DNA of 64,000 nucleotides from a virus (taxonomy: Duplodnaviria > Caudoviricetes): positions 32,001-96,000 of IMG/VR virus record IMGVR_UViG_3300028048_003180. The stretch is one strand, 5' to 3'. The position numbers were made by a program, and so were the translations under genes. Shown in pieces: positions 1 through 64,000 of this stretch (within the stretch, counting starts at the first letter, position 1; each line of letters starts with the position of its first letter). Under the pieces are notes generated by a model that searched no databases, was not told the DNA's origin, and saw only the letters and a program-made list of their open reading frames with translations.

Positions 1-104
1 AGACAGGGGACATTACGGCCCAGATGGAACTCTACCGTAAGGACCCTGAAAAATACAGGCAGATGGAGGCAGTTGCTAATATGGCAACAGCTGCAAATGC
101 CTAA
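1..104 (+). CDS. 3' end of probable capsid scaffolding protein (partial)
   Basis: Open frame ...QMELYRKDPEKYRQMEAVANMATAANA* ending TAA at 102-104, directly upstream of the capsid RBS (AAGGAG); position and 'LYR.DPEKY' type C-terminus fit scaffolds. Confidence 0.5.
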   Translation, partial: TGDITAQMELYRKDPEKYRQMEAVANMATAANA

Positions 105-122
105 CAAAAGGAGACTTAACCT

Positions 123-1061
123 ATGGCTTATACAAAAATCAGCGACCTTATCGTACCAGAGATTTTCACCAAGTACATGATTCAGGAAAGCGTTGACAAG
201 AACGCTTTCATCAAGTCTGGCATTGCGGCTCCCGACCCTGCAGTAAACATTACTGCTGGCGGTACAACCGTAAACGTGCCGTTCTTTGAATCTCTTGACG
301 CTGAAGATGAAATCATCACCGAAGACGGAGCAACAACTATTAACAGCATCAGTGCTGCAAAGGACGTTGCTGCTGTACTCGCACGTACAGTAGGCTTCGG
401 TGCAACAGACCTTTCACGCCTGTTCTCTGGAGCAGACCCGATGAAGGCAATTATTGCCCAGCTCGGAAACCTTTGGGCAAAACGCTTCACAGAGGTAATC
501 AAGAATGTCCTCAAGGGTATCTTTGGCGTTGCAGCATTGTCAGACAACGTTCTTGACAACTCTACACATGACCTCAGCGCAGGCGTAATGACAGACGCAA
601 TGTACCTTCTTGGCGACAACTCTGAAAAGGTTTCTGCCATCGCAATGCACTCCAAGGTACTTGCAAAGCTCAAGAAGCTTGACATCCTTGACCGCAACAC
701 GTTCATGCCGTCTGCAATGCCCACTGACTATCAGACATACATGGGCCGCCGCGTAATCGTTGACGACACACTCGCCGCAACAAGTGACGTGTACCCAATC
801 TACCTCTTCGGTAACGGTGCTATCGCATTCAATGAAAACCCTGAGCTTGCAACAGTTGAAACTGACCGCGACATAGTTGAACACAAGGATGTACTCGTAA
901 CAAACCGCGTATTCACAATGCATCCTCGCGGAGTCAAGTGGATTGGCACAGCAGCAGGCGAAACACCTGTCAATGCAGAACTTGCAACATCTACAAACTG
1001 GGAACTCGTAGAGAACCCGAAGAACGTCAAGATTGCATGTGTCAAGACACTTATATCTTAA
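123..1061 (+). CDS. Major capsid protein (HK97-fold coat protein)
   Basis: TKISDLIVPEIF, GGTTVNVPFF, GADPMKAI, YMGRRVIVDD, VETDRD, MHPRGVKW motifs of siphovirus coat proteins; strong RBS. Confidence 0.92.
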   Translation: MAYTKISDLIVPEIFTKYMIQESVDKNAFIKSGIAAPDPAVNITAGGTTVNVPFFESLDAEDEIITEDGATTINSISAAKDVAAVLARTVGFGATDLSRLFSGADPMKAIIAQLGNLWAKRFTEVIKNVLKGIFGVAALSDNVLDNSTHDLSAGVMTDAMYLLGDNSEKVSAIAMHSKVLAKLKKLDILDRNTFMPSAMPTDYQTYMGRRVIVDDTLAATSDVYPIYLFGNGAIAFNENPELATVETDRDIVEHKDVLVTNRVFTMHPRGVKWIGTAAGETPVNAELATSTNWELVENPKNVKIACVKTLIS

Positions 1062-1070
1062 GGAGACCTT

Positions 1071-1322
1071 ATGGGACTGACCGCTTTTAATGCCATGCGG
1101 AGACGCAAGGCTGCAAAGGCGGCAGAGCTTAAGAAACAGGCTGAACCTGCAAAGAAGGCTGACCCTGAAAAACAGGAACTGCCTTCCAAGCAGGAGCAGG
1201 CTGCAAAGGAAAGCGCTGCCGTGAAGGAAGAAAAGGCTGAGTCTGAAAAGAAGGAGCAGCCCTCACAGAAGAACAACAAGAAGCAGGCTCCAAAAGAACC
1301 TGCTGAACAGCCGGAAGGCTAA
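1071..1322 (+). CDS. Small K/E/A-rich head-associated hypothetical protein
   Basis: RBS AAGGAG, MGLTAFN start, post-capsid position. Confidence 0.65.
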   Translation: MGLTAFNAMRRRKAAKAAELKKQAEPAKKADPEKQELPSKQEQAAKESAAVKEEKAESEKKEQPSQKNNKKQAPKEPAEQPEG

Positions 1323-1333
1323 GGCAAAGGACT

Positions 1334-1915
1334 ATGGCGGAAGTAGAGACAAAGACATCAACGTTCAACATTGACCTGATAGTTGAGGACGGCAGGGGTG
1401 TACCCAACGCCAACTCCTATGTCTCTACGGAGTACGCCGACGCCTTCGCGAAGAACCGGAATTACGACACCTGGCTCACGCAGTCCAACTACGTGAAGCG
1501 GGCTGCCGTAATAAAGGCGATGGATTATGTTGACAACATATTCAACTGGAAGGGAAGGAAGAAGTACCGCGACCAGCCCCTGTGCTTCCCCCGCGTTGAC
1601 ATAATCGACGGTGACGGGTTCGACCGTTCAGGTGAGATTCCTGAAGGACTGAAGAAGGCAGTCTGCGAGGCGGCCTTCTATGTGGTTGACCAGTACACCC
1701 TTTTCGGGAAGCAGGACCCGAACGGCCCTCTTGCCAAGGAAAGGAAGAAGGCTGACGTTGCGGAAATAGAGATTGAAAGGAAGTTCTTCACTAAGGATGA
1801 GGTTCAGCTTGACTACACAAGTGCGTTCCAGGCTTTGGACAGGTTCCTCAAGGGACTTTACTGGGACGCAAACGACAAGGCCTGTGTGAACCATAGGGCC
1901 GTCTGGAGCAACTGA
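1334..1915 (+). CDS. Head-tail adaptor (putative DnaT-like domain family)
   Basis: LIVEDGRGVPNANSYVS...A..Y...WKG....Q.L.FPR...IP..LK.AVCEAA signature. Confidence 0.85.
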   Translation: MAEVETKTSTFNIDLIVEDGRGVPNANSYVSTEYADAFAKNRNYDTWLTQSNYVKRAAVIKAMDYVDNIFNWKGRKKYRDQPLCFPRVDIIDGDGFDRSGEIPEGLKKAVCEAAFYVVDQYTLFGKQDPNGPLAKERKKADVAEIEIERKFFTKDEVQLDYTSAFQALDRFLKGLYWDANDKACVNHRAVWSN

Positions 1916-2313
1916 TGGCAACTGACTGGAAGAAATTTGCAGATGACATAAGGAAGGGTGTTCTTGAGGAGCTCGGCGGGAAGCGCGGCAACATTACCGT
2001 GTCCGTTCCTGACGGATCATCCACCCGCTCAAAGACGGGCAAGAAGATTCCTGCAACAGTGACGCTCTACAAGGGTACTGCCGTAATGGGCAAGTACAAC
2101 TCTGAGTTCCCCTCCACTACTGAAACAATCATACAGGCTGGCGACGTAAAGTTCGTCGCACAGTTTGAAGACCCGTCTTTCATGCCCTCTGAAAAGAAGG
2201 ACGAGACGATAACGTTCGGCGGGGTAAGCTACAAGATAATTAACGTCGGGCAGGTGGCTCCTGACGGCGTGACCAACGTTGTGTTCGTGATACAGGCACG
2301 AAGGGTCAACTAA
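1915..2313 (+). CDS. Head closure/stopper protein
   Basis: Position after adaptor; IQAGDVK and V.PDG..V...QARR motifs. Confidence 0.7.
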   Translation: MATDWKKFADDIRKGVLEELGGKRGNITVSVPDGSSTRSKTGKKIPATVTLYKGTAVMGKYNSEFPSTTETIIQAGDVKFVAQFEDPSFMPSEKKDETITFGGVSYKIINVGQVAPDGVTNVVFVIQARRVN

Positions 2314-4049
2314 TGGCCTCAAGAAACAAAGTTGTAAATCGCTTAAGAAAACAGGCAAGCATAAAAGTCAACGTCAACATGACGCCTGAAATGCAGGGGT
2401 TGCTCAAGGGAAAGCTTCCGGGCAAAGGGAAGGAAAGCCCTGTCTCGAAGGCTGTTGAGCAGGGCATGGCAGAGGCCGTCAAGAAGTCGAACGTTGCGAA
2501 GCTTGCAAGCAATGCAGTCAACAAGGCGATAAGGGACATAGTTAAAAAGGGTTCAAGGAAAAGAAGCGGTGAGTCCACCCCTAAAGGCCCGCTCGTAACG
2601 ACAAAGCACATAGACTGGAAGAAATCAAAGAAGGCTTCAGGCCCTGTCTCTGCAACAATGAACCTTGGGGTTACTTCAAGCAAGGCAAAGGACAGGGTGT
2701 GGGCGGCCGCAAAGCTCTTTTATCAGATCGTTGCGAACACCCCATTGGATGAAGACTATGAATATACAAGGCAGCCCAAGAAGAAATCGTCAAAGGAAAT
2801 CAGGGAAAAGAAGGCGTTCAAGTTTGTAAGAGGTGAAGACGGGCTTATGAAGGTTGTCCCTGTTGATGTGGTCAAGCCAGCTTACAAGGCATTCCATAAG
2901 GCGGATGAGCATGTCACTAGGAACAACTGGATTCTCAAGTTGACTACAACAAGGGGAATGACTGAGTTCAAGTCAGGCTCACTCGGAATAAACTTTGACC
3001 AGCCTTCGGATTCTGGATGGACTGCCGTTGCTGACCAGATAAGGGCCGTTACAGGACGCTACAAGCCTACGGACGTTGAGATTGTGAACAACGACCCCTA
3101 CATAGACGTGCTTGAATACGGACGGTACAACTCCACTTCAACAGAAAAGCATCAGGGTGCAATGTACCAGCACGGTACGGTAGGCGGATATTCTGTCCAG
3201 GCCCCAAGGGGAATAATGCGCGTCGCTGCGAGCCAGCTCAACAACCTCCAGCTTGACGCGGACAGGGACAACAAGGGCGTAATCTCTGACAGTATGCTCA
3301 GTGCGATTCCGAAGGTGACGCTCAAGCTCAATTCTGACAACCTTGCTGACTATGCTCCTGTAGATGAAGTTGTGAAGAATGCCGCAAGGACTGCGGAAGA
3401 GAACGGGGAGTTCATCTCCGAACGCCAGATGGGTGAAATCTTTATGAGCGACAAGCCTACCGTAGACGTAGTGATAAAGAAAAGTGAAAAGGCGGCAAAG
3501 GCTTCAAACAGGTACAGGTTCAAGAAGCAAACAAATACGGACAAAGTGGCTGAGGCTTTATTCAAGGAAGTTCAAAAAGTTTCAAAAGTCATATCAAGAC
3601 GGGAACGCGCAGAAAACCGTGCGCTAAAGGAGATTTGGAGTGATCAGATGACAGCTGTAAGAGCAGCGGGAAAATTGGAATCAGGATTGGATAAAGAGAT
3701 TGAAAATGAGTTGAAGATAATCCTGAAAAGTCAAAAAACAAGCGTGTCAAAGGCTGTTAAAGAGAAGAAGCCACCAAAGCCAGCGGAGACAAATGTAATA
3801 AAAGAAAATTACTACCTGTTTGAAATACCCAACAAAGACTTTGCAATCATTGTTGAAGACAACGGAGAAATGTACAGATACGCACTGGATGATGCGAAGT
3901 ACGCAAGCTACGGCAAGAAAGAAGACTTCAAGAAGAACATCAAGTTTATGAAAGATGAAGTCTTCCTGAAGGCATTGAAAGGAATGCTTACAGAAGAAGA
4001 GCTTTACTCTGCTGATGAAGAATCCCTTATCAAACTTACGGAGGATTAA
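2313..4049 (+). CDS. Neck/tail-completion protein (HK97 gp10-like core) with long basic extensions
   Basis: IVANTPLD...NNW...NNDPYIDVLEYG...SVQAPRGIMR core motifs; synteny. Confidence 0.65.
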   Translation: MASRNKVVNRLRKQASIKVNVNMTPEMQGLLKGKLPGKGKESPVSKAVEQGMAEAVKKSNVAKLASNAVNKAIRDIVKKGSRKRSGESTPKGPLVTTKHIDWKKSKKASGPVSATMNLGVTSSKAKDRVWAAAKLFYQIVANTPLDEDYEYTRQPKKKSSKEIREKKAFKFVRGEDGLMKVVPVDVVKPAYKAFHKADEHVTRNNWILKLTTTRGMTEFKSGSLGINFDQPSDSGWTAVADQIRAVTGRYKPTDVEIVNNDPYIDVLEYGRYNSTSTEKHQGAMYQHGTVGGYSVQAPRGIMRVAASQLNNLQLDADRDNKGVISDSMLSAIPKVTLKLNSDNLADYAPVDEVVKNAARTAEENGEFISERQMGEIFMSDKPTVDVVIKKSEKAAKASNRYRFKKQTNTDKVAEALFKEVQKVSKVISRRERAENRALKEIWSDQMTAVRAAGKLESGLDKEIENELKIILKSQKTSVSKAVKEKKPPKPAETNVIKENYYLFEIPNKDFAIIVEDNGEMYRYALDDAKYASYGKKEDFKKNIKFMKDEVFLKALKGMLTEEELYSADEESLIKLTED

Positions 4050-4053
4050 CCAA

Positions 4054-4545
4054 ATGGAAAAAGAAAAGACATTGCTCACGGATACATACATCGAAAAGAA
4101 GCTAAAAAAATACTTTCGTGATAACTTGCCTCAATACGTGGAGGGGCCAGATGCGTGGAAAATCAACTGGTCTCCCAACATAGCGTTTACGAGGCCTGAT
4201 GACCTGTACTGGCTTGACCTGTTCTTCATTCCAGGGGAGCCGTTCCAGCAGGAACTCGGCAACTGGGGTAGGAACCGCTGGTCAGGAATATTGCAGGTCA
4301 ATATATGCACACCAAAGTCTGAGGTCACGGTCGAGGACGGCATAGACACAGACGAAGATGACGATTTCGGCACGTCCGCTATGGACCGCTGCTACAACGA
4401 CATAGCAGAGGTCTTCAAGCGCGGCGTTGTATTTGACGGCATAAGAATCCACAAGTGCTACCGCAACACTTCCGCATTGCAGGTGTACGACGACTTCTGT
4501 GCCCTGCCCGTCACAATCGAGTGGCAGGCAGACTTAAGCAACTAA
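4054..4545 (+). CDS. Tail terminator-like protein
   Basis: Position before tail tube; W.PN..F..P, GILQVNI.P, F.RG, PVTIEW pattern; start moved to ATG 4054 after GGAGG. Confidence 0.7.
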   Translation: MEKEKTLLTDTYIEKKLKKYFRDNLPQYVEGPDAWKINWSPNIAFTRPDDLYWLDLFFIPGEPFQQELGNWGRNRWSGILQVNICTPKSEVTVEDGIDTDEDDDFGTSAMDRCYNDIAEVFKRGVVFDGIRIHKCYRNTSALQVYDDFCALPVTIEWQADLSN

Positions 4546-4560
4546 CGGAGGACTATTGCT

Positions 4561-7005
4561 ATGGCATATTCTATAGCAGATGCAGAACCTACCTTTGACC
4601 TCCCCGCTGGTTCGGCGAGCGACTTCTACCTGAGCCGCGAAATCAACGACCGCGAGGACGACAACAATGGCAAGACTGTTAAAAAACACGGGCTTTGGAG
4701 ATACCCATTCCTCACCCGTAGAACTGGTGATTCCCTTGTCGGTACAAACGAGCAGATTAACAGCTCTGAGTTCCGCCACGGACGCACCGCAGCGAAAGTC
4801 AAGCTTGGCAACGCTTCATCAAGCGGAAACCTTGACCTTGAGCTTTCCCCTGAAACCTTTGACGACCAGCTTGAGGGCGTGTTCCGCGACAAGTTCGTTC
4901 GCTTCTTCCATGACGGCCAGAAGGACTTGATTACCAAGGACTACATGACACCGAAGGGTTACATCCACGTCAACGGTGACGACGGCACCTACAACCAGTG
5001 GTACGACTCCACTAAGGAAGGCAAGCGCGTTACACAGGTTCCTCTTTTCTATACAGGAAATGAGGCTGGCACAGAGGAAGATCCATTCGGACTTATCAAG
5101 GTTAGCCCTGAAAAGCTGAACAACCGTTCAGTCAACCCTCTCGGAAAGTTCATTGCACACGAGCTCCATATCGGTAACACTCCGGTAAAATACTCTGCCC
5201 TTTCACGCATCCCGATTACTGAGAAGGCAATCCGCCTCCAGAATTTCCGCCATGTTGAAATGGGCGAACTGAACCTCAACGTTGCAGTAAATGCAATCGT
5301 AACTGGTTCATTCAGCATGAACGGTTCCAACAACCCTGACTACTACACTGAGTCAGCCGAAAAAGGCAAGATCCGCATGGCAGACCAGATGTACGACAAG
5401 AAGGTTATGGCAACAGGAGCCACTGAGGACTTCTACTCAACTGACTACCGTGACGCAGCTGAACGCTTCGTAGCCGCAGCCCGCAACACAACAAAGTCAA
5501 CTGACACTGACCAGTTCACAGCCCTCGACGGTTTCTTGTACGTAAACGGACACCAGCTCCAGTTTGCATCCGCACTTACAATGGACCTGAACAACAACCT
5601 TCAGGCCATCAACGCAATCTTCGTCAAGAATGCGATTGCAAACCTCTCCCCTTCACTTGCAGTTACAGGCAACATCACTGCCTACTTCACTGACGGTGAA
5701 AAGGACGGTACAGGCAAGAAGTACGGAGCCGACGACCTTAAGAACCTTGCAAGCCAGAACAAGGACACTGAAATCCTCTACGCCTTCATCGACAAGGAAG
5801 ACCCCGAGGTTATCTACTTGTTCCAGGTATTCAAGGCAACAATATCCGCACCTACCGAAACGAAGGATGCCGAGAGCCCAATCAGCCTCGATCTGCCCTA
5901 CACCTCTTACGGTGAAATGGCAGTACGCCTCCTCCGCCTTGCCATTCCGAAGATTTCATTCATCGACATGGACATGGGCGGCATGATTGACGGCGGCGAC
6001 ATGACCAAGCTGGACGTAACGCTCATTCCGAACGTTCCGCTCGACAAGGAAGCACCCGCAGTTGCAGAAGGCATATTCTCCGACAAGGATTACATCGACA
6101 GTGCAAACACAAACGGTCTCTACGTATTCAATGACGCAGAGTTCACAGTATATGACGCAGACGGAAACAAGCTTGAGAACGAAGTTACTGTTGACACCTC
6201 GACACTCGCCATCGGCGCAGACGGAGAGATTACTGCAACACTCAACTTCGGAACGGCTCTTGAAGTAGGCCAGACCGTAAAGGTCAAGCTTACCGTAAAC
6301 GGCACAAACCGTGAGGCCGGAAAGGAAGTCGCACCTGACATTCCTTACCTCCGCATGGGCGACGCATACAAGGAAAGCCTCTACAAAGCTGGCTACGTTG
6401 CAGTACAGGCAGGCGACACAATCAATGTGCTCACTGCGAAGGGTGCTGGGGACACTGCTGAGGATGACCTCATCTACAAGTCTTACGCTGCAATGTCAGC
6501 AGACGACATCAAGGTTGAGTCTTCCGACGACGCAGTTGCATCCGTATCTGGCGCAGTGGTTACAATCGGAAGCTCTGTTGCCGAAGGCGCAAAGGCTACA
6601 ATCACCGTAACCTCAAAGTATGACAAGGGCGTATTCCTTGCCTTTGACGTACAGGTTGGCGGCGAACCTGCCCCTGGCCCTGGACCAGACCCAACACCTG
6701 ACCCTGTAGACGCACAGGCTCCGACATTCAGCGAAACCCTTGAAGATGTCTCTTACGAGACAACTGATACAGCAACACCTCTCAATGGTGCAGCAACAGT
6801 ATCTGACGGCGGAACAGTCACCTACCAGTGGTATAAGGATGACGTTGCAATCGAAGGTGCAACAAGTGCTGAATACACACCTGACATCACAACCGAAGGC
6901 GAGTTCGTGTATAAGGTCGTTGCGACCAACACGAATGCTTCTGCAACTGGGGCTACTACTGCAACAGCAAACCAGAGCTGTACAGTAACCGTAGTGGGAG
7001 CCTAA
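4561..7005 (+). CDS. Major tail tube protein with C-terminal Ig-like domains
   Basis: SSEFR..R, G...LELS..TFD..LEG, VNAIVTGSF, V.GNIT.YF tube motifs; Pro-rich linker PAPGPGPDPTPDP then Ig-like TYQWYKD...IEGAT..Y. Confidence 0.85.
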   Translation: MAYSIADAEPTFDLPAGSASDFYLSREINDREDDNNGKTVKKHGLWRYPFLTRRTGDSLVGTNEQINSSEFRHGRTAAKVKLGNASSSGNLDLELSPETFDDQLEGVFRDKFVRFFHDGQKDLITKDYMTPKGYIHVNGDDGTYNQWYDSTKEGKRVTQVPLFYTGNEAGTEEDPFGLIKVSPEKLNNRSVNPLGKFIAHELHIGNTPVKYSALSRIPITEKAIRLQNFRHVEMGELNLNVAVNAIVTGSFSMNGSNNPDYYTESAEKGKIRMADQMYDKKVMATGATEDFYSTDYRDAAERFVAAARNTTKSTDTDQFTALDGFLYVNGHQLQFASALTMDLNNNLQAINAIFVKNAIANLSPSLAVTGNITAYFTDGEKDGTGKKYGADDLKNLASQNKDTEILYAFIDKEDPEVIYLFQVFKATISAPTETKDAESPISLDLPYTSYGEMAVRLLRLAIPKISFIDMDMGGMIDGGDMTKLDVTLIPNVPLDKEAPAVAEGIFSDKDYIDSANTNGLYVFNDAEFTVYDADGNKLENEVTVDTSTLAIGADGEITATLNFGTALEVGQTVKVKLTVNGTNREAGKEVAPDIPYLRMGDAYKESLYKAGYVAVQAGDTINVLTAKGAGDTAEDDLIYKSYAAMSADDIKVESSDDAVASVSGAVVTIGSSVAEGAKATITVTSKYDKGVFLAFDVQVGGEPAPGPGPDPTPDPVDAQAPTFSETLEDVSYETTDTATPLNGAATVSDGGTVTYQWYKDDVAIEGATSAEYTPDITTEGEFVYKVVATNTNASATGATTATANQSCTVTVVGA

Positions 7006-7080
7006 TACGGAAATGAAGGCTGGCGGCTTGCCTTAAAAGCCGCATTCACCTACTGGCGGAGGAAACACCAGATGTTCCAA

Positions 7081-7114
7081 AGGGGGCGGGACTATAAAAA
7101 GCCCCCTGTTTTTT
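7081..7114 (+). terminator. Probable intrinsic terminator after tail tube gene
   Basis: AGGGGGC...GCCCCCT stem followed by GTTTTTT. Confidence 0.5.
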
Positions 7115-7137
7115 AGAACCAACAAAAGGACATTCTT

Positions 7138-7554
7138 ATGGAAAACACAATCGACATTGCCTCATTCTTCACGAAGAAGAACGAGGAGGAAGGCATTTGG
7201 TATGAGCCGAAGGTCGAAGGACGCGGCATAGGCATTGAGTTCAAGCTTCTCGGAAAGGCAAGCGACGCAAACACAATCGCAAGCGAAGTCTATGAAAAGG
7301 AGACTGACGAGGCTTCCAAAGAGAAGGATGCGGTCAAGCGCAGGGACAAGAACGACAAGGCACTCGCAAAGCGCATTGCCGCAGTCGTTACGGACGTGAG
7401 GGCAACCGAAGGGAATACGGTGTTCATTGAAGGCAAGCCTTTGACGTACTCAAGGGAGACAGTAGAGTACATCCTCCTCCAGTCATCCGTAATCAGTGAG
7501 GACATTCTCAGGGCGTTCATCGAGCGTGAAAATTTTATGACGAAGAAGCATTGA
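7138..7554 (+). CDS. Tail assembly chaperone (G)
   Basis: Between tube and tape measure; EEGIWYE...LLG..S...YS.E...L...I...ENF pattern; slippery site at 3' end. Confidence 0.85.
   Translation: MENTIDIASFFTKKNEEEGIWYEPKVEGRGIGIEFKLLGKASDANTIASEVYEKETDEASKEKDAVKRRDKNDKALAKRIAAVVTDVRATEGNTVFIEGKPLTYSRETVEYILLQSSVISEDILRAFIERENFMTKKH
7530..7536 (+). promoter_or_regulatory. -1 programmed ribosomal frameshift site A AAT TTT
   Basis: X XXY YYZ heptamer in frame (GAA AAT TTT); the -1 frame is open (YDEEALKSAV...) into ORF 7551-8036. Confidence 0.8.
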
Positions 7555-8036
7555 AATCAGCCGTCCGGCAATACTTCTTCTTATACTGGCCCCACTCCGT
7601 CAAGAAGCAGACCAGGGACGGCAAGACAGGAAAGGTCCGCGAGGAGACGGAGACAGGGATAAGGAACTCCGACAGGAGGGACTTCCTCAAGTCTAAGTTC
7701 GGCGAGGAGAAATGGAACAACCTCGTCAAGAACGATTCACACTATAAGCAGTACAAGGAGCCGGAGGTTCCCAACGGCTGCAGGTGGATATTCAACCAGT
7801 TCCTGTACATATACTTCAACTCAGGGTTCAGCCCGATGAGCGGTGCCTCCATGATGACGTTCCAGAGTCTTAACGACTATGTGATGTGCATGGGCGCACC
7901 GCTTACGATTGCTGAAAAAAAATTAATACTCAAAATGAAAGGATGGGCGGGCGAGGTCATTGCAGACTTCGACAAGAAGCCCGACAAGAAAGGAGCGCAG
8001 AATGACGGAAAAGAAGGCCGTAAAGAAGGAAGCTAA
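7551..8036 (+). CDS. Tail assembly chaperone T segment (read as G-T fusion)
   Basis: In the -1 frame relative to 7138; only a weak TTG start; P.VP...WIF..F...SGFSP...TFQ.L..Y motif. Confidence 0.8.
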   Translation: MKSAVRQYFFLYWPHSVKKQTRDGKTGKVREETETGIRNSDRRDFLKSKFGEEKWNNLVKNDSHYKQYKEPEVPNGCRWIFNQFLYIYFNSGFSPMSGASMMTFQSLNDYVMCMGAPLTIAEKKLILKMKGWAGEVIADFDKKPDKKGAQNDGKEGRKEGS

Positions 8037-8460
8037 GAAGACCCCTGCAAAGGGAAAAGTCATTGAGATTACGAAGTTCTTCAACATCACGAGGGAGAAG
8101 GAAGGCGTATGGTACGAGCCCAAGATAAACGGGGTTCCCCTTGGCCTTGAACTCAAGGTCCTCGGCCCGGCGGCAGAGGCCGTAAGGAAGGCTTCCGTAG
8201 AGTACGACAAGGCACACGAAAAGGTAGAGGAGCTTTTCAAGAAGGAGCCCGGCAAGGCTTTGGACATGGAGCAGGAGGCCCTTGCAAAGAGGGCTGCCGC
8301 CTGTGTCGTTGGCATAAGGGGAAAGGACGGGAATACAATCACCATTGACGGCAAGCCACTCGTGTTCTCTGATGAGTTTGCGGAACGCCTGTTCTTTGAG
8401 AACGGGGACATAACCGGGGACGTGCTTGCAGCCTCTCTGGACGGCAACCTGTTCAAATAA
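8002..8460 (+). CDS. Second tail assembly chaperone G paralog
   Basis: Aligns end to end with 7138-7554 (FF....EG.WYEPK..G...G.E.K.LG; ALAKR.AA.V; GNT..I.GKPL..S); RBS AAGGAG. Confidence 0.75.
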   Translation: MTEKKAVKKEAKKTPAKGKVIEITKFFNITREKEGVWYEPKINGVPLGLELKVLGPAAEAVRKASVEYDKAHEKVEELFKKEPGKALDMEQEALAKRAAACVVGIRGKDGNTITIDGKPLVFSDEFAERLFFENGDITGDVLAASLDGNLFK

Positions 8461-8506
8461 CATACTGCACGTAACCTTGAAATAAAACTGTTGGAGGAGT
8501 GGAATC

Positions 8507-11500
8507 ATGGCAGACATAGAATTAAACCTTAACGGCAATATTGTAAACCAGTTCAAGGCATTGGCGAAGGAAGCCAGTGAAGCACAGAAGTCCATCGAAA
8601 GGCTCAAGAAGCAGATGGAGTCCATGACGGCCAAAGGTTCCCCTGCCTTCAACAGCAAGACAAGCCAGATACTGTCATCTACAAGCTTTAGCTCCATACA
8701 AGACTTGTTTGCCGAAATCAAGTCAAACAAGCTTATGGGTGCGCCTGGAGGAACCCAGACGGCACAAGCTGCAAAACAGCTTACAAATCTCCGCAATATA
8801 CTGAAAAGCGTAGGCAACAAGGAACTCCAGGAAGACATAGGCGGCGTAACGGGACGAATAGATAACGTCGTAAGGGCGATGAGCGGAAAAGCTCCGGGAA
8901 AGAACCCTTTGTCGCAGGTTATGATACCTGACGCTCAGCTCAAGGGGCATGAAGAGGAGATAAAGAAGTCCATACTTGGAATCTCCGACTACATCATAAA
9001 GCTTGAGAAGTCACTTACTGGAATAAACAGTGTTGCTCAAAAAGAGTACAAAAAGGCAAACCCCAGCAAGACTGCCGCAGGAACGAAGATAAGAGGCAAG
9101 GACTTCTCGTACGACTACGACCGCTACCAGAGTGACGCAAAGTATGCAAAGCAGGTTGACGAGCTCAAGCTGTACTACCAGAGGAAAGCCGACAACTATG
9201 GAGACATAGGAAAGTCTGCCCTTCAAAATGCCGCATTGAAGGGTACGAAAGTTTTCGGAGGAACAAACGGAAACTACAATGGATTCTGGAGTGAATTGGC
9301 ACAAGGCTTCAAGAACGGCATAAATGAAGGCTTGAAGGACTTTGACATCGGAGAGCTTCTCAGCAACACCATAAAGAAAGGTGGAAAGTCAAGAAGACAG
9401 AACAAGGTTCTCGACAAGTTCGGCTACGACTCTGAATTTATCCTTGACACTCAGGCTGCAATGAAGACTAAGAGTTTCCAGCAGTTTGCCAAACAACAGA
9501 GGGAAAAGTTCGGCGACCTTGGAAAACAAATGACTGACAGGGATATAATGAGGGGTGCTACAAAGAAAGACAGGGCAAACCTCCTTAAGCAGATAAAAGG
9601 AAACAAGGAAATAGACTTCTCCCAGCTAACCAAAGGTGACAAGTCAAAAGTGTTTGCAGGTCTTGTAAATAACAAGGGTGCTACATCAATGATGGGTGGC
9701 CTAAAGCTGGGAGGTGTGTTCCTTACCGCTGCGGCAGGAGTGGGAAAACTTGCCGAGGTAGCGGGAAAATTAGGGACCGAAGCGTTAAAAGCCTATGAAG
9801 GTGTCCAGCAGCTCCAGACCCAGTTGGGCGTTGTATTCGGAAGTACAGTACAGTCTGACAAAATGTTCAGCCAGATTGAGGGGTATGCAAAAAAATCCCC
9901 GTTCGGCGTTGAGAACATGACACAGCAGGCTATCCTGCTTAAACAGTCTGGCGTGTACGCATCAGAACTTATGGACACCATGAAGCGCATAGGAGACATA
10001 TCTTCAGGCAACAACGAAAAGATGAAGTCTATCTCTGAAGTATATGCCAGGGTCATGTCGTCCCAGAGGGTTACAGCCCGTGACATGAGGCAACTTTCCA
10101 CTGCCGGGGTCCCGTCCTACTCTGCCCTTGCAGATGCTATGGGCGTAGAAAGAGGGCTTGTAAGGGGAAAACTTCAAAGGGGAGAAGTTTCAGCCGTTGA
10201 CTTTCAGAAAATGATCGAGAGGCTGACGGACAAGGGCGGAATGTTCTACGGAGCGACAAGCAAGGGTGCAGAAACGTTTGCCGCAAGGAAGCAAAATCTT
10301 GCTGACTCAAAACAGATGGCCATGTCCAGCCTTGGAGACCTTCTTACAAGACTGGGTTCTTCAACCGGGCAGTCAAGGGACGGCTGGTATGCAGGCGTAT
10401 TAGGATGGCTTGAGGGTATTTACAACGGAATCGAAGAGGTCGCTGCGAATACTGCCAAAGAAAAAGATGTTGAAGCCCCTGATAAAATTCTGGAAGAAAT
10501 CAAAAAGAGGGAGGATATACTCCGCGACCCGACAAACAGTGCGGATGTCAATGCGGGCACTATTGGCGGGCAAATCAAGCTGATGAATGAAATTGAAGAC
10601 CTGAAAAAACAGCTTCCTGCCGCCTACGCAAAAGCATTTAGCTCAGGCTCTGACCTTTATGAGAGGGAAAAGAGAAAGGGCGGCTCTGTCTACAACTTGT
10701 TCCAACAGGGTACAGGGGCAAATTTTGAGGTCAGGGACAAGTGGGGACAGATTGATGAGGAAGCAACGAAAAAAAAGATAAAGGAGCAATACGAATATTA
10801 TAAAAGACAGTCCGATTATCATTATTTCGCAAAAGCGGATGTTGGCACTCCCGGATATTTTACAGATTTGTATGAAAACTATGCAAAGCACTCTGGTGTA
10901 ACCCGCTTGGACCAAAACAAGGTTAGCAAGCTTCAGGCAGCGGGATTTGGAGACGAGAGTGCGGGTCTGGGCTTGGAAGATATTATCAAAAGCTTCGAGG
11001 AATCTATTCATCCTGCAAAGTATGCTGTCGAATATTATTTCTCGTCCCTTATTCAAGCAACACAGGAAGGAGCTGACGACTTAAACCATCAGATAGAGAA
11101 TGTAAAGGACACGTTTACAAAAAGTGGAGAGGTTAATTTTGGGAAAACCGGACTGGAAGGGTACGGCGCACAGCACCTTATGACCGCCGCAAGGGATGAC
11201 TACCAGAACAACAGTCCTGTATACCAGATGTCATGGAAAGACCAGAAAGCTTACTGGGATGAGCAGGCAAAGAAGGAAATTGAGCTATACTCATCAAAAA
11301 CAAAAAAAGGAAAGGACGAGAACGGCAACGACATATATGACATGTCCGGCCTGACTGCAGAGGAAATGCAGAGGGCAAGGGAGCTTCTTATGACTTCCCA
11401 TGAGGACATAAGCTTGTTGGCCCACCCGGAAAATGCAATGGCGGACGGCGAGCTTACTGACCAAGCAATGGAAGAGGTGGAGATTCTCCGCAAAAACATA

Positions 11501-14500
11501 GAGGAGCTTGGAAAGGTTGCCGAAAACTCCGGCGGGGAAGAAGTCTTTGGCCCGTTTATGAACAATCTTGAGGAGCTGAAAAAACTGCTTGGCCCTGATT
11601 TTGGAAAGGATGCAAAAAATAACTTGCAGGACCTGTCTCGGATGTTCAGCGAAGGGCTAGTGGGAAGCCTTAATACCCAGCTTGAGAATGCAAATATTCC
11701 GCCTGAAGTGAAGGCCAAGCTTCAGGCTATGAAAAACAACACTCTGGCAGCGACACAGACGAAGACATACAATGACGACACTTCATATATCAACCGCCGA
11801 AAGCAGGCTTCCTTGAGGGCTCATGTTTTGTCCAACGTAACGGGAGTCTCAGCAGAACGTGTTGCAAACTCAAAAGAATCATCCGTTATGAACGCCTACC
11901 TCAACAATTTCTCACAGAGGCAGACATTCGCACAGCTTGGAAAGGTTCTCATGCAGAACGGAGCGGAGCTTAAGGATGTTGCAAGGGCAATGCAGGAAGG
12001 CAAGAACGGCCAGAAGTACGGAATGTATGACTGGAACAAGTCAACGTCTTCCATAGAGGAGCAGGCGGCGCAGAAGAACGTAGCCACACAAGAAGCACTC
12101 ATTTCGGCATACCAGCAGCAGATAGACGCATTGCAGGAGCTTACGGTAGGAAGCATAGCAACAAGGGACCAGTGGGACAACCTCGGCTCTCTGTCTGCCC
12201 AGCTTGGCGTTGCATTTGAGCTTTCTGCAAAGACACTTGCGGACGGTACAGTGCAGTTCACTGACGCTACGATACAGTCTGCACATAAGATGATGGAAGA
12301 GCTGAACCTTAAGAAGTTCAACCAGCAGATGAGCACGATACTTAACAGTACCATAGACAAAATCAGGGGAGAGCAACGCGATACAGGGTTTAAGTCTATG
12401 GTCATATCAGGAGGCGTTCCCTCAATAGGCCGTGTAAAGACGGCTGACGTGGAATCCTACGCTGGTGTTATGTCGGCTCAGGCCAAAGAAATTAGCAAAA
12501 CAGATAAAACCACGCTTGTTAACTCTCTGCTTGAAAAATCAAGAAGTGTTTATAGCTCAGAAAAAGAGGCAAAGGCGGCTGCGGAAATATTTACAAAAGC
12601 TCTTGGCGATGAAGCAAAAAAGATTGCTGTAAAGGAAAATGTAAGGGCTGCTTATTCGGGCGGACCGGCAAGTTTCAGTTCGGTAGATAAGTTGGCAAAG
12701 GAAAGAATGCGGGCAGATTTTGAGAAGACAAAATTGGATCCTAAAGAATTCAAGGATTGGGCCTTGCAAAAAGTTAATTGGGGAGATAGAAACCAGTCAT
12801 TATATAACAAGTATTATGCTTTAGCCTTGAGAGATTCAGGATATAAAAACTGGCCCACGATTAACGTAGAAAGAAATTTCACCCCGGGAAATACAAGTGC
12901 AAGTGGTACTAACTTCCGCCTTGCCTCTGTGAATGGACAAAAAGAGTCCGCATACATAAAGGAAAGTATGTCAGAAAAGCTCGATAAAGGTTACGGATTG
13001 GAAGGCTTTTCTAAAAAAGACGCAGAGGATTTGGTTGATAAGATACTCTCGGCATTGGATGCAGGAAGCCTGCCGAAAGAGTACGAGGGGTTATTTCTTG
13101 TTCTTACAGGACTTCAAGGGGAAGCTGAAGGTCTCAAGGCCGTCATAGAGGATAATACTCAGGCACAGATTAAGAATGCGGCAACACAAGAGGTTTTTGC
13201 ACACAATGAAAAACTGTTTGACTTCCTCGGCTCAAAAGGCGTGTTGGGAGAAGAGGCAAAGACCTTGGAAAACAGCAAGGCTTTCTCTGAAATGAACCCT
13301 AACAATCCTCTCCTCCATAAAATTAACAATCCATTCCAAGATGAGCTGCTTGAATTCAATGGAATGGACAGGAATGTAAACTACAAGACTTACAGGAGAC
13401 GGCGCGTTGGTGACATGATGGACCTTTCAATGAGCGACAAAAATGGAAATGGGCTTCTTGATGAGGACGAAACGGCAAATAAGCTGAAGGCAGACAAAGA
13501 GACCCATGCGGCAATGAGGGATTATCTTACCAACGGGATGGGAAAAAGGTTTGCCAAGGGACTCTATAAAAATGCTCCTGATGAGATAAAGAAAGAACTT
13601 GGTTCTAATTATGGGGAATTCCAGGAAAAGCTCAAAGGAATGAATGACACTGAACTTGACGACCTGTTTAGTCATTTCAAAGGAGGAGAAGGAGCCTTTG
13701 ACGGTGTAAAGGCAAGCCTTGAGGAAGTCATCGCAAAAATGCAGGAAGCTGGTGAGCATTCTGCAATATTCCAAGACAAACTGACGCAGCTTGGAAACTC
13801 AATAAAAGATGAGGCTCTTGGTGGGGCAATGAACGCGCTCAATACAGGCTTCACAAAAGCCGGAGACTTAGCCTACAAGCTCCAGAACAACCTCATAGAA
13901 GGTGCTGACGCTACAATGGAAATGAAGAAAACCCTCGCGGGTGTAGCGGCAACCATGCTCCAGAACATAGGCTCGACAATGACTGACACAGGCCTTAAGA
14001 TTGCAGGAGGAGCTGCAATGGATAGGAACTGGGGTATGGTTGCAGCAGGCCTTGCCCTCGCGGTTGCTGGTGGCGCGGCATCCTTCGGCGGTGGTATGCT
14101 AAGTGCCTTTGCAAGCGACAACAACAAAGGCAATAGTGACGAGGCGGAAGACCAGCTTGCAAGGCTTGAGGACTTAAAGGACAACCTTGCTGAGCTTCTC
14201 AAGCAGGCAAAGGACGATGCCATCTACTACGAGACCAACATGAGGAACAAGCAGGCTCTCGTATTCAATGACGCACTATCAAGCACGAGCGTTAACGATG
14301 CCATCATCACTCCTAGGGGTGTAGTAAATACTGCTCCTGATGACTACATCATGGCCATGAAGGACCCGACTCAGCTTATGGGAAAGGGAGACGGCGGAAC
14401 CAACGTAAGCTTCTCAATCGTCAATGAATCGGGCACTCCGATGACCGTCACAGGCTCCGAGACAAGGCAGAACGGAGACACGACCGAGATAACGGCAATC

Positions 14501-14599
14501 GTCAACGCCATAGTACAGAAGTCCATGAATGACGGTGAGTATGACGACGTTATGGCGGGTATGCAGCTCAGACAGAGGGGAAGCCAGATTTCTTCCTAG
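8507..14599 (+). CDS. Tape measure protein
   Basis: 2030 aa, helical; tape-measure domain (YAKKSPF...MKRIGDIS.G...VYARV...DMRQL..AGVP..ALAD.MG); hydrophobic segment near C-terminus. Confidence 0.95.
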   Translation: MADIELNLNGNIVNQFKALAKEASEAQKSIERLKKQMESMTAKGSPAFNSKTSQILSSTSFSSIQDLFAEIKSNKLMGAPGGTQTAQAAKQLTNLRNILKSVGNKELQEDIGGVTGRIDNVVRAMSGKAPGKNPLSQVMIPDAQLKGHEEEIKKSILGISDYIIKLEKSLTGINSVAQKEYKKANPSKTAAGTKIRGKDFSYDYDRYQSDAKYAKQVDELKLYYQRKADNYGDIGKSALQNAALKGTKVFGGTNGNYNGFWSELAQGFKNGINEGLKDFDIGELLSNTIKKGGKSRRQNKVLDKFGYDSEFILDTQAAMKTKSFQQFAKQQREKFGDLGKQMTDRDIMRGATKKDRANLLKQIKGNKEIDFSQLTKGDKSKVFAGLVNNKGATSMMGGLKLGGVFLTAAAGVGKLAEVAGKLGTEALKAYEGVQQLQTQLGVVFGSTVQSDKMFSQIEGYAKKSPFGVENMTQQAILLKQSGVYASELMDTMKRIGDISSGNNEKMKSISEVYARVMSSQRVTARDMRQLSTAGVPSYSALADAMGVERGLVRGKLQRGEVSAVDFQKMIERLTDKGGMFYGATSKGAETFAARKQNLADSKQMAMSSLGDLLTRLGSSTGQSRDGWYAGVLGWLEGIYNGIEEVAANTAKEKDVEAPDKILEEIKKREDILRDPTNSADVNAGTIGGQIKLMNEIEDLKKQLPAAYAKAFSSGSDLYEREKRKGGSVYNLFQQGTGANFEVRDKWGQIDEEATKKKIKEQYEYYKRQSDYHYFAKADVGTPGYFTDLYENYAKHSGVTRLDQNKVSKLQAAGFGDESAGLGLEDIIKSFEESIHPAKYAVEYYFSSLIQATQEGADDLNHQIENVKDTFTKSGEVNFGKTGLEGYGAQHLMTAARDDYQNNSPVYQMSWKDQKAYWDEQAKKEIELYSSKTKKGKDENGNDIYDMSGLTAEEMQRARELLMTSHEDISLLAHPENAMADGELTDQAMEEVEILRKNIEELGKVAENSGGEEVFGPFMNNLEELKKLLGPDFGKDAKNNLQDLSRMFSEGLVGSLNTQLENANIPPEVKAKLQAMKNNTLAATQTKTYNDDTSYINRRKQASLRAHVLSNVTGVSAERVANSKESSVMNAYLNNFSQRQTFAQLGKVLMQNGAELKDVARAMQEGKNGQKYGMYDWNKSTSSIEEQAAQKNVATQEALISAYQQQIDALQELTVGSIATRDQWDNLGSLSAQLGVAFELSAKTLADGTVQFTDATIQSAHKMMEELNLKKFNQQMSTILNSTIDKIRGEQRDTGFKSMVISGGVPSIGRVKTADVESYAGVMSAQAKEISKTDKTTLVNSLLEKSRSVYSSEKEAKAAAEIFTKALGDEAKKIAVKENVRAAYSGGPASFSSVDKLAKERMRADFEKTKLDPKEFKDWALQKVNWGDRNQSLYNKYYALALRDSGYKNWPTINVERNFTPGNTSASGTNFRLASVNGQKESAYIKESMSEKLDKGYGLEGFSKKDAEDLVDKILSALDAGSLPKEYEGLFLVLTGLQGEAEGLKAVIEDNTQAQIKNAATQEVFAHNEKLFDFLGSKGVLGEEAKTLENSKAFSEMNPNNPLLHKINNPFQDELLEFNGMDRNVNYKTYRRRRVGDMMDLSMSDKNGNGLLDEDETANKLKADKETHAAMRDYLTNGMGKRFAKGLYKNAPDEIKKELGSNYGEFQEKLKGMNDTELDDLFSHFKGGEGAFDGVKASLEEVIAKMQEAGEHSAIFQDKLTQLGNSIKDEALGGAMNALNTGFTKAGDLAYKLQNNLIEGADATMEMKKTLAGVAATMLQNIGSTMTDTGLKIAGGAAMDRNWGMVAAGLALAVAGGAASFGGGMLSAFASDNNKGNSDEAEDQLARLEDLKDNLAELLKQAKDDAIYYETNMRNKQALVFNDALSSTSVNDAIITPRGVVNTAPDDYIMAMKDPTQLMGKGDGGTNVSFSIVNESGTPMTVTGSETRQNGDTTEITAIVNAIVQKSMNDGEYDDVMAGMQLRQRGSQISS

Positions 14600-14639
14600 T
14601 TTTTGCTAAAAAAAAGCCGGGGGATTACAGTCAGTCATT

Positions 14640-15398
14640 ATGAAGATAGTAGACTGGCCCTCCGGCGTAAACAGGATAGTCCTTAACGAAGCCTCACTTT
14701 CACTGGCAGAGAACGGCGTAGAATCTGACAAGAGCGACAACGGCTCTGAAGTGTCCCGCCTCAAGGCTTCGGGCACTCCAGACAGGTTCCAGGTCTCAAT
14801 GTACTTCTCAAACTCCAGGACTGACTCTTTCTACAGGAACCACACGGATGCCTTGGGAAACCATTACACCGAATGGAAGAAATGGTCGGACTGGTTCAAA
14901 TTCGTAACCATGAACGGTATGCACCCGTTCTACTTCTCCGACATACAGAAGCCTGACGGCGGCGCAAAGATATACAAGATTTCAAGCGGAGGCCTGCCTC
15001 ACGGAACTCCAGCCGGAGAGTACGTCAAGGTCACAATGACATGGATTGAGGTTTTCAACGAGTACATCACCGTCCAGCAGGAAGAGACGCTGGCTGACTC
15101 AATCGACATAAACCCTGGCATGATAGACCTCCGTTTTACTGAAAAGCCGGAGGAGACACCCAAGCTGGAAGATTTCAGGGACGCAGAGGGCAACCCGCTG
15201 TCGGAGTTCTCCGTTGACGACGGGCAGACATGGAGCCCGCTTGTGCTCAATGAGATTGACTATGACGGCCAGAAGTCGGCAATCCTCTACTACGATTCCG
15301 GCATGACGGCAATAGACGGCCAGACCTACTACGTAAGGCTCAAGTACAAGGACGGCGGCTGGATAACAAACGCCTTTACTTACTGTGCGGAGGAATAG
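14640..15398 (+). CDS. Distal tail protein-like
   Basis: Immediately after TMP; WP, F.....G..PF.F.D motifs. Confidence 0.6.
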   Translation: MKIVDWPSGVNRIVLNEASLSLAENGVESDKSDNGSEVSRLKASGTPDRFQVSMYFSNSRTDSFYRNHTDALGNHYTEWKKWSDWFKFVTMNGMHPFYFSDIQKPDGGAKIYKISSGGLPHGTPAGEYVKVTMTWIEVFNEYITVQQEETLADSIDINPGMIDLRFTEKPEETPKLEDFRDAEGNPLSEFSVDDGQTWSPLVLNEIDYDGQKSAILYYDSGMTAIDGQTYYVRLKYKDGGWITNAFTYCAEE

Positions 15399-15401
15399 AA
15401 G

Positions 15402-15971
15402 ATGGCAGACCCTGTAAGACACTTTTCAAATTATGTGCTGGACTCTTCGGCACAGGAATCGGATTCGACGTTCCTTCCCGTCCTTATAGACATAAGGCAC
15501 AGCGGAATCTACTGGGGCCCTGACGCAGGCGGTGAGACCTCTCAGGAAAACGGACACTTGAGGCTTGTCAATGACGTAAGGGGGCTTAGATTCAAGGGGG
15601 ACTCCCCTGCTCCGCTCTGGTATGCTCCCTGTACTTTCTCATTCAAACCCGGCAAGGACGACGGCAAGAACAAGGCGAATGCAAGCGTAACAATTTCGGC
15701 TGCTGACTCAAGGATTATAGAAGTCATAAGGAGCATAGAGGAAGATTTGACATGCCAGGTCGTTGCCCTCTATGCGAAGGTAAAGAACGCAGAGGGTGGC
15801 ATCTCATATACGTTCACGAAGATATATGGCAAGGAGTTTGAGATGACCTCCGTAAACTGGGACGGCATTTCTGCCCAGTGGACGTTGAACCCTGACAGTA
15901 CGCTGGACATGAACACTCCAAGGGACAAAGGCTCATTGTTCAGGTTTCCGTCCGTAATGGTGAAGGTGTAG
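15402..15971 (+). CDS. Minor tail protein (DUF1833/gpL-like)
   Basis: L.DI.H...LRLVND...Y....F.F.P...A.VTIS..D..I...IR...FP pattern; synteny. Confidence 0.65.
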   Translation: MADPVRHFSNYVLDSSAQESDSTFLPVLIDIRHSGIYWGPDAGGETSQENGHLRLVNDVRGLRFKGDSPAPLWYAPCTFSFKPGKDDGKNKANASVTISAADSRIIEVIRSIEEDLTCQVVALYAKVKNAEGGISYTFTKIYGKEFEMTSVNWDGISAQWTLNPDSTLDMNTPRDKGSLFRFPSVMVKV

Positions 15972-15975
15972 CGGC

Positions 15976-16359
15976 ATGGTGGACATATCTGACCTTCTTG
16001 GGGTGCGATACAGGGAGCACGGCAGGAGTACTGACGGCTTTGACTGCTACGGATTTGCCATCGAAGTTGGCAAGAGGTTCGGTTATGAGCTCCCGGATTT
16101 TGACTATATAAGGCACTCTGACCCTTTGTTTGAGGACAAGAGTTCACGGCTTATTGAGGAAGGGTTCGGGAGGAAGATTCCTGTTCCGGTGGAAGGTGCA
16201 ATCCTTCTCTTCCAGAACGTGTGCGGAATGAAGAACCACATCGGAATATACATGGGTGACGGACTGTTTGCCCATTGCGGGAAGGAAGGCAGCAGCATGG
16301 AGCGTCTTTGCGACTGGAAGGACAAGCTTGGAGGTATCTACTTATGGCAAAAGTTATAG
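15976..16359 (+). CDS. NlpC/P60 tail-associated peptidase (gpK-like)
   Basis: G..Y...GR...GFDCYG and HIGIY.G.G.F.H catalytic motifs. Confidence 0.92.
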   Translation: MVDISDLLGVRYREHGRSTDGFDCYGFAIEVGKRFGYELPDFDYIRHSDPLFEDKSSRLIEEGFGRKIPVPVEGAILLFQNVCGMKNHIGIYMGDGLFAHCGKEGSSMERLCDWKDKLGGIYLWQKL

Positions 16360-19300
16360 TATTCAATGACATATTCGACACAAGAGACACCAACGTAATA
16401 GACGTAGAGAAGGTTCAGACGGTAAGGGACGTACTGTACGAGGGCAAGTACAATGTTCGTGACTACAGTTCCCAAGTGGAGGTCTATGACCCTGACACGG
16501 GGGAAACATCATACCTTGCCATAAAGGATGACGGCGGACAGGCACTCAACGTCTGCGTCAAGGTCAACGGGCTTGTGAAGGACCTGTCATACGAGATACA
16601 GCCAGCTGATGCGGTAGTCGTAGAGATACTGCCCGCTTCATCAGTGAGCAAGACCATCGAGGGAACCCTCGGTACTATATTCACAGTGGTCGGCGGCCTT
16701 GCGATGGCAGTGGGAGCTGCAATGCTCACTGTGGGAACGGGCGGTATAGGACTTGCGGTTGGACTTATGGTTGCCGGTGGACTCCTTGTCGCAGCCGGAA
16801 CCTACATGATTATGGATTCCCTTAAGTTCGACTATCCCGATGAGCAGAAGGCAGGCAAGAGCCTGACGGAAGAGCAGAGGAAAAAACTTGAAGGCGCGAC
16901 CAACCAGAACCTTATTGACATGCCGTTCCCTGTGGTGGTCGGCAAGATTGACGTTACCCCGTACACGGTGGGTACGCAGTACAACGAGCTTGTGTACAAT
17001 GGCAGTAGCTGGGACGAATTCTTCGGAAGCAGGATGAGGACGACCCAGCTCCTTGCAATAGGCTACGCACCCCTCCTCCTCAAGGACATTAAGTTTGACG
17101 AGCTTGTGTCAGCCCACAACAACAACAACATACTGAACGGCGAACTCTCGTACCTTAATAATGACAACGACGTTCCCGGACACAGGCCCTCCACGTTCAA
17201 CGGCAAGCCGCAGGTGGCTGACATTGAATCCAAGTGGAGGGGCAACAAGGTAAGGATGGAGATTTCCCAGTTCGGAAGGGACAGGAGTATATATCCGTTC
17301 ACCGTCAAGCAGCAGAAGGTTGACGCTCCACTCCTCTATTGCTATGACGGACAGTATGCCGAGGTTGCCAATGACAGGCACATATCATGGCAGGGGGCAT
17401 CGCTCCAGTGCGGCATGAGGACCAACACCATAAGGTTCTCAGACGGAATTCCCTACAAGGTGGTGGTCGGCATTGACATACCGGGCGGCCTTTGGGAAGC
17501 CAACAACATAAAGGAAAAGACCGACACAAGGTATTCAAAGATACCAATGAACCTTGTCGTTCAGTGGAGGCCTGTCTACAAGTACATATCTGACAACGGG
17601 CTTGACTCTGCGGGTGCCGCCGGTGACGTTTATGACCGCAACAGGGACGGCTACGGAGTCCTCAGATATTCAGGATGGAGGAATTTCTCCGGCACGTCAT
17701 ACCTTGACGGAAAGTGGGCTGGCCCGGTCAAGCAGTGTACGTACACGGGCAACTCCCTGTCCTACTTCGTCTACAAGGACGGCAACACCCCGGCCTACAG
17801 GGACGGTTATTACGGTTACTTCGTAAACAACAGCGGATACACGCTCACGGGAACGTTCCATAAGGTCCAGAAAAAGACTGACGAGGCCACCCTTTACAGG
17901 GAAAAATTTCTTTCCCTCATAAGGGACTGGGAAAGGCAGCATACGACAAGGGAAAGCTACATTAATGCCATATCTCCGACAAAGGGGTACGTCACGGTGG
18001 TCAACGAGGACGGCACCAGGGCGGTCATGCCGTACCAGGCTTACTGGAAGAGCTATATATACCCGGAGATAAAGGAGTCCGTCCCTGATTCCGTCCGCCT
18101 CAGCCTTGAGGACCAGGCCCGTACATACGCAAGGAACAAGGTGGCCTCGCAGGATGCCGACTGGTGCGCCAGCCACCAGAACTACAACAACGGGACGACG
18201 TGGCACAAGATGTCGTCACAGGAGATTATCGACTACAGTAATGCGGGCAAACTCAACGTGTCCTTTCATAATGAAAAGCAGAAGACTTGGGTCGGTCCCG
18301 GTAACTATATCGGAGCACCCCAAGGCTACTGGCATACTGAAACGGTCAGAGTCTACGACTACTCGAGCGCAAGTTCCGACGTTTTAATCCAGAACGGTGT
18401 TCCTTACGCTCAGGACAACCCCTATGCGAATTCAATCGCCCAGATAGAGGTAAATGCAAACAAGGGCCTTTCGGCAGGAACGGGAGCCAACAGCAACCCG
18501 ACATGGTTCGGGGTGAGGTGCTTCTCGCTCGGCGAGTTCTCGCTTGGCAAGACGTTCTACCAGAGGGACATGTCGGAACCGAACTTCCAGTCAGCCCTTA
18601 ATATTGGTGCGAATGACGTTGACAATGCAAAGGACGAGATGCGCTTCGAGATTTGTGCGGAGCTCACCCAAGAGGACATCCTTGACCTCCTGAACAGGAA
18701 CCCAAGGTCCATAAGGGCCGGGGAAGACGGAGAGGTGCCTGAGCTTCTGGGCAAGACGAACTGCATCATAGACTCAATCCAGGTCCGCGTGGTAAGGCTT
18801 ACCCCCTGCTATATCGACAACAACAGCGGGGAGATTAAGTACAAATACTCCGATGTCGTCAAGTGGAGCTACTTGAGGACGTACTGCCTTGACAAGCAGA
18901 GGCTCCTTGACAGCATAGACAACAAGACGGAGGATGCCATAGTCGGCGGCAAGGCAGTCAAGATTGCCCCTATAGACTGCTCCCTTGAGACGTTCGACAG
19001 TAGGGACCCGGACATACATGAGTACCCGACGTGGAACACATGGGACATACTTTCGTTCCGTTCCGTCCCTGTGGCAAAGGAGGACGAGGAGAAGCTGTGC
19101 CTCCTTGGGGTCGAGGCCGAGCCTGACCCGCTGGGTGTCATGTCCGACAGTCTGAACAAGATAAGCCTTACGGCCCATGCCGTCACGCCGTCACTGAGGT
19201 CGAACTACATACGCTATTGGTATACGGATGGCATTGGCTATTGGAAATATGACTCCTACGACACCCTTGAGACGAAGGATTCAGAGGAGCTTTACCTCAC

Positions 19301-22300
19301 GTTCTCCCAGAGGGACTTCAGGTGGAAGCGCACTACTGCGGAGGAATTTACGGAAACACCCAAGTCCGTGCTCAAGAAGAACGGGACTACCCGCGTAGGA
19401 TACTACTTCTCTGAAATGCACAACGCATGGGACAAAAAGTGGTTCCCGGCAAAGATTGAGAAGCGGCAGTGCATACAGTACATAACGGATGCCAACGGTG
19501 AGATAGTCTACAATGAGGCAGGAGACCCGCTCATAGAGATGACGAGGGACGGCAACGACTGGATTCCGTTCATTTACAAGGAGATGGCGAGGAATACCGA
19601 CTCCCTGGGAAGGTGGGTTGCAAGCAATGCGTTCCTCAGAACGTTCACGGAGCAGAACTCCATCGGGCAGCTTTTGGGGTTTGCCTGCGGGCAGAGCCTT
19701 GGCAGGAATGCCTACTTCTACAATTCGCTCAACGACGACAAGTTCATACGGTACTGGTACGACGACGTATCAAAGGGAAAATACTACTACTTCGACACGG
19801 ACGACACCGTGCTTGACCTGGAGCACAAGCCTGTATGGAGCGATGAGGGTGACCCTTATGACCTCCCGCAGTGGACTTATGACGGATGGGCGGAAGGTTC
19901 GGAAATAGAGTTCCGCTCCGCCTCACTTACAGAAATCGGCAGCGGTTATTACTACAGCATAAGGAAGGCAGACAACGCCTTCAACATGATGGCCCTCAAG
20001 GAAGCCTTTGAATATACGGAGGCTATAGACATAGGAAAAAGTGCGGTGGGCCCCATCCCGTACAAGTGCAACATGTACATAACGAACCAGCAGAAGGCAC
20101 TCGCGCTAATGCAGACAATTCTTGTCACCGCGAGGGCGTTCTGGTTCTTCGATGAATACGGACGCTTCGAGGTTCACAACGACAAGCCCAAAAAGAACCC
20201 TGTCCTTATGATAACGGACGAGAACTCCCTCCAGTCGTCGAATACGAGGGACTTTTCAAGGGGAATAGCAGGCTACCACATTACGTTCCAGGATGAGTCC
20301 AACGGATTCCAGACGGGGGAAGTCTACGTACTGAGGGAGGGGCAGACAAGGAACTCCCATACAAGGGATATAATTGACCAGACGATAAACGGCGTTACGA
20401 ACGCGGAGCAGGCATGGTGCCTTGGCGCATACATGCTTGCCTGTTCCATAACCCAGAAGGAGTCATGGTCAAGGAAGCTCAACCATGTAGGCGGAAGCCT
20501 GACGATAGGCTCGCTTGTCTCCGTCCAGAGCTCAACCCTTATGATAGGGACTGACACTTCGGGAAGGATTGTAAGGCTTATAGAGGACGAGAATTTCATC
20601 TACGGGTTCATCTGCGACCTCACCTATGACTACAGGGAAGAGTATGGGCAGAATGGCGAGAACGTACAGGGATGCTCCATCTTCCAGGCAGGGGCAAAGA
20701 GTCACTCAAAGGTTGTAACTCTCAGGTTTGCCAGTGCCGCACAACAGCAGCAGGGAATAACGGTGGAAACGGAGGACCCAGAATACGCAATCAACAGCGG
20801 AACATACGCAAACCTTAAGGGTCAGACGAATCTGGTACTCTTTGAAAAGAAAATAATTAAGCAGACGGAGCGGGAGCTTGAGCAGGGGAATGACGAGGAG
20901 ACGGGAACCAAGGTGTTCACCCAGTTCATTCCAAAGCCGGGGGACGTGGTTGCCTTCGGCAACGTAGGCACAATCACGAAGCTTGGTGTCGTCTACCAGC
21001 TTTCCTTTGACGAAAAGCACCATGTAACTGCCGGGATTTACCCCTATTACGAATCAATCTACCATGCAGGACGCTCACTCCCTGTACTGGAATCGTCCAT
21101 GACGAAGCTTCCAAGGAACGACAATGCCCCTGTAGACTTTAGTGCGACATTCTCTGACGTAAGCGCAGCCATAGACGAGGCGAATAAGAATACGGCGGCC
21201 GCAATAAACGGGCTTGTGAATGGAGGCGGTGACAGCAGTGCCGTGCCTGATGCCCCTGTAATGCTTGAGGCAAAGGCCTTTGAAAAGGAGATTCTGCTTA
21301 AGGCCCGTGCTGACGGTGCAGGCCTTAAGAACAGTGTGGTTGAAGTTGACTGGCAGCTGTTTAAGTGGACACCTGACGTAGAGACTGCGGACGAGAACTT
21401 GTGGGACTGGGAGGACGCGGGCACGACACCTACGCTTAGCGGGGAGTATGTGTTTGACAGGGACACTGACGGCTATCCTGAAAGGGAGGACCTGAACGGG
21501 ACTGAATCTGCCTGGTTCTTCAGGTGCCGGATAAAGAATCAGTACGGGAATGACTCTGAATGGAGCCGCAAGATGGCGGTGCAGACCTACAGGTATGGCA
21601 CTTGGCTGCTCGGTGCGCCCGCAATAGTGCCGAGAGTTACCAGCAGGTGTGTTACGCTGAAACTTTCCCAGCCACCAAGGGCGGGGGACAGGGAGCAGTA
21701 CGGAACCGTTCGCTACAGGATTGAGGTAATGCGCCCTGACATTGATGAAAATTACTTCAAGCCTTCTATTGACCTCAACCCATATGCTGCAGAGGAGAAC
21801 TACAAGGACGGTGAGGGATATGTCATAAGCGACGGTACGTACATACAGGTGATGCCTCTCAAGGGACAGGATTCAGAACTAATAGAAAACACGTTGTACA
21901 TGTTCCGCGTAACGGCAGAGAATGAGACCAGTATATCTGAGAGTTCCGTTATAAATGTAATCACTGAATGTGACTCTATACGCGACATAGTGAAGGCCCG
22001 TGAGACTGCAAAGGAAGCCTACATATCACAGCTTTCCGCAATCAGCGCGAACATGGGGTGCATATCAAGCGGTTCTTTCAACGGCTCGGACACAAACTTT
22101 TGGGAGCTTTCCTCTTTTATTGATGATTTTAATGTAAACCATCATGAGGGGGCATTCCGGGTAGGAGGAGTGGACGAATTTCTGCATGTAATTCCTGTTG
22201 ACGAGGATGGTAATGACATAACGAGTGATACCCCCGTTTCTGTTGAACCCGCATCGTACCGCATTGAATTTCAGATCGGCAACTTCAAGGTAAAGTCAGA

Positions 22301-22895
22301 CCAGACGAACTTTATCAACGAACTTACCATATACAACGACAAAGACTATTCAGAGCGGCTCTGCGTGTCATACACAGGCTTGCTCAGGCAGGTTCTGCCG
22401 GGGGCAACGTCACCGGACGACTGGGGGAATGCCGCACCCGGAAGCATAACAAGCGTACCTTTCGCAAAGGCGACAAAGGAGGGGAACGCCTGCTTTACAA
22501 ACGTCCCTATTGAAGAGCTTCCGGCTACAAAGCGGTTCGTTACTGGCACCCAGTCGGCCTACAACCTTCAGGATACGGTGACTGACATATACGGGCAGAA
22601 CCCTGAGAATTTAGTCCTTGACCAGGCCAACCTCATAAACACGGCAGAAGGTTGCCCTGTGCTTGTTAATGAAGGAGTCCCCGTCACAAAAGCCTACGAG
22701 GGGGAGATAAAGATAGACAAGGAAAGCAAGTACGTTGCTTACTGGAATAAGGGTGGGGTCAGGTGTGATTCAGGAACCGCAAGGAGCGTATTCGAGGCGG
22801 CAAGAGAAGCCTGGCGAGCCAGCAGGAGTACGGAATGGGGACTGACACAAGAACAGGCCAGCACACTTGACCTTGAAGACATGGAGGAATTATGA
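16344..22895 (+). CDS. Tail tip / host specificity protein (gpI+gpJ-like) with FN3-like repeats
   Basis: N-terminal ubiquitin-like plus Gly-rich hydrophobic segment, PVVVGK, QVRVVRLT, F.DE.NG.Q, GVTN.EQAW, C-terminal LSAISANMG; start at ATG 16344 after GGAGG. Confidence 0.85.
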   Translation: MAKVIVFNDIFDTRDTNVIDVEKVQTVRDVLYEGKYNVRDYSSQVEVYDPDTGETSYLAIKDDGGQALNVCVKVNGLVKDLSYEIQPADAVVVEILPASSVSKTIEGTLGTIFTVVGGLAMAVGAAMLTVGTGGIGLAVGLMVAGGLLVAAGTYMIMDSLKFDYPDEQKAGKSLTEEQRKKLEGATNQNLIDMPFPVVVGKIDVTPYTVGTQYNELVYNGSSWDEFFGSRMRTTQLLAIGYAPLLLKDIKFDELVSAHNNNNILNGELSYLNNDNDVPGHRPSTFNGKPQVADIESKWRGNKVRMEISQFGRDRSIYPFTVKQQKVDAPLLYCYDGQYAEVANDRHISWQGASLQCGMRTNTIRFSDGIPYKVVVGIDIPGGLWEANNIKEKTDTRYSKIPMNLVVQWRPVYKYISDNGLDSAGAAGDVYDRNRDGYGVLRYSGWRNFSGTSYLDGKWAGPVKQCTYTGNSLSYFVYKDGNTPAYRDGYYGYFVNNSGYTLTGTFHKVQKKTDEATLYREKFLSLIRDWERQHTTRESYINAISPTKGYVTVVNEDGTRAVMPYQAYWKSYIYPEIKESVPDSVRLSLEDQARTYARNKVASQDADWCASHQNYNNGTTWHKMSSQEIIDYSNAGKLNVSFHNEKQKTWVGPGNYIGAPQGYWHTETVRVYDYSSASSDVLIQNGVPYAQDNPYANSIAQIEVNANKGLSAGTGANSNPTWFGVRCFSLGEFSLGKTFYQRDMSEPNFQSALNIGANDVDNAKDEMRFEICAELTQEDILDLLNRNPRSIRAGEDGEVPELLGKTNCIIDSIQVRVVRLTPCYIDNNSGEIKYKYSDVVKWSYLRTYCLDKQRLLDSIDNKTEDAIVGGKAVKIAPIDCSLETFDSRDPDIHEYPTWNTWDILSFRSVPVAKEDEEKLCLLGVEAEPDPLGVMSDSLNKISLTAHAVTPSLRSNYIRYWYTDGIGYWKYDSYDTLETKDSEELYLTFSQRDFRWKRTTAEEFTETPKSVLKKNGTTRVGYYFSEMHNAWDKKWFPAKIEKRQCIQYITDANGEIVYNEAGDPLIEMTRDGNDWIPFIYKEMARNTDSLGRWVASNAFLRTFTEQNSIGQLLGFACGQSLGRNAYFYNSLNDDKFIRYWYDDVSKGKYYYFDTDDTVLDLEHKPVWSDEGDPYDLPQWTYDGWAEGSEIEFRSASLTEIGSGYYYSIRKADNAFNMMALKEAFEYTEAIDIGKSAVGPIPYKCNMYITNQQKALALMQTILVTARAFWFFDEYGRFEVHNDKPKKNPVLMITDENSLQSSNTRDFSRGIAGYHITFQDESNGFQTGEVYVLREGQTRNSHTRDIIDQTINGVTNAEQAWCLGAYMLACSITQKESWSRKLNHVGGSLTIGSLVSVQSSTLMIGTDTSGRIVRLIEDENFIYGFICDLTYDYREEYGQNGENVQGCSIFQAGAKSHSKVVTLRFASAAQQQQGITVETEDPEYAINSGTYANLKGQTNLVLFEKKIIKQTERELEQGNDEETGTKVFTQFIPKPGDVVAFGNVGTITKLGVVYQLSFDEKHHVTAGIYPYYESIYHAGRSLPVLESSMTKLPRNDNAPVDFSATFSDVSAAIDEANKNTAAAINGLVNGGGDSSAVPDAPVMLEAKAFEKEILLKARADGAGLKNSVVEVDWQLFKWTPDVETADENLWDWEDAGTTPTLSGEYVFDRDTDGYPEREDLNGTESAWFFRCRIKNQYGNDSEWSRKMAVQTYRYGTWLLGAPAIVPRVTSRCVTLKLSQPPRAGDREQYGTVRYRIEVMRPDIDENYFKPSIDLNPYAAEENYKDGEGYVISDGTYIQVMPLKGQDSELIENTLYMFRVTAENETSISESSVINVITECDSIRDIVKARETAKEAYISQLSAISANMGCISSGSFNGSDTNFWELSSFIDDFNVNHHEGAFRVGGVDEFLHVIPVDEDGNDITSDTPVSVEPASYRIEFQIGNFKVKSDQTNFINELTIYNDKDYSERLCVSYTGLLRQVLPGATSPDDWGNAAPGSITSVPFAKATKEGNACFTNVPIEELPATKRFVTGTQSAYNLQDTVTDIYGQNPENLVLDQANLINTAEGCPVLVNEGVPVTKAYEGEIKIDKESKYVAYWNKGGVRCDSGTARSVFEAAREAWRASRSTEWGLTQEQASTLDLEDMEEL

Positions 22896-25800
22896 GCTAC
22901 GAAGTAACATTAGGCAATTATCAGAGCGTAATTGGTGCGCTCCCTGCAAATACAGCATCCACCCCTTATGATGTCGTCATTACGGATGGGGAAAACTTGG
23001 CTCCTAATGTCTTAAGGCCTGTGCAAGCGGCGAAAAGATATGTCAATTTGAGTTTTACCCCGGCAACAGTTGAAAGTGATAGCATCCGTAATCTCTTTAG
23101 AGCAGGCAGTGTCACCTTGTACCTCGTATCATGCGACATGTCAAATCTGGACCTCTCGAACGTTACGGACGCGGTTTCTATGTTTGGGAACGTCAGTCTA
23201 AAAACTGTAGTCTTGCCGCCTATGGAGAATTTAACTACGGCAGCCGAAATGTTTTCTTGGTGTGACTCCCTTGAAAGCATTACTTTGCCTGCCATGCCTG
23301 AAGTTACTAATGTGGGCGGCATGTTCCAAGTCTGTCGTGCACTCAAAAACATTACTTTGCCTGCTACTATGCCTAAAGTTACAGCGGCATACAGTATGTT
23401 CCAGGGGTGTGAATCCCTTGAAAGCATTACTTTGCCTGCCATGCCTGAAGTTACTAATGTGAAGGGTATGATTTTACAGTGTTCCGCCCTTAAAAAAGTT
23501 GACATATCAGGGCTCGCCTCAGGAACAAATACGGAAAACCTATTTCGGCTTTGCCCGGCCCTTAAGGAAATAACGGTAGCTACCACCAATTACGAAACTT
23601 ACGTAAGTGCATTGGATGAAAATACTGCGGCAACGCCCTATGACGTAATTATTGCAGATGATACATTCGACGGTGATGTTCTTTTAAATGATATTTTTTC
23701 TTCTATGGTGCAAAGTGGAAGGTTCGTGAAGATTTCTTTTAGTGGAGGAACTTTTGGTGGTTTTACATTATGTTCAGATTATGCTTATCCAGAATCTGAC
23801 TACTTGATAGAATGTGACATGTCATCAATGGCTTGCACGAACCTAATTTATGTTCAGGGTTTTCGCAACTGTAAAAACTTAAAGAAAGTAAAGATGCCTA
23901 ATATTACATCATCAGCCCCATGTACCGCAAATGGATGTTTTTTTGGTTGCGCTTCTCTTACTGAGGTAGAGTTTTTACCAGCAAACTTCGATTTAACTCA
24001 AGACATGTTTTCTCTTTGCAGTTCCCTCGAGCAAGTCGATTTGTCAAAAATACAATTAAAAGATACGGGACGTATGTTCCAAAATTGCACAGCCCTTAAG
24101 GACGTAGTTTTGCCAGATTTGTCAAGTGTATCTTCTGCTGCGTCCATGTTTGTTCGTTGTAGTAATCTTGTCACGGTAGATATATCAACATTAACTGCAG
24201 CCGCTAATGTCTATGATCTTTTTCTTGGTTGCTCCTCGCTTAAAACGGTAGTGTTGCCCGCAAGTATGGCGTCAACGAATGCTAAAGGTATGTTCTACGG
24301 TTGTAGTAGCCTTGAGGATATTACGCTGCCTGTTATGCCTGAAGTTACTAATGCGAATGAAATGTTTTATCGGTGCTCTGCACTCAAGACTGCTGACGTA
24401 TCAGGGATTGCGGCAACTGCAGATGTTTCCAATATATTTCAGGAGTGTACGGTCCTTGAGGAGATAACGGTTACTACAGTCAATTATGAAACAATAGTAA
24501 GTGCATTGAATGAAAACACTGCGGCTACTCCTTATGGCATCGTAATATCAGACGGGGAAAACCTTAGGCCTTCTGCCATGAAGGTGGATGAGACGGGAAG
24601 GTACGTCAACCTAGGTTTTAGGCCAGCCGTTGTTGAAAGACAAGACATTGAAAGTCTTTTCGATTACAACAGCACAATAACTCATCAGTATCTTATATCA
24701 TGCGACATGTCGAACCTTGACATGTCAAATGTTACGTATGCAAAAGGTGCATTCCATTCAAACAAAGGGTTAAAAACTGTTGTCATGCCGTCCTTAAGAA
24801 ATGTATGGAATTCAGCGGAGATGTTCTTAGGGTGTAATGCACTTGAAAACGTTACACTTCCTGACATGTCTAAAGTTACTGATGCAGTAAGCATGTTTTA
24901 CAACTGTCGTTCACTTGAACACGTAGACATAGGGACATTCAGAAAACTGGAAGATGCATTAAATATGTTTTGCAGCTGTCATTCCCTTGTAGAAATTGAC
25001 GCGACAAACCTTACGGAACTCACCGATGCAGAGAGTATGTTCGCAGATTGTGGAGCACTTGAAAACGTTACACTTCCTGACATGTCTAAAATTACTAAAG
25101 CATCATATATGTTTCAAGAATGCCTTTCTCTTGAAAGCATAGACTTATCTCCATTAGAAAATGTCGTAAATGCACGCAGTATGTTTTTTAAATCAGGAAT
25201 TACAACCGTAAACATTTCGGGGATGAACAACCTTAAATATGCAGCAAATATGTTCAAGCAATGTGCTTCCCTGGAAAGCGTTGATATTTCTGGTATGGAA
25301 AATGTTGAGGATGCAGAGGAGATGTTCGCCGTCTGCGAAGCGTTGACGCATGTAAACATATCTGGAATGGGAAACGTTACAAATGCCACAGGTATGTTCT
25401 TTGGAGACCAGACCCTTGAGTCAGCTAATTTGACAAGCCTAGTGAGTGCAACTAATGGAGATGGTATGTTTTCCTCCTGTGTCAGCCTAGAAGAGGTTTC
25501 AGTTCCGCCCGCGTTAACCAACGTCAACGGGTTGTTTATGAACTGTCCAGACTTGACTACCGTAAAAAATTTCAAATGGGATTTCTCCAATATGGAGAAT
25601 ACAACCAACTGTTTTTCCGGCTGCTCCTCCCTTACCCACCTATACTATTACTCTGACAACGACCCTGCCCTTATAATTCCTAATGACGACTGGCTTCTTT
25701 ATTATAAGGGGGGGGCGTCAGCCTCTGAGGGATATACCCTTACGGCTTACGACAGGAAAGGGAATGTGGTACTCTCGGAATCTCTTGGCAGGCCGCAGAT

Positions 25801-26479
25801 TCACCCTATAGGACAGACAAACTCCCTGTTATTCGACACACAGCCAATAGATTGTGCAAACATCATAAAGTCGCCCTACCTCTTCGGAATAAATGACGGC
25901 AAGACGCTGGACGCTGCGGGCGGGACCCTTGCCATACTTGCAAAGGACACTGACAAGATAGTTACGAACATATTTGAAAGCAAGGCTATAAGGGATATGG
26001 TGAGCAACATCACCCCGGCAGGTATAATCCAGATGTACGGCGGAACTACGGCTCCTGAAGGATGGCTCTTTTGTAACGGAGAGGAAGTCCCTACGGCCCA
26101 ATATCCGAGGCTGTACGCCGCAATAGGGAATACGTATGGAACTCCGAAGACGACGGGGAACTTTGTCCTTCCTGATTTCCGCGAATGCGTACCTGTCGGA
26201 GCAGGACAAAGCAACAGGTCAGCCATATCAACCCATGATGTATTCAGCCTCGGCCAATACAAGAATGACTGTATACAGAACATCACTGGATGGGGCACAG
26301 GAACCCCCGTTAATTCTAGTGGTGGGGGAGCATTTTATAGTGACCCGGTAGACTTTGGTGGTTTTGGAGGTGGAAATTACCGTTTTAAGCAGTTACTGTT
26401 CGATGCCTCCCGCCAAGTCCGTACCAGCTCAGTAACACGAACTAAACAGATTGGTACAAACTACATCATTAAGTATTAA
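22892..26479 (+). CDS. Tail fibre / receptor-binding protein with BspA-type LRRs and tail-collar domain
   Basis: Numerous MF..C..L..I.LP repeats; PAGIIQMYGG..APEGWLFCNG...YP.LYAAIG..YG...F.LPD.R collar domain; ends NYIIKY. Confidence 0.9.
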   Translation: MSYEVTLGNYQSVIGALPANTASTPYDVVITDGENLAPNVLRPVQAAKRYVNLSFTPATVESDSIRNLFRAGSVTLYLVSCDMSNLDLSNVTDAVSMFGNVSLKTVVLPPMENLTTAAEMFSWCDSLESITLPAMPEVTNVGGMFQVCRALKNITLPATMPKVTAAYSMFQGCESLESITLPAMPEVTNVKGMILQCSALKKVDISGLASGTNTENLFRLCPALKEITVATTNYETYVSALDENTAATPYDVIIADDTFDGDVLLNDIFSSMVQSGRFVKISFSGGTFGGFTLCSDYAYPESDYLIECDMSSMACTNLIYVQGFRNCKNLKKVKMPNITSSAPCTANGCFFGCASLTEVEFLPANFDLTQDMFSLCSSLEQVDLSKIQLKDTGRMFQNCTALKDVVLPDLSSVSSAASMFVRCSNLVTVDISTLTAAANVYDLFLGCSSLKTVVLPASMASTNAKGMFYGCSSLEDITLPVMPEVTNANEMFYRCSALKTADVSGIAATADVSNIFQECTVLEEITVTTVNYETIVSALNENTAATPYGIVISDGENLRPSAMKVDETGRYVNLGFRPAVVERQDIESLFDYNSTITHQYLISCDMSNLDMSNVTYAKGAFHSNKGLKTVVMPSLRNVWNSAEMFLGCNALENVTLPDMSKVTDAVSMFYNCRSLEHVDIGTFRKLEDALNMFCSCHSLVEIDATNLTELTDAESMFADCGALENVTLPDMSKITKASYMFQECLSLESIDLSPLENVVNARSMFFKSGITTVNISGMNNLKYAANMFKQCASLESVDISGMENVEDAEEMFAVCEALTHVNISGMGNVTNATGMFFGDQTLESANLTSLVSATNGDGMFSSCVSLEEVSVPPALTNVNGLFMNCPDLTTVKNFKWDFSNMENTTNCFSGCSSLTHLYYYSDNDPALIIPNDDWLLYYKGGASASEGYTLTAYDRKGNVVLSESLGRPQIHPIGQTNSLLFDTQPIDCANIIKSPYLFGINDGKTLDAAGGTLAILAKDTDKIVTNIFESKAIRDMVSNITPAGIIQMYGGTTAPEGWLFCNGEEVPTAQYPRLYAAIGNTYGTPKTTGNFVLPDFRECVPVGAGQSNRSAISTHDVFSLGQYKNDCIQNITGWGTGTPVNSSGGGAFYSDPVDFGGFGGGNYRFKQLLFDASRQVRTSSVTRTKQIGTNYIIKY
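23267..23461 (+). repeat. Direct repeat (~48 bp) within LRR array
   Basis: TCCCTTGAAAGCATTACTTTGCCTGCCATGCCTGAAGTTACTAATGTG occurs twice (SLESITLPAMPEVTNV). Confidence 0.85.
26238..26289 (+). repeat. Left 52-bp inverted repeat of tail-fibre tip cassette
   Basis: ATGTATTCAGCCTCGGCCAATACAAGAATGACTGTATACAGAACATCACTGG; exact reverse complement at 26702-26753. Confidence 0.95.
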
Positions 26480-26753
26480 TACTTTATAATGTAATTTATA
26501 CCCAACTCCTTTGTTCTGGTAACTGAACTTGTCCTTACATTTCTAGAAGCGTCAAAGCTAACAAGTCTTCGAGTTCTGGCGTCATCGTTCATAGTAACTT
26601 TAGGGCTCGTATACTCAAGGTCAGTAAGAGAAAAAGCTCCGTAAGGCTCAAAACCAAAAGGAATATTAGCACTGCCTCCCATGCCGTACATCTTAAATCC
26701 GCCAGTGATGTTCTGTATACAGTCATTCTTGTATTGGCCGAGGCTGAATACAT
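26476..26753 (-). other. Silent alternative tail-fibre C-terminus (invertible cassette)
   Basis: Encodes VFSLGQYKNDCIQNITG-[different middle]-FDASRNVRTSSVTRTKELGINYIIKY*, homologous to the expressed tip; no own start or RBS. Confidence 0.88.
26702..26753 (-). repeat. Right 52-bp inverted repeat of tail-fibre tip cassette
   Basis: Perfect reverse complement of 26238-26289. Confidence 0.95.
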
Positions 26754-26814
26754 TTTTTTTTGCTTGACATTGGGATTCTTTGCAAAAAAAATACCACAAT
26801 CTTATGATGGTCTT

Positions 26815-27786
26815 ATGCTATCAATAGTAGTTTTGTTTTGTGAGAAAGACATGTGGCATATACCGGGACTGGTACGCCACATGAAGGAAACCTTCAAGGA
26901 TGAGTACGAGCTTGTGCTTATAGACAACAGGAAGGACAAATCTACGCCTCCGCCTGACGTAGGATGGCCAGTCTATGAGGCATCAGGGGACGGGACTTTC
27001 GAGGGGCGCAGGTTCTCACTGACGAAATGCAGGGGAAAATACGTCTGGTTCGTGGATGCGGACGACATAACCCTTGACTGGAGCGGTTTTGTAGACCTTG
27101 ACAGTCAGGATGCGGACTTCCTGTTCTTCAATGCGGCGGAGCTCAGGGATGAAAGGTTCGGGCCTATGTACAGCGGTGACATTCCTACATTCCTCATGCA
27201 GCAGGGGGATGTACTCCATGAGGATATAAGGCTTGAAGTGAACCTGGATTCGTTCCTTCACGTGTACCTCCCGCTCTGGAACAAGTTCATAAGGCTTGAT
27301 TTTGCAAGGCGGGTCTATGACATGGTGCCTCCCCTTCCCTCTGTCACAGACCACGAAGACTCCCTTATGAGCGCAATGCTCCTCAAACATGCAGAGTCTG
27401 TTTCTGACTGGACGGACAAGACCATTTACATCTATGACTCAAGGACAAGCACTTCATCGGTTGGAACGTCTCAGACGGTCGCGAAGTATAAGGCACTGAA
27501 CAAGGGGCAGCAGAGGCTGCTGGAGTTTGCAAAGGGACACTTTACGGAGAAGGAGTGGTCAGACCTTGGCCTTGACCTGTATTTCTACGGTGACTATTAC
27601 TGGAGGTTCCGGAAAATCCAGTCCTTGCCGGAGAAAGTGGAGGTCTTGAGGTTTATTACCGAAGAGTTCAGTTATGAGAACATACTGGGAATGCTGAAGT
27701 TTGCAGAGCAGTTTGACGAGTACAACCGCCGGATTATCATGGAAAGGTGTATCACCCGTTACTGCCTGAAGGATGTAAAGTTCTAA
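26815..27786 (+). CDS. Glycosyltransferase family 2
   Basis: LSIVV...YELVLIDN...GR.......GKYVWFVDADD (DxD), LWNKFIR, HED; own promoter TTGCAA-17-TATGAT (26780-26808). Confidence 0.88.
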   Translation: MLSIVVLFCEKDMWHIPGLVRHMKETFKDEYELVLIDNRKDKSTPPPDVGWPVYEASGDGTFEGRRFSLTKCRGKYVWFVDADDITLDWSGFVDLDSQDADFLFFNAAELRDERFGPMYSGDIPTFLMQQGDVLHEDIRLEVNLDSFLHVYLPLWNKFIRLDFARRVYDMVPPLPSVTDHEDSLMSAMLLKHAESVSDWTDKTIYIYDSRTSTSSVGTSQTVAKYKALNKGQQRLLEFAKGHFTEKEWSDLGLDLYFYGDYYWRFRKIQSLPEKVEVLRFITEEFSYENILGMLKFAEQFDEYNRRIIMERCITRYCLKDVKF

Positions 27787-28439
27787 ATCGTCCTGCTGAG
27801 GACTCCCAGTACGCGCCCTACCACCATGAACCTGCACTTGTCATACTCGTCAAGCCTTACCGTGTAAGGGGGGTACCTTGTGTTGTCGCAGGCAACGCTC
27901 GTTTCATGGGGAAGTTGCGAAAGCCTTTTCACTGAAACCTGTCCGCCAAGGCTTACCGCATATAGCCCGTTGGCCGTAACTGCTGACGTTTCGGAGCATA
28001 TAACAACGGAGCCGTTGGGAATCGTAGGTTCCATGTAGTCGCCTGAGACCCGGACGCATACCTTGGAGCCGGACGTGGACTCAAGCCATTCGGGTGCAGG
28101 AATCCAGAGTGCCGCCTTCCGCGGGGGAAACAGTTCGTCTGAAAGGACAGGCACGAAAGTCCCGCTTTCAGAGCCGCTGCCTCCTATGACCACAACCCTG
28201 TTGTCTTTCCCTTCAAGAAGGAACTCAACGGAGGTGTCCAGTATCTTGGATATTCTGAGGACTGTATGGGAGTTCGGGTATGAAGCCTGGTGCTTCCAGT
28301 CGGAGAATACGTTTGAGTTAAGTCCGGCCTGCCTTATGAGCTCATTTTTCGTCATGTTCTTGTCATGCAGGAGTTTCTCTATACGCACGATAAACTCCGG
28401 CGGCAGCCTTTCCTTTTTTTGTTTGTGATTTGTTTCCAT
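27783..28439 (-). CDS. CI/LexA-like repressor (XRE HTH + S24 peptidase)
   Basis: HTH (L.RQAGL....FSDWK...YP...LDTSVEFLLEG); VSGDYMEP and VKRL of S24 (Tyr at the usual Ser position). Confidence 0.88.
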   Translation of the reverse strand: METNHKQKKERLPPEFIVRIEKLLHDKNMTKNELIRQAGLNSNVFSDWKHQASYPNSHTVLRISKILDTSVEFLLEGKDNRVVVIGGSGSESGTFVPVLSDELFPPRKAALWIPAPEWLESTSGSKVCVRVSGDYMEPTIPNGSVVICSETSAVTANGLYAVSLGGQVSVKRLSQLPHETSVACDNTRYPPYTVRLDEYDKCRFMVVGRVLGVLSRTI

Positions 28440-28567
28440 AAGGATATATTAGCGCGGCAAGAAACAAAATGCAACCATCAAGGAAAAACTTGACTTATAC
28501 AAGATTTTACGTTATCCTATAATTAGTCATATCTTGATATATTTCATTATATTATGAGGTTTTTGTT
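28440..28567. promoter_or_regulatory. Divergent promoters of the cI/cro-like switch
   Basis: Minus strand TTGCAT-17-TAATAT (28474-28446); plus strand TTGACT-17-TATCCT (28490-28518). Confidence 0.65.
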
Positions 28568-28741
28568 ATGGAGAAAAAGGACTATAATATCATTTTGACC
28601 GTAAAGGACGTGGCGGAGCTCTTCAAGGTTGAGGAGCAGACCGTCTACCACTGGGCCAACAACGGAACCCTGCCGTCCTTCAAGATAGGCAAGGTCATCC
28701 GTTTCAGAAGGAATGAAATATTTGGAATGCTTGATATTTAA
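28568..28741 (+). CDS. Cro/excisionase-family HTH protein (57 aa; not in ORF track)
   Basis: MEKKDYNIILTVKDVAELFKVEEQTVYHWANNGTLPSFKIGKVIRFRRNEIFGMLDI; HTH_17 pattern; RBS GAGG. Confidence 0.88.
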   Translation: MEKKDYNIILTVKDVAELFKVEEQTVYHWANNGTLPSFKIGKVIRFRRNEIFGMLDI

Positions 28742-28753
28742 GGAAGGGGCATT

Positions 28754-28886
28754 ATGGACAAGTGGACGGACAATCCTGAAGACAGGACGGTGGATGCCAT
28801 CACGAGGCGTTACAAGGTGTGCAGGAAACGCACGGAGGCACTTTGCAAAAAGCACGGAGGGGATGATTTTTCAGAACCCTTGCCCG
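28754..28886 (+). CDS. Small hypothetical protein whose 3' end is hit by the omegaRNA element
   Basis: RBS AAGGAAGG; the frame runs into the element at GTCAAC. Confidence 0.5.
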
Positions 28887-29150
28887 GTCAACAACCCCCA
28901 CCTAAAGGAAGGGGCTTGCAAAAGCCCTTGTTGACTAGACCAAGTGCTTCGGGCACTACGTTATCCGTGAATACATAGGCACCAGTGGATGTTCGGTCTA
29001 GTCCACTGCTCTGCGGTACATGGTTAAACAGTTCTGAGGGGTAGGAACAGTGCTGTGTACTTAAAACCACGGAATAACATCGTCTAAGACCGCAAACAGA
29101 CCTGGGTAAGTCTGAGCCGGTTCTTGTTACCGGCTGTTAAACTGCCTAAT
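28887..29150 (+). ncRNA. HEARO / IscB omegaRNA scaffold
   Basis: Ordered HEARO motifs: GTCAAC..GGGCTTG..GTTGACTAG..CTACGTT..ATAGGCACC..GGATG..CTAGTCC..CTCTGCGG..GGTTAAACAG..CAGTG..AACAT; 3' end approximate. Confidence 0.85.
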
Positions 29151-29217
29151 TTTTACAGGAGGTAAAAAGGTGCTCCTCCTCCAGCTAAAGCAAGGGGTTT
29201 CCGCACCTTAATTTGCA
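28887..29217 (+). mobile_element. Non-autonomous IS200/IS605 (IscB-type) mini-element lacking iscB
   Basis: Starts GTCAAC with CCCC..CTAAAG..GGGG hairpin; ends CTCCTCCAGCTAAAGCAAGGGGTTTCC followed by ATAAA; RBS AGGAGG followed by no iscB ORF. Confidence 0.8.
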
Positions 29218-29224
29218 ATAAACG

Positions 29225-29257
29225 AAAGCCGTGGGTTGGTTCCTGCGGCTTTTTTTT
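29225..29257 (+). terminator. Intrinsic terminator
   Basis: AAAGCCGTGGG-loop-CCTGCGGCTTT followed by T-run. Confidence 0.8.
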
Positions 29258-29350
29258 GTTACTGAGCCTTAGCTACAGACTTGTAAAAACTTGGCAATAT
29301 AAGAAAGTTTCTTGACTTTATAAAGATTTTTCTGGTAATATATTAAAGTA

Positions 29351-29572
29351 ATGCCACTCCTTAAAATAACAATTCCTTGGAAAACTGCCGGAAGCAAGAA
29401 GAAAATTCGCGAGAGTACAGTCCTTGACGGGGTATTCAACATAGAAAGCCCGTCCGGGAAGTCCGTCTGGTTCAAGCGGGCTGGCAGCAGGTGGCTTTGT
29501 TACTGCGGGAGGGCAAGATTCTTTGACAGCATGACGGGCCTGCTTGAGTGGGCTGATTCTTTTCTGGAGTAG
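29351..29572 (+). CDS. Hypothetical protein
   Basis: ORF directly after TTGACT..TAATAT promoter-like sequence. Confidence 0.55.
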   Translation: MPLLKITIPWKTAGSKKKIRESTVLDGVFNIESPSGKSVWFKRAGSRWLCYCGRARFFDSMTGLLEWADSFLE

Positions 29573-29918
29573 ATTTGTGAAACAGAAGAAGACTGAGAAG
29601 CTTTATAAGGAAATCGTAAAGAAAGAGATTGACGGCGGCATGACCTGCGAGGAGGTCGTAAAAAAATACCCGGTGTCAATGTACTATGCGCGGAAATGGT
29701 CGAACGACGTATACCACAAGAAAGACCTGAACCACTATGTACGCGACAGGTACAAGTGGGTTGTGGACGAGTTCAGCATAAAGCTCGCAGGCTCTCTTGC
29801 TGACGAGCTTCCAGTCTGCATCCAGGAAGACATAACGGACGAGATGTGGGAACGGTGGAACGGGGTTATAAAGCAGAGCCTTTATGACTTCTCTAAGGAA
29901 ATAATCAAGAAAAACTAA
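29544..29918 (+). CDS. Hypothetical protein (possible HTH; start uncertain)
   Basis: ORF in operon with ssb; GMTCEEV.KKY.VS. Confidence 0.55.
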   Translation: MSGLILFWSRFVKQKKTEKLYKEIVKKEIDGGMTCEEVVKKYPVSMYYARKWSNDVYHKKDLNHYVRDRYKWVVDEFSIKLAGSLADELPVCIQEDITDEMWERWNGVIKQSLYDFSKEIIKKN

Positions 29919-29936
29919 TATACACAGGAGATTTTT

Positions 29937-30359
29937 ATGTCAAAGAACACAAACATGGTTGTCGTGTCAGGCAACATCGTAAGGGACGTCGAGCTCAATG
30001 AGTCACAGACTTTAATCCGCTTCTGCATTGCGAACTCCGAGTCAGTGAAGAAGGACGGCAAGTGGGAGGAGTACACCAACTACTTCGACATCAAGGGATT
30101 CGGCGGTACCGTAAAGCTTGCACCTTACCTTGTGAAAGGTACTAAGGTAATCGTTACCGGATCACTCCATCAGGACAGATGGGAGAAGGACGGCCAGAAG
30201 AACAGCCGCATTGTCATTAACTGTAGCAGCCTTGAGTTCGGAGGCAACGGAAAGAAGAAGGCTGAAAGCCAGGATGAAGGTGCACCAGCCGGGAGTTCAG
30301 GAAGCGGAGAGTTCAAAGAAGACCTCCCCTGGGATGAAAACGAAGATATTCCCTTCTAA
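29937..30359 (+). CDS. ssb: Single-stranded DNA-binding protein
   Basis: N.V.VSGNI.RD, YL.KG..V.VTG.L.QDRWEKDGQK; acidic tail EDIPF. Confidence 0.95.
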   Translation: MSKNTNMVVVSGNIVRDVELNESQTLIRFCIANSESVKKDGKWEEYTNYFDIKGFGGTVKLAPYLVKGTKVIVTGSLHQDRWEKDGQKNSRIVINCSSLEFGGNGKKKAESQDEGAPAGSSGSGEFKEDLPWDENEDIPF

Positions 30360-30439
30360 TTCTGATGATGAATACGCGCCGCTGAAGGTTCTCGTAAAAG
30401 CCTTCGGCGGCACAATAACTGACAGTCCGCGAGGTTTCA

Positions 30440-30712
30440 ATGGGTTTTGACAAGAGAGAAGTAAGACGCTGTATCAGGTACACAAAGAACATTCCTGCCG
30501 CTATGGTCCTGTACATTGCAAGGAACGGATGCAACGGATTCAAGTGCAGGGGATGTCCCGTTGGCACTGTCTGCGACCACAGGCCAGTCAACTCAAGGGA
30601 TTATGCTGCCGCCCTTCTTTTAGAGATAAAGAAGCGGTACAGCCTTTGGGGAAGGGTCAAAAGATTCCTTAAAGGGCTGAAGAAAAAAATATTCAGGAAG
30701 GCAAGCGCATGA
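30440..30712 (+). CDS. Cys-containing hypothetical protein
   Basis: C....C..CP...C motif; RBS GAGG. Confidence 0.55.
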   Translation: MGFDKREVRRCIRYTKNIPAAMVLYIARNGCNGFKCRGCPVGTVCDHRPVNSRDYAAALLLEIKKRYSLWGRVKRFLKGLKKKIFRKASA

Positions 30713-31491
30713 TGGCGGTTTTTGCCCAGAGGGTAACGTTCATACTGAACAAGAAGTGCAATGCCCACTGCCCGTTCTGCATACAGCATAGCATGAAAGG
30801 CCTGGAAGATTTACCTGATGACGAGATTTTCAGCAACTTCATTAAGTGTATTGACCATATAGAGGGGATTACCAACATAAACGTGCAGCTCATGGGTGGA
30901 GAGCCTACGCTGTGGAGCCCCTACCTTATCCACAAGATACAGGACAGGCTTGAGAAGTATGAAAGGTACATGATATTTACCAACGGTGCAGACAAAAACT
31001 CCGAGTGGTACAAGGACAAGAAGGCTCTTTTCCTGTGGCACGTCACTGACTGGGACGACGTGAGGGTGCTTGAGTGGAAGGACAATGAGCAGCCGAAAAT
31101 AGTAGTTACGCACAAGAACATAGACAGGCTTGAGGAGTTCCTCGAGGTGAATTATAGGCTCAACAGGGAGAGGGGTATAACAATCTCTCCATGCGTGGAG
31201 TCAGGGGAACTGACCGCGACCCCGGAGGACATCATAAGGATAGCGGAGCTTCAGGTAAAGACGGAGAGCCGCTACAAGAACATGGTGCTTCTTGCCGAGT
31301 GCTTAAAAAGGGGCAATATGGGCAACTGGAGACAGGCCTGCAAGAGATTCGAGACGACATGGAACGTTGACTGCCAGACAATGACGGTAGAGCCATGCTG
31401 CGGCAACAACTACGAGAGGAAACTTTACCCCCTTGAGGAGTTCACAGGTCAGAAACCGGAAGACTGCGGGAACTGTGTGTACGCTCTTTAG
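30709..31491 (+). CDS. Radical SAM protein with Cys-rich (SPASM-like) C-terminus
   Basis: CNAHCPFC (CxxxCxxC), GGEPTL, FTNG; C-terminal C...PCC...C..C. Confidence 0.88.
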   Translation: MMAVFAQRVTFILNKKCNAHCPFCIQHSMKGLEDLPDDEIFSNFIKCIDHIEGITNINVQLMGGEPTLWSPYLIHKIQDRLEKYERYMIFTNGADKNSEWYKDKKALFLWHVTDWDDVRVLEWKDNEQPKIVVTHKNIDRLEEFLEVNYRLNRERGITISPCVESGELTATPEDIIRIAELQVKTESRYKNMVLLAECLKRGNMGNWRQACKRFETTWNVDCQTMTVEPCCGNNYERKLYPLEEFTGQKPEDCGNCVYAL

Positions 31492-31540
31492 GTTGGCAAA
31501 AAAAATAAATGCGTTTACGCTCCGATAAACGGAGGCTTTT

Positions 31541-32551
31541 ATGGCTAAGGAAATAAAGACAGAAGACAGGAAGTTCATAAAATACTGGCTGAAGCACACT
31601 GAGGCCCCTGTCACAAGGACGACACTGGGAACTGGTGCGGTGGAAGTGAGTGTCGGTGACATTACCGAGACTACATACTGGTACCATGAAAGTACGGACG
31701 AAATCCCGAACAGTTTTGTTGACGATATAATCACTACAGGGAAGGACTGCAAGGGCACCGTTGACGAAAAGTTCTGGACTCAGACAGATGAGGAAACCTA
31801 CGCGGCTGAAACCCTCACTTCCATAAGGGAGGACGTGTGGCAGATTAACACCGACAAAGTGACTGACACGGAAGGGGTTCTTGACGTTGAGTATACGCAT
31901 GAATACTCATGGAGCACCTACGACGGGACTAAGGACGTTGAGTACAGAGTTGCAGGAGTCTGCAAGGACTGCAAGTTCTACAAGCCGAACACAGAGATTC
32001 CAGAAGAAGAGCCAGAACCCGAACCAGAGCCTAGTCCAGACCCAGAGCCGACACCAGGGCCAGGCAATGACCCAGCCCCAGGGACAGACCCTAATGACCC
32101 AAGCTCTGACCCGTCAGACCCTAGCGGAGACCCAGACCCTACTCCAGATCCCGACCTTGAGCCGGAACCTACACCAACTCCAGGACCTGAACCGGAACCC
32201 AAGCCTGAAAAGAAGGGGGATGATTACTGGCTGCACCATCTGCCGCACAGATGCCATAGGCTTGACTGGCGCAAGGTTTGTATGGACGGCATGTGTACGA
32301 AGGTCAAGAAGATTGACTATATAGACGGCAAGGAGACAAACTCCAGCTGCTTTGAGCGCAACTATTACGGTGAGTGCCCTGACTATGAGCCGTTTGAGGA
32401 AGAGGAAAATACAGACCCTGTAGACCCAGGTACAGACCCTGTTGACCCGGACAATCCGAATACTGACCCGGTTGACCCTGACCCCAACAACGACCCGTCA
32501 GGCGGTACTGATCCAGACCCGAACACTGACCCGGACCCAAACAATCCGTAG
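31541..32551 (+). CDS. Acidic protein with Pro/Asp/Glu low-complexity repeats and Cys clusters
   Basis: PEPEPEPSPDPEPTPGPG and (T)DPVDP repeats; CKDCKFY and C...N..G.C..Y; RBS GGAGG. Confidence 0.7.
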   Translation: MAKEIKTEDRKFIKYWLKHTEAPVTRTTLGTGAVEVSVGDITETTYWYHESTDEIPNSFVDDIITTGKDCKGTVDEKFWTQTDEETYAAETLTSIREDVWQINTDKVTDTEGVLDVEYTHEYSWSTYDGTKDVEYRVAGVCKDCKFYKPNTEIPEEEPEPEPEPSPDPEPTPGPGNDPAPGTDPNDPSSDPSDPSGDPDPTPDPDLEPEPTPTPGPEPEPKPEKKGDDYWLHHLPHRCHRLDWRKVCMDGMCTKVKKIDYIDGKETNSSCFERNYYGECPDYEPFEEEENTDPVDPGTDPVDPDNPNTDPVDPDPNNDPSGGTDPDPNTDPDPNNP

Positions 32552-32559
32552 GAACTGAA

Positions 32560-32739
32560 ATGACAAAGAGACAGGTATTGGACTTGAAGGACGACCTTAC
32601 AGACCTGAACAACAACCTCATTACGCTTGTGAATGGGGTTGAGTTTGATGACAGGAAAATGGTCAAGCCACTGGAAAAGATAAGCAACGAGCTGAACAGC
32701 TTCATAGCAAAGCTTGAAGCTTTGTCTTGGGAGGATTGA
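32560..32739 (+). CDS. Small hypothetical protein (59 aa; not in ORF track)
   Basis: MTKRQVLDLKDDLTDLNNNL...LSWED*; fills the gap between operon genes. Confidence 0.55.
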   Translation: MTKRQVLDLKDDLTDLNNNLITLVNGVEFDDRKMVKPLEKISNELNSFIAKLEALSWED

Positions 32740-33270
32740 GTGACGAGGAAGGAATTAGCCGCCCTTATAGATACAAACTACGGCGACAGCATGGTGAGCT
32801 CGGCAGTGCAGCAGGCAGCAAAGGAAATGCCGTCTATTGCCGAAAAGTTCACGCATAACCTCCACATCCAGTCCTCATTTACGAAGGAAGAAATTCTCTT
32901 CATCTGCACTTTCATAAGGCCAAAGCTTAATCCCGTTCAGATAGCCCTTATTGAAGACAACTATATTGAGCATGACACCCACTTCATCAAGGAAAAGAGG
33001 AAAATCTACATATCTGGTACGGAAAAGTACCTTGAGAAGCTGAGGAAAAGCCCGAAGTTCCAAAGCTGTGCGAACTGCATATACCTTAAGGGGAAAAGCA
33101 TCCGCTCGGGGACTACGAAGCTTGTCCCGTTCTGCTCATTCTACAACAGGTACATACACATGATTAAGATTGAGTTGAAGAACCGTACCAGGCAGGCGGA
33201 TATATTCAAGGATAAGTGCCAGACTTACAGGCACGGCGAGGTGAAACTTTTTTACAGGAAGGGATATTAA
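32740..33270 (+). CDS. Hypothetical protein with Cys motif
   Basis: RBS GGAGG; CANC.Y...C.FY...C. Confidence 0.6.
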   Translation: MTRKELAALIDTNYGDSMVSSAVQQAAKEMPSIAEKFTHNLHIQSSFTKEEILFICTFIRPKLNPVQIALIEDNYIEHDTHFIKEKRKIYISGTEKYLEKLRKSPKFQSCANCIYLKGKSIRSGTTKLVPFCSFYNRYIHMIKIELKNRTRQADIFKDKCQTYRHGEVKLFYRKGY

Positions 33271-33330
33271 ATGATACCAGATATGGCAAGATAGCTGCCA
33301 TCCCTTTAGGGTGGCTGGTGAATTGCCATA

Positions 33331-33735
33331 TTATCCTTGATTTTTTATATAATTTTGTAATGTCTTCTCTGAAACATCTCCAATAGTTGAAATAAAATAA
33401 CCTCTAGTCCACAAATAATGCTTTCCGCTCCAATAATATCTGGATAAATAAGCATTATGTTTTTTCCATAAATCATAGGTGGAAACAGATTTCAGTTTAT
33501 TTATCATTTCATAAATTACTGTTGTTGGAGTTGCCGTTATAAGAAAATGAATATGGTCTTTGTCTATCTCCATAGTCTCTATATGCCATTTATCCTGTAA
33601 AGACTCCGCTCTTTTCATTGAATTTAAAACATCATCTCTGATATCTGTTAAGCATTTTGTTCTGTATTTAGTAGAGAAGATAACATGGTATCTTAGTTTG
33701 AATTTTTCGTGATTCAATGTTTCATATTCACTCAT
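33331..33735 (-). CDS. tnpA: IS200-type Y1 transposase
   Basis: YHVIFSTKYR, DHIH (HUH), LWTRGYF.ST.G, YIKNQ. Confidence 0.95.
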   Translation of the reverse strand: MSEYETLNHEKFKLRYHVIFSTKYRTKCLTDIRDDVLNSMKRAESLQDKWHIETMEIDKDHIHFLITATPTTVIYEMINKLKSVSTYDLWKKHNAYLSRYYWSGKHYLWTRGYFISTIGDVSEKTLQNYIKNQG

Positions 33736-33823
33736 AAATATAATTTATAAAAAGTTAGTATATTTTGCAATATTTACTCAAACAGTATTTGCTTTTTTCT
33801 ACTAAGTTTATTATATTAAAGAT

Positions 33824-35125
33824 ATGTGTAAGACACGAGAAGAGAAAAACAAGCAGATTGCTCAGACAATAAAGGCTACCTATGAGAAAAGAGCCTCTCA
33901 GGTTTGTCGTGTCTTTACAGTAAAGATTCAGGATAATCAACTGTCTAAAGTTCAAAAAGAACAGTTGAAAATGATTTTTGTAGAAGCAAAGTGGTTAAAA
34001 AATTCAATTCTTGCTTGGATAAAAGAAAATCCAGAAAATAAAGTTTGGGATTACGATACAAAGAAGAAGACCATCATTCATAAAGATAAGGATATGAATG
34101 ATGTCGAAGTTGAATTGAAATATATTCCTGCCTCTGTGAAGCAGTGTGTTCAATCAGAAATAATTTCAAACATCAGGACAATCATTACATTGCAGAAGAA
34201 AGGCTTCCAGTCTGGCGGGCATCTCAAGTTTGTAAAAGAAGTCTCATCTGTCAATTTCAAACAGTATGGGAAAACCCATAAGATAATATCCTCAAAAAGA
34301 ATTAAGTTACAGGGTATATCAGGTTCTCTGATGGTAAACGGACTCAAGCAGTTCTTGAATAAAAATCTTGAATATGCAAATGCAAAATTACTGAATACAC
34401 CGCAGGGGTATTACGTTCAGTTCACGACTTATGTAGATAAATCGAAGATAGCAAATAAACAGACCAATGGTAAGGTTTTAGGTATAGATTTCGGATGCGA
34501 GACATCCTTCACTACAAGTGAGGGTGAAAAAATCGAAGCTTCAGTTCAAGAAAGTGAGCGTATCAAGCGTCTTTCATTAAGAATGAACAAACGTCAAAAG
34601 AAAGGCTCAAAGAACTGGTGGCGGACAGTGCATCTGTTACGAAAAGAATACCAGAAACTTACCAACCAGAAAAACGACCTTGCCAACAAACTTGTTGCAA
34701 AATTCTCTGAATATGACACTGTTATTATTCAGGATGAACAGCTTAGTAATTGGCATAAAGGCAATCACGGGAAGAAAGTTCAGCGCTCAGTATTAGGAAG
34801 AGTAAAATCAAAGCTTCTTCTTAAGTCTAATGTAGTAGTCCTGTCAAAGAATTGTCCTACGACAAAATTGTGTACAAAATGTGGACAATGGCATGATGAA
34901 ATGAGAGTTTGGAACAGGATTTTCAAATGTGACTGCGGAGTTGAAATGGATAGAGATATTCATGCGGCTCAGAATATGGTCTGGTTTTATGAAAATAAAG
35001 TAGGTGTGGGACGCACCAATTTCAAGCGTGTGGAGATTAAAGCACTTGTATCAGAGGCTCTTGCTTCTGGTATCAAACTCGAATCTGTGAAGCACGAAGC
35101 TGACATGGCTTTAGCCTGTCAGTAG
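33824..35125 (+). CDS. tnpB: TnpB RNA-guided endonuclease
   Basis: LGIDFG (RuvC-I), IIQDE (RuvC-II region), TTKLCTKCG..FKCDCG zinc finger, DRDIHAAQN (RuvC-III). Confidence 0.92.
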   Translation: MCKTREEKNKQIAQTIKATYEKRASQVCRVFTVKIQDNQLSKVQKEQLKMIFVEAKWLKNSILAWIKENPENKVWDYDTKKKTIIHKDKDMNDVEVELKYIPASVKQCVQSEIISNIRTIITLQKKGFQSGGHLKFVKEVSSVNFKQYGKTHKIISSKRIKLQGISGSLMVNGLKQFLNKNLEYANAKLLNTPQGYYVQFTTYVDKSKIANKQTNGKVLGIDFGCETSFTTSEGEKIEASVQESERIKRLSLRMNKRQKKGSKNWWRTVHLLRKEYQKLTNQKNDLANKLVAKFSEYDTVIIQDEQLSNWHKGNHGKKVQRSVLGRVKSKLLLKSNVVVLSKNCPTTKLCTKCGQWHDEMRVWNRIFKCDCGVEMDRDIHAAQNMVWFYENKVGVGRTNFKRVEIKALVSEALASGIKLESVKHEADMALACQ

Positions 35126-35180
35126 TTCACTATTCACTTCCTTGGGAACACTGGGCAGACTCATTAGGCAATGTAATCCG

Positions 35181-38100
35181 CTAAAGCTCAATCCTCTGGG
35201 TGATTATGTCCTTCAGTTCCTGAGAGTGGGTAATGAGTACGGTCTTGTCCGCACCTCCCTCCTCATGGACAGTCTCTATCATCTTCAGGTACTTAAGCTT
35301 TGAGTCATGGTCGAGTGCTCCGTCAGTCTCGTCAAGGAACCTTGTCCTGAAACCTGCCGACTGGGAGCGGCTCCTTATGATTGAGAAGGCATGGTAGAGG
35401 GCTTCCTTTATCCATGTCCCCTCACCTCCTGAAACCCACTCCAAAGGCCTTGTGACGCTTGTTTCCGTGTTTTCAACTAATATGTCAAAAACTTCGATGT
35501 AAGCCCCTGTAGAGCCCTTCCTGAGCGTCTGGAAGGATATTTTGAACTTGTCTCCGTATGCTGATTCCAGTATGCGGTTCGTTATGTCTGCAACGTCAGG
35601 AGCGGCGGCTTCAAGCTCCAGTGCCTGTATGCCGTTTGCTCCGAAGGCCCGCTCAAGAAACTCCCATTCAGTCTGCTCGTGCACAAGGGTTTCCCTTTCT
35701 TCCTTTAGCTGCTCATTAGTTTCTTTTGCTTCTTTTAGCTGGGCAGCTTCCTGTGTTATCTTGCCTGACTCTACGAGCAGTTCCTGGAGTTCACCTTCGG
35801 CAGAGGTAAGGGAATCTTCTACGGACTTCATCTTTCCGGCAACGTCAGGGCCCAAACCTTCCTTCTGCTTCTTCAGCTGGGACAGTTCCTTTTCAAGCGT
35901 TGATGTCTTCTTGGTGTATACTGACAGGTATTCGTTCAGGGCATTTAAGTCTGTAGACTCGGCTTCCATCTTCAGGAGGGAGGCTTCGTCCGGGATTCCG
36001 AGTTCAGAGATTTCTTTTTCGTCCTTTTCGTTCTCTCTCTCCAGCCACTTGACCCCTCGGTTGGTGTCGGCCAATTCTTTGGCTATAAGGTCATGGGCTT
36101 CCTGTGCTGCAAGGAGCATTGACTCTGCCTTTTCAAGAGCCTTGCGGTTCTTTACAGCCTGCTTTTCCAGTTCTGCAACCTTTTCGGCAGGGAGTTTCTG
36201 TCCACAGGTAGGGCACGTGTCTGCTATGTCAGTGACCAGGTTCCTCTTTGCCGTAACGTCCGCCTTCGCGTCCGCAAGATTCGTGTAGGCTTCCTTTTCC
36301 TTTGCTTCCAGGCTTCTTACCTCTTCCCTGTTGGCATCCAGGAGTGGCTGCCTTTCACTTATTCTATTGCGTATGGAATCTGCCTTTTCGAGAAGAGGCT
36401 TTATTTTTTCGTACTTGCCGAAGTTTTCCTTCTTACTTGTGTAGGTTGCAAGGAGCCCCTTCGTTTCAAGGAGCTGCGATTCCTTCTCGCGGATTTTACT
36501 GTCTACATCAGTTCCTGAATCCGTTTTCTTCAGGCCGTCAAGCTCTGCATTGAGTTTTTTGATTTCATCCCGCAGGACCTTTATGCGCTTGTCAACTTCC
36601 TTTCCGTGAGCAAGGACTTCCTTTATCATTGCGTCGTAATCCGAATCGTCAATGAGGGTTTCCTTTTCCGTAATCTTGGCCTTGAGTTCCTTTGACTTCT
36701 CCCTTGAGGCGGCTGATATTTCAGAGGCAGATTCAGTGCCGAGCAGGGAGTTGAAGAAGCTTTTCTTTTCACCTTTTGTCGCTGATGCAATGTCAGTTAC
36801 GCTTCCCGTGTTTCCCTTTGTGTAGAATACGGTGCGCAGGAACAGTTCTATTGAACCGAATGTGTTGACCACCCATTCATTGTACTGGTCAACGTTACCG
36901 TCCAATCCGTCAACAGGGTTGAGGTTGTCGGGGTTTTCCCCTGTGAAGGCAAACGCTTTTACCTTGCCGCTTTTGTTCTTGCCGTCGATGTCAATTCTTA
37001 TGCGGTAGTATGTCCCGCCTTCGTCAACGTAAAGGAGTTCCCTGTATGAGTCACGGAGGAAGAAGTGGTCTTGTAAACGTCCGTTCCTTGTAAGCATACG
37101 GAGGTACGGCTGGCAGTTCTCAATAAGGGTGGAATTATGACTAATATATCCACTTGAATAAAACTGATGAGTAGAGGGAATTGTAAAGTCGTAAACAATT
37201 TTCTTATCATTAAATACTTCTTTTTTTGTAATTTTTGAAAAGAAATAATTCTTTGAAAGTATTAATTTGAACAAACTGTTTAGTTCTTTTACTTCTGGTA
37301 TTTCACTGTTATCAGACAATGATTTCAGTAATTCAAGTTTTTTATAGGAGATATTATATTTTTTTTGGAAAAGCCGACTCGGTAAAGGTGTAATATATAT
37401 CTTGCCATTTTCGGAGTGAAAATGTCCATTATGTAAAACAGTTAGTTTTTTTCTTATATAAGGATTTATATAAGGAATAATATCTTTATTTGGATTAACA
37501 TCCTTCGTTCTTTTATAATTGTATTTTAATGACTTATTTATTAAACAAATCAAATTTTCAACATTCAAAGAACGGACTACAATTTTGTGATAAATCCAAT
37601 CATAAGATTTTACCTTTTTTAACCCATGAGTAGATACTATTCCAAAGTTAAGTAACATATTTTGAACCGAATTCGCAATTTGCTTACTGGCAGTTGAAAA
37701 TTCAAAATAATCGTTACATAAACATCCGTCACAGTCAAACAATGCTGTTAAAAAAGCGACTTGCTCTTCTTTCGTGCCTTGTAAAATACAATTCGGAATA
37801 ATTTTGTAACGGGCAGTTGTAAGAGCTTCGTTAAAAATATATTCCAAAAACTGTCTTATTACGGAAGAGAAAATTCTAAGATTTGAATCTTTCTGAAGAT
37901 TTGTAGGCTTGGAAATATTTATATTAAACAATGATTTGACTGTTTTAATATAATCATCTGCTATCTTTTTATTTTTCGTTGAAAACTGGATAGAGTTTCC
38001 TGTATGAGATCCGTTTGCAATGTAATATCCCAAAAATTTTGCCAACTGAATTGACATCTTTGTAGGAAGATTCACCTTATTTGTACTTCTCCACATAAAT

Positions 38101-38999
38101 GGAGAAAAATCAAAGCTATAGGATTTTTCAGGAAAAACATTCATATTTCTTGAAACGCATACATAATCATCACAAGATATGTCTTTTAATTTTTTGAATT
38201 CAAAAGTACAGTTAGGAGTAAAAATTAAAACAGGATGTTCAGGAGTTCCTTCTATTTCCATCCCTAATGAATTTGTGATTTTTATAGTCTCATTTACTTC
38301 TTCTGAATAAAAATGAGAGCTTTCTGCAAAAACATCATTTGCAGAAAGTAATTCCTTGTTAAAGTTTTGAAATCCTCTTATCTTATTGTCATAAGAACCT
38401 ATTGTTTCAAAACCTTTTTTAGAAAGTATTAAAGTCTCTCCTGTTACACACTTCCCGCGTCCGCACTGACCCGCGAGCGCAACTACGCCAGGAACGAAAT
38501 TCCTCAAGTCCAGTGTGAACTCATCCCTTCCAGTCCCCTCCTTTATTCCTATGCTCCCCATGAGTTTTACCTCAAGAAGCGTGAAGGTGTGGTGGGGTGC
38601 AGCGTACTTAATGCTGAGGCTGTCCTCTATCTCCTTGAGCTTGGAGTATACAGTGTCACTGGCCTTGAGCTTGTTGACCTTTATATATTCGGAGAGCTTC
38701 TCTGCCTGTGTCTTTGCCCTGATTATTTCAGGAGCCCTTACATGGGCGGAGTCCTTTACGTCGTATACAACCTTGACTGACTTTACGGCATCGTTTTTTC
38801 TCAATGCGGCAGAAATCGTCTGATAGGGAATGTTTTTCTTCTGCTCTGCCGTGCAGGACAAAAGAAGCTTGATGTTCCTCTCTGTCTTGTCTGACATTTG
38901 TGATTCCGTCCAGCTGTCAAGGATTCCCTGATTTTCTGTTATGTCAACAGTGTAATTCCTGAATACCGGGAATCCAAGTTCTATTTCCTTTATGTCCAT
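35181..38999 (-). CDS. sbcC: SbcC/Rad50-like ATPase containing an intein
   Basis: Walker A GQCGRGK|S, coiled coils, CPTCG zinc hook, SGGE signature, FLDETDGALD, ITH. Confidence 0.92.
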   Translation of the reverse strand: MDIKEIELGFPVFRNYTVDITENQGILDSWTESQMSDKTERNIKLLLSCTAEQKKNIPYQTISAALRKNDAVKSVKVVYDVKDSAHVRAPEIIRAKTQAEKLSEYIKVNKLKASDTVYSKLKEIEDSLSIKYAAPHHTFTLLEVKLMGSIGIKEGTGRDEFTLDLRNFVPGVVALAGQCGRGKCVTGETLILSKKGFETIGSYDNKIRGFQNFNKELLSANDVFAESSHFYSEEVNETIKITNSLGMEIEGTPEHPVLIFTPNCTFEFKKLKDISCDDYVCVSRNMNVFPEKSYSFDFSPFMWRSTNKVNLPTKMSIQLAKFLGYYIANGSHTGNSIQFSTKNKKIADDYIKTVKSLFNINISKPTNLQKDSNLRIFSSVIRQFLEYIFNEALTTARYKIIPNCILQGTKEEQVAFLTALFDCDGCLCNDYFEFSTASKQIANSVQNMLLNFGIVSTHGLKKVKSYDWIYHKIVVRSLNVENLICLINKSLKYNYKRTKDVNPNKDIIPYINPYIRKKLTVLHNGHFHSENGKIYITPLPSRLFQKKYNISYKKLELLKSLSDNSEIPEVKELNSLFKLILSKNYFFSKITKKEVFNDKKIVYDFTIPSTHQFYSSGYISHNSTLIENCQPYLRMLTRNGRLQDHFFLRDSYRELLYVDEGGTYYRIRIDIDGKNKSGKVKAFAFTGENPDNLNPVDGLDGNVDQYNEWVVNTFGSIELFLRTVFYTKGNTGSVTDIASATKGEKKSFFNSLLGTESASEISAASREKSKELKAKITEKETLIDDSDYDAMIKEVLAHGKEVDKRIKVLRDEIKKLNAELDGLKKTDSGTDVDSKIREKESQLLETKGLLATYTSKKENFGKYEKIKPLLEKADSIRNRISERQPLLDANREEVRSLEAKEKEAYTNLADAKADVTAKRNLVTDIADTCPTCGQKLPAEKVAELEKQAVKNRKALEKAESMLLAAQEAHDLIAKELADTNRGVKWLERENEKDEKEISELGIPDEASLLKMEAESTDLNALNEYLSVYTKKTSTLEKELSQLKKQKEGLGPDVAGKMKSVEDSLTSAEGELQELLVESGKITQEAAQLKEAKETNEQLKEERETLVHEQTEWEFLERAFGANGIQALELEAAAPDVADITNRILESAYGDKFKISFQTLRKGSTGAYIEVFDILVENTETSVTRPLEWVSGGEGTWIKEALYHAFSIIRSRSQSAGFRTRFLDETDGALDHDSKLKYLKMIETVHEEGGADKTVLITHSQELKDIITQRIEL
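37134..38450 (-). mobile_element. Intein with LAGLIDADG homing endonuclease (439 aa)
   Basis: Begins CVTGET, TPEHP block B, FLGYYIANG / FLTALFDCDG, ends VYDFTI...ISHN before Ser; AT-rich island. Confidence 0.95.
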
Positions 39000-39256
39000 A
39001 GATCTCCTTCTTCAGCCTTTATAGTCCTCGCTATCACTGACACCATGTTGAGTCCTGCCCTTTTGTCTGAGCAGGTAACTGACACTGGGAAGCGATACAG
39101 CTTTTTCTTTCCTTGATACAACAGGGAGTAATGTTTCCTCCCGAACTCTACTTGAAAGCCAAGCTTTGAAAGCACCTGGCAAGCTTTCTTGTTCATAATG
39201 AATCCTGAGTTCTTGAGTATAGGCTTGAGTTCAGCCTTTAATTCAGTTATCGTCAT
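38990..39256 (-). CDS. Small basic protein, possible HicA-like fold
   Basis: L.KLGF....GRKHY.L.Y......S.T.SD.RAG.N pattern. Confidence 0.5.
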   Translation of the reverse strand: MTITELKAELKPILKNSGFIMNKKACQVLSKLGFQVEFGRKHYSLLYQGKKKLYRFPVSVTCSDKRAGLNMVSVIARTIKAEEGDLWT

Positions 39257-39265
39257 AAAAATCTC

Positions 39266-39988
39266 CTATAAAGTTACTTCTATCCAACCTCCGCAGTGCG
39301 TCTCCCCGAAGTTCTTCGGAGGCACTGAGCCGGAGTACCAGCACGGGGTTTTCAACCCCTTCACTTTCATCCTTCCGTGTATGTGTCCGCAGGCTATGTA
39401 GTCAGCCTCCATACTGTCGAGTACGGAGAGCGGCATTACCGTTCCGCCGTCCCCTACTTCCACACCGTTCTGGTAGGTACACCCTTCTATCTCGCCGTGG
39501 AACATTACTATGTGATGCTTTTCACCGTTATCCTTCTTTGAGCCTTCAGCTATATCCTTGTACCACTTCTGGATCTGGGAGTGTTTCTCCTCAATATCCT
39601 TTCCGCTGAAAAAGGACAGCCTTGGCTCAGGGATGACAGTCAGTTTTACATCGGGAAAAATAAGGTAGCTTCCGGCATCCTTACAGTCATAGACTTTTAC
39701 ATTGGGCATTATGGAGAAGCACTCAAGGGAGCCGTCCGCCTCATGCGTCGGGGTTCCGTATATCATGTAGCACTCCACGACCTCCTGCAAGTCAAAGAAA
39801 GCCCTGAGTATGCGGTTGAACCCGCTCTGTGCGGAGTTTGAGATGGTGAAGTCCCAGAAGTCTCCGGCAAAGAGGATGAAGTCCACACCACCCTCAAGGC
39901 ATCTTTCCTTGAGGGTGGTGAGCACCTTGAGGGTTTCCTCAAGGCGTGATGTGGAAGCATGTATGTCAGCTATGTGTATGAACGTCAT
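39266..39988 (-). CDS. sbcD: SbcD/Mre11-like metallophosphoesterase (nuclease domain only)
   Basis: HIADIH, AGDFWD, GTPTHE, FHG, CGHIH, YSGS....FGE. Confidence 0.9.
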   Translation of the reverse strand: MTFIHIADIHASTSRLEETLKVLTTLKERCLEGGVDFILFAGDFWDFTISNSAQSGFNRILRAFFDLQEVVECYMIYGTPTHEADGSLECFSIMPNVKVYDCKDAGSYLIFPDVKLTVIPEPRLSFFSGKDIEEKHSQIQKWYKDIAEGSKKDNGEKHHIVMFHGEIEGCTYQNGVEVGDGGTVMPLSVLDSMEADYIACGHIHGRMKVKGLKTPCWYSGSVPPKNFGETHCGGWIEVTL

Positions 39989-39992
39989 TCAA

Positions 39993-40370
39993 CTACCCCA
40001 TGAGGTAATAATAATTGCCGTCAACTTTTATGAGCCGTCCCCTTATTTCGTAATTGCAGAGGAAGGCTTTCAGCGAGCTTGCGTCAAGTATCTCATCCTC
40101 AATCATCACATGGAGTGTCTGTCCGAAGTCTATGCACTTTTCTTCGCTGTCAAAGATAAAGAGCAGAGGTATGTTGTCGTCGCTGTCACCAATCATCAGC
40201 AGGTACATCCCGTTGTTTATTGTGGCCTGTACAACAACAGTTGTCTCATGTCTTTTTCCTGGCTGGACAATCTTTGACGGCCATGACTTTATAACCTTTA
40301 CAGGGTCACAGAAACAGACGATTCCAGCCAACAAAATAACGATTAGTGCTATAAGCTTTTTCATTTGCAA
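39993..40370 (-). CDS. Hypothetical exported/membrane-anchored protein
   Basis: MKKLIALIVILLAGIVCFC signal-like N-terminus. Confidence 0.55.
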   Translation of the reverse strand: MQMKKLIALIVILLAGIVCFCDPVKVIKSWPSKIVQPGKRHETTVVVQATINNGMYLLMIGDSDDNIPLLFIFDSEEKCIDFGQTLHVMIEDEILDASSLKAFLCNYEIRGRLIKVDGNYYYLMG

Positions 40371-40381
40371 CCTCCTTTTGC

Positions 40382-40579
40382 TTAGGCAGCTCCGGCTTCC
40401 TTAAGCCCCTTCTCTGCAAGCAATGACCTTACGAGGTCGATTGTCTTGGCCATCTGTTCGGTTGATTTTTCTGGGGTGTCGTACTCGCAGGTGATGTCAT
40501 ACTGTGCGGCACCCTTTGCATTGAGGCTGATGTTGATTCTTGTGCGTGTGTTGTTCTCAGTTACCTTTGTTTCTTCCAT
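40382..40579 (-). CDS. Hypothetical protein
   Basis: RBS AAGGAG, in operon. Confidence 0.6.
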   Translation of the reverse strand: MEETKVTENNTRTRINISLNAKGAAQYDITCEYDTPEKSTEQMAKTIDLVRSLLAEKGLKEAGAA

Positions 40580-40591
40580 ATTTTTTACTCC

Positions 40592-41269
40592 TTATGAAGC
40601 TTTTTTGCCCTTGCAGGCTTCGATATATTTCTGGATTTTTTCCAAGTCATTGTCCTTGATGGCCTGTTCAGCCCCGGCCTTCATCTTCGGGCGGTCGTCA
40701 AGAGCACCGTCCTTAAGGAACTTCTGAAGGTCGATTATTGCCTGTGTGCCTCCTTCTACCTGTAGCGGTGTCCCGGCGGGGAGTGCCCATGCAGGGAGTG
40801 CGGGAGGGTCCCACTTGAAGTATTTCTTGTCCTTTGTCTGGCCAGTGTACTTTCCTTTTTTTCCGTCAGGAGCGATGACTGCCCATGATTCCTTGAGGTT
40901 ATACAGATAGCGGCCTATGCCGTAGAGTACAGCACTTCTCTTGATGGCTCCTGAAATTCCGCCCTTTACGGCCTCAATGTCAGTGCTGTCTGCGCCGTCA
41001 GTGCGGGAGATCCACTCAAATGAGCCGTCCTCGTGCTGAACCCGGATGGAGAGCGTACAAAGATATGCGTCGCCTTCCTTGCGGATTGACGTTTGCCAGC
41101 CGTCAGGACCGCAGACTTCATCAAGCCTGTCCTGCACAGCCCTTGAGGTGATGTATGCCAATGCCTTTCCCCAGAGCTTGCCGTCTTTCTCACCGCAACT
41201 CTGCAAACGCCAATCAATGTCGTCGGCAGGAAACGGTTCCTTCAGTTTTGCCATGTCTTCAACTTTCAT
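40592..41269 (-). CDS. Rad52/Rad22-family (Sak-like) single-strand annealing protein
   Basis: L..PF...DI.WR, LAYI.SRAVQDRLD.V.G...W, KGGISGA.KR.AV.YGIGRYLY. Confidence 0.92.
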   Translation of the reverse strand: MKVEDMAKLKEPFPADDIDWRLQSCGEKDGKLWGKALAYITSRAVQDRLDEVCGPDGWQTSIRKEGDAYLCTLSIRVQHEDGSFEWISRTDGADSTDIEAVKGGISGAIKRSAVLYGIGRYLYNLKESWAVIAPDGKKGKYTGQTKDKKYFKWDPPALPAWALPAGTPLQVEGGTQAIIDLQKFLKDGALDDRPKMKAGAEQAIKDNDLEKIQKYIEACKGKKAS

Positions 41270-41301
41270 CTTACACCTCCATCTACAACAGTAGAAATTC
41301 T

Positions 41302-41511
41302 TTACTCTTCAAAGAAAAAACCAGACATGTTCTTTGTCTGTTCGTCTGGTTTTTCCTTTTCCTCTTTAAGCTTTTCCTTGACTTTATTGAATATTTTGTC
41401 CATCTCGCCTTTCGGGAGGAACATAGCCGCCAACAGGAACGGGAATGTGAGCATGTCCGCCCCTGCTTTCATAAGCTTCTCCATTTCATCTTCTCTCTCC
41501 TTGTCCGTCAT
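41302..41511 (-). CDS. Hypothetical protein
   Basis: Start at MTDKER after AAGGAG. Confidence 0.5.
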   Translation of the reverse strand: MTDKEREDEMEKLMKAGADMLTFPFLLAAMFLPKGEMDKIFNKVKEKLKEEKEKPDEQTKNMSGFFFEE

Positions 41512-41513
41512 CA

Positions 41514-41825
41514 CTAGAACAACTCCTTGTCCTTGGCTTGGTTCCTGGGCTTCTTGTTGCTCCTGATGAACTTCTCTATGTCGCTCAGCTTGTAGAGCAC
41601 CCTTCTTCCCCATCTTACGCAAGGGATTGAGGGAGGAATTGATGAAACGGTCGGGCATTTGAGGTATTCCATAGTCTCCTCAGCCGTCATGTTTCTGTCG
41701 TTCATGTACCATGTAGTCAGGATTTCAATGTCGTTCAAGAGGTCCCTTACCGCATTTACGCGGTCAGAGATTTCCTTCTTGAAGTCCTCTTTTGTCGTGA
41801 AACTTAATTCTTCTGTATCTACCAT
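41514..41825 (-). CDS. Excisionase-type HTH protein
   Basis: MTAEETMEYL...IP....GRRVLY...DIEKFI; promoter TTGACT-17-TATACT at 41861-41833. Confidence 0.7.
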   Translation of the reverse strand: MVDTEELSFTTKEDFKKEISDRVNAVRDLLNDIEILTTWYMNDRNMTAEETMEYLKCPTVSSIPPSIPCVRWGRRVLYKLSDIEKFIRSNKKPRNQAKDKELF

Positions 41826-41916
41826 ACTTTATAGTATACAGAAGGTTTGTGAGATAGTCAAGAAAATACTTTATTAAATACAGATATTATTATATATTTT
41901 TTACTTTTTCTTTATG

Positions 41917-42846
41917 TTATTTCTTCCTCTTGAACATCTTGCCAAGTGAGTGCAGGGATATTGCAAGGCCAGCTGCATCAACTCCAGTCTGGAGGTGAGG
42001 AAGGTATCTCTTTCCTGCCTTCTTAGCCACGATATAGAACTTGGACTCGAAAGTGAGGTCGATAAAAATCAGTGTTCCGAACAGGATTGCCATTGCGGGA
42101 GCCATAAGAGGAAGGCCAATGAAGAAGCATGTTACGAACATTGAGCTTCCATCGGTTCCTTCTGTGCAGCAAATGCAAAGTATTGCAGACATCAGTAAGC
42201 ACGTTACTGCACAACCTGTTAACAGGTGTTTATTCTCAAACTCCTCTTCAAGCATATTCTTCTCAAAGTCATACTGACCAGAATCTACGTACAGGCGTTT
42301 GTCTACCTCAGCCTTATGCTCCTCCACTTCGTCAGGAGTGCGAAGCTTGCCTTCGTTGAATTTCCACTCAAGCTCCTCAAGGTCGAACACCGTTGTCGGT
42401 TTTGCCTCGATTATTTCATCATAGGCAGTTGCGAGCGCGAGGGCGTTTGAGTAGGTTGCATACCCCTCGTCCTCTGGGCGGGCCATGCCGCCCTTCTCCA
42501 TGTCCTCAAGCTCACCCCACAGCTTCATGCTCAGGCGGGATGCCTTACCTTTAAGGACTTCAAGGCGGACAGTGAAAGCCGGGTCACTTGATATATCCTT
42601 GTTTTCTGTCGAAGAGACTTTCGGCATCTTTAGCCAACCGACCCAGTTCTTTATGAATCTGTACACATACTGTGCAAGACATCCTAATATTACTAGCCAG
42701 TATATCCACGCAAGGATATACCCTATTGAGCCACCCAGAAACCTTCTGTGTATAAAGTTGGGAAAACCTATCGTTGAGACGCGCTCCCATATAGAGCCGC
42801 CAATATCACGAATACCATCAAGAACAATATCCAGGATTCCGTACAT
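41917..42846 (-). CDS. Membrane protein
   Basis: About three hydrophobic segments; RBS AAGGAGG. Confidence 0.65.
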   Translation of the reverse strand: MYGILDIVLDGIRDIGGSIWERVSTIGFPNFIHRRFLGGSIGYILAWIYWLVILGCLAQYVYRFIKNWVGWLKMPKVSSTENKDISSDPAFTVRLEVLKGKASRLSMKLWGELEDMEKGGMARPEDEGYATYSNALALATAYDEIIEAKPTTVFDLEELEWKFNEGKLRTPDEVEEHKAEVDKRLYVDSGQYDFEKNMLEEEFENKHLLTGCAVTCLLMSAILCICCTEGTDGSSMFVTCFFIGLPLMAPAMAILFGTLIFIDLTFESKFYIVAKKAGKRYLPHLQTGVDAAGLAISLHSLGKMFKRKK

Positions 42847-42861
42847 ATCAAACCTCCTTGA

Positions 42862-43218
42862 TTAACCGAACAACCTTTTCTTCAGACGTATGAGTTCAAT
42901 CAACCCGAATACTGCCGGAACGAAAAGCCAACTCGTAACTATTTTCCAAACAACACTTTCCACAAGCCATTGAATAGACATCCACATATCAGGAGTAAAG
43001 AGAGTGAACAAGCCGAACCAAGGACGCTTGTACCAGATTACGACAAGAACTATCATAACAGTCTTGAGTACAGGATTTATAAACGGATTCCAACTCCTTA
43101 GCTCCGTAGTGAACACTACCGGGGATGCTATGTCCACGAGCACCGTGACCACCTCCAAATAAATAAAGACTGCCGCAACGATTGCAAGCAGTCCCATTAT
43201 AAAGTTTATCAAAGGCAT
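42862..43218 (-). CDS. Small integral membrane protein
   Basis: Highly hydrophobic; RBS GGAGG. Confidence 0.6.
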   Translation of the reverse strand: MPLINFIMGLLAIVAAVFIYLEVVTVLVDIASPVVFTTELRSWNPFINPVLKTVMIVLVVIWYKRPWFGLFTLFTPDMWMSIQWLVESVVWKIVTSWLFVPAVFGLIELIRLKKRLFG

Positions 43219-45554
43219 AGGCTCCTCCTATTCGGTGTTCTCTACAATCTCAAAGGTGCAGTCCTTCCACTCCTTCGCCTCATTCGATTGAGTCCAGTTC
43301 TCGGCTTGTTCCCTTGAGTCGAAGAACATGTAGTTGTCACAGTCCGTTGTGGCCGTATTGTCATACCCTACATTGTAACTTTCAGGATAACCGTCGAGGC
43401 TGACCCTTGTGGCAATGACATAGAATTTCATATTTCCCCCTTTGTTTGTTACTGTTTAATACTGTTATTATATACCTTTTCCCTTGTGCTTTCAAGCTGC
43501 GTGTCCACAAGCCCCCTCACGTCATCCACAAGGCCGTCCATATAGGGCTCGTTTATCCCGAAGTGCCTGCACAGTTCCTTCATCATAAACGAACGCTTCC
43601 CCATTATGCTGTTCACTATTATGTAGTTGGCGATGCTCTCCGCAAGGAGGGTGTCTGACCTTGCCATGCCGTCAGCATAGCCGTCATTATACCCCTTGCG
43701 GTACATGGCATTTTCAAACTTTCCGTCCAGCATTTCAGCCCTCCTCTGGTTCATACATTCTTCCGACAATTTCCCAGTTCTTGATGAGATAAACTCCGTT
43801 GTCTCCGTTGTCGCAGTCAAGGCGGTCAAGGATGTCGATTCCTACGCCTGTTCCCTTGATACCTCCGTCTCCGTCAATATTGTTGGCGATTATCTGGCAC
43901 AGCCTTGCCCATCCATAGTTGTCATATTCCGGGTTCCTTACGCCAGCTTCCTTGGCTTCCTTGAGGAACCTCTCGATATCCTCCCTGTCTCCGTACCAGT
44001 GTACGTAGATTCCAATCTTGTTTCCTTTGAGTGTTCCGTCCTCATTGAGTGCGTCTGCCGTTGTGATTACTGCCCTGTTTCCCATGATTATTCCTCCTCT
44101 TTAGAGTTAAATAGTTTTTCTTCCAGCATTTCGTGGAATAAGTCTTCCATCCGTGTCTGCAAGTCACGTCTTTCGATGAAGCTGTAACTGCAAATCGCGT
44201 CCTTTACTTTTTCCTTGATTAAGGGTTCATATTCTTTGATTGCCTCGTTTAATATTTTCTTTCCTACGTTTTCTGAGCGGCTCCAAGCATCAGGTTCCTT
44301 GAACAACTCGTATTTAATAGTGCTTTCTTCTGAAACGAGATTCTTTACAGTGTCCTTTATCTTCTGTAAAGAATCTTCGCCTGTTGTTTCTTGTATTGCC
44401 TTGAAGATAAAATCATAACCAAGATTAGAAATAATCCTTCCTAATTCCGATTCATTACTGTACTTCTGACAAATACAGGCTCTAATTGCGCTTCTGCATT
44501 CCTCTTTAATTTCTTCTTCTGAAAGGTAATCGCTGATGTCTATATTGATATTCATCATTTTCCTCCTGCTTCAAAGCTTATTGAGATTAAGTTTTCGTTG
44601 TTAAATTCGTTGAATAAACTTAGCCTTGCAGATTTCTCGTTTATATACCAAGTGTCACGAATCGTTTGAGTTGCTGTATCTAGCCATGCGTATTCAGTCA
44701 CATCTGATGACTTTTTTATCAGAATGTACTCACTATGAAGTGCAAACCCTCCTTCCGGCCGCAACGTTGTTACTATAACTTTCATATCCTTCCTCCTGTG
44801 GCGATTTCAAATGCTGTAACGGACAGTTTGAATGAAGTGTCGATACCTTCAAGTTCCTCATTGTCTATATTCTCGACGTCAATCAGCTTCACGTAATCAG
44901 CTGTCCGTTCCAGAACTTTGCACTGCTCTCCGTCACAACAAAGTTTTAGACTGGAATAACCATCCTTGTATAAGTCGTAATAATCGTTCCCGTCAGGTGA
45001 CGGTTCTCGTCTTATGCAATGACTGTATCGTGTATACACCTCGTTGTCTTTGCACATACCTGTGTACAAACATTCAAACAACGTCTGCAAATCAAGACAG
45101 ACAATTTCTTCTTCCATACCGCACCTCCTTATACACATGCCTTTTTGAACGTCGCATTCACCACTTCCCATATCGCACAGGGCACTGACTCGCAGGCTGT
45201 GTTGACCTCAAGGAAGTTCGGCTCAACCCATTCCTGCGGCGTTCCCTTGTTGTAGATGTAGGACAGGACAACCTTCTCCTTCTTGTAGTCTATGTGGTCA
45301 ATCCCCATCCTTCTGTTCATTTTCTTTATAAGGTTGTCGAGAGCCTTCGTCTCTTCTTCTGTGAATCTTTCCATGTCATGCTCCGAATATGTAGTCAAAC
45401 GCCCTGTTGCTGTCTGCCCAGCACCAGTCATCCAGCTGCTCATAGCTCCACCCTTTATTGCTGCGGAGCCTTTCGAGTTCCTTCTCTGCAATCTTCCCCT
45501 GCTCAGCCGTCATTTCCATTCCGTCGAACAGGTTTTCAACTACGTCATGTATTG

Positions 45555-46391
45555 TCATACATCCTCCTTTGATAAGACAGTCTTTGCCTTTCCCTTCACT
45601 ATTGTAGAAGTGATGAACCTCACCTGCCCCTTACAGTTCACGTAGAAGTCAGAATTGTAATGCCTGAAATACCCGCTCCTGAAGTGGGGTCTTACGAATC
45701 CGTGCTCAACGGTCGTATGGGACACAACCTTCTCGCTCGTTGAAAGCGTCTTTGCGTTGTTGTCCCGCTTAACCCCGCTGGGAACTCCGTCAACTACACA
45801 CTCCGGGAATGCGTTGATGTAGAAGAAGAAGTTGATGACCGTATTGAACACCGAATCGTCCTTGTTTCTCTTAACGTCAAAGTCTTCAATGATGAATGCG
45901 TAGTTCATTTCGTCTGTCAGAACTGTTACGAAGTGCTTCGGCTTGCCCTCCCTAATAAACGTCTTGCAGATTATGGTGCAGGAAAAGCTCTGCCCAAGAA
46001 GCCCAGTTATCATTACCGAACCAGACTTCTCATTCAAAAGGTCGAAGAAGTCTGTTTTTAGCAATGAACTGACTTCCTTTTCCTTGACCTCAGTGTTCCT
46101 GAAGAACTCCAGCAGGCTGCCGTCCTTGATGTAGAACCTGCATATTCCTTGCCTTACGTCTTCCTTTAGGGCGAATACCTCCAGCCAATATTGAAGCCTC
46201 ATTACGTCATCCGGGTTTGTCGGTGCCTTAAAACCTTCGGACTCTCCAGTGGAGAATCCCCGGTCTTGAAGCATTTTCTCAAATGCGGAATCCTGCTTTT
46301 TGGCAATAGGCCAGCCGGGATGAGCTTTGTTTGCGGCCTTGTATTCCTTATTGAACTCTTTCGTCTGGATTGTCAGAATGTTCTTGTACAT
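45555..46391 (-). CDS. Phage hypothetical protein with C-terminal PHxRxGxxR motif
   Basis: VRPHFRSGYFRHY...FI....VKG. Confidence 0.65.
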   Translation of the reverse strand: MYKNILTIQTKEFNKEYKAANKAHPGWPIAKKQDSAFEKMLQDRGFSTGESEGFKAPTNPDDVMRLQYWLEVFALKEDVRQGICRFYIKDGSLLEFFRNTEVKEKEVSSLLKTDFFDLLNEKSGSVMITGLLGQSFSCTIICKTFIREGKPKHFVTVLTDEMNYAFIIEDFDVKRNKDDSVFNTVINFFFYINAFPECVVDGVPSGVKRDNNAKTLSTSEKVVSHTTVEHGFVRPHFRSGYFRHYNSDFYVNCKGQVRFITSTIVKGKAKTVLSKEDV

Positions 46392-46529
46392 TATTTCGAT
46401 TCTCCTTTACGTTCAGCGTCTCAATCCTGTACCTGTCCTCGTCACAGCAAGGGCAGTAGAACGGATATTCCTTAATCTTTGTTTCCCTTATTACGGGCTT
46501 GCCGCATACCTTGCAGATTCTGTGTGTTT

Positions 46530-46946
46530 TCATGCCGTCTCCTCCACAGCCCAGTTGTCGAACAGTCCGGGGTTTACATTCTTTGTGTCAATGTTGTGCT
46601 CCAGGAAAGAGAAGACCCTTCCCTTGTTCACTATCAAAGTGTCCACGTGGCAGATGCCTATGGCTTCACATCCCTGTGAAATCCTTTTTGCAATGTTGAT
46701 TTCGGAAGGAGAAGGTTCTACTGTATCTTCCTTGTGGATGAAGAACAGGATTAAACCAGATGCCTTTACTCTTGCTGCGTACCAGAAGAAATCCTTAAGT
46801 TTCAGCAGGCAGGAAGAATCTCCTTCGGCAATAACCGTCTGGCCTATGTTGTCCTTGTGGTTGTCAACGCAAATCAATCCAGCCTTAAACTTGTCACACT
46901 TATAATCCAACAGGTGCCAGAGTGCGTCGCCAGGTGAGTTTATCAT
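46530..46946 (-). CDS. Degenerate RadC-like JAB-domain protein
   Basis: INSP.D, A..LIL..H.....EPS..(E)I.....I......IGI..VD.LIV...SF. Confidence 0.65.
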   Translation of the reverse strand: MINSPGDALWHLLDYKCDKFKAGLICVDNHKDNIGQTVIAEGDSSCLLKLKDFFWYAARVKASGLILFFIHKEDTVEPSPSEINIAKRISQGCEAIGICHVDTLIVNKGRVFSFLEHNIDTKNVNPGLFDNWAVEETA

Positions 46947-48996
46947 AAGAAGCCTCCTTAGATATTCAGCTCAAAAGCCCACTGTTCCATGACTGCATAA
47001 TCATCACAGTCAAGCGCGTCACAGCCGATTTCAGCGTCCAGTCTTTCAGTAATTTCTTCTTTTGTTTCTTCCGTCTCTTCCATTACGCCACCTCCCATCT
47101 CTTATAAGGAGCTGAAGAAAAATAATAAGGTGTTTTTTCTTCTTTACGAATCATCACACATTCATAAAGACCGCTATTTACAAGGCTCTCAAACTGCTTC
47201 TCTGCATCGAACTTACGCTTGTATTTGTTTGGTAGAGTCTTTCCCCATTTGTTTTTGTCTTCAAAAACTACAAGAATAAAATAAGTCATGGTTAAGCCGC
47301 CTCCTCTATTACTATCAGCATTTGCCCTTCTGCATTGAACCTGTCACATTCAGGATGTTCCTTAAGGAAATCCTCAATGGCCTCCTCTGGACAATCCGAG
47401 TTTTCAATGTCCACACCCTTCTCAAGAGCATAGTCTGTGACGTATGTCCTTGCGTTGTCCTTAACCTTAAGGTTAGGAAAGAAGTATGCTGTATCTTCTG
47501 TCATTGCATCCCTGTAGATTTCGTCCCATGTAAGGACATCTGGAGTTCTTGGCTCCTCAAACTCGCTCTGCGGAATATAGCTGTCTGTACAATGGTCTAC
47601 GAGAAGCTCTCCTTTTTCCATGAACATCTTTGCATCCTCAACTGACAGTTCACTCTCATAGTTGTATTTGTCCTTGAGCCTTTCAAACTCTTCGTCGGTT
47701 ACGTTCATTTCCATACCGATTCTTGCGAACACTCTTTTCATAGTCAAACCTCCCTCACATTAAGTTGCTCATCAAATTCTGTGTGTATATAACCATCCAT
47801 GGCAGGATATACACTCGCACTCCATTTTGCATTCTCAGGTCCGCCGAAAAGTTCACAGCTGAAAATATTGATATCATAATCTTTGTCTCCAACCTTGAAT
47901 CCATACCACGTGTCATCAAGGCTGTCGTCAACTTTGAGTTCTGCTACTTTTCTTCCGTCAGACAAGATTATTGAGACAGAGTAAAGGTTCTCTTCAATCA
48001 TCCTGACTTCTGCCGTCCCACCTTCAAACATTCCAATATTCTGTGCAAGCGATAGCTTTTGTTCATCTGTTAGTTTTGCCATTCATTCCTCCTCGTCGAA
48101 TCCTATGTATTTCTCAACGTCTTCAATATCGAAGAGTGGTACCGGACTATTGGCAAGCCCTAATGTCATATCGTAGCGATACCAATCATCATTGGTGTCC
48201 ATGCAATCCAGTATGTCAGCTGCAACACGGATGTAGTCATTAGCAATCTCGTGTATTGCAAAGTCTTTTAATTCTTCGTAATTTACAATGTCATTGCGCT
48301 CTTCCTGAAGTTTTAGAATAGCTTGGTCAAACCCTCTATTCTCAACGATTTCTTTGAATTGATTTCTTGTCATTCATTCCTCCTCTAATCATCTAATTTT
48401 TCAAAGGTTTCTACCTCAAGATAATCGTGTGCAAGGTAGAGCCAGTCACCTTCCTCTGTATTGAGATACCAACAAAGATTTTCGTTTCCAAAGTAAACAA
48501 TGCCTATATCCCATATATCATCATTGGCTCCAGCCCTGTTATGTTGAATGAACCTAACCTTGTCACCGCTCTTGAGCCAGTTGCCCTTCGCATCCCTTAC
48601 AAGCCCGCCATTCGCAAGACATGCTTCTGTTTCCTCCATCTTTTCAAATAAAGCCATCAGCTTGTTGTAGTTTGATTCAGGGTCATTGCTAAGACATCCA
48701 CAATATTCACCTTCCAAGATTTTATCTTCCCAAGGAGTGCAACTGCACAAACATTCGTTGCCCTTGCAGTTGAGCCAATGGAGCCCGTCATTATCCTGTG
48801 CGGTTTCTCTTAGAGCGACTTTCAGCCCTTCAATAAGTTCCTTAGTTTCCTTTTTCATGCTATTCCTCCTTGCCTTGGTTCTTTATCCTCTGGATTGCTT
48901 CCCAGTCTGACTGGAGCATTTCTCCGTCAACGTATATTGCGATGTATGAATGCCACTTTCCTGTGGCATCCTTGAACTTCACCCTCTTGGCAAAAG

Positions 48997-49134
48997 TCAT
49001 TCTTCGACCTCCTCGATCTCTTCCTTGCCCTCTACGTAAGAGGAACCGCAGTCAGGGCATGGTGCCCATCTCCTTGCGCTCCACTCCCTCCCGCAGTCAA
49101 AGCAGTAGCAGCGGTACCATTTGACCTGCTTCAT
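48997..49134 (-). CDS. Small zinc-ribbon protein (45 aa; not in ORF track)
   Basis: MKQVKWYRCYCFDCGREWSARRWAPCPDCGSSYVE; RBS GGAGG. Confidence 0.65.
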   Translation of the reverse strand: MKQVKWYRCYCFDCGREWSARRWAPCPDCGSSYVEGKEEIEEVEE

Positions 49135-52100
49135 TGTTAGTCCTCCACTATTGTTATCTCAGCTTTCCATTCAGCTTGGTTTATGTCTGGGTGTTCAAGC
49201 TGATACCTTGACTTCATTTCCATTGCATAGATGGTGGCATTGCCACATCTTGCCCTCGACCATGAGCGGAGAATCCTGTACCCGCCCTCTCTTCCGTTAC
49301 TTGCAAAATCCTCCAAGACTTCATTCAAGTTGTCATAAGGCTTTGTTGTGTCAACCTCAATCTGCTCCCATCCGCAGATAGGATTCTTAATCCATGCGTT
49401 TGCAACCATCATGCTCATTTTCTAATCCTCCTTAAACAACTTCGTGGATAATGTCCCACCAGCGCTCTATACCTGCGTTTCTTCTTCGTTATTATAACTT
49501 CACCTCCCAATCTTCTGCCAAATCATAAACATCATATCTCATGGAAGGGTCAGCTAAGTCTCTTATATTCTGTTCAAGCTGCAAGAATAATTTTTTATAG
49601 TCTTCCTTAGCCCTGTTATATCCGTATTCAGCTCCGTCTCGCCAATATGCTCTTGCTATATCTTTTGCTTCGGGAAACAACCAATGGCTTTTATTTACGT
49701 TTTCTTCTGCTTCTATCTCGAACATCTTCAGCCTCCCCTTAAAGTATGCTGTCAATTACGTCCCAGCCGTGCTCGATTCCGACTTCCTCGACACGCTTCC
49801 AGTCAATCCTGTCCACAAGCTCGTTGATTTCCTCATCAGTTGCTTCGTGTCCAAAGTGTCTTTCGTATGCCATGCGGATGTCGTCAACCGTCCACTTTAT
49901 TTCGCAGAGTGTTTCTGCCGCCTTACCCTCAAACCTTTCAATGGCTTCCTTGACATACTCCATGTCGTTGCAGAGTGTCTCCACATAGATGTCCCCGTCC
50001 TTCTTCTCGATGTAGATTGCCTTTGAAAAGTCCTTTGAGTTCCAGATGTGAGGGAAGTTCCTCTCGTTCACGTCAATCGGCTGAACCGTGTCCTTTACCT
50101 GTGTGTTGAAGTAATACATAATTAAGCTATCTCCTCTTCTTCAATTTCAAAACAAGCCCACTGATTGATTACTCTCTCAGCTTCCTCGTTCAATTCGTCT
50201 GCAAGTTTATCCCAGTTAGGTTCGTCATAAAGAACGGTTGTTGTGTTGTCAACTTCTGCCGTATCCTCGTCATACGGCATTGTCAAATCCCAGCTGAGGT
50301 CTGAGAACATGATATTCTTTGCATCGTGATAACCAACTTCACAGCAGATATTCCATGTGCCGCTCTGATACTTGCCGTTGTCGTTTTTGTCGAAGCCGTC
50401 AAGCCATCCCATCGCAATGCACCATTCCCTGTTCTTGTCATCAGTTACAATCTTAATGTGACAGCATCCACAATCTTCTTTTTTAAGCCATTCAGCCCAG
50501 TGCTTTAATTGTTTGCCTGTAATCTTCTTAATCATGTTCAAACCTCTCCATCTATTGAAAGAATCAATTTGTCATCGAGTATTATGTTTGGCATAACTCC
50601 AGACACGTCAAATGTGACTCCGTTATCGTCCATGACGACAACTTCCTTGTCCCAGTCTGTTTCAAGGCGCATGGCCTCAAACAATTCTCTGATAGTCATA
50701 ATCAGTCCTCCTGTCCGTCGGTTTCCCAGACAATCGTATGGCCGGATTCCTCAAGGCACCTTGTCAGCATCTTGAGAACTTCCTGCTGGACATATCCGAT
50801 GTCCATGTCATCAATGAAGATGTCGCATATTCCGAAACATCCCCCGTTGTAGTAATCCGCCACGTACTGACGGCATGAATACGGCTCAAACCACTCCCAG
50901 GGAATAACCTTGATTCCGCACCATGAGGACGCGTCCTCATGCACCAGATTCATGTCACTGTATTCGTTCACCTCGCAGTCCACGCTTGCGAAGTCAATTT
51001 CATTGAATTCGGATCTTTTTTTCTGGCAGTCCTCAAAAATCCGCTCGGCGACAAAGGACACGAACTCATCCCTTGTTCCCGCGAATACGGTTTTATTTTC
51101 TATCACGCAAGACTTCATACAACCTCCTAAAGCGTTATGTCCCATCCAACGACAGTGCTTGATTCACTGACGCTGAATCCATAGTCCTTTAAGATTTCCT
51201 TACAGTCAGTCCATGAAGTGCTTGTACGTCCTGCGGTGTTCAGCTGCTTGCCAGCCTCTATCAGCTGCCTTATGACGACAGGCGGATATTTCTTCCGCTT
51301 GAACACAACGGACTCCCCAAGATCTCTTGTTATAAGCTCACGTCCGATGTCATCGTGAAGTTCCCTTAGTCGATTCATACTACGCTCCTATTAGTGGCAG
51401 ATTGTGGTCATAAGCGTAGCCTGTCCTTACAGGCTCCCACTTATATCCTTCATTCAGTGAAAGTATCTCGTTGAGTCTGTACACGTCATAATCTGTGAAA
51501 CTGTGGATATTTTCACACGATACTATCATGCAAAGCTTTGCTGTGTTGCGTTTGTTCCTGAAAAGTATTTCCATAGTTACTCCTCAACATCTGCTTCAAG
51601 AAAATGATAGTTATAATCAACTTCATGGAATCCTTCGGGTATATGTTTGTGCATATACTCCTCTCCTTCTTCCCTTGTTTCAAAAATGGGTATTCCGAAC
51701 TTTTTCGCAAGGGTAATTGATTTATTGTCCATGTTATATTTTTCAATACTAATACGTTTGCATGGGCGAGCCATACCTCTGTTAGTTTCCAAATATCGGT
51801 ACATACGATACACAGTTACCGAGGCGTATTCCTTGACGGAAAGGATGTTATCCCACCTTATAAACATTGCTGTTGAACTGTCCATGTCAAACAGTTCAAG
51901 GTAACACCCGTTGTCGCTTAGGATTTTAACTTTGTTGAACGTATCAAAGCTAATTCCGTTTATTCCACGACCGTGCCCAATATTTGTAATGATTGTGTAT
52001 GTTTTATTCGATTCTAATTTCATAGCTCATTTCTCCTTGCTATATCTATAGCCTTGTTATAATTTTGTGGTGTTTAATACTGTGTAATCAACTTTGATTG

Positions 52101-52140
52101 ATGATATTCCCGCTGTGATTGTCCACAACGGGAATCAAAC

Positions 52141-53628
52141 CTAAAGTTCAACAGGAAGCTTTCCGAACAGGGCAAGGGATTCCTTGACTTCCTGTGATGA
52201 AACCTTATCCTGAAGGAACAAGGAATTGGCGTTCTTTATGTCAAGCAATGTCTGTGCAACCTTCATTACATTTGCTACAGCCCGTGCAGACAGGTCGCCA
52301 ATCCTTGAGAATGTCTCACGTGCCCCATCATCAAGCCTCACAAACTTATCCGCTTCGACAATCGAAAGCTGGCCGTTCAGCTTGCCCTGTCTTGCGAGCT
52401 GAATTTCCCATGCGCCCTTTACCATGCTCCTCATGCGCTCAAGTGTCATGTTCTCGGCCTGCAACGGATTGTTCATGTCGTAGCGGATTGCAATCCTGTC
52501 AAGGAGCGGGCCGCCAAACTTCTTCCAGTACTGTTCGATTGACCTTGCAGAGCAAAGGCACATCCTGTCCTTCACTCCATAGTTCCCGCAAGGACAAGGA
52601 TTTGCTGCCATCACAAGCTGGAACTCTGCGGGGAATGTTGTACTCCTGCCCGCTCTGCATAGCGTTATCCGACCAGATTCTACAGGGACACGGAGCATCT
52701 GCAAGACACTGGAGCGGAACTCTGCGGCTTCGTCAAGAAACAGAACACCGTTGTGGGCAAGGCTTATCTCGCCAGCCTTTACACTTGCACCGCCTCCGCA
52801 CATACCTTCAATCGTTGCAGTCTGGTGCGGCATACGGAAAGGCCTTGTATGGTTTACAACACAGTCCATTCCGCTCAAGCCTGTCAGTGAGTAGATTCTG
52901 TTGACTGTCGGAATCTCATCCTTTGTGAGCTTGGGCAGAAGCTCCGGCATGTGTTGCAATGTCAGTGTCTTTCCGCAACCAGGTGCGCCATAGGCAAGCA
53001 GATTATGACGGCCAGAGACAGCAACTGCCATTGCGTACTTCAAGCCGTCAAGACCTCCGATTGTGTCAAGGTTGTCTTCGGGTATACTTGCAAACTCAAT
53101 GCCAGAATCATGGCTTTCACTGTGCTCGGTGAATCCTTCAAGGGAAAGGAGGTGTTCAAATGCCTCCTTGAGTGTCCCTATCCTTGCAACCTTTATCCCT
53201 TCCGGGTAATCAGCGTTCATGGAGTAAGGTACGATTGCATACTTGATGCCGTTCTCAACTGCCGTCTGCAATGCGGCTGATATTCCCCTTACGGATTGTG
53301 CTGTTCCGTCCTGACACAGCCCGCCCATTACAAGAACTTTTTCCGAGACGGTGCCGTTCTTTTCTGCAAGGATTGCTAGGGCGATTGCAAGCTCAAAGTC
53401 TGGGCCTTCCTTCTTCAAGTCAGCAGGTGAAAGGCTTATAAGAACCCTCTCTGCGGGGAACTCAAACCCACTGTTGATGATTGCAGAGCGTACACGCTCA
53501 CGGCTTTCTCTGACAAAACCATCTGCAAGCCCTACAATGTCAACTGCCGGGATTCCTCGTCTTAAATCAACCTCAACGTTTACCAAAGAACCATCATACC
53601 CAAACGGGCTAAATGAATAGATCGCCAT
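52141..53628 (-). CDS. comM: YifB/ComM family AAA+ ATPase (Mg-chelatase-like)
   Basis: VGLAD..VRESRERV, LSPADLKKEG, GAPGCGKT, PFRMPHQTA, GEISLAHNGVLFLDE, ANPCPCG, GPLLDRI. Confidence 0.93.
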   Translation of the reverse strand: MAIYSFSPFGYDGSLVNVEVDLRRGIPAVDIVGLADGFVRESRERVRSAIINSGFEFPAERVLISLSPADLKKEGPDFELAIALAILAEKNGTVSEKVLVMGGLCQDGTAQSVRGISAALQTAVENGIKYAIVPYSMNADYPEGIKVARIGTLKEAFEHLLSLEGFTEHSESHDSGIEFASIPEDNLDTIGGLDGLKYAMAVAVSGRHNLLAYGAPGCGKTLTLQHMPELLPKLTKDEIPTVNRIYSLTGLSGMDCVVNHTRPFRMPHQTATIEGMCGGGASVKAGEISLAHNGVLFLDEAAEFRSSVLQMLRVPVESGRITLCRAGRSTTFPAEFQLVMAANPCPCGNYGVKDRMCLCSARSIEQYWKKFGGPLLDRIAIRYDMNNPLQAENMTLERMRSMVKGAWEIQLARQGKLNGQLSIVEADKFVRLDDGARETFSRIGDLSARAVANVMKVAQTLLDIKNANSLFLQDKVSSQEVKESLALFGKLPVEL

Positions 53629-53792
53629 AATTATTCCTCCTCTTATTTGAAACTAAGGTAGACAGTCTCATTGCTTCTTTTAGCTTTTTCTCTGCGGATA
53701 AAGCAGTCCAAAGCGCCATCGAGATTGTCAAAATAATCAACAAATGAAAGGCTGCAAGACCCTTTGCATACCCCATATACGCTGACCAACAT

Positions 53793-54119
53793 TTATGAAT
53801 TCTCCTTCATTGGCATAATCTCTATATGCTCTGCGACAACAACAACCTTTGAGTATTCCTTGCCGTCAGCATCCTTCCAACGCTTCTGCTTAAGGCGGCC
53901 AACTATACGGATTCCCTGTCCTATTTTTGCGGTACTGGCAAGCACCCCTGTGTTTCCCCATGCCTCAACGTCAAAGTAGGACTTCTCCTCTTCGAGCTTG
54001 CCGTCCGCCGTTTTATACATACGGCTTGTTGACATTGTGAATGTTGTAACGGCAACCAAAGGGTTCACATCGATGTGCTCAACGTTTCCTTCCAGAATGA
54101 GTTGATTCAACATATTCAT
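53793..54119 (-). CDS. ssb: Second, tail-less SSB
   Basis: LNQLILEGNV, FDVEAWG, IVGRLKQ.RW, VVAEHIE; no acidic tail. Confidence 0.88.
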   Translation of the reverse strand: MNMLNQLILEGNVEHIDVNPLVAVTTFTMSTSRMYKTADGKLEEEKSYFDVEAWGNTGVLASTAKIGQGIRIVGRLKQKRWKDADGKEYSKVVVVAEHIEIMPMKENS

Positions 54120-54131
54120 AAAATACCTCCA

Positions 54132-54160
54132 ATAAAAAAGACCGCCATAATCAGCGGTCT
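54132..54160 (-). terminator. Intrinsic terminator
   Basis: Minus strand AGACCGC-loop-GCGGTCT followed by TTTTTATT. Confidence 0.7.
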
Positions 54161-54216
54161 AAATGATTCCGTGTTATGTGTCTTGTCATTGAAAACAACA
54201 AGTTTGTAATAGACCA

Positions 54217-54897
54217 TCACGCCACCTCCAATTTATGCGTAGGGATATATTTTTCGCCGTCATACTCATAATCCCAAAGTGACCAGTCTTCCTCACTCTG
54301 CAAGGTGACGTTCGGGGAAAACCGCTCATACTCGCTTTCAAGGACTGAATACTCGACATCCTCAAAGTCGATGAACTTCAGAAGATACCACTCAATCATA
54401 ATGTCAATGAGGTTGTCCTTGTCCTTGCCGTGTTTGTAGTCCCACTCGAACTGAACCACATTGTTGGGTATGAATGACCAGAAGCCGTCCCGGTCTGACC
54501 AATACTTAGAAAGGTACTTGTCAAATTCCTCGCGGCAAGTTTTCCAGCAGTATTCCTTCAGCCTGTTGAGGTTTACGTCTACGCTGAACTGAATCTTGTC
54601 AGTAGTGAAGTTGTATTCCTTTGGAGACTTCATTCCGCAATACTTGCCGATTTTAAGGCCAAGAGGGTTGTCATGGTCTGCATACCTTGAGTTTTCAAGA
54701 GCGTCAGCCATATTGGAAACCCATTGTTCGCAAGTTTCCTTGCAGTATTTTTGAAACCCTCCATCCACAAATTCCCAGCAAAAGCCTTCGGGAAGTTCGC
54801 CATTATTGAAACAATACAATTTGTCTGAATCGTAAAGGATGGATTCATAGAACCCAGGGAACACCCTGTAGCTAAAATTTTCATAAACCTTTTTCAT
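54217..54897 (-). CDS. Acidic phage hypothetical protein
   Basis: FPGFYES...SPKEYNFTTD...RDGFWSF. Confidence 0.7.
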   Translation of the reverse strand: MKKVYENFSYRVFPGFYESILYDSDKLYCFNNGELPEGFCWEFVDGGFQKYCKETCEQWVSNMADALENSRYADHDNPLGLKIGKYCGMKSPKEYNFTTDKIQFSVDVNLNRLKEYCWKTCREEFDKYLSKYWSDRDGFWSFIPNNVVQFEWDYKHGKDKDNLIDIMIEWYLLKFIDFEDVEYSVLESEYERFSPNVTLQSEEDWSLWDYEYDGEKYIPTHKLEVA

Positions 54898-54900
54898 AAT

Positions 54901-55107
54901 TTACCCCCAGGCCTTCTCGCCTTCCATGAACCTTGCCCCAAAGCACCAGTAAGTTTTTGTCTTTGGGACAGCCACAACGTCATAACATTCAGAGGGGATG
55001 GCAAACTGCCTTGCCTCCCTCTCTGTGTAAAGTTCCCTTCCGATAAGAATGGAGCCGTCGCTCCTGGCCTTCTGGTCAAAGCACGGCTTTATTCTCAGGT
55101 ACTTCAT
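54901..55107 (-). CDS. Hypothetical protein
   Basis: ELYT.RE...TYWCFGARF; coupled to neighbours. Confidence 0.6.
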   Translation of the reverse strand: MKYLRIKPCFDQKARSDGSILIGRELYTEREARQFAIPSECYDVVAVPKTKTYWCFGARFMEGEKAWG

Positions 55108-55451
55108 CAGTCAGCCCCCTTTAGGTAAGCATCCTGTATGTCATCGTTGTAGCAGGGACACGGGACGCTTTCCCATAGTGTTCCCCAGTGGTCAACGCAG
55201 AGTACATACAGATCCAGCATTTCGGAATACGTGAAGAGCAGGCCGAAGGACTTTTCCAGGTACTCAACGTCGTCTTCCGAAGCGTCCGTCAAGAACCATT
55301 GATAAATTTCCTTGACGTTTCCTTCTTCGTCTTCAAAGTCAAAGCGGAAATTGTCATAGATGGATTGATCAATCTTCCCAATGTCATTGCAGAGAATCAA
55401 AGAGTTGTGGAGCCAGTGAGCGGCCGTGTAGTAGTTTGTCATTCTTTCCAT
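55107..55451 (-). CDS. Acidic phage hypothetical protein
   Basis: EIYQWF...LDLYVLCVDHWGT.W. Confidence 0.65.
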   Translation of the reverse strand: MERMTNYYTAAHWLHNSLILCNDIGKIDQSIYDNFRFDFEDEEGNVKEIYQWFLTDASEDDVEYLEKSFGLLFTYSEMLDLYVLCVDHWGTLWESVPCPCYNDDIQDAYLKGAD

Positions 55452-55806
55452 TTTCTATCCCCTTAATATTCTTATGTAAGTTATGTTTCCAAAGTCAGCA
55501 ATAGCATTTCTCACCCAGTTGTTGAAGTCATCCCTGTCGGAGAAATCATCTGTTATTGCAGTGCCGTTTTCAAACTCGACTGTAAATTCCATGCCTAAGC
55601 CTCCATTGCGTCTTCTATGGTTAGATTCCTTGTATTGATAAAAAGGACAAGTACCTTTTCCCCATTCTTATAAAAGTTGTGAACTATATCTCCACTAAGC
55701 GTTGACTTTGAAAGCCTCCAGTTTCTGCTGAATAGCAGCTGGTGTGCCAAGAGAAATTTGCAACCTTTAAGACATGCCATAATTACACCTCCTGTTTAGT
55801 GTTCTG

Positions 55807-55842
55807 GGCATAAAAAAAGCCGCCCGGTTTTTCCAGACGGCT
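55807..55842 (-). terminator. Intrinsic terminator
   Basis: AGCCGTCTGG-loop-CCGGGCGGCT then T-run and ATGCCC. Confidence 0.75.
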
Positions 55843-55984
55843 AAAACAATAGATTTTCAACTGTTTCGATGTACTCTTCGGGAATGTCTCCCCATGAAAT
55901 GTCATACATTTGAAACCTCCTTCAAAAGATAATAGGCTATTGTAACGATGCTCCAGACCAGGGCACCTACAAGAATTGTTATGT

Positions 55985-56131
55985 TCATATTAAACCTCCC
56001 GTAAACCCGAACCTTGCGTCCTCGACCTTTGAATTGTAGAAGGCATCCGCCTCTACTTCCGAATATCCGTTGCTTCTGAACACCCTTGCAACGTCTGCAA
56101 AAGGCATTTTAAGAACCTGCCAAACATACAT
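55985..56131 (-). CDS. Small hypothetical protein (48 aa)
   Basis: MYVWQVLKMPF... after RBS AGGAAGG. Confidence 0.55.
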   Translation of the reverse strand: MYVWQVLKMPFADVARVFRSNGYSEVEADAFYNSKVEDARFGFTGGLI

Positions 56132-56195
56132 TTTTCCCTTCCTTCCAGTATTCATGCACTGGACAGAACACACGGAAAACCATGCGCTCTGCTTA

Positions 56196-56228
56196 GGGCA
56201 TGAAAAAAGCCGCCCTTGCGGACGGCTC
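56196..56228 (-). terminator. Intrinsic terminator
   Basis: AGCCGTCC GCAA GGGCGGCT then T-run and CATGCCC. Confidence 0.8.
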
Positions 56229-56249
56229 AAAAAGCGGGAACTTACAAAG

Positions 56250-56510
56250 CTACTCGACAAACTTTATAGTTTTTTCCGGTTCTCCGTAGACAGGGACTAT
56301 AAGCATTGGGACTGGGGAATGTTCCTTGTTTTCCGTACTGTCGCCTTCAAAAAGGTGTGTTTCCCTATAAGCAATCTTGTTTTTTTCTACGCCAAACTTT
56401 TCCTTAATCAGAGAAAACATCTGTTCTTCAGATTCTACCCATGCAAAGCATTCGTGAAGTTTTTTGTCTTTGCCAAAATATGCCGTAAATGTTCTAACTG
56501 TTGCGCTCAT
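56250..56510 (-). CDS. Hypothetical protein
   Basis: G-rich RBS, in operon. Confidence 0.55.
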   Translation of the reverse strand: MSATVRTFTAYFGKDKKLHECFAWVESEEQMFSLIKEKFGVEKNKIAYRETHLFEGDSTENKEHSPVPMLIVPVYGEPEKTIKFVE

Positions 56511-56521
56511 AACAACACCCC

Positions 56522-56713
56522 CTATTGATTTTTCCTTTTCATTGATTCCAAAACAAGCCTGGCATAACTACCATTCTTGATTGCTCGATTTTTCAAAGTG
56601 ATTGAAAGTTCGTAGCGGTCAACGCCCTGCACGTTTTCCATTGCCTTCTTGAAATTATCCCACACTGTTTCAATATCGGCAAGTGTCTTTGCCAATTTTA
56701 CGTCATTAGCCAT
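56522..56713 (-). CDS. Hypothetical protein
   Basis: RBS AGGAAGG. Confidence 0.55.
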   Translation of the reverse strand: MANDVKLAKTLADIETVWDNFKKAMENVQGVDRYELSITLKNRAIKNGSYARLVLESMKRKNQ

Positions 56714-56783
56714 ATAAGCCTTCCTTCCAGTATTTCATGCACTGGATTAGACACACAAAGCAAAAGCCTTGTATGTCCGTTCA

Positions 56784-56817
56784 GGGCATAAAAAAACCGC
56801 CCATTGCAGGCGGTTTT
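56784..56817 (-). terminator. Intrinsic terminator
   Basis: AAAACCGCCT-loop-GGGCGGTTTTTTT then ATGCCC. Confidence 0.8.
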
Positions 56818-56835
56818 GATTGCGGAAACACCCCA

Positions 56836-57456
56836 TTAAGCAACATTAGCTTCCTTGATTGCAAGGGCTTTAAGAGCGTCAATGGTCTTGTTGAGGATTG
56901 CGGAAACGTCTGCATTGTCTGTTTTTGCCAATTCGGAAACTTTGCCGATAATGCGGTCAAGCTCGGAAACTTTAGGTTCGGGCAAATCCGCCTCTTCCAG
57001 AATGTCCGCAATCTGGGAATCCGCCTGTTTTGAAGTCTTGGGCGCAACAGGTTCAGCAGGCACAATCTGGATAAGGTTAGGCACAAATTCACGGAAAACA
57101 AGGTTAAGCTGACGTGTAGACTTATTCTCGATAACCTCGGCCATAAGCAAACCTTCCTTAAAGGAAAGCTCACCTGTTGCAACTTTTGCATAGAACAGGC
57201 GCAGAGCGTTTGAAACGTCGGACGGTGAGAACATGTCCGATGCTGTAAATGTGCCTTTTCCGTTCCATCGACTTGCAACACGGCCAAAGAACTTTGAAAG
57301 CGGAATCTGAACACCCTTTGACGCACTGGACATCATAACACCCACAAGAATTTCCACTTTGCGGGAAACTTTAGACGGCATTTTATATTCTTTGGTGCCG
57401 TAATCCAAAGCACGTGTACTTTCGCCATAAGTCTTATAAAGGTCTTTTACGTTCAT
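56836..57456 (-). CDS. Hypothetical protein (206 aa) directly downstream of the structured RNA region
   Basis: Start moved to MNVKDLY after AGGGGG RBS. Confidence 0.65.
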   Translation of the reverse strand: MNVKDLYKTYGESTRALDYGTKEYKMPSKVSRKVEILVGVMMSSASKGVQIPLSKFFGRVASRWNGKGTFTASDMFSPSDVSNALRLFYAKVATGELSFKEGLLMAEVIENKSTRQLNLVFREFVPNLIQIVPAEPVAPKTSKQADSQIADILEEADLPEPKVSELDRIIGKVSELAKTDNADVSAILNKTIDALKALAIKEANVA

Positions 57457-57470
57457 AATAGAACCCCCTA

Positions 57471-57503
57471 AAATAAAATAAGCCTTCCATACAGAAGGCT
57501 TAT
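57471..57503 (-). terminator. Terminator-like hairpin after tRNA-like element
   Basis: ATAAGCCTTC/GAAGGCTTAT 10-bp stem followed by TTTATTTT on the minus strand. Confidence 0.55.
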
Positions 57504-57504
57504 A

Positions 57505-57565
57505 TACCCTACCCAAGAATTGAACTTGGGAACGCTTGCTAGACGTCATTGTGCCGTTAAGGGTA
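57505..57565 (-). tRNA. D-armless tRNA-like element (anticodon-like AGC)
   Basis: TACCCT/AGGGTA acceptor-like stem; GACGT-CTAGCAA-GCGTT anticodon-like arm; CCAAG-TTCAATT-CTTGG T arm; no D arm, no CCA. Confidence 0.5.

Positions 57566-64000: not shown

What the first reader, a model, noticed from the sequence alone, without database searches (positions are those of the whole stretch)
26238..26753. Minimal invertible tail-fibre tip switch with no adjacent invertase
Seen: perfect 52-bp inverted repeats (26238-26289 and 26702-26753) enclose two head-to-head alternative C-termini of the LRR tail fibre: ...NITG-WGTGTPVNSSGGGAFYSDP...-FDASRQVRTSSVTRTKQIGTNYIIKY and ...NITG-GFKMYGMGGSANIPFGFEPYGAF...-FDASRNVRTSSVTRTKELGINYIIKY. 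Their stop codons overlap in one TTAA at the centre of the palindrome AAGTATTAATACTT (26471-26484). Inversion would swap the tip in frame. Established: Mu Gin and P1 Cin invert kilobase-sized fibre segments using an adjacent serine invertase. Here the segment is only 516 bp and no recombinase gene is recognisable in the window. Inference: host-range phase variation driven in trans or by the phage's own Sak-type homologous recombination across the long repeats.
Basis: partly seen in the sequence, partly recalled or inferred. Interest (0 to 1): 0.75.

Follow-up and report, generated by a model that had tools for sequence, protein, structure and literature searches.

The report
Invertase-less flip switch for phage fibre tip
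A 111-kb prophage of a rumen-type Treponema keeps a spare, backwards-facing tip for its tail fibre between two perfect 52-base inverted repeats, so flipping 516 bp would swap the host-recognition tip in frame; this is a familiar kind of phage host-range switch, unusual mainly because the prophage encodes no enzyme dedicated to flipping it.

Summary
Perfect 52-nt inverted repeats (26238-26289, 26702-26753) enclose two convergent alternative C-termini of a 1195-aa LRR/collar tail fibre, and their stop codons overlap. An in-silico flip gives an open 1207-aa fibre ending in tip B.

The swapped part is the variable receptor-binding insert of a T4 gp12-like collar/head domain. Both tips are under purifying selection: in the shared last 26 codons pS is 0.95 and pN 0.13. 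The repeat arms are identical at every silent site and evolve in concert, so they have recombined recently.

The same convergent, stop-overlapping layout occurs in two other Treponema genomes and in a metagenomic phage lineage that shares the outer cassette border. The whole att-bounded prophage has one site-specific recombinase, a tRNA-Lys integrase 57 kb away. It has no serine or Piv-type invertase. It does encode a Rad52/Sak annealing protein, SSB and a phosphoesterase.

No second assembly exists, so inversion itself is not shown. My best reading is a real low-frequency switch driven by homology. A recombinase acting in trans, or a static spare cassette, remain live rivals.

Published precedents exist (Mu/P1/Min, Rin shufflon, an invertase-less Bifidobacterium prophage locus). 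This scan has also noted similar invertase-less collar-tip switches in other genomes. It is a new member of a known kind.

The parts
22892..26479 (+). Side tail-fibre gene in its present (tip A) form, 1195 aa: BspA-type LRR/DUF285 repeats, then a collar domain and the variable tip
   Evidence: ORF and translation. Pfam LRR_5 2.3e-58, DUF285 5.1e-31, Collar 1.8e-19 at aa 1044-1100. It follows the TMP, NlpC/P60 and a 2206-aa Phage-tail_3 protein.
26021..26237 (+). Constant part of the gp12-like collar domain, upstream of the switch
   Evidence: Pfam Collar. Profile A3 hits the solved short tail fibres 9cuy (2.9e-21) and T4 gp12 1ocy (3.3e-14). Foldseek gives 5iv5/1ocy at probability 1.0. The AF2 model has pLDDT 86-95 over model residues 31-90 (P0001 aa 1040-1099).
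26238..26289 (+). Left arm of the inverted repeat. It encodes (D)VFSLGQYKNDCIQNITG, the last conserved block before the hypervariable insert.
   Evidence: 100% complementary. One search shows the block is conserved across the family. One search finds 0 differences in 16 codons.
26290..26479 (+). Tip A: 62 aa unique to the expressed form, plus the stop codon
26471..26484 (.). Central palindrome AAGTATTAATACTT, where the two stop codons overlap in TTAA
   Evidence: The same 4-nt overlap of convergent ends is seen in G190, G272 and L146.
26476..26701 (-). Tip B: a silent 74-aa alternative tip plus stop, read on the minus strand
   Evidence: For the last 26 codons against tip A, pS is 0.95 and pN 0.13. 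B-like tips end full-length fibres elsewhere, e.g. P0145 at 45-51% identity.
26702..26753 (-). Right arm of the inverted repeat (5' end of cassette B)
   Evidence: The outer border (KKN|V; flank CCAATGTCAAGCAAAAAAAA) is shared with the L146/L147 lineage.
26754..26761 (+). T-run directly after the right arm. With the 52-bp stem it forms a terminator-like structure in either orientation.
   Evidence: The RNA fold shows the full stem, z = -10. The T-run is conserved in L146. Function is inferred.
26764..26808 (+). Promoter-like sites for the downstream gene (TTGACA-17-AAAAAT; TTGCAA-17-TATGAT)
26851..27786 (+). Gene in the position where an invertase would be expected. It is a GT2-type glycosyltransferase (a candidate for lysogenic conversion), not a recombinase.
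   Evidence: Weak Pfam Glycos_transf_2 hit. DADD motif visible. Atlas neighbours are GT2 clusters at 0.97-0.98. No PHROG match.
27783..28439 (-). CI-like repressor (HTH plus Peptidase_S24), which marks the lysogeny module
29937..30359 (+). Phage SSB
40592..41269 (-). Rad52/Sak-type single-strand annealing protein
   Evidence: PF04098 at 2.6e-21.
39266..39988 (-). Calcineurin-like metallophosphoesterase near the annealing protein (one 125-aa ORF, 39993-40370, lies between them), a possible nuclease partner
   Evidence: PF00149 at 3.2e-13. The partner role is inferred.

Best explanation
This is a genuine two-cassette switch for the receptor-binding tip of a side tail fibre, in a 111-kb temperate siphovirus-like prophage of a rumen-type Treponema. 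The constant fibre (LRR repeats plus the first half of a T4 gp12-like collar domain) ends in a conserved block encoded by the left repeat arm. Behind it lie tip A (62 aa, expressed) and, head-to-head with it, silent tip B (74 aa), which starts with the same block encoded by the right arm. A reciprocal exchange between the 52-bp arms inverts 516 bp and fuses tip B in frame (shown in silico). The likely effect is a change in which surface glycan the virion binds (inferred from gp12 homology). No dedicated invertase is encoded, so I take the exchange to be homology-driven and infrequent. Candidates are host RecA, or replication-associated recombination helped by the phage's Rad52/Sak protein, SSB and phosphoesterase. 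The same process would keep the arms identical by gene conversion. Shown here: the anatomy, the frame, selection on both tips, concerted evolution of the arms, the recurrence of the layout, and the absence of an invertase. Inferred: that flipping happens now, its rate, its catalyst, and the receptor change.
For: The perfect 52-nt repeat is unique in the window. The in-frame flip gives a 1207-aa fibre. Silent tip B is conserved as protein while its silent sites are saturated (17 of 17.8 synonymous sites differ, pN 0.13), yet the 16 codons inside the arms show 0 differences. Arms within a phage are more alike than orthologous arms between phages: 52/52 here and 43/52 in L146, against 34-38/52 between the two. 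The outer cassette border is shared by both lineages, so the identity comes from homogenisation and not from recent creation of the cassette. Convergent tips with the same 4-nt stop overlap occur in Treponema genomes G190 and G272 and in L146-L148 from several samples. Further short ORFs that begin at or near the conserved block look like silent cassettes, although their loci were not examined (P0149, P0150, P0154, P0163). The repeat lies at different places in the domain, with different sequences, in G000, G190 and G272. That is not what one conserved recombinase site would give. There is no PF00239 or PF01548 hit in the record. There is one PF00589 hit, the integrase, and the rest of the prophage up to attR holds no recombinase family. 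The att core and attL region show no likeness to the arm (score 8 against a shuffle mean of 8.7). The closest host relative, G001, and G272 have no serine recombinase at all. The phage encodes a Rad52-type protein, SSB and a phosphoesterase. [quoted passage not shown] Inversion at 85- and 333-bp repeats independent of the local recombinase and of RecA is documented in S. pneumoniae (PMC6620402).
Against: Only one orientation has been seen, and only one assembly exists. The repeat was not found in the viral, genome or JGI metagenome collections. Fifty-two bp is near the lower limit for efficient RecA- or SSAP-dependent exchange. Single-strand annealing alone cannot invert a segment between inverted repeats, because the exposed strands are identical and not complementary (my reasoning). 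Relatives have much poorer arms (16 perfect nt in G190; 83% over 53 nt in L146). That fits either a short site-specific core or decaying, inactive switches better than homology-driven flipping. One gene-conversion event would be enough to explain the perfect arms.
Confidence: 0.4

Rival explanations
1. The switch is real but is flipped by a site-specific recombinase supplied in trans. Candidates are the prophage's own tRNA-Lys tyrosine integrase, a host Xer-like or other tyrosine recombinase, or an invertase of a co-resident element. It would act on a short core inside the 52-bp arms.
For: In G190 the gene next to the silent cassette is a tyrosine recombinase, and the arms share only a 16-nt perfect core, which is the size expected for a site-specific crossover. 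L146 keeps a 15-nt perfect inner core (CAGAATATTACTGGT) in arms that are otherwise 83% alike. The arm here contains a perfect 10-bp palindrome, CTGTATACAG, and an imperfect TGTATT...AATACA dyad, which could be binding sites (about 4% by chance, my estimate). Trans-acting invertases and an invertase-less prophage locus are published (PMC6109161). Treponema genomes carry 4-5 tyrosine recombinases each.
Against: The G190 recombinase sits beside a tmRNA gene, so it is that prophage's integrase and not a dedicated invertase. It has no homologue in this prophage. The att core here is unlike the arm. The integrase has the long arm-binding N-terminus of integrases, not the armless build of Rin/Tsr/Fim invertases (PMC6109161). 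The arms lie at different positions with unrelated sequences in three Treponema phages. A short core does not explain 52 nt of identity at every silent site.
Confidence: 0.3
2. The locus is static on ecological time-scales. Tip B is a silent spare, or a relic of an ancestral switch, that is no longer flipped regularly. The arms were homogenised by a single gene conversion, and the cassette matters only as raw material for rare evolutionary exchange of fibre tips.
For: Every assembly of this and related loci shows a single arrangement. Arms have decayed in relatives. No invertase is present. Earlier notes of this scan describe locked or decayed copies of similar switches in other phages (unchecked).
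Against: Tip B has no stop or frameshift and shows strong purifying selection despite saturated silent sites. The exact convergent geometry has been kept across lineages whose tips are only 35-50% identical. No minus-strand promoter was found upstream of tip B, and a tip without its collar half is unlikely to fold, so selection on it implies periodic expression as part of the fibre (inference).
Confidence: 0.25
3. Assembly artefact: a fold-back or chimeric join created the inverted repeat.
For: The contig comes from a short-read metagenome assembly (k141).
Against: The interiors differ and encode two distinct, intact, homologous tips. The same layout appears in independent genomes and samples. 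The repeat (52 nt) is shorter than the assembler's largest k-mer.
Confidence: 0.02

Closest known systems
Invertible fibre segments of phage Mu (G/Gin), P1/P7 (C/Cin), e14 (Pin) and p15B (Min)
   Same: A constant fibre N-terminal part is fused in frame to one of two or more alternative C-terminal parts by inversion between inverted repeats. The system is carried by a temperate phage, and the outcome is a change of host range.
   Different: Those systems use an adjacent serine invertase, short gix/cix sites and a Fis enhancer, and kilobase segments that also carry fibre-assembly genes (established knowledge). Here there is no serine recombinase in the whole prophage. The segment is 516 bp with no chaperone gene, the arms are 52 bp, and only the distal insert of a gp12-like collar domain is exchanged.
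Rin shufflon, and the second, invertase-less ~500-bp inversion locus of Bifidobacterium prophages (Mavrich et al. 2018, PMC6109161)
   Same: The second locus is a ~500-bp segment holding a small gene plus the 3' end of the neighbouring structural gene. It has no flanking recombinase and was proposed to rely on an enzyme in trans. This is the closest published match in layout and in the open question it raises.
   Different: Rin has an armless tyrosine invertase and 11-bp rix sites. The second locus recombines at an 8-bp sequence and was seen in both orientations in related prophages. Here the arms are 52 bp and perfect, no second orientation is known, the host is a spirochaete, and the protein is a recognisable collar/gp12-type fibre.
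Gene-altering programmed inversions as defined by Milman, Yelin and Kishony 2023 (PMC9881135)
   Same: The locus has all four predictive sequence attributes. Tail-fibre, phage-tail and tail-collar-domain genes are among their enriched or long-read-confirmed targets.
   Different: Their confirmation rests on variation within a species or within reads, which is not available here. Most of their loci have a recombinase nearby.
T4 gp12 short tail fibre receptor-binding domain (1OCY, 5IV5) and the related short tail fibre 9CUY
   Same: The fibre's last ~170 aa match this domain by profile and by fold. The NITG...FDASR...NYIIK pattern is shared with 9CUY.
   Different: gp12 is a fixed, single-form baseplate fibre of a lytic myovirus. 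Here the domain caps an LRR side fibre of a siphovirus-like prophage, and its variable half exists in two exchangeable copies.
S. pneumoniae SpnIII (ivr) hsdS inversions at long repeats (De Ste Croix et al. 2019, PMC6620402)
   Same: Inversion at 85- and 333-bp inverted repeats continues without the local tyrosine recombinase and without RecA. This is a precedent for flipping of coding cassettes without a dedicated recombinase.
   Different: It is a bacterial restriction-specificity locus, not a phage fibre. Its repeats are longer, and a dedicated recombinase exists for the 15-bp repeat.

Membership tests
Gin/Cin/Pin/Min serine-invertase fibre switches | Serine (resolvase/invertase family) recombinase gene next to or inside the segment | tested here: not met
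   PF00239 finds nothing in the 108.7-kb record, and the control genomes do ring. The neighbouring gene is a GT2 glycosyltransferase.
Gin/Cin/Pin/Min serine-invertase fibre switches | 26-bp gix/cix/hix-type crossover sites and a Fis-bound enhancer | not tested
   No reference site sequences were on hand in the tools, and I did not type them from memory.
Gin/Cin/Pin/Min serine-invertase fibre switches | Alternative fibre C-termini fused in frame to a constant N-terminal part by inversion | tested here: met
   (1195-aa and 1207-aa forms).
Gin/Cin/Pin/Min serine-invertase fibre switches | Each alternative carries its own fibre-assembly (U/U'-type) gene inside the segment | tested here: not met
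   The 412 nt between the arms hold only the two tips.
Rin-type tyrosine-invertase shufflon | Armless tyrosine recombinase flanking the variable cassettes | tested here: not met
   The only PF00589 match is the 384-aa integrase at the attL end, which has SAM-like N-terminal domains.
Rin-type tyrosine-invertase shufflon | Short asymmetric rix site (TTCCCTAACCC) upstream of each cassette | tested here: not met
   The motif is absent from the arm sequence printed. The site is as given in PMC6109161.
Gene-altering programmed inversion (Milman et al. 2023) | Repeat of 44 bp or more; distance between the two CDSs of 2588 bp or less; repeat positions matching convergent orientation; strong length asymmetry | tested here: met
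   52-bp repeat; the CDSs overlap by 4 nt; the arms lie inside both CDSs; 1195 aa against 71-107 aa. I judged this qualitatively and did not run their model.
Gene-altering programmed inversion (Milman et al. 2023) | Both orientations present within a species or within reads | not testable with these tools
   Only a single contig carries the locus, and no read data are available.
Phage tail collar / T4 gp12-type receptor-binding domain | Collar domain followed by a variable insert and a C-terminal strand that returns to the collar | tested here: met
   PF07484 at 1.8e-19. Profile against PDB: 9cuy 2.9e-21, 1ocy 3.3e-14. Foldseek 1ocy/5iv5 at probability 1.0. The AF2 model is confident for the collar and for the last strand, and below pLDDT 50 for the insert.
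Phage tail collar / T4 gp12-type receptor-binding domain | Homotrimer; binds a surface glycan | not tested
   No multimer model or binding data. This is inferred from the family.

The most novel reading that the evidence does not exclude
A programmed host-range switch that needs no site-specific recombinase. The phage would keep a 52-bp, perfectly homogenised inverted repeat as a substrate for general recombination (host RecA, or its own Rad52-type annealing protein acting at replication forks), giving low-frequency reversible tip exchange. The same stem, followed by a T-run, would serve as an orientation-independent terminator of the fibre operon. If so, 'invertase-less' fibre switches in gut and rumen phages would be a distinct, homology-driven class and not orphans of lost invertases.
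Probability: 0.3. Interest if true: 0.65.

Novelty: new member of a known kind. Interest (0 to 1): 0.4.

Why it matters
Invertible fibre tips are a classic way for temperate phages to hedge their bets on host range. This one extends the kind to phages of Treponema, a major but hardly cultured rumen and gut spirochaete group for which almost no phage biology exists. It also extends it to the gp12-type collar/head domain, where only about 60-75 residues need to be exchanged.

The locus gives a clean, small test case (516 bp, a fully bounded prophage, a single recombinase) for a recurring open question: who flips the many fibre switches that lack an invertase? If homology-driven exchange is enough, such switches could be recognised from sequence alone by concerted evolution of the arms. 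Metagenomic host-range predictions for these phages would then have to allow for two receptor specificities per genome.

Tried and rejected
**Searches for a second copy or the other orientation (all empty)**
- blastn of 25400-27400 against 50,697 phage records gave no match.
- A back-translated search of IMG/VR with the fibre end found nothing.
- An exact search for the arm in viral contigs, and degenerate arm patterns in genome and JGI metagenome contigs, found nothing.
- Protein searches with the collar plus tip, in both the near and the shorter length classes, found nothing above 46% identity.
- The search with tip B found only the window's own 71-aa ORF.
- Exact look-ups of the fibre and of the GT2 gene each returned one contig.
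- The integrase is present in four other samples, but only on 1.8-2.6-kb contigs that do not reach the fibre.

**Hidden invertase**
- The gene downstream of the switch is a glycosyltransferase.
- Ten early-region proteins of 187-494 aa gave no recombinase family.
- PF01548 was negative.
- The G190 recombinase has no homologue here.

**Integrase moonlighting**
- The att core (25 bp, the 3' end of tRNA-Lys) and the attL region are not similar to the arm.

**Relatives**
- L003, L010 and L014 have no inverted cassette; L003 carries two tandem collar-tip genes instead.
- Among the 30 best collar loci from 401 Spirochaetota genomes, none has convergent tips.

**Steps not taken**
- No complex prediction was run.
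- The monomer model is poor over the variable part, so nothing about tip structure is claimed.
Full report
**What is there**

The window is bases 32001-96000 of a 108,709-bp IMG/VR provirus record, and it is identical to part of ENA contig ERZ27252073:k141_223054. One search confirms perfect 52-nt inverted repeats at 26238-26289 and 26702-26753. Apart from the imperfect central palindrome made by the two tip ends, this is the only inverted repeat of 22 nt or more in the window.

The plus-strand ORF 22892-26479 encodes a 1195-aa protein with BspA-type LRR/DUF285 repeats and a Phage Tail Collar domain at aa 1044-1100. It follows a lambda-like tail-tip module: tape measure, NlpC/P60 and a 2206-aa Phage-tail_3 protein. 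It is therefore a side tail fibre.

On the minus strand, 26476-26799 reads the same 17 residues that the arm encodes, followed by a different 74-aa tip. The two stop codons overlap in TTAA inside AAGTATTAATACTT at 26471-26484.

**What the swapped piece is**

A profile of the last ~186 residues and 19 relatives hits solved short tail fibres: 9cuy at 2.9e-21, and T4 gp12 (1ocy) at 3.3e-14. An AlphaFold model, confident for the collar and the final strand but poor for the insert, matches gp12 by Foldseek at probability 1.0. Isolated T-even phages of the RB49 type align over all 160 residues of the query (collar plus tip A) at about 32% identity.

In the family alignment the arm encodes the last conserved block (HD.[YF].LGQ[FY]K[DN]D..Q..). 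A hypervariable insert follows, and then the conserved end R.G..T..K..G.NYIIKY. The switch therefore exchanges only the variable, presumably receptor-binding half of a gp12-like domain, together with the strand that closes it. Tip-B-like sequences end full-length fibres elsewhere (P0145 at 45-51% identity, also P0148 and P0147). Tip B is therefore a normal tip type.

**Evidence that the spare tip is kept for use, and that the arms recombine**

In the 26 C-terminal codons shared by the two tips, 17 of 17.8 synonymous sites differ (pS 0.95), while pN is 0.13. In the 16 codons inside the arms there is no difference at all. The tips are therefore old and both constrained as protein, whereas the arms have been homogenised.

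A metagenomic lineage (L146-L148; found on five contigs, the four listed coming from four samples) has the same design and the same outer border. Its silent ORF begins MSSKKN|VYTLGEF, against ...AKKN|VFSLGQY here, and the flank CCAATGTCAAGCAAAAAAAA is shared. Arm identities are 52/52 within this phage, 43/52 within L146 and 34-38/52 between the two. That is concerted evolution: the arms of one genome exchange sequence with each other. No minus-strand promoter was found upstream of tip B.

**Recurrence**

A search of 338 genomes of the host genus found collar-tip matches in 11. Two of them have convergent tip pairs with the same 4-nt stop overlap:
- G190, with a 287-aa fibre and a 103-aa silent ORF.
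- G272, with a 286-aa fibre and a 132-aa silent ORF.

The perfect arm stretches are 16 nt in G190 and 34+19 nt in G272. In each genome they lie at the outer 5' end of the silent cassette, but at different places in the domain (FYLPD; YAAIG..SAHF) and with unrelated sequences. None of the 30 best loci from 401 other Spirochaetota genomes shows the layout. Short ORFs that begin at or near the conserved block (P0149, P0150, P0154, P0163) suggest further silent cassettes in metagenomes; I did not check these individually.

**Who could flip it**

The host is a Treponema. The flanking MTHFR gene is 85% identical to that of a sheep-rumen Treponema MAG, and the next 60 or so hits are almost all Treponema or Spirochaetaceae. 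The prophage is bounded by a 25-bp direct repeat, which is the 3' end of a tRNA-Lys(CTT) gene. This gives an element of about 111 kb.

Recombinase content of the prophage:
- PF00239 (serine recombinases) has no match.
- PF01548 (Piv/IS110) has no match.
- PF00589 has one match, the 384-aa integrase at the attL end, 57 kb from the switch.
- The 2.2 kb beyond the record's right end holds no recombinase family.
- The gene next to the switch is a GT2 glycosyltransferase.

The att core and attL region are no more similar to the arm than shuffled sequence is. In G190 the gene next to the silent cassette is a tyrosine recombinase, but it lies beside a tmRNA gene and is therefore that prophage's integrase. 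It has no homologue here. The closest host relative and G272 have no serine recombinase at all, and each carries 4-5 tyrosine recombinases. The phage does encode a Rad52/Sak-type annealing protein, an SSB and, one ORF from the annealing gene, a metallophosphoesterase.

**Reading**

The anatomy, the selection pattern, the concerted evolution and the conserved geometry make a functional tip-exchange device the best explanation. For the catalyst I favour homology-driven exchange (0.4), for four reasons:
- The arms are long and perfect, with sharp borders.
- They are homogenised within each genome.
- Their position and sequence are not conserved between phages.
- No dedicated enzyme is present.

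Recombinase- and RecA-independent inversion at 85- to 333-bp repeats has a published precedent (PMC6620402).

Against this, 52 bp is short, annealing alone cannot invert, and the relatives' poor arms look more like short site-specific cores or decaying switches. A recombinase acting in trans (0.3) and a static spare cassette (0.25) therefore stay open. An assembly artefact is very unlikely (0.02).

**Comparison and novelty**

The device works like Mu G, P1 C and p15B Min, but it fails their defining features: no serine invertase and no chaperone genes in the segment. It also lacks the armless tyrosine invertase and the rix site of the Rin shufflon.

The nearest published match is the second, invertase-less ~500-bp inversion locus of Bifidobacterium prophages (PMC6109161). 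Tail-fibre, phage-tail and tail-collar-domain genes are listed targets of gene-altering programmed inversions, and this locus shares their sequence attributes (PMC9881135). Earlier notes of this scan also describe invertase-less collar-tip switches in other phage genomes (unchecked leads).

I therefore class it as a new member of a known kind. It is, as far as I found, the first described for Treponema phages. Its main value is as a compact test case for how invertase-less fibre switches are flipped.

Noticed in passing
window 33824-35125 (+); also L005:17164-18354 (about G000 7164-8354): Two TnpB-like genes (OrfB_IS605 plus Cas12f1-like_TNB, 433 and 396 aa) lie inside the prophage, whose host flank carries flagellin, FlgK, FliW and CsrA genes. 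A 2025-26 paper describes prophage TnpB-derived TldR repressors of flagellin (PMC13418256). Whether these copies are nucleases or repressors was not examined.
   Followed up: no
window 35181-38999 (-): A 1272-aa early protein carries an intein (Intein_splicing, LAGLIDADG_3) according to the precomputed Pfam hits.
   Followed up: no
window 52141-53628 (-): A ComM/YifB-like Mg-chelatase AAA+ protein (PF01078 at 2.8e-69) lies inside the prophage early region. ComM helicases act in branch migration during recombination, so it might belong to the phage recombination toolkit.
   Followed up: no
L005:9889-9913 and L144:6876-6900; record ends: The true prophage ends are marked by a 25-bp att repeat (GGAGTTCGATCCTCCCATCGCTCAA, the 3' end of tRNA-Lys in a three-tRNA cluster). 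The IMG/VR record starts exactly at the integrase ATG and stops about 2.2 kb short of attR.
   Followed up: yes
window 26399-26556: In the 26 shared C-terminal codons of the two tips, 95% of synonymous sites differ, which is more than the roughly 75% expected at saturation (about p = 0.04 on 18 sites, my estimate). Tip A uses GC-ending codons and tip B AT-ending codons. This may be selection against a long perfect palindrome at the head-to-head junction, or a foreign origin for tip B.
   Followed up: partly
window 26238-26769; L146:1840-1890: The 52-bp stem is followed at once by a T-run and then a TTGACA -35 box for the next gene. The T-run and the TGTCAA/TTGACA flank are conserved in the L146 lineage. 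The repeat may double as an orientation-independent terminator of the fibre operon.
   Followed up: partly
window 26851-27786 (+): A GT2 glycosyltransferase with its own promoter sits between the fibre switch and the CI-like repressor. It is a typical lysogenic-conversion position and could alter the very glycan that the fibre tips read.
   Followed up: partly
L003:6001-12070: A related phage (fibre end 46% identical) carries two collar-tip proteins in tandem on the same strand (1701 aa and 315 aa) instead of an inverted spare. This is an alternative way of carrying two tips.
   Followed up: partly
L005:5131-8202: The host encodes a 1023-aa LRR_5 (BspA-type) protein 1.8 kb from attL. The phage fibre's LRR part may derive from, or mimic, host surface proteins.
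   Followed up: no
L112 (G272:C78) end at 16274; L107 (G272:C36): The G272 contig ends 95 nt beyond the right arm of its convergent tip pair. A contig break at that point might reflect mixed orientations in that assembly. Comparison with contig C36 showed only weak similarity, so this stays unresolved.
   Followed up: partly
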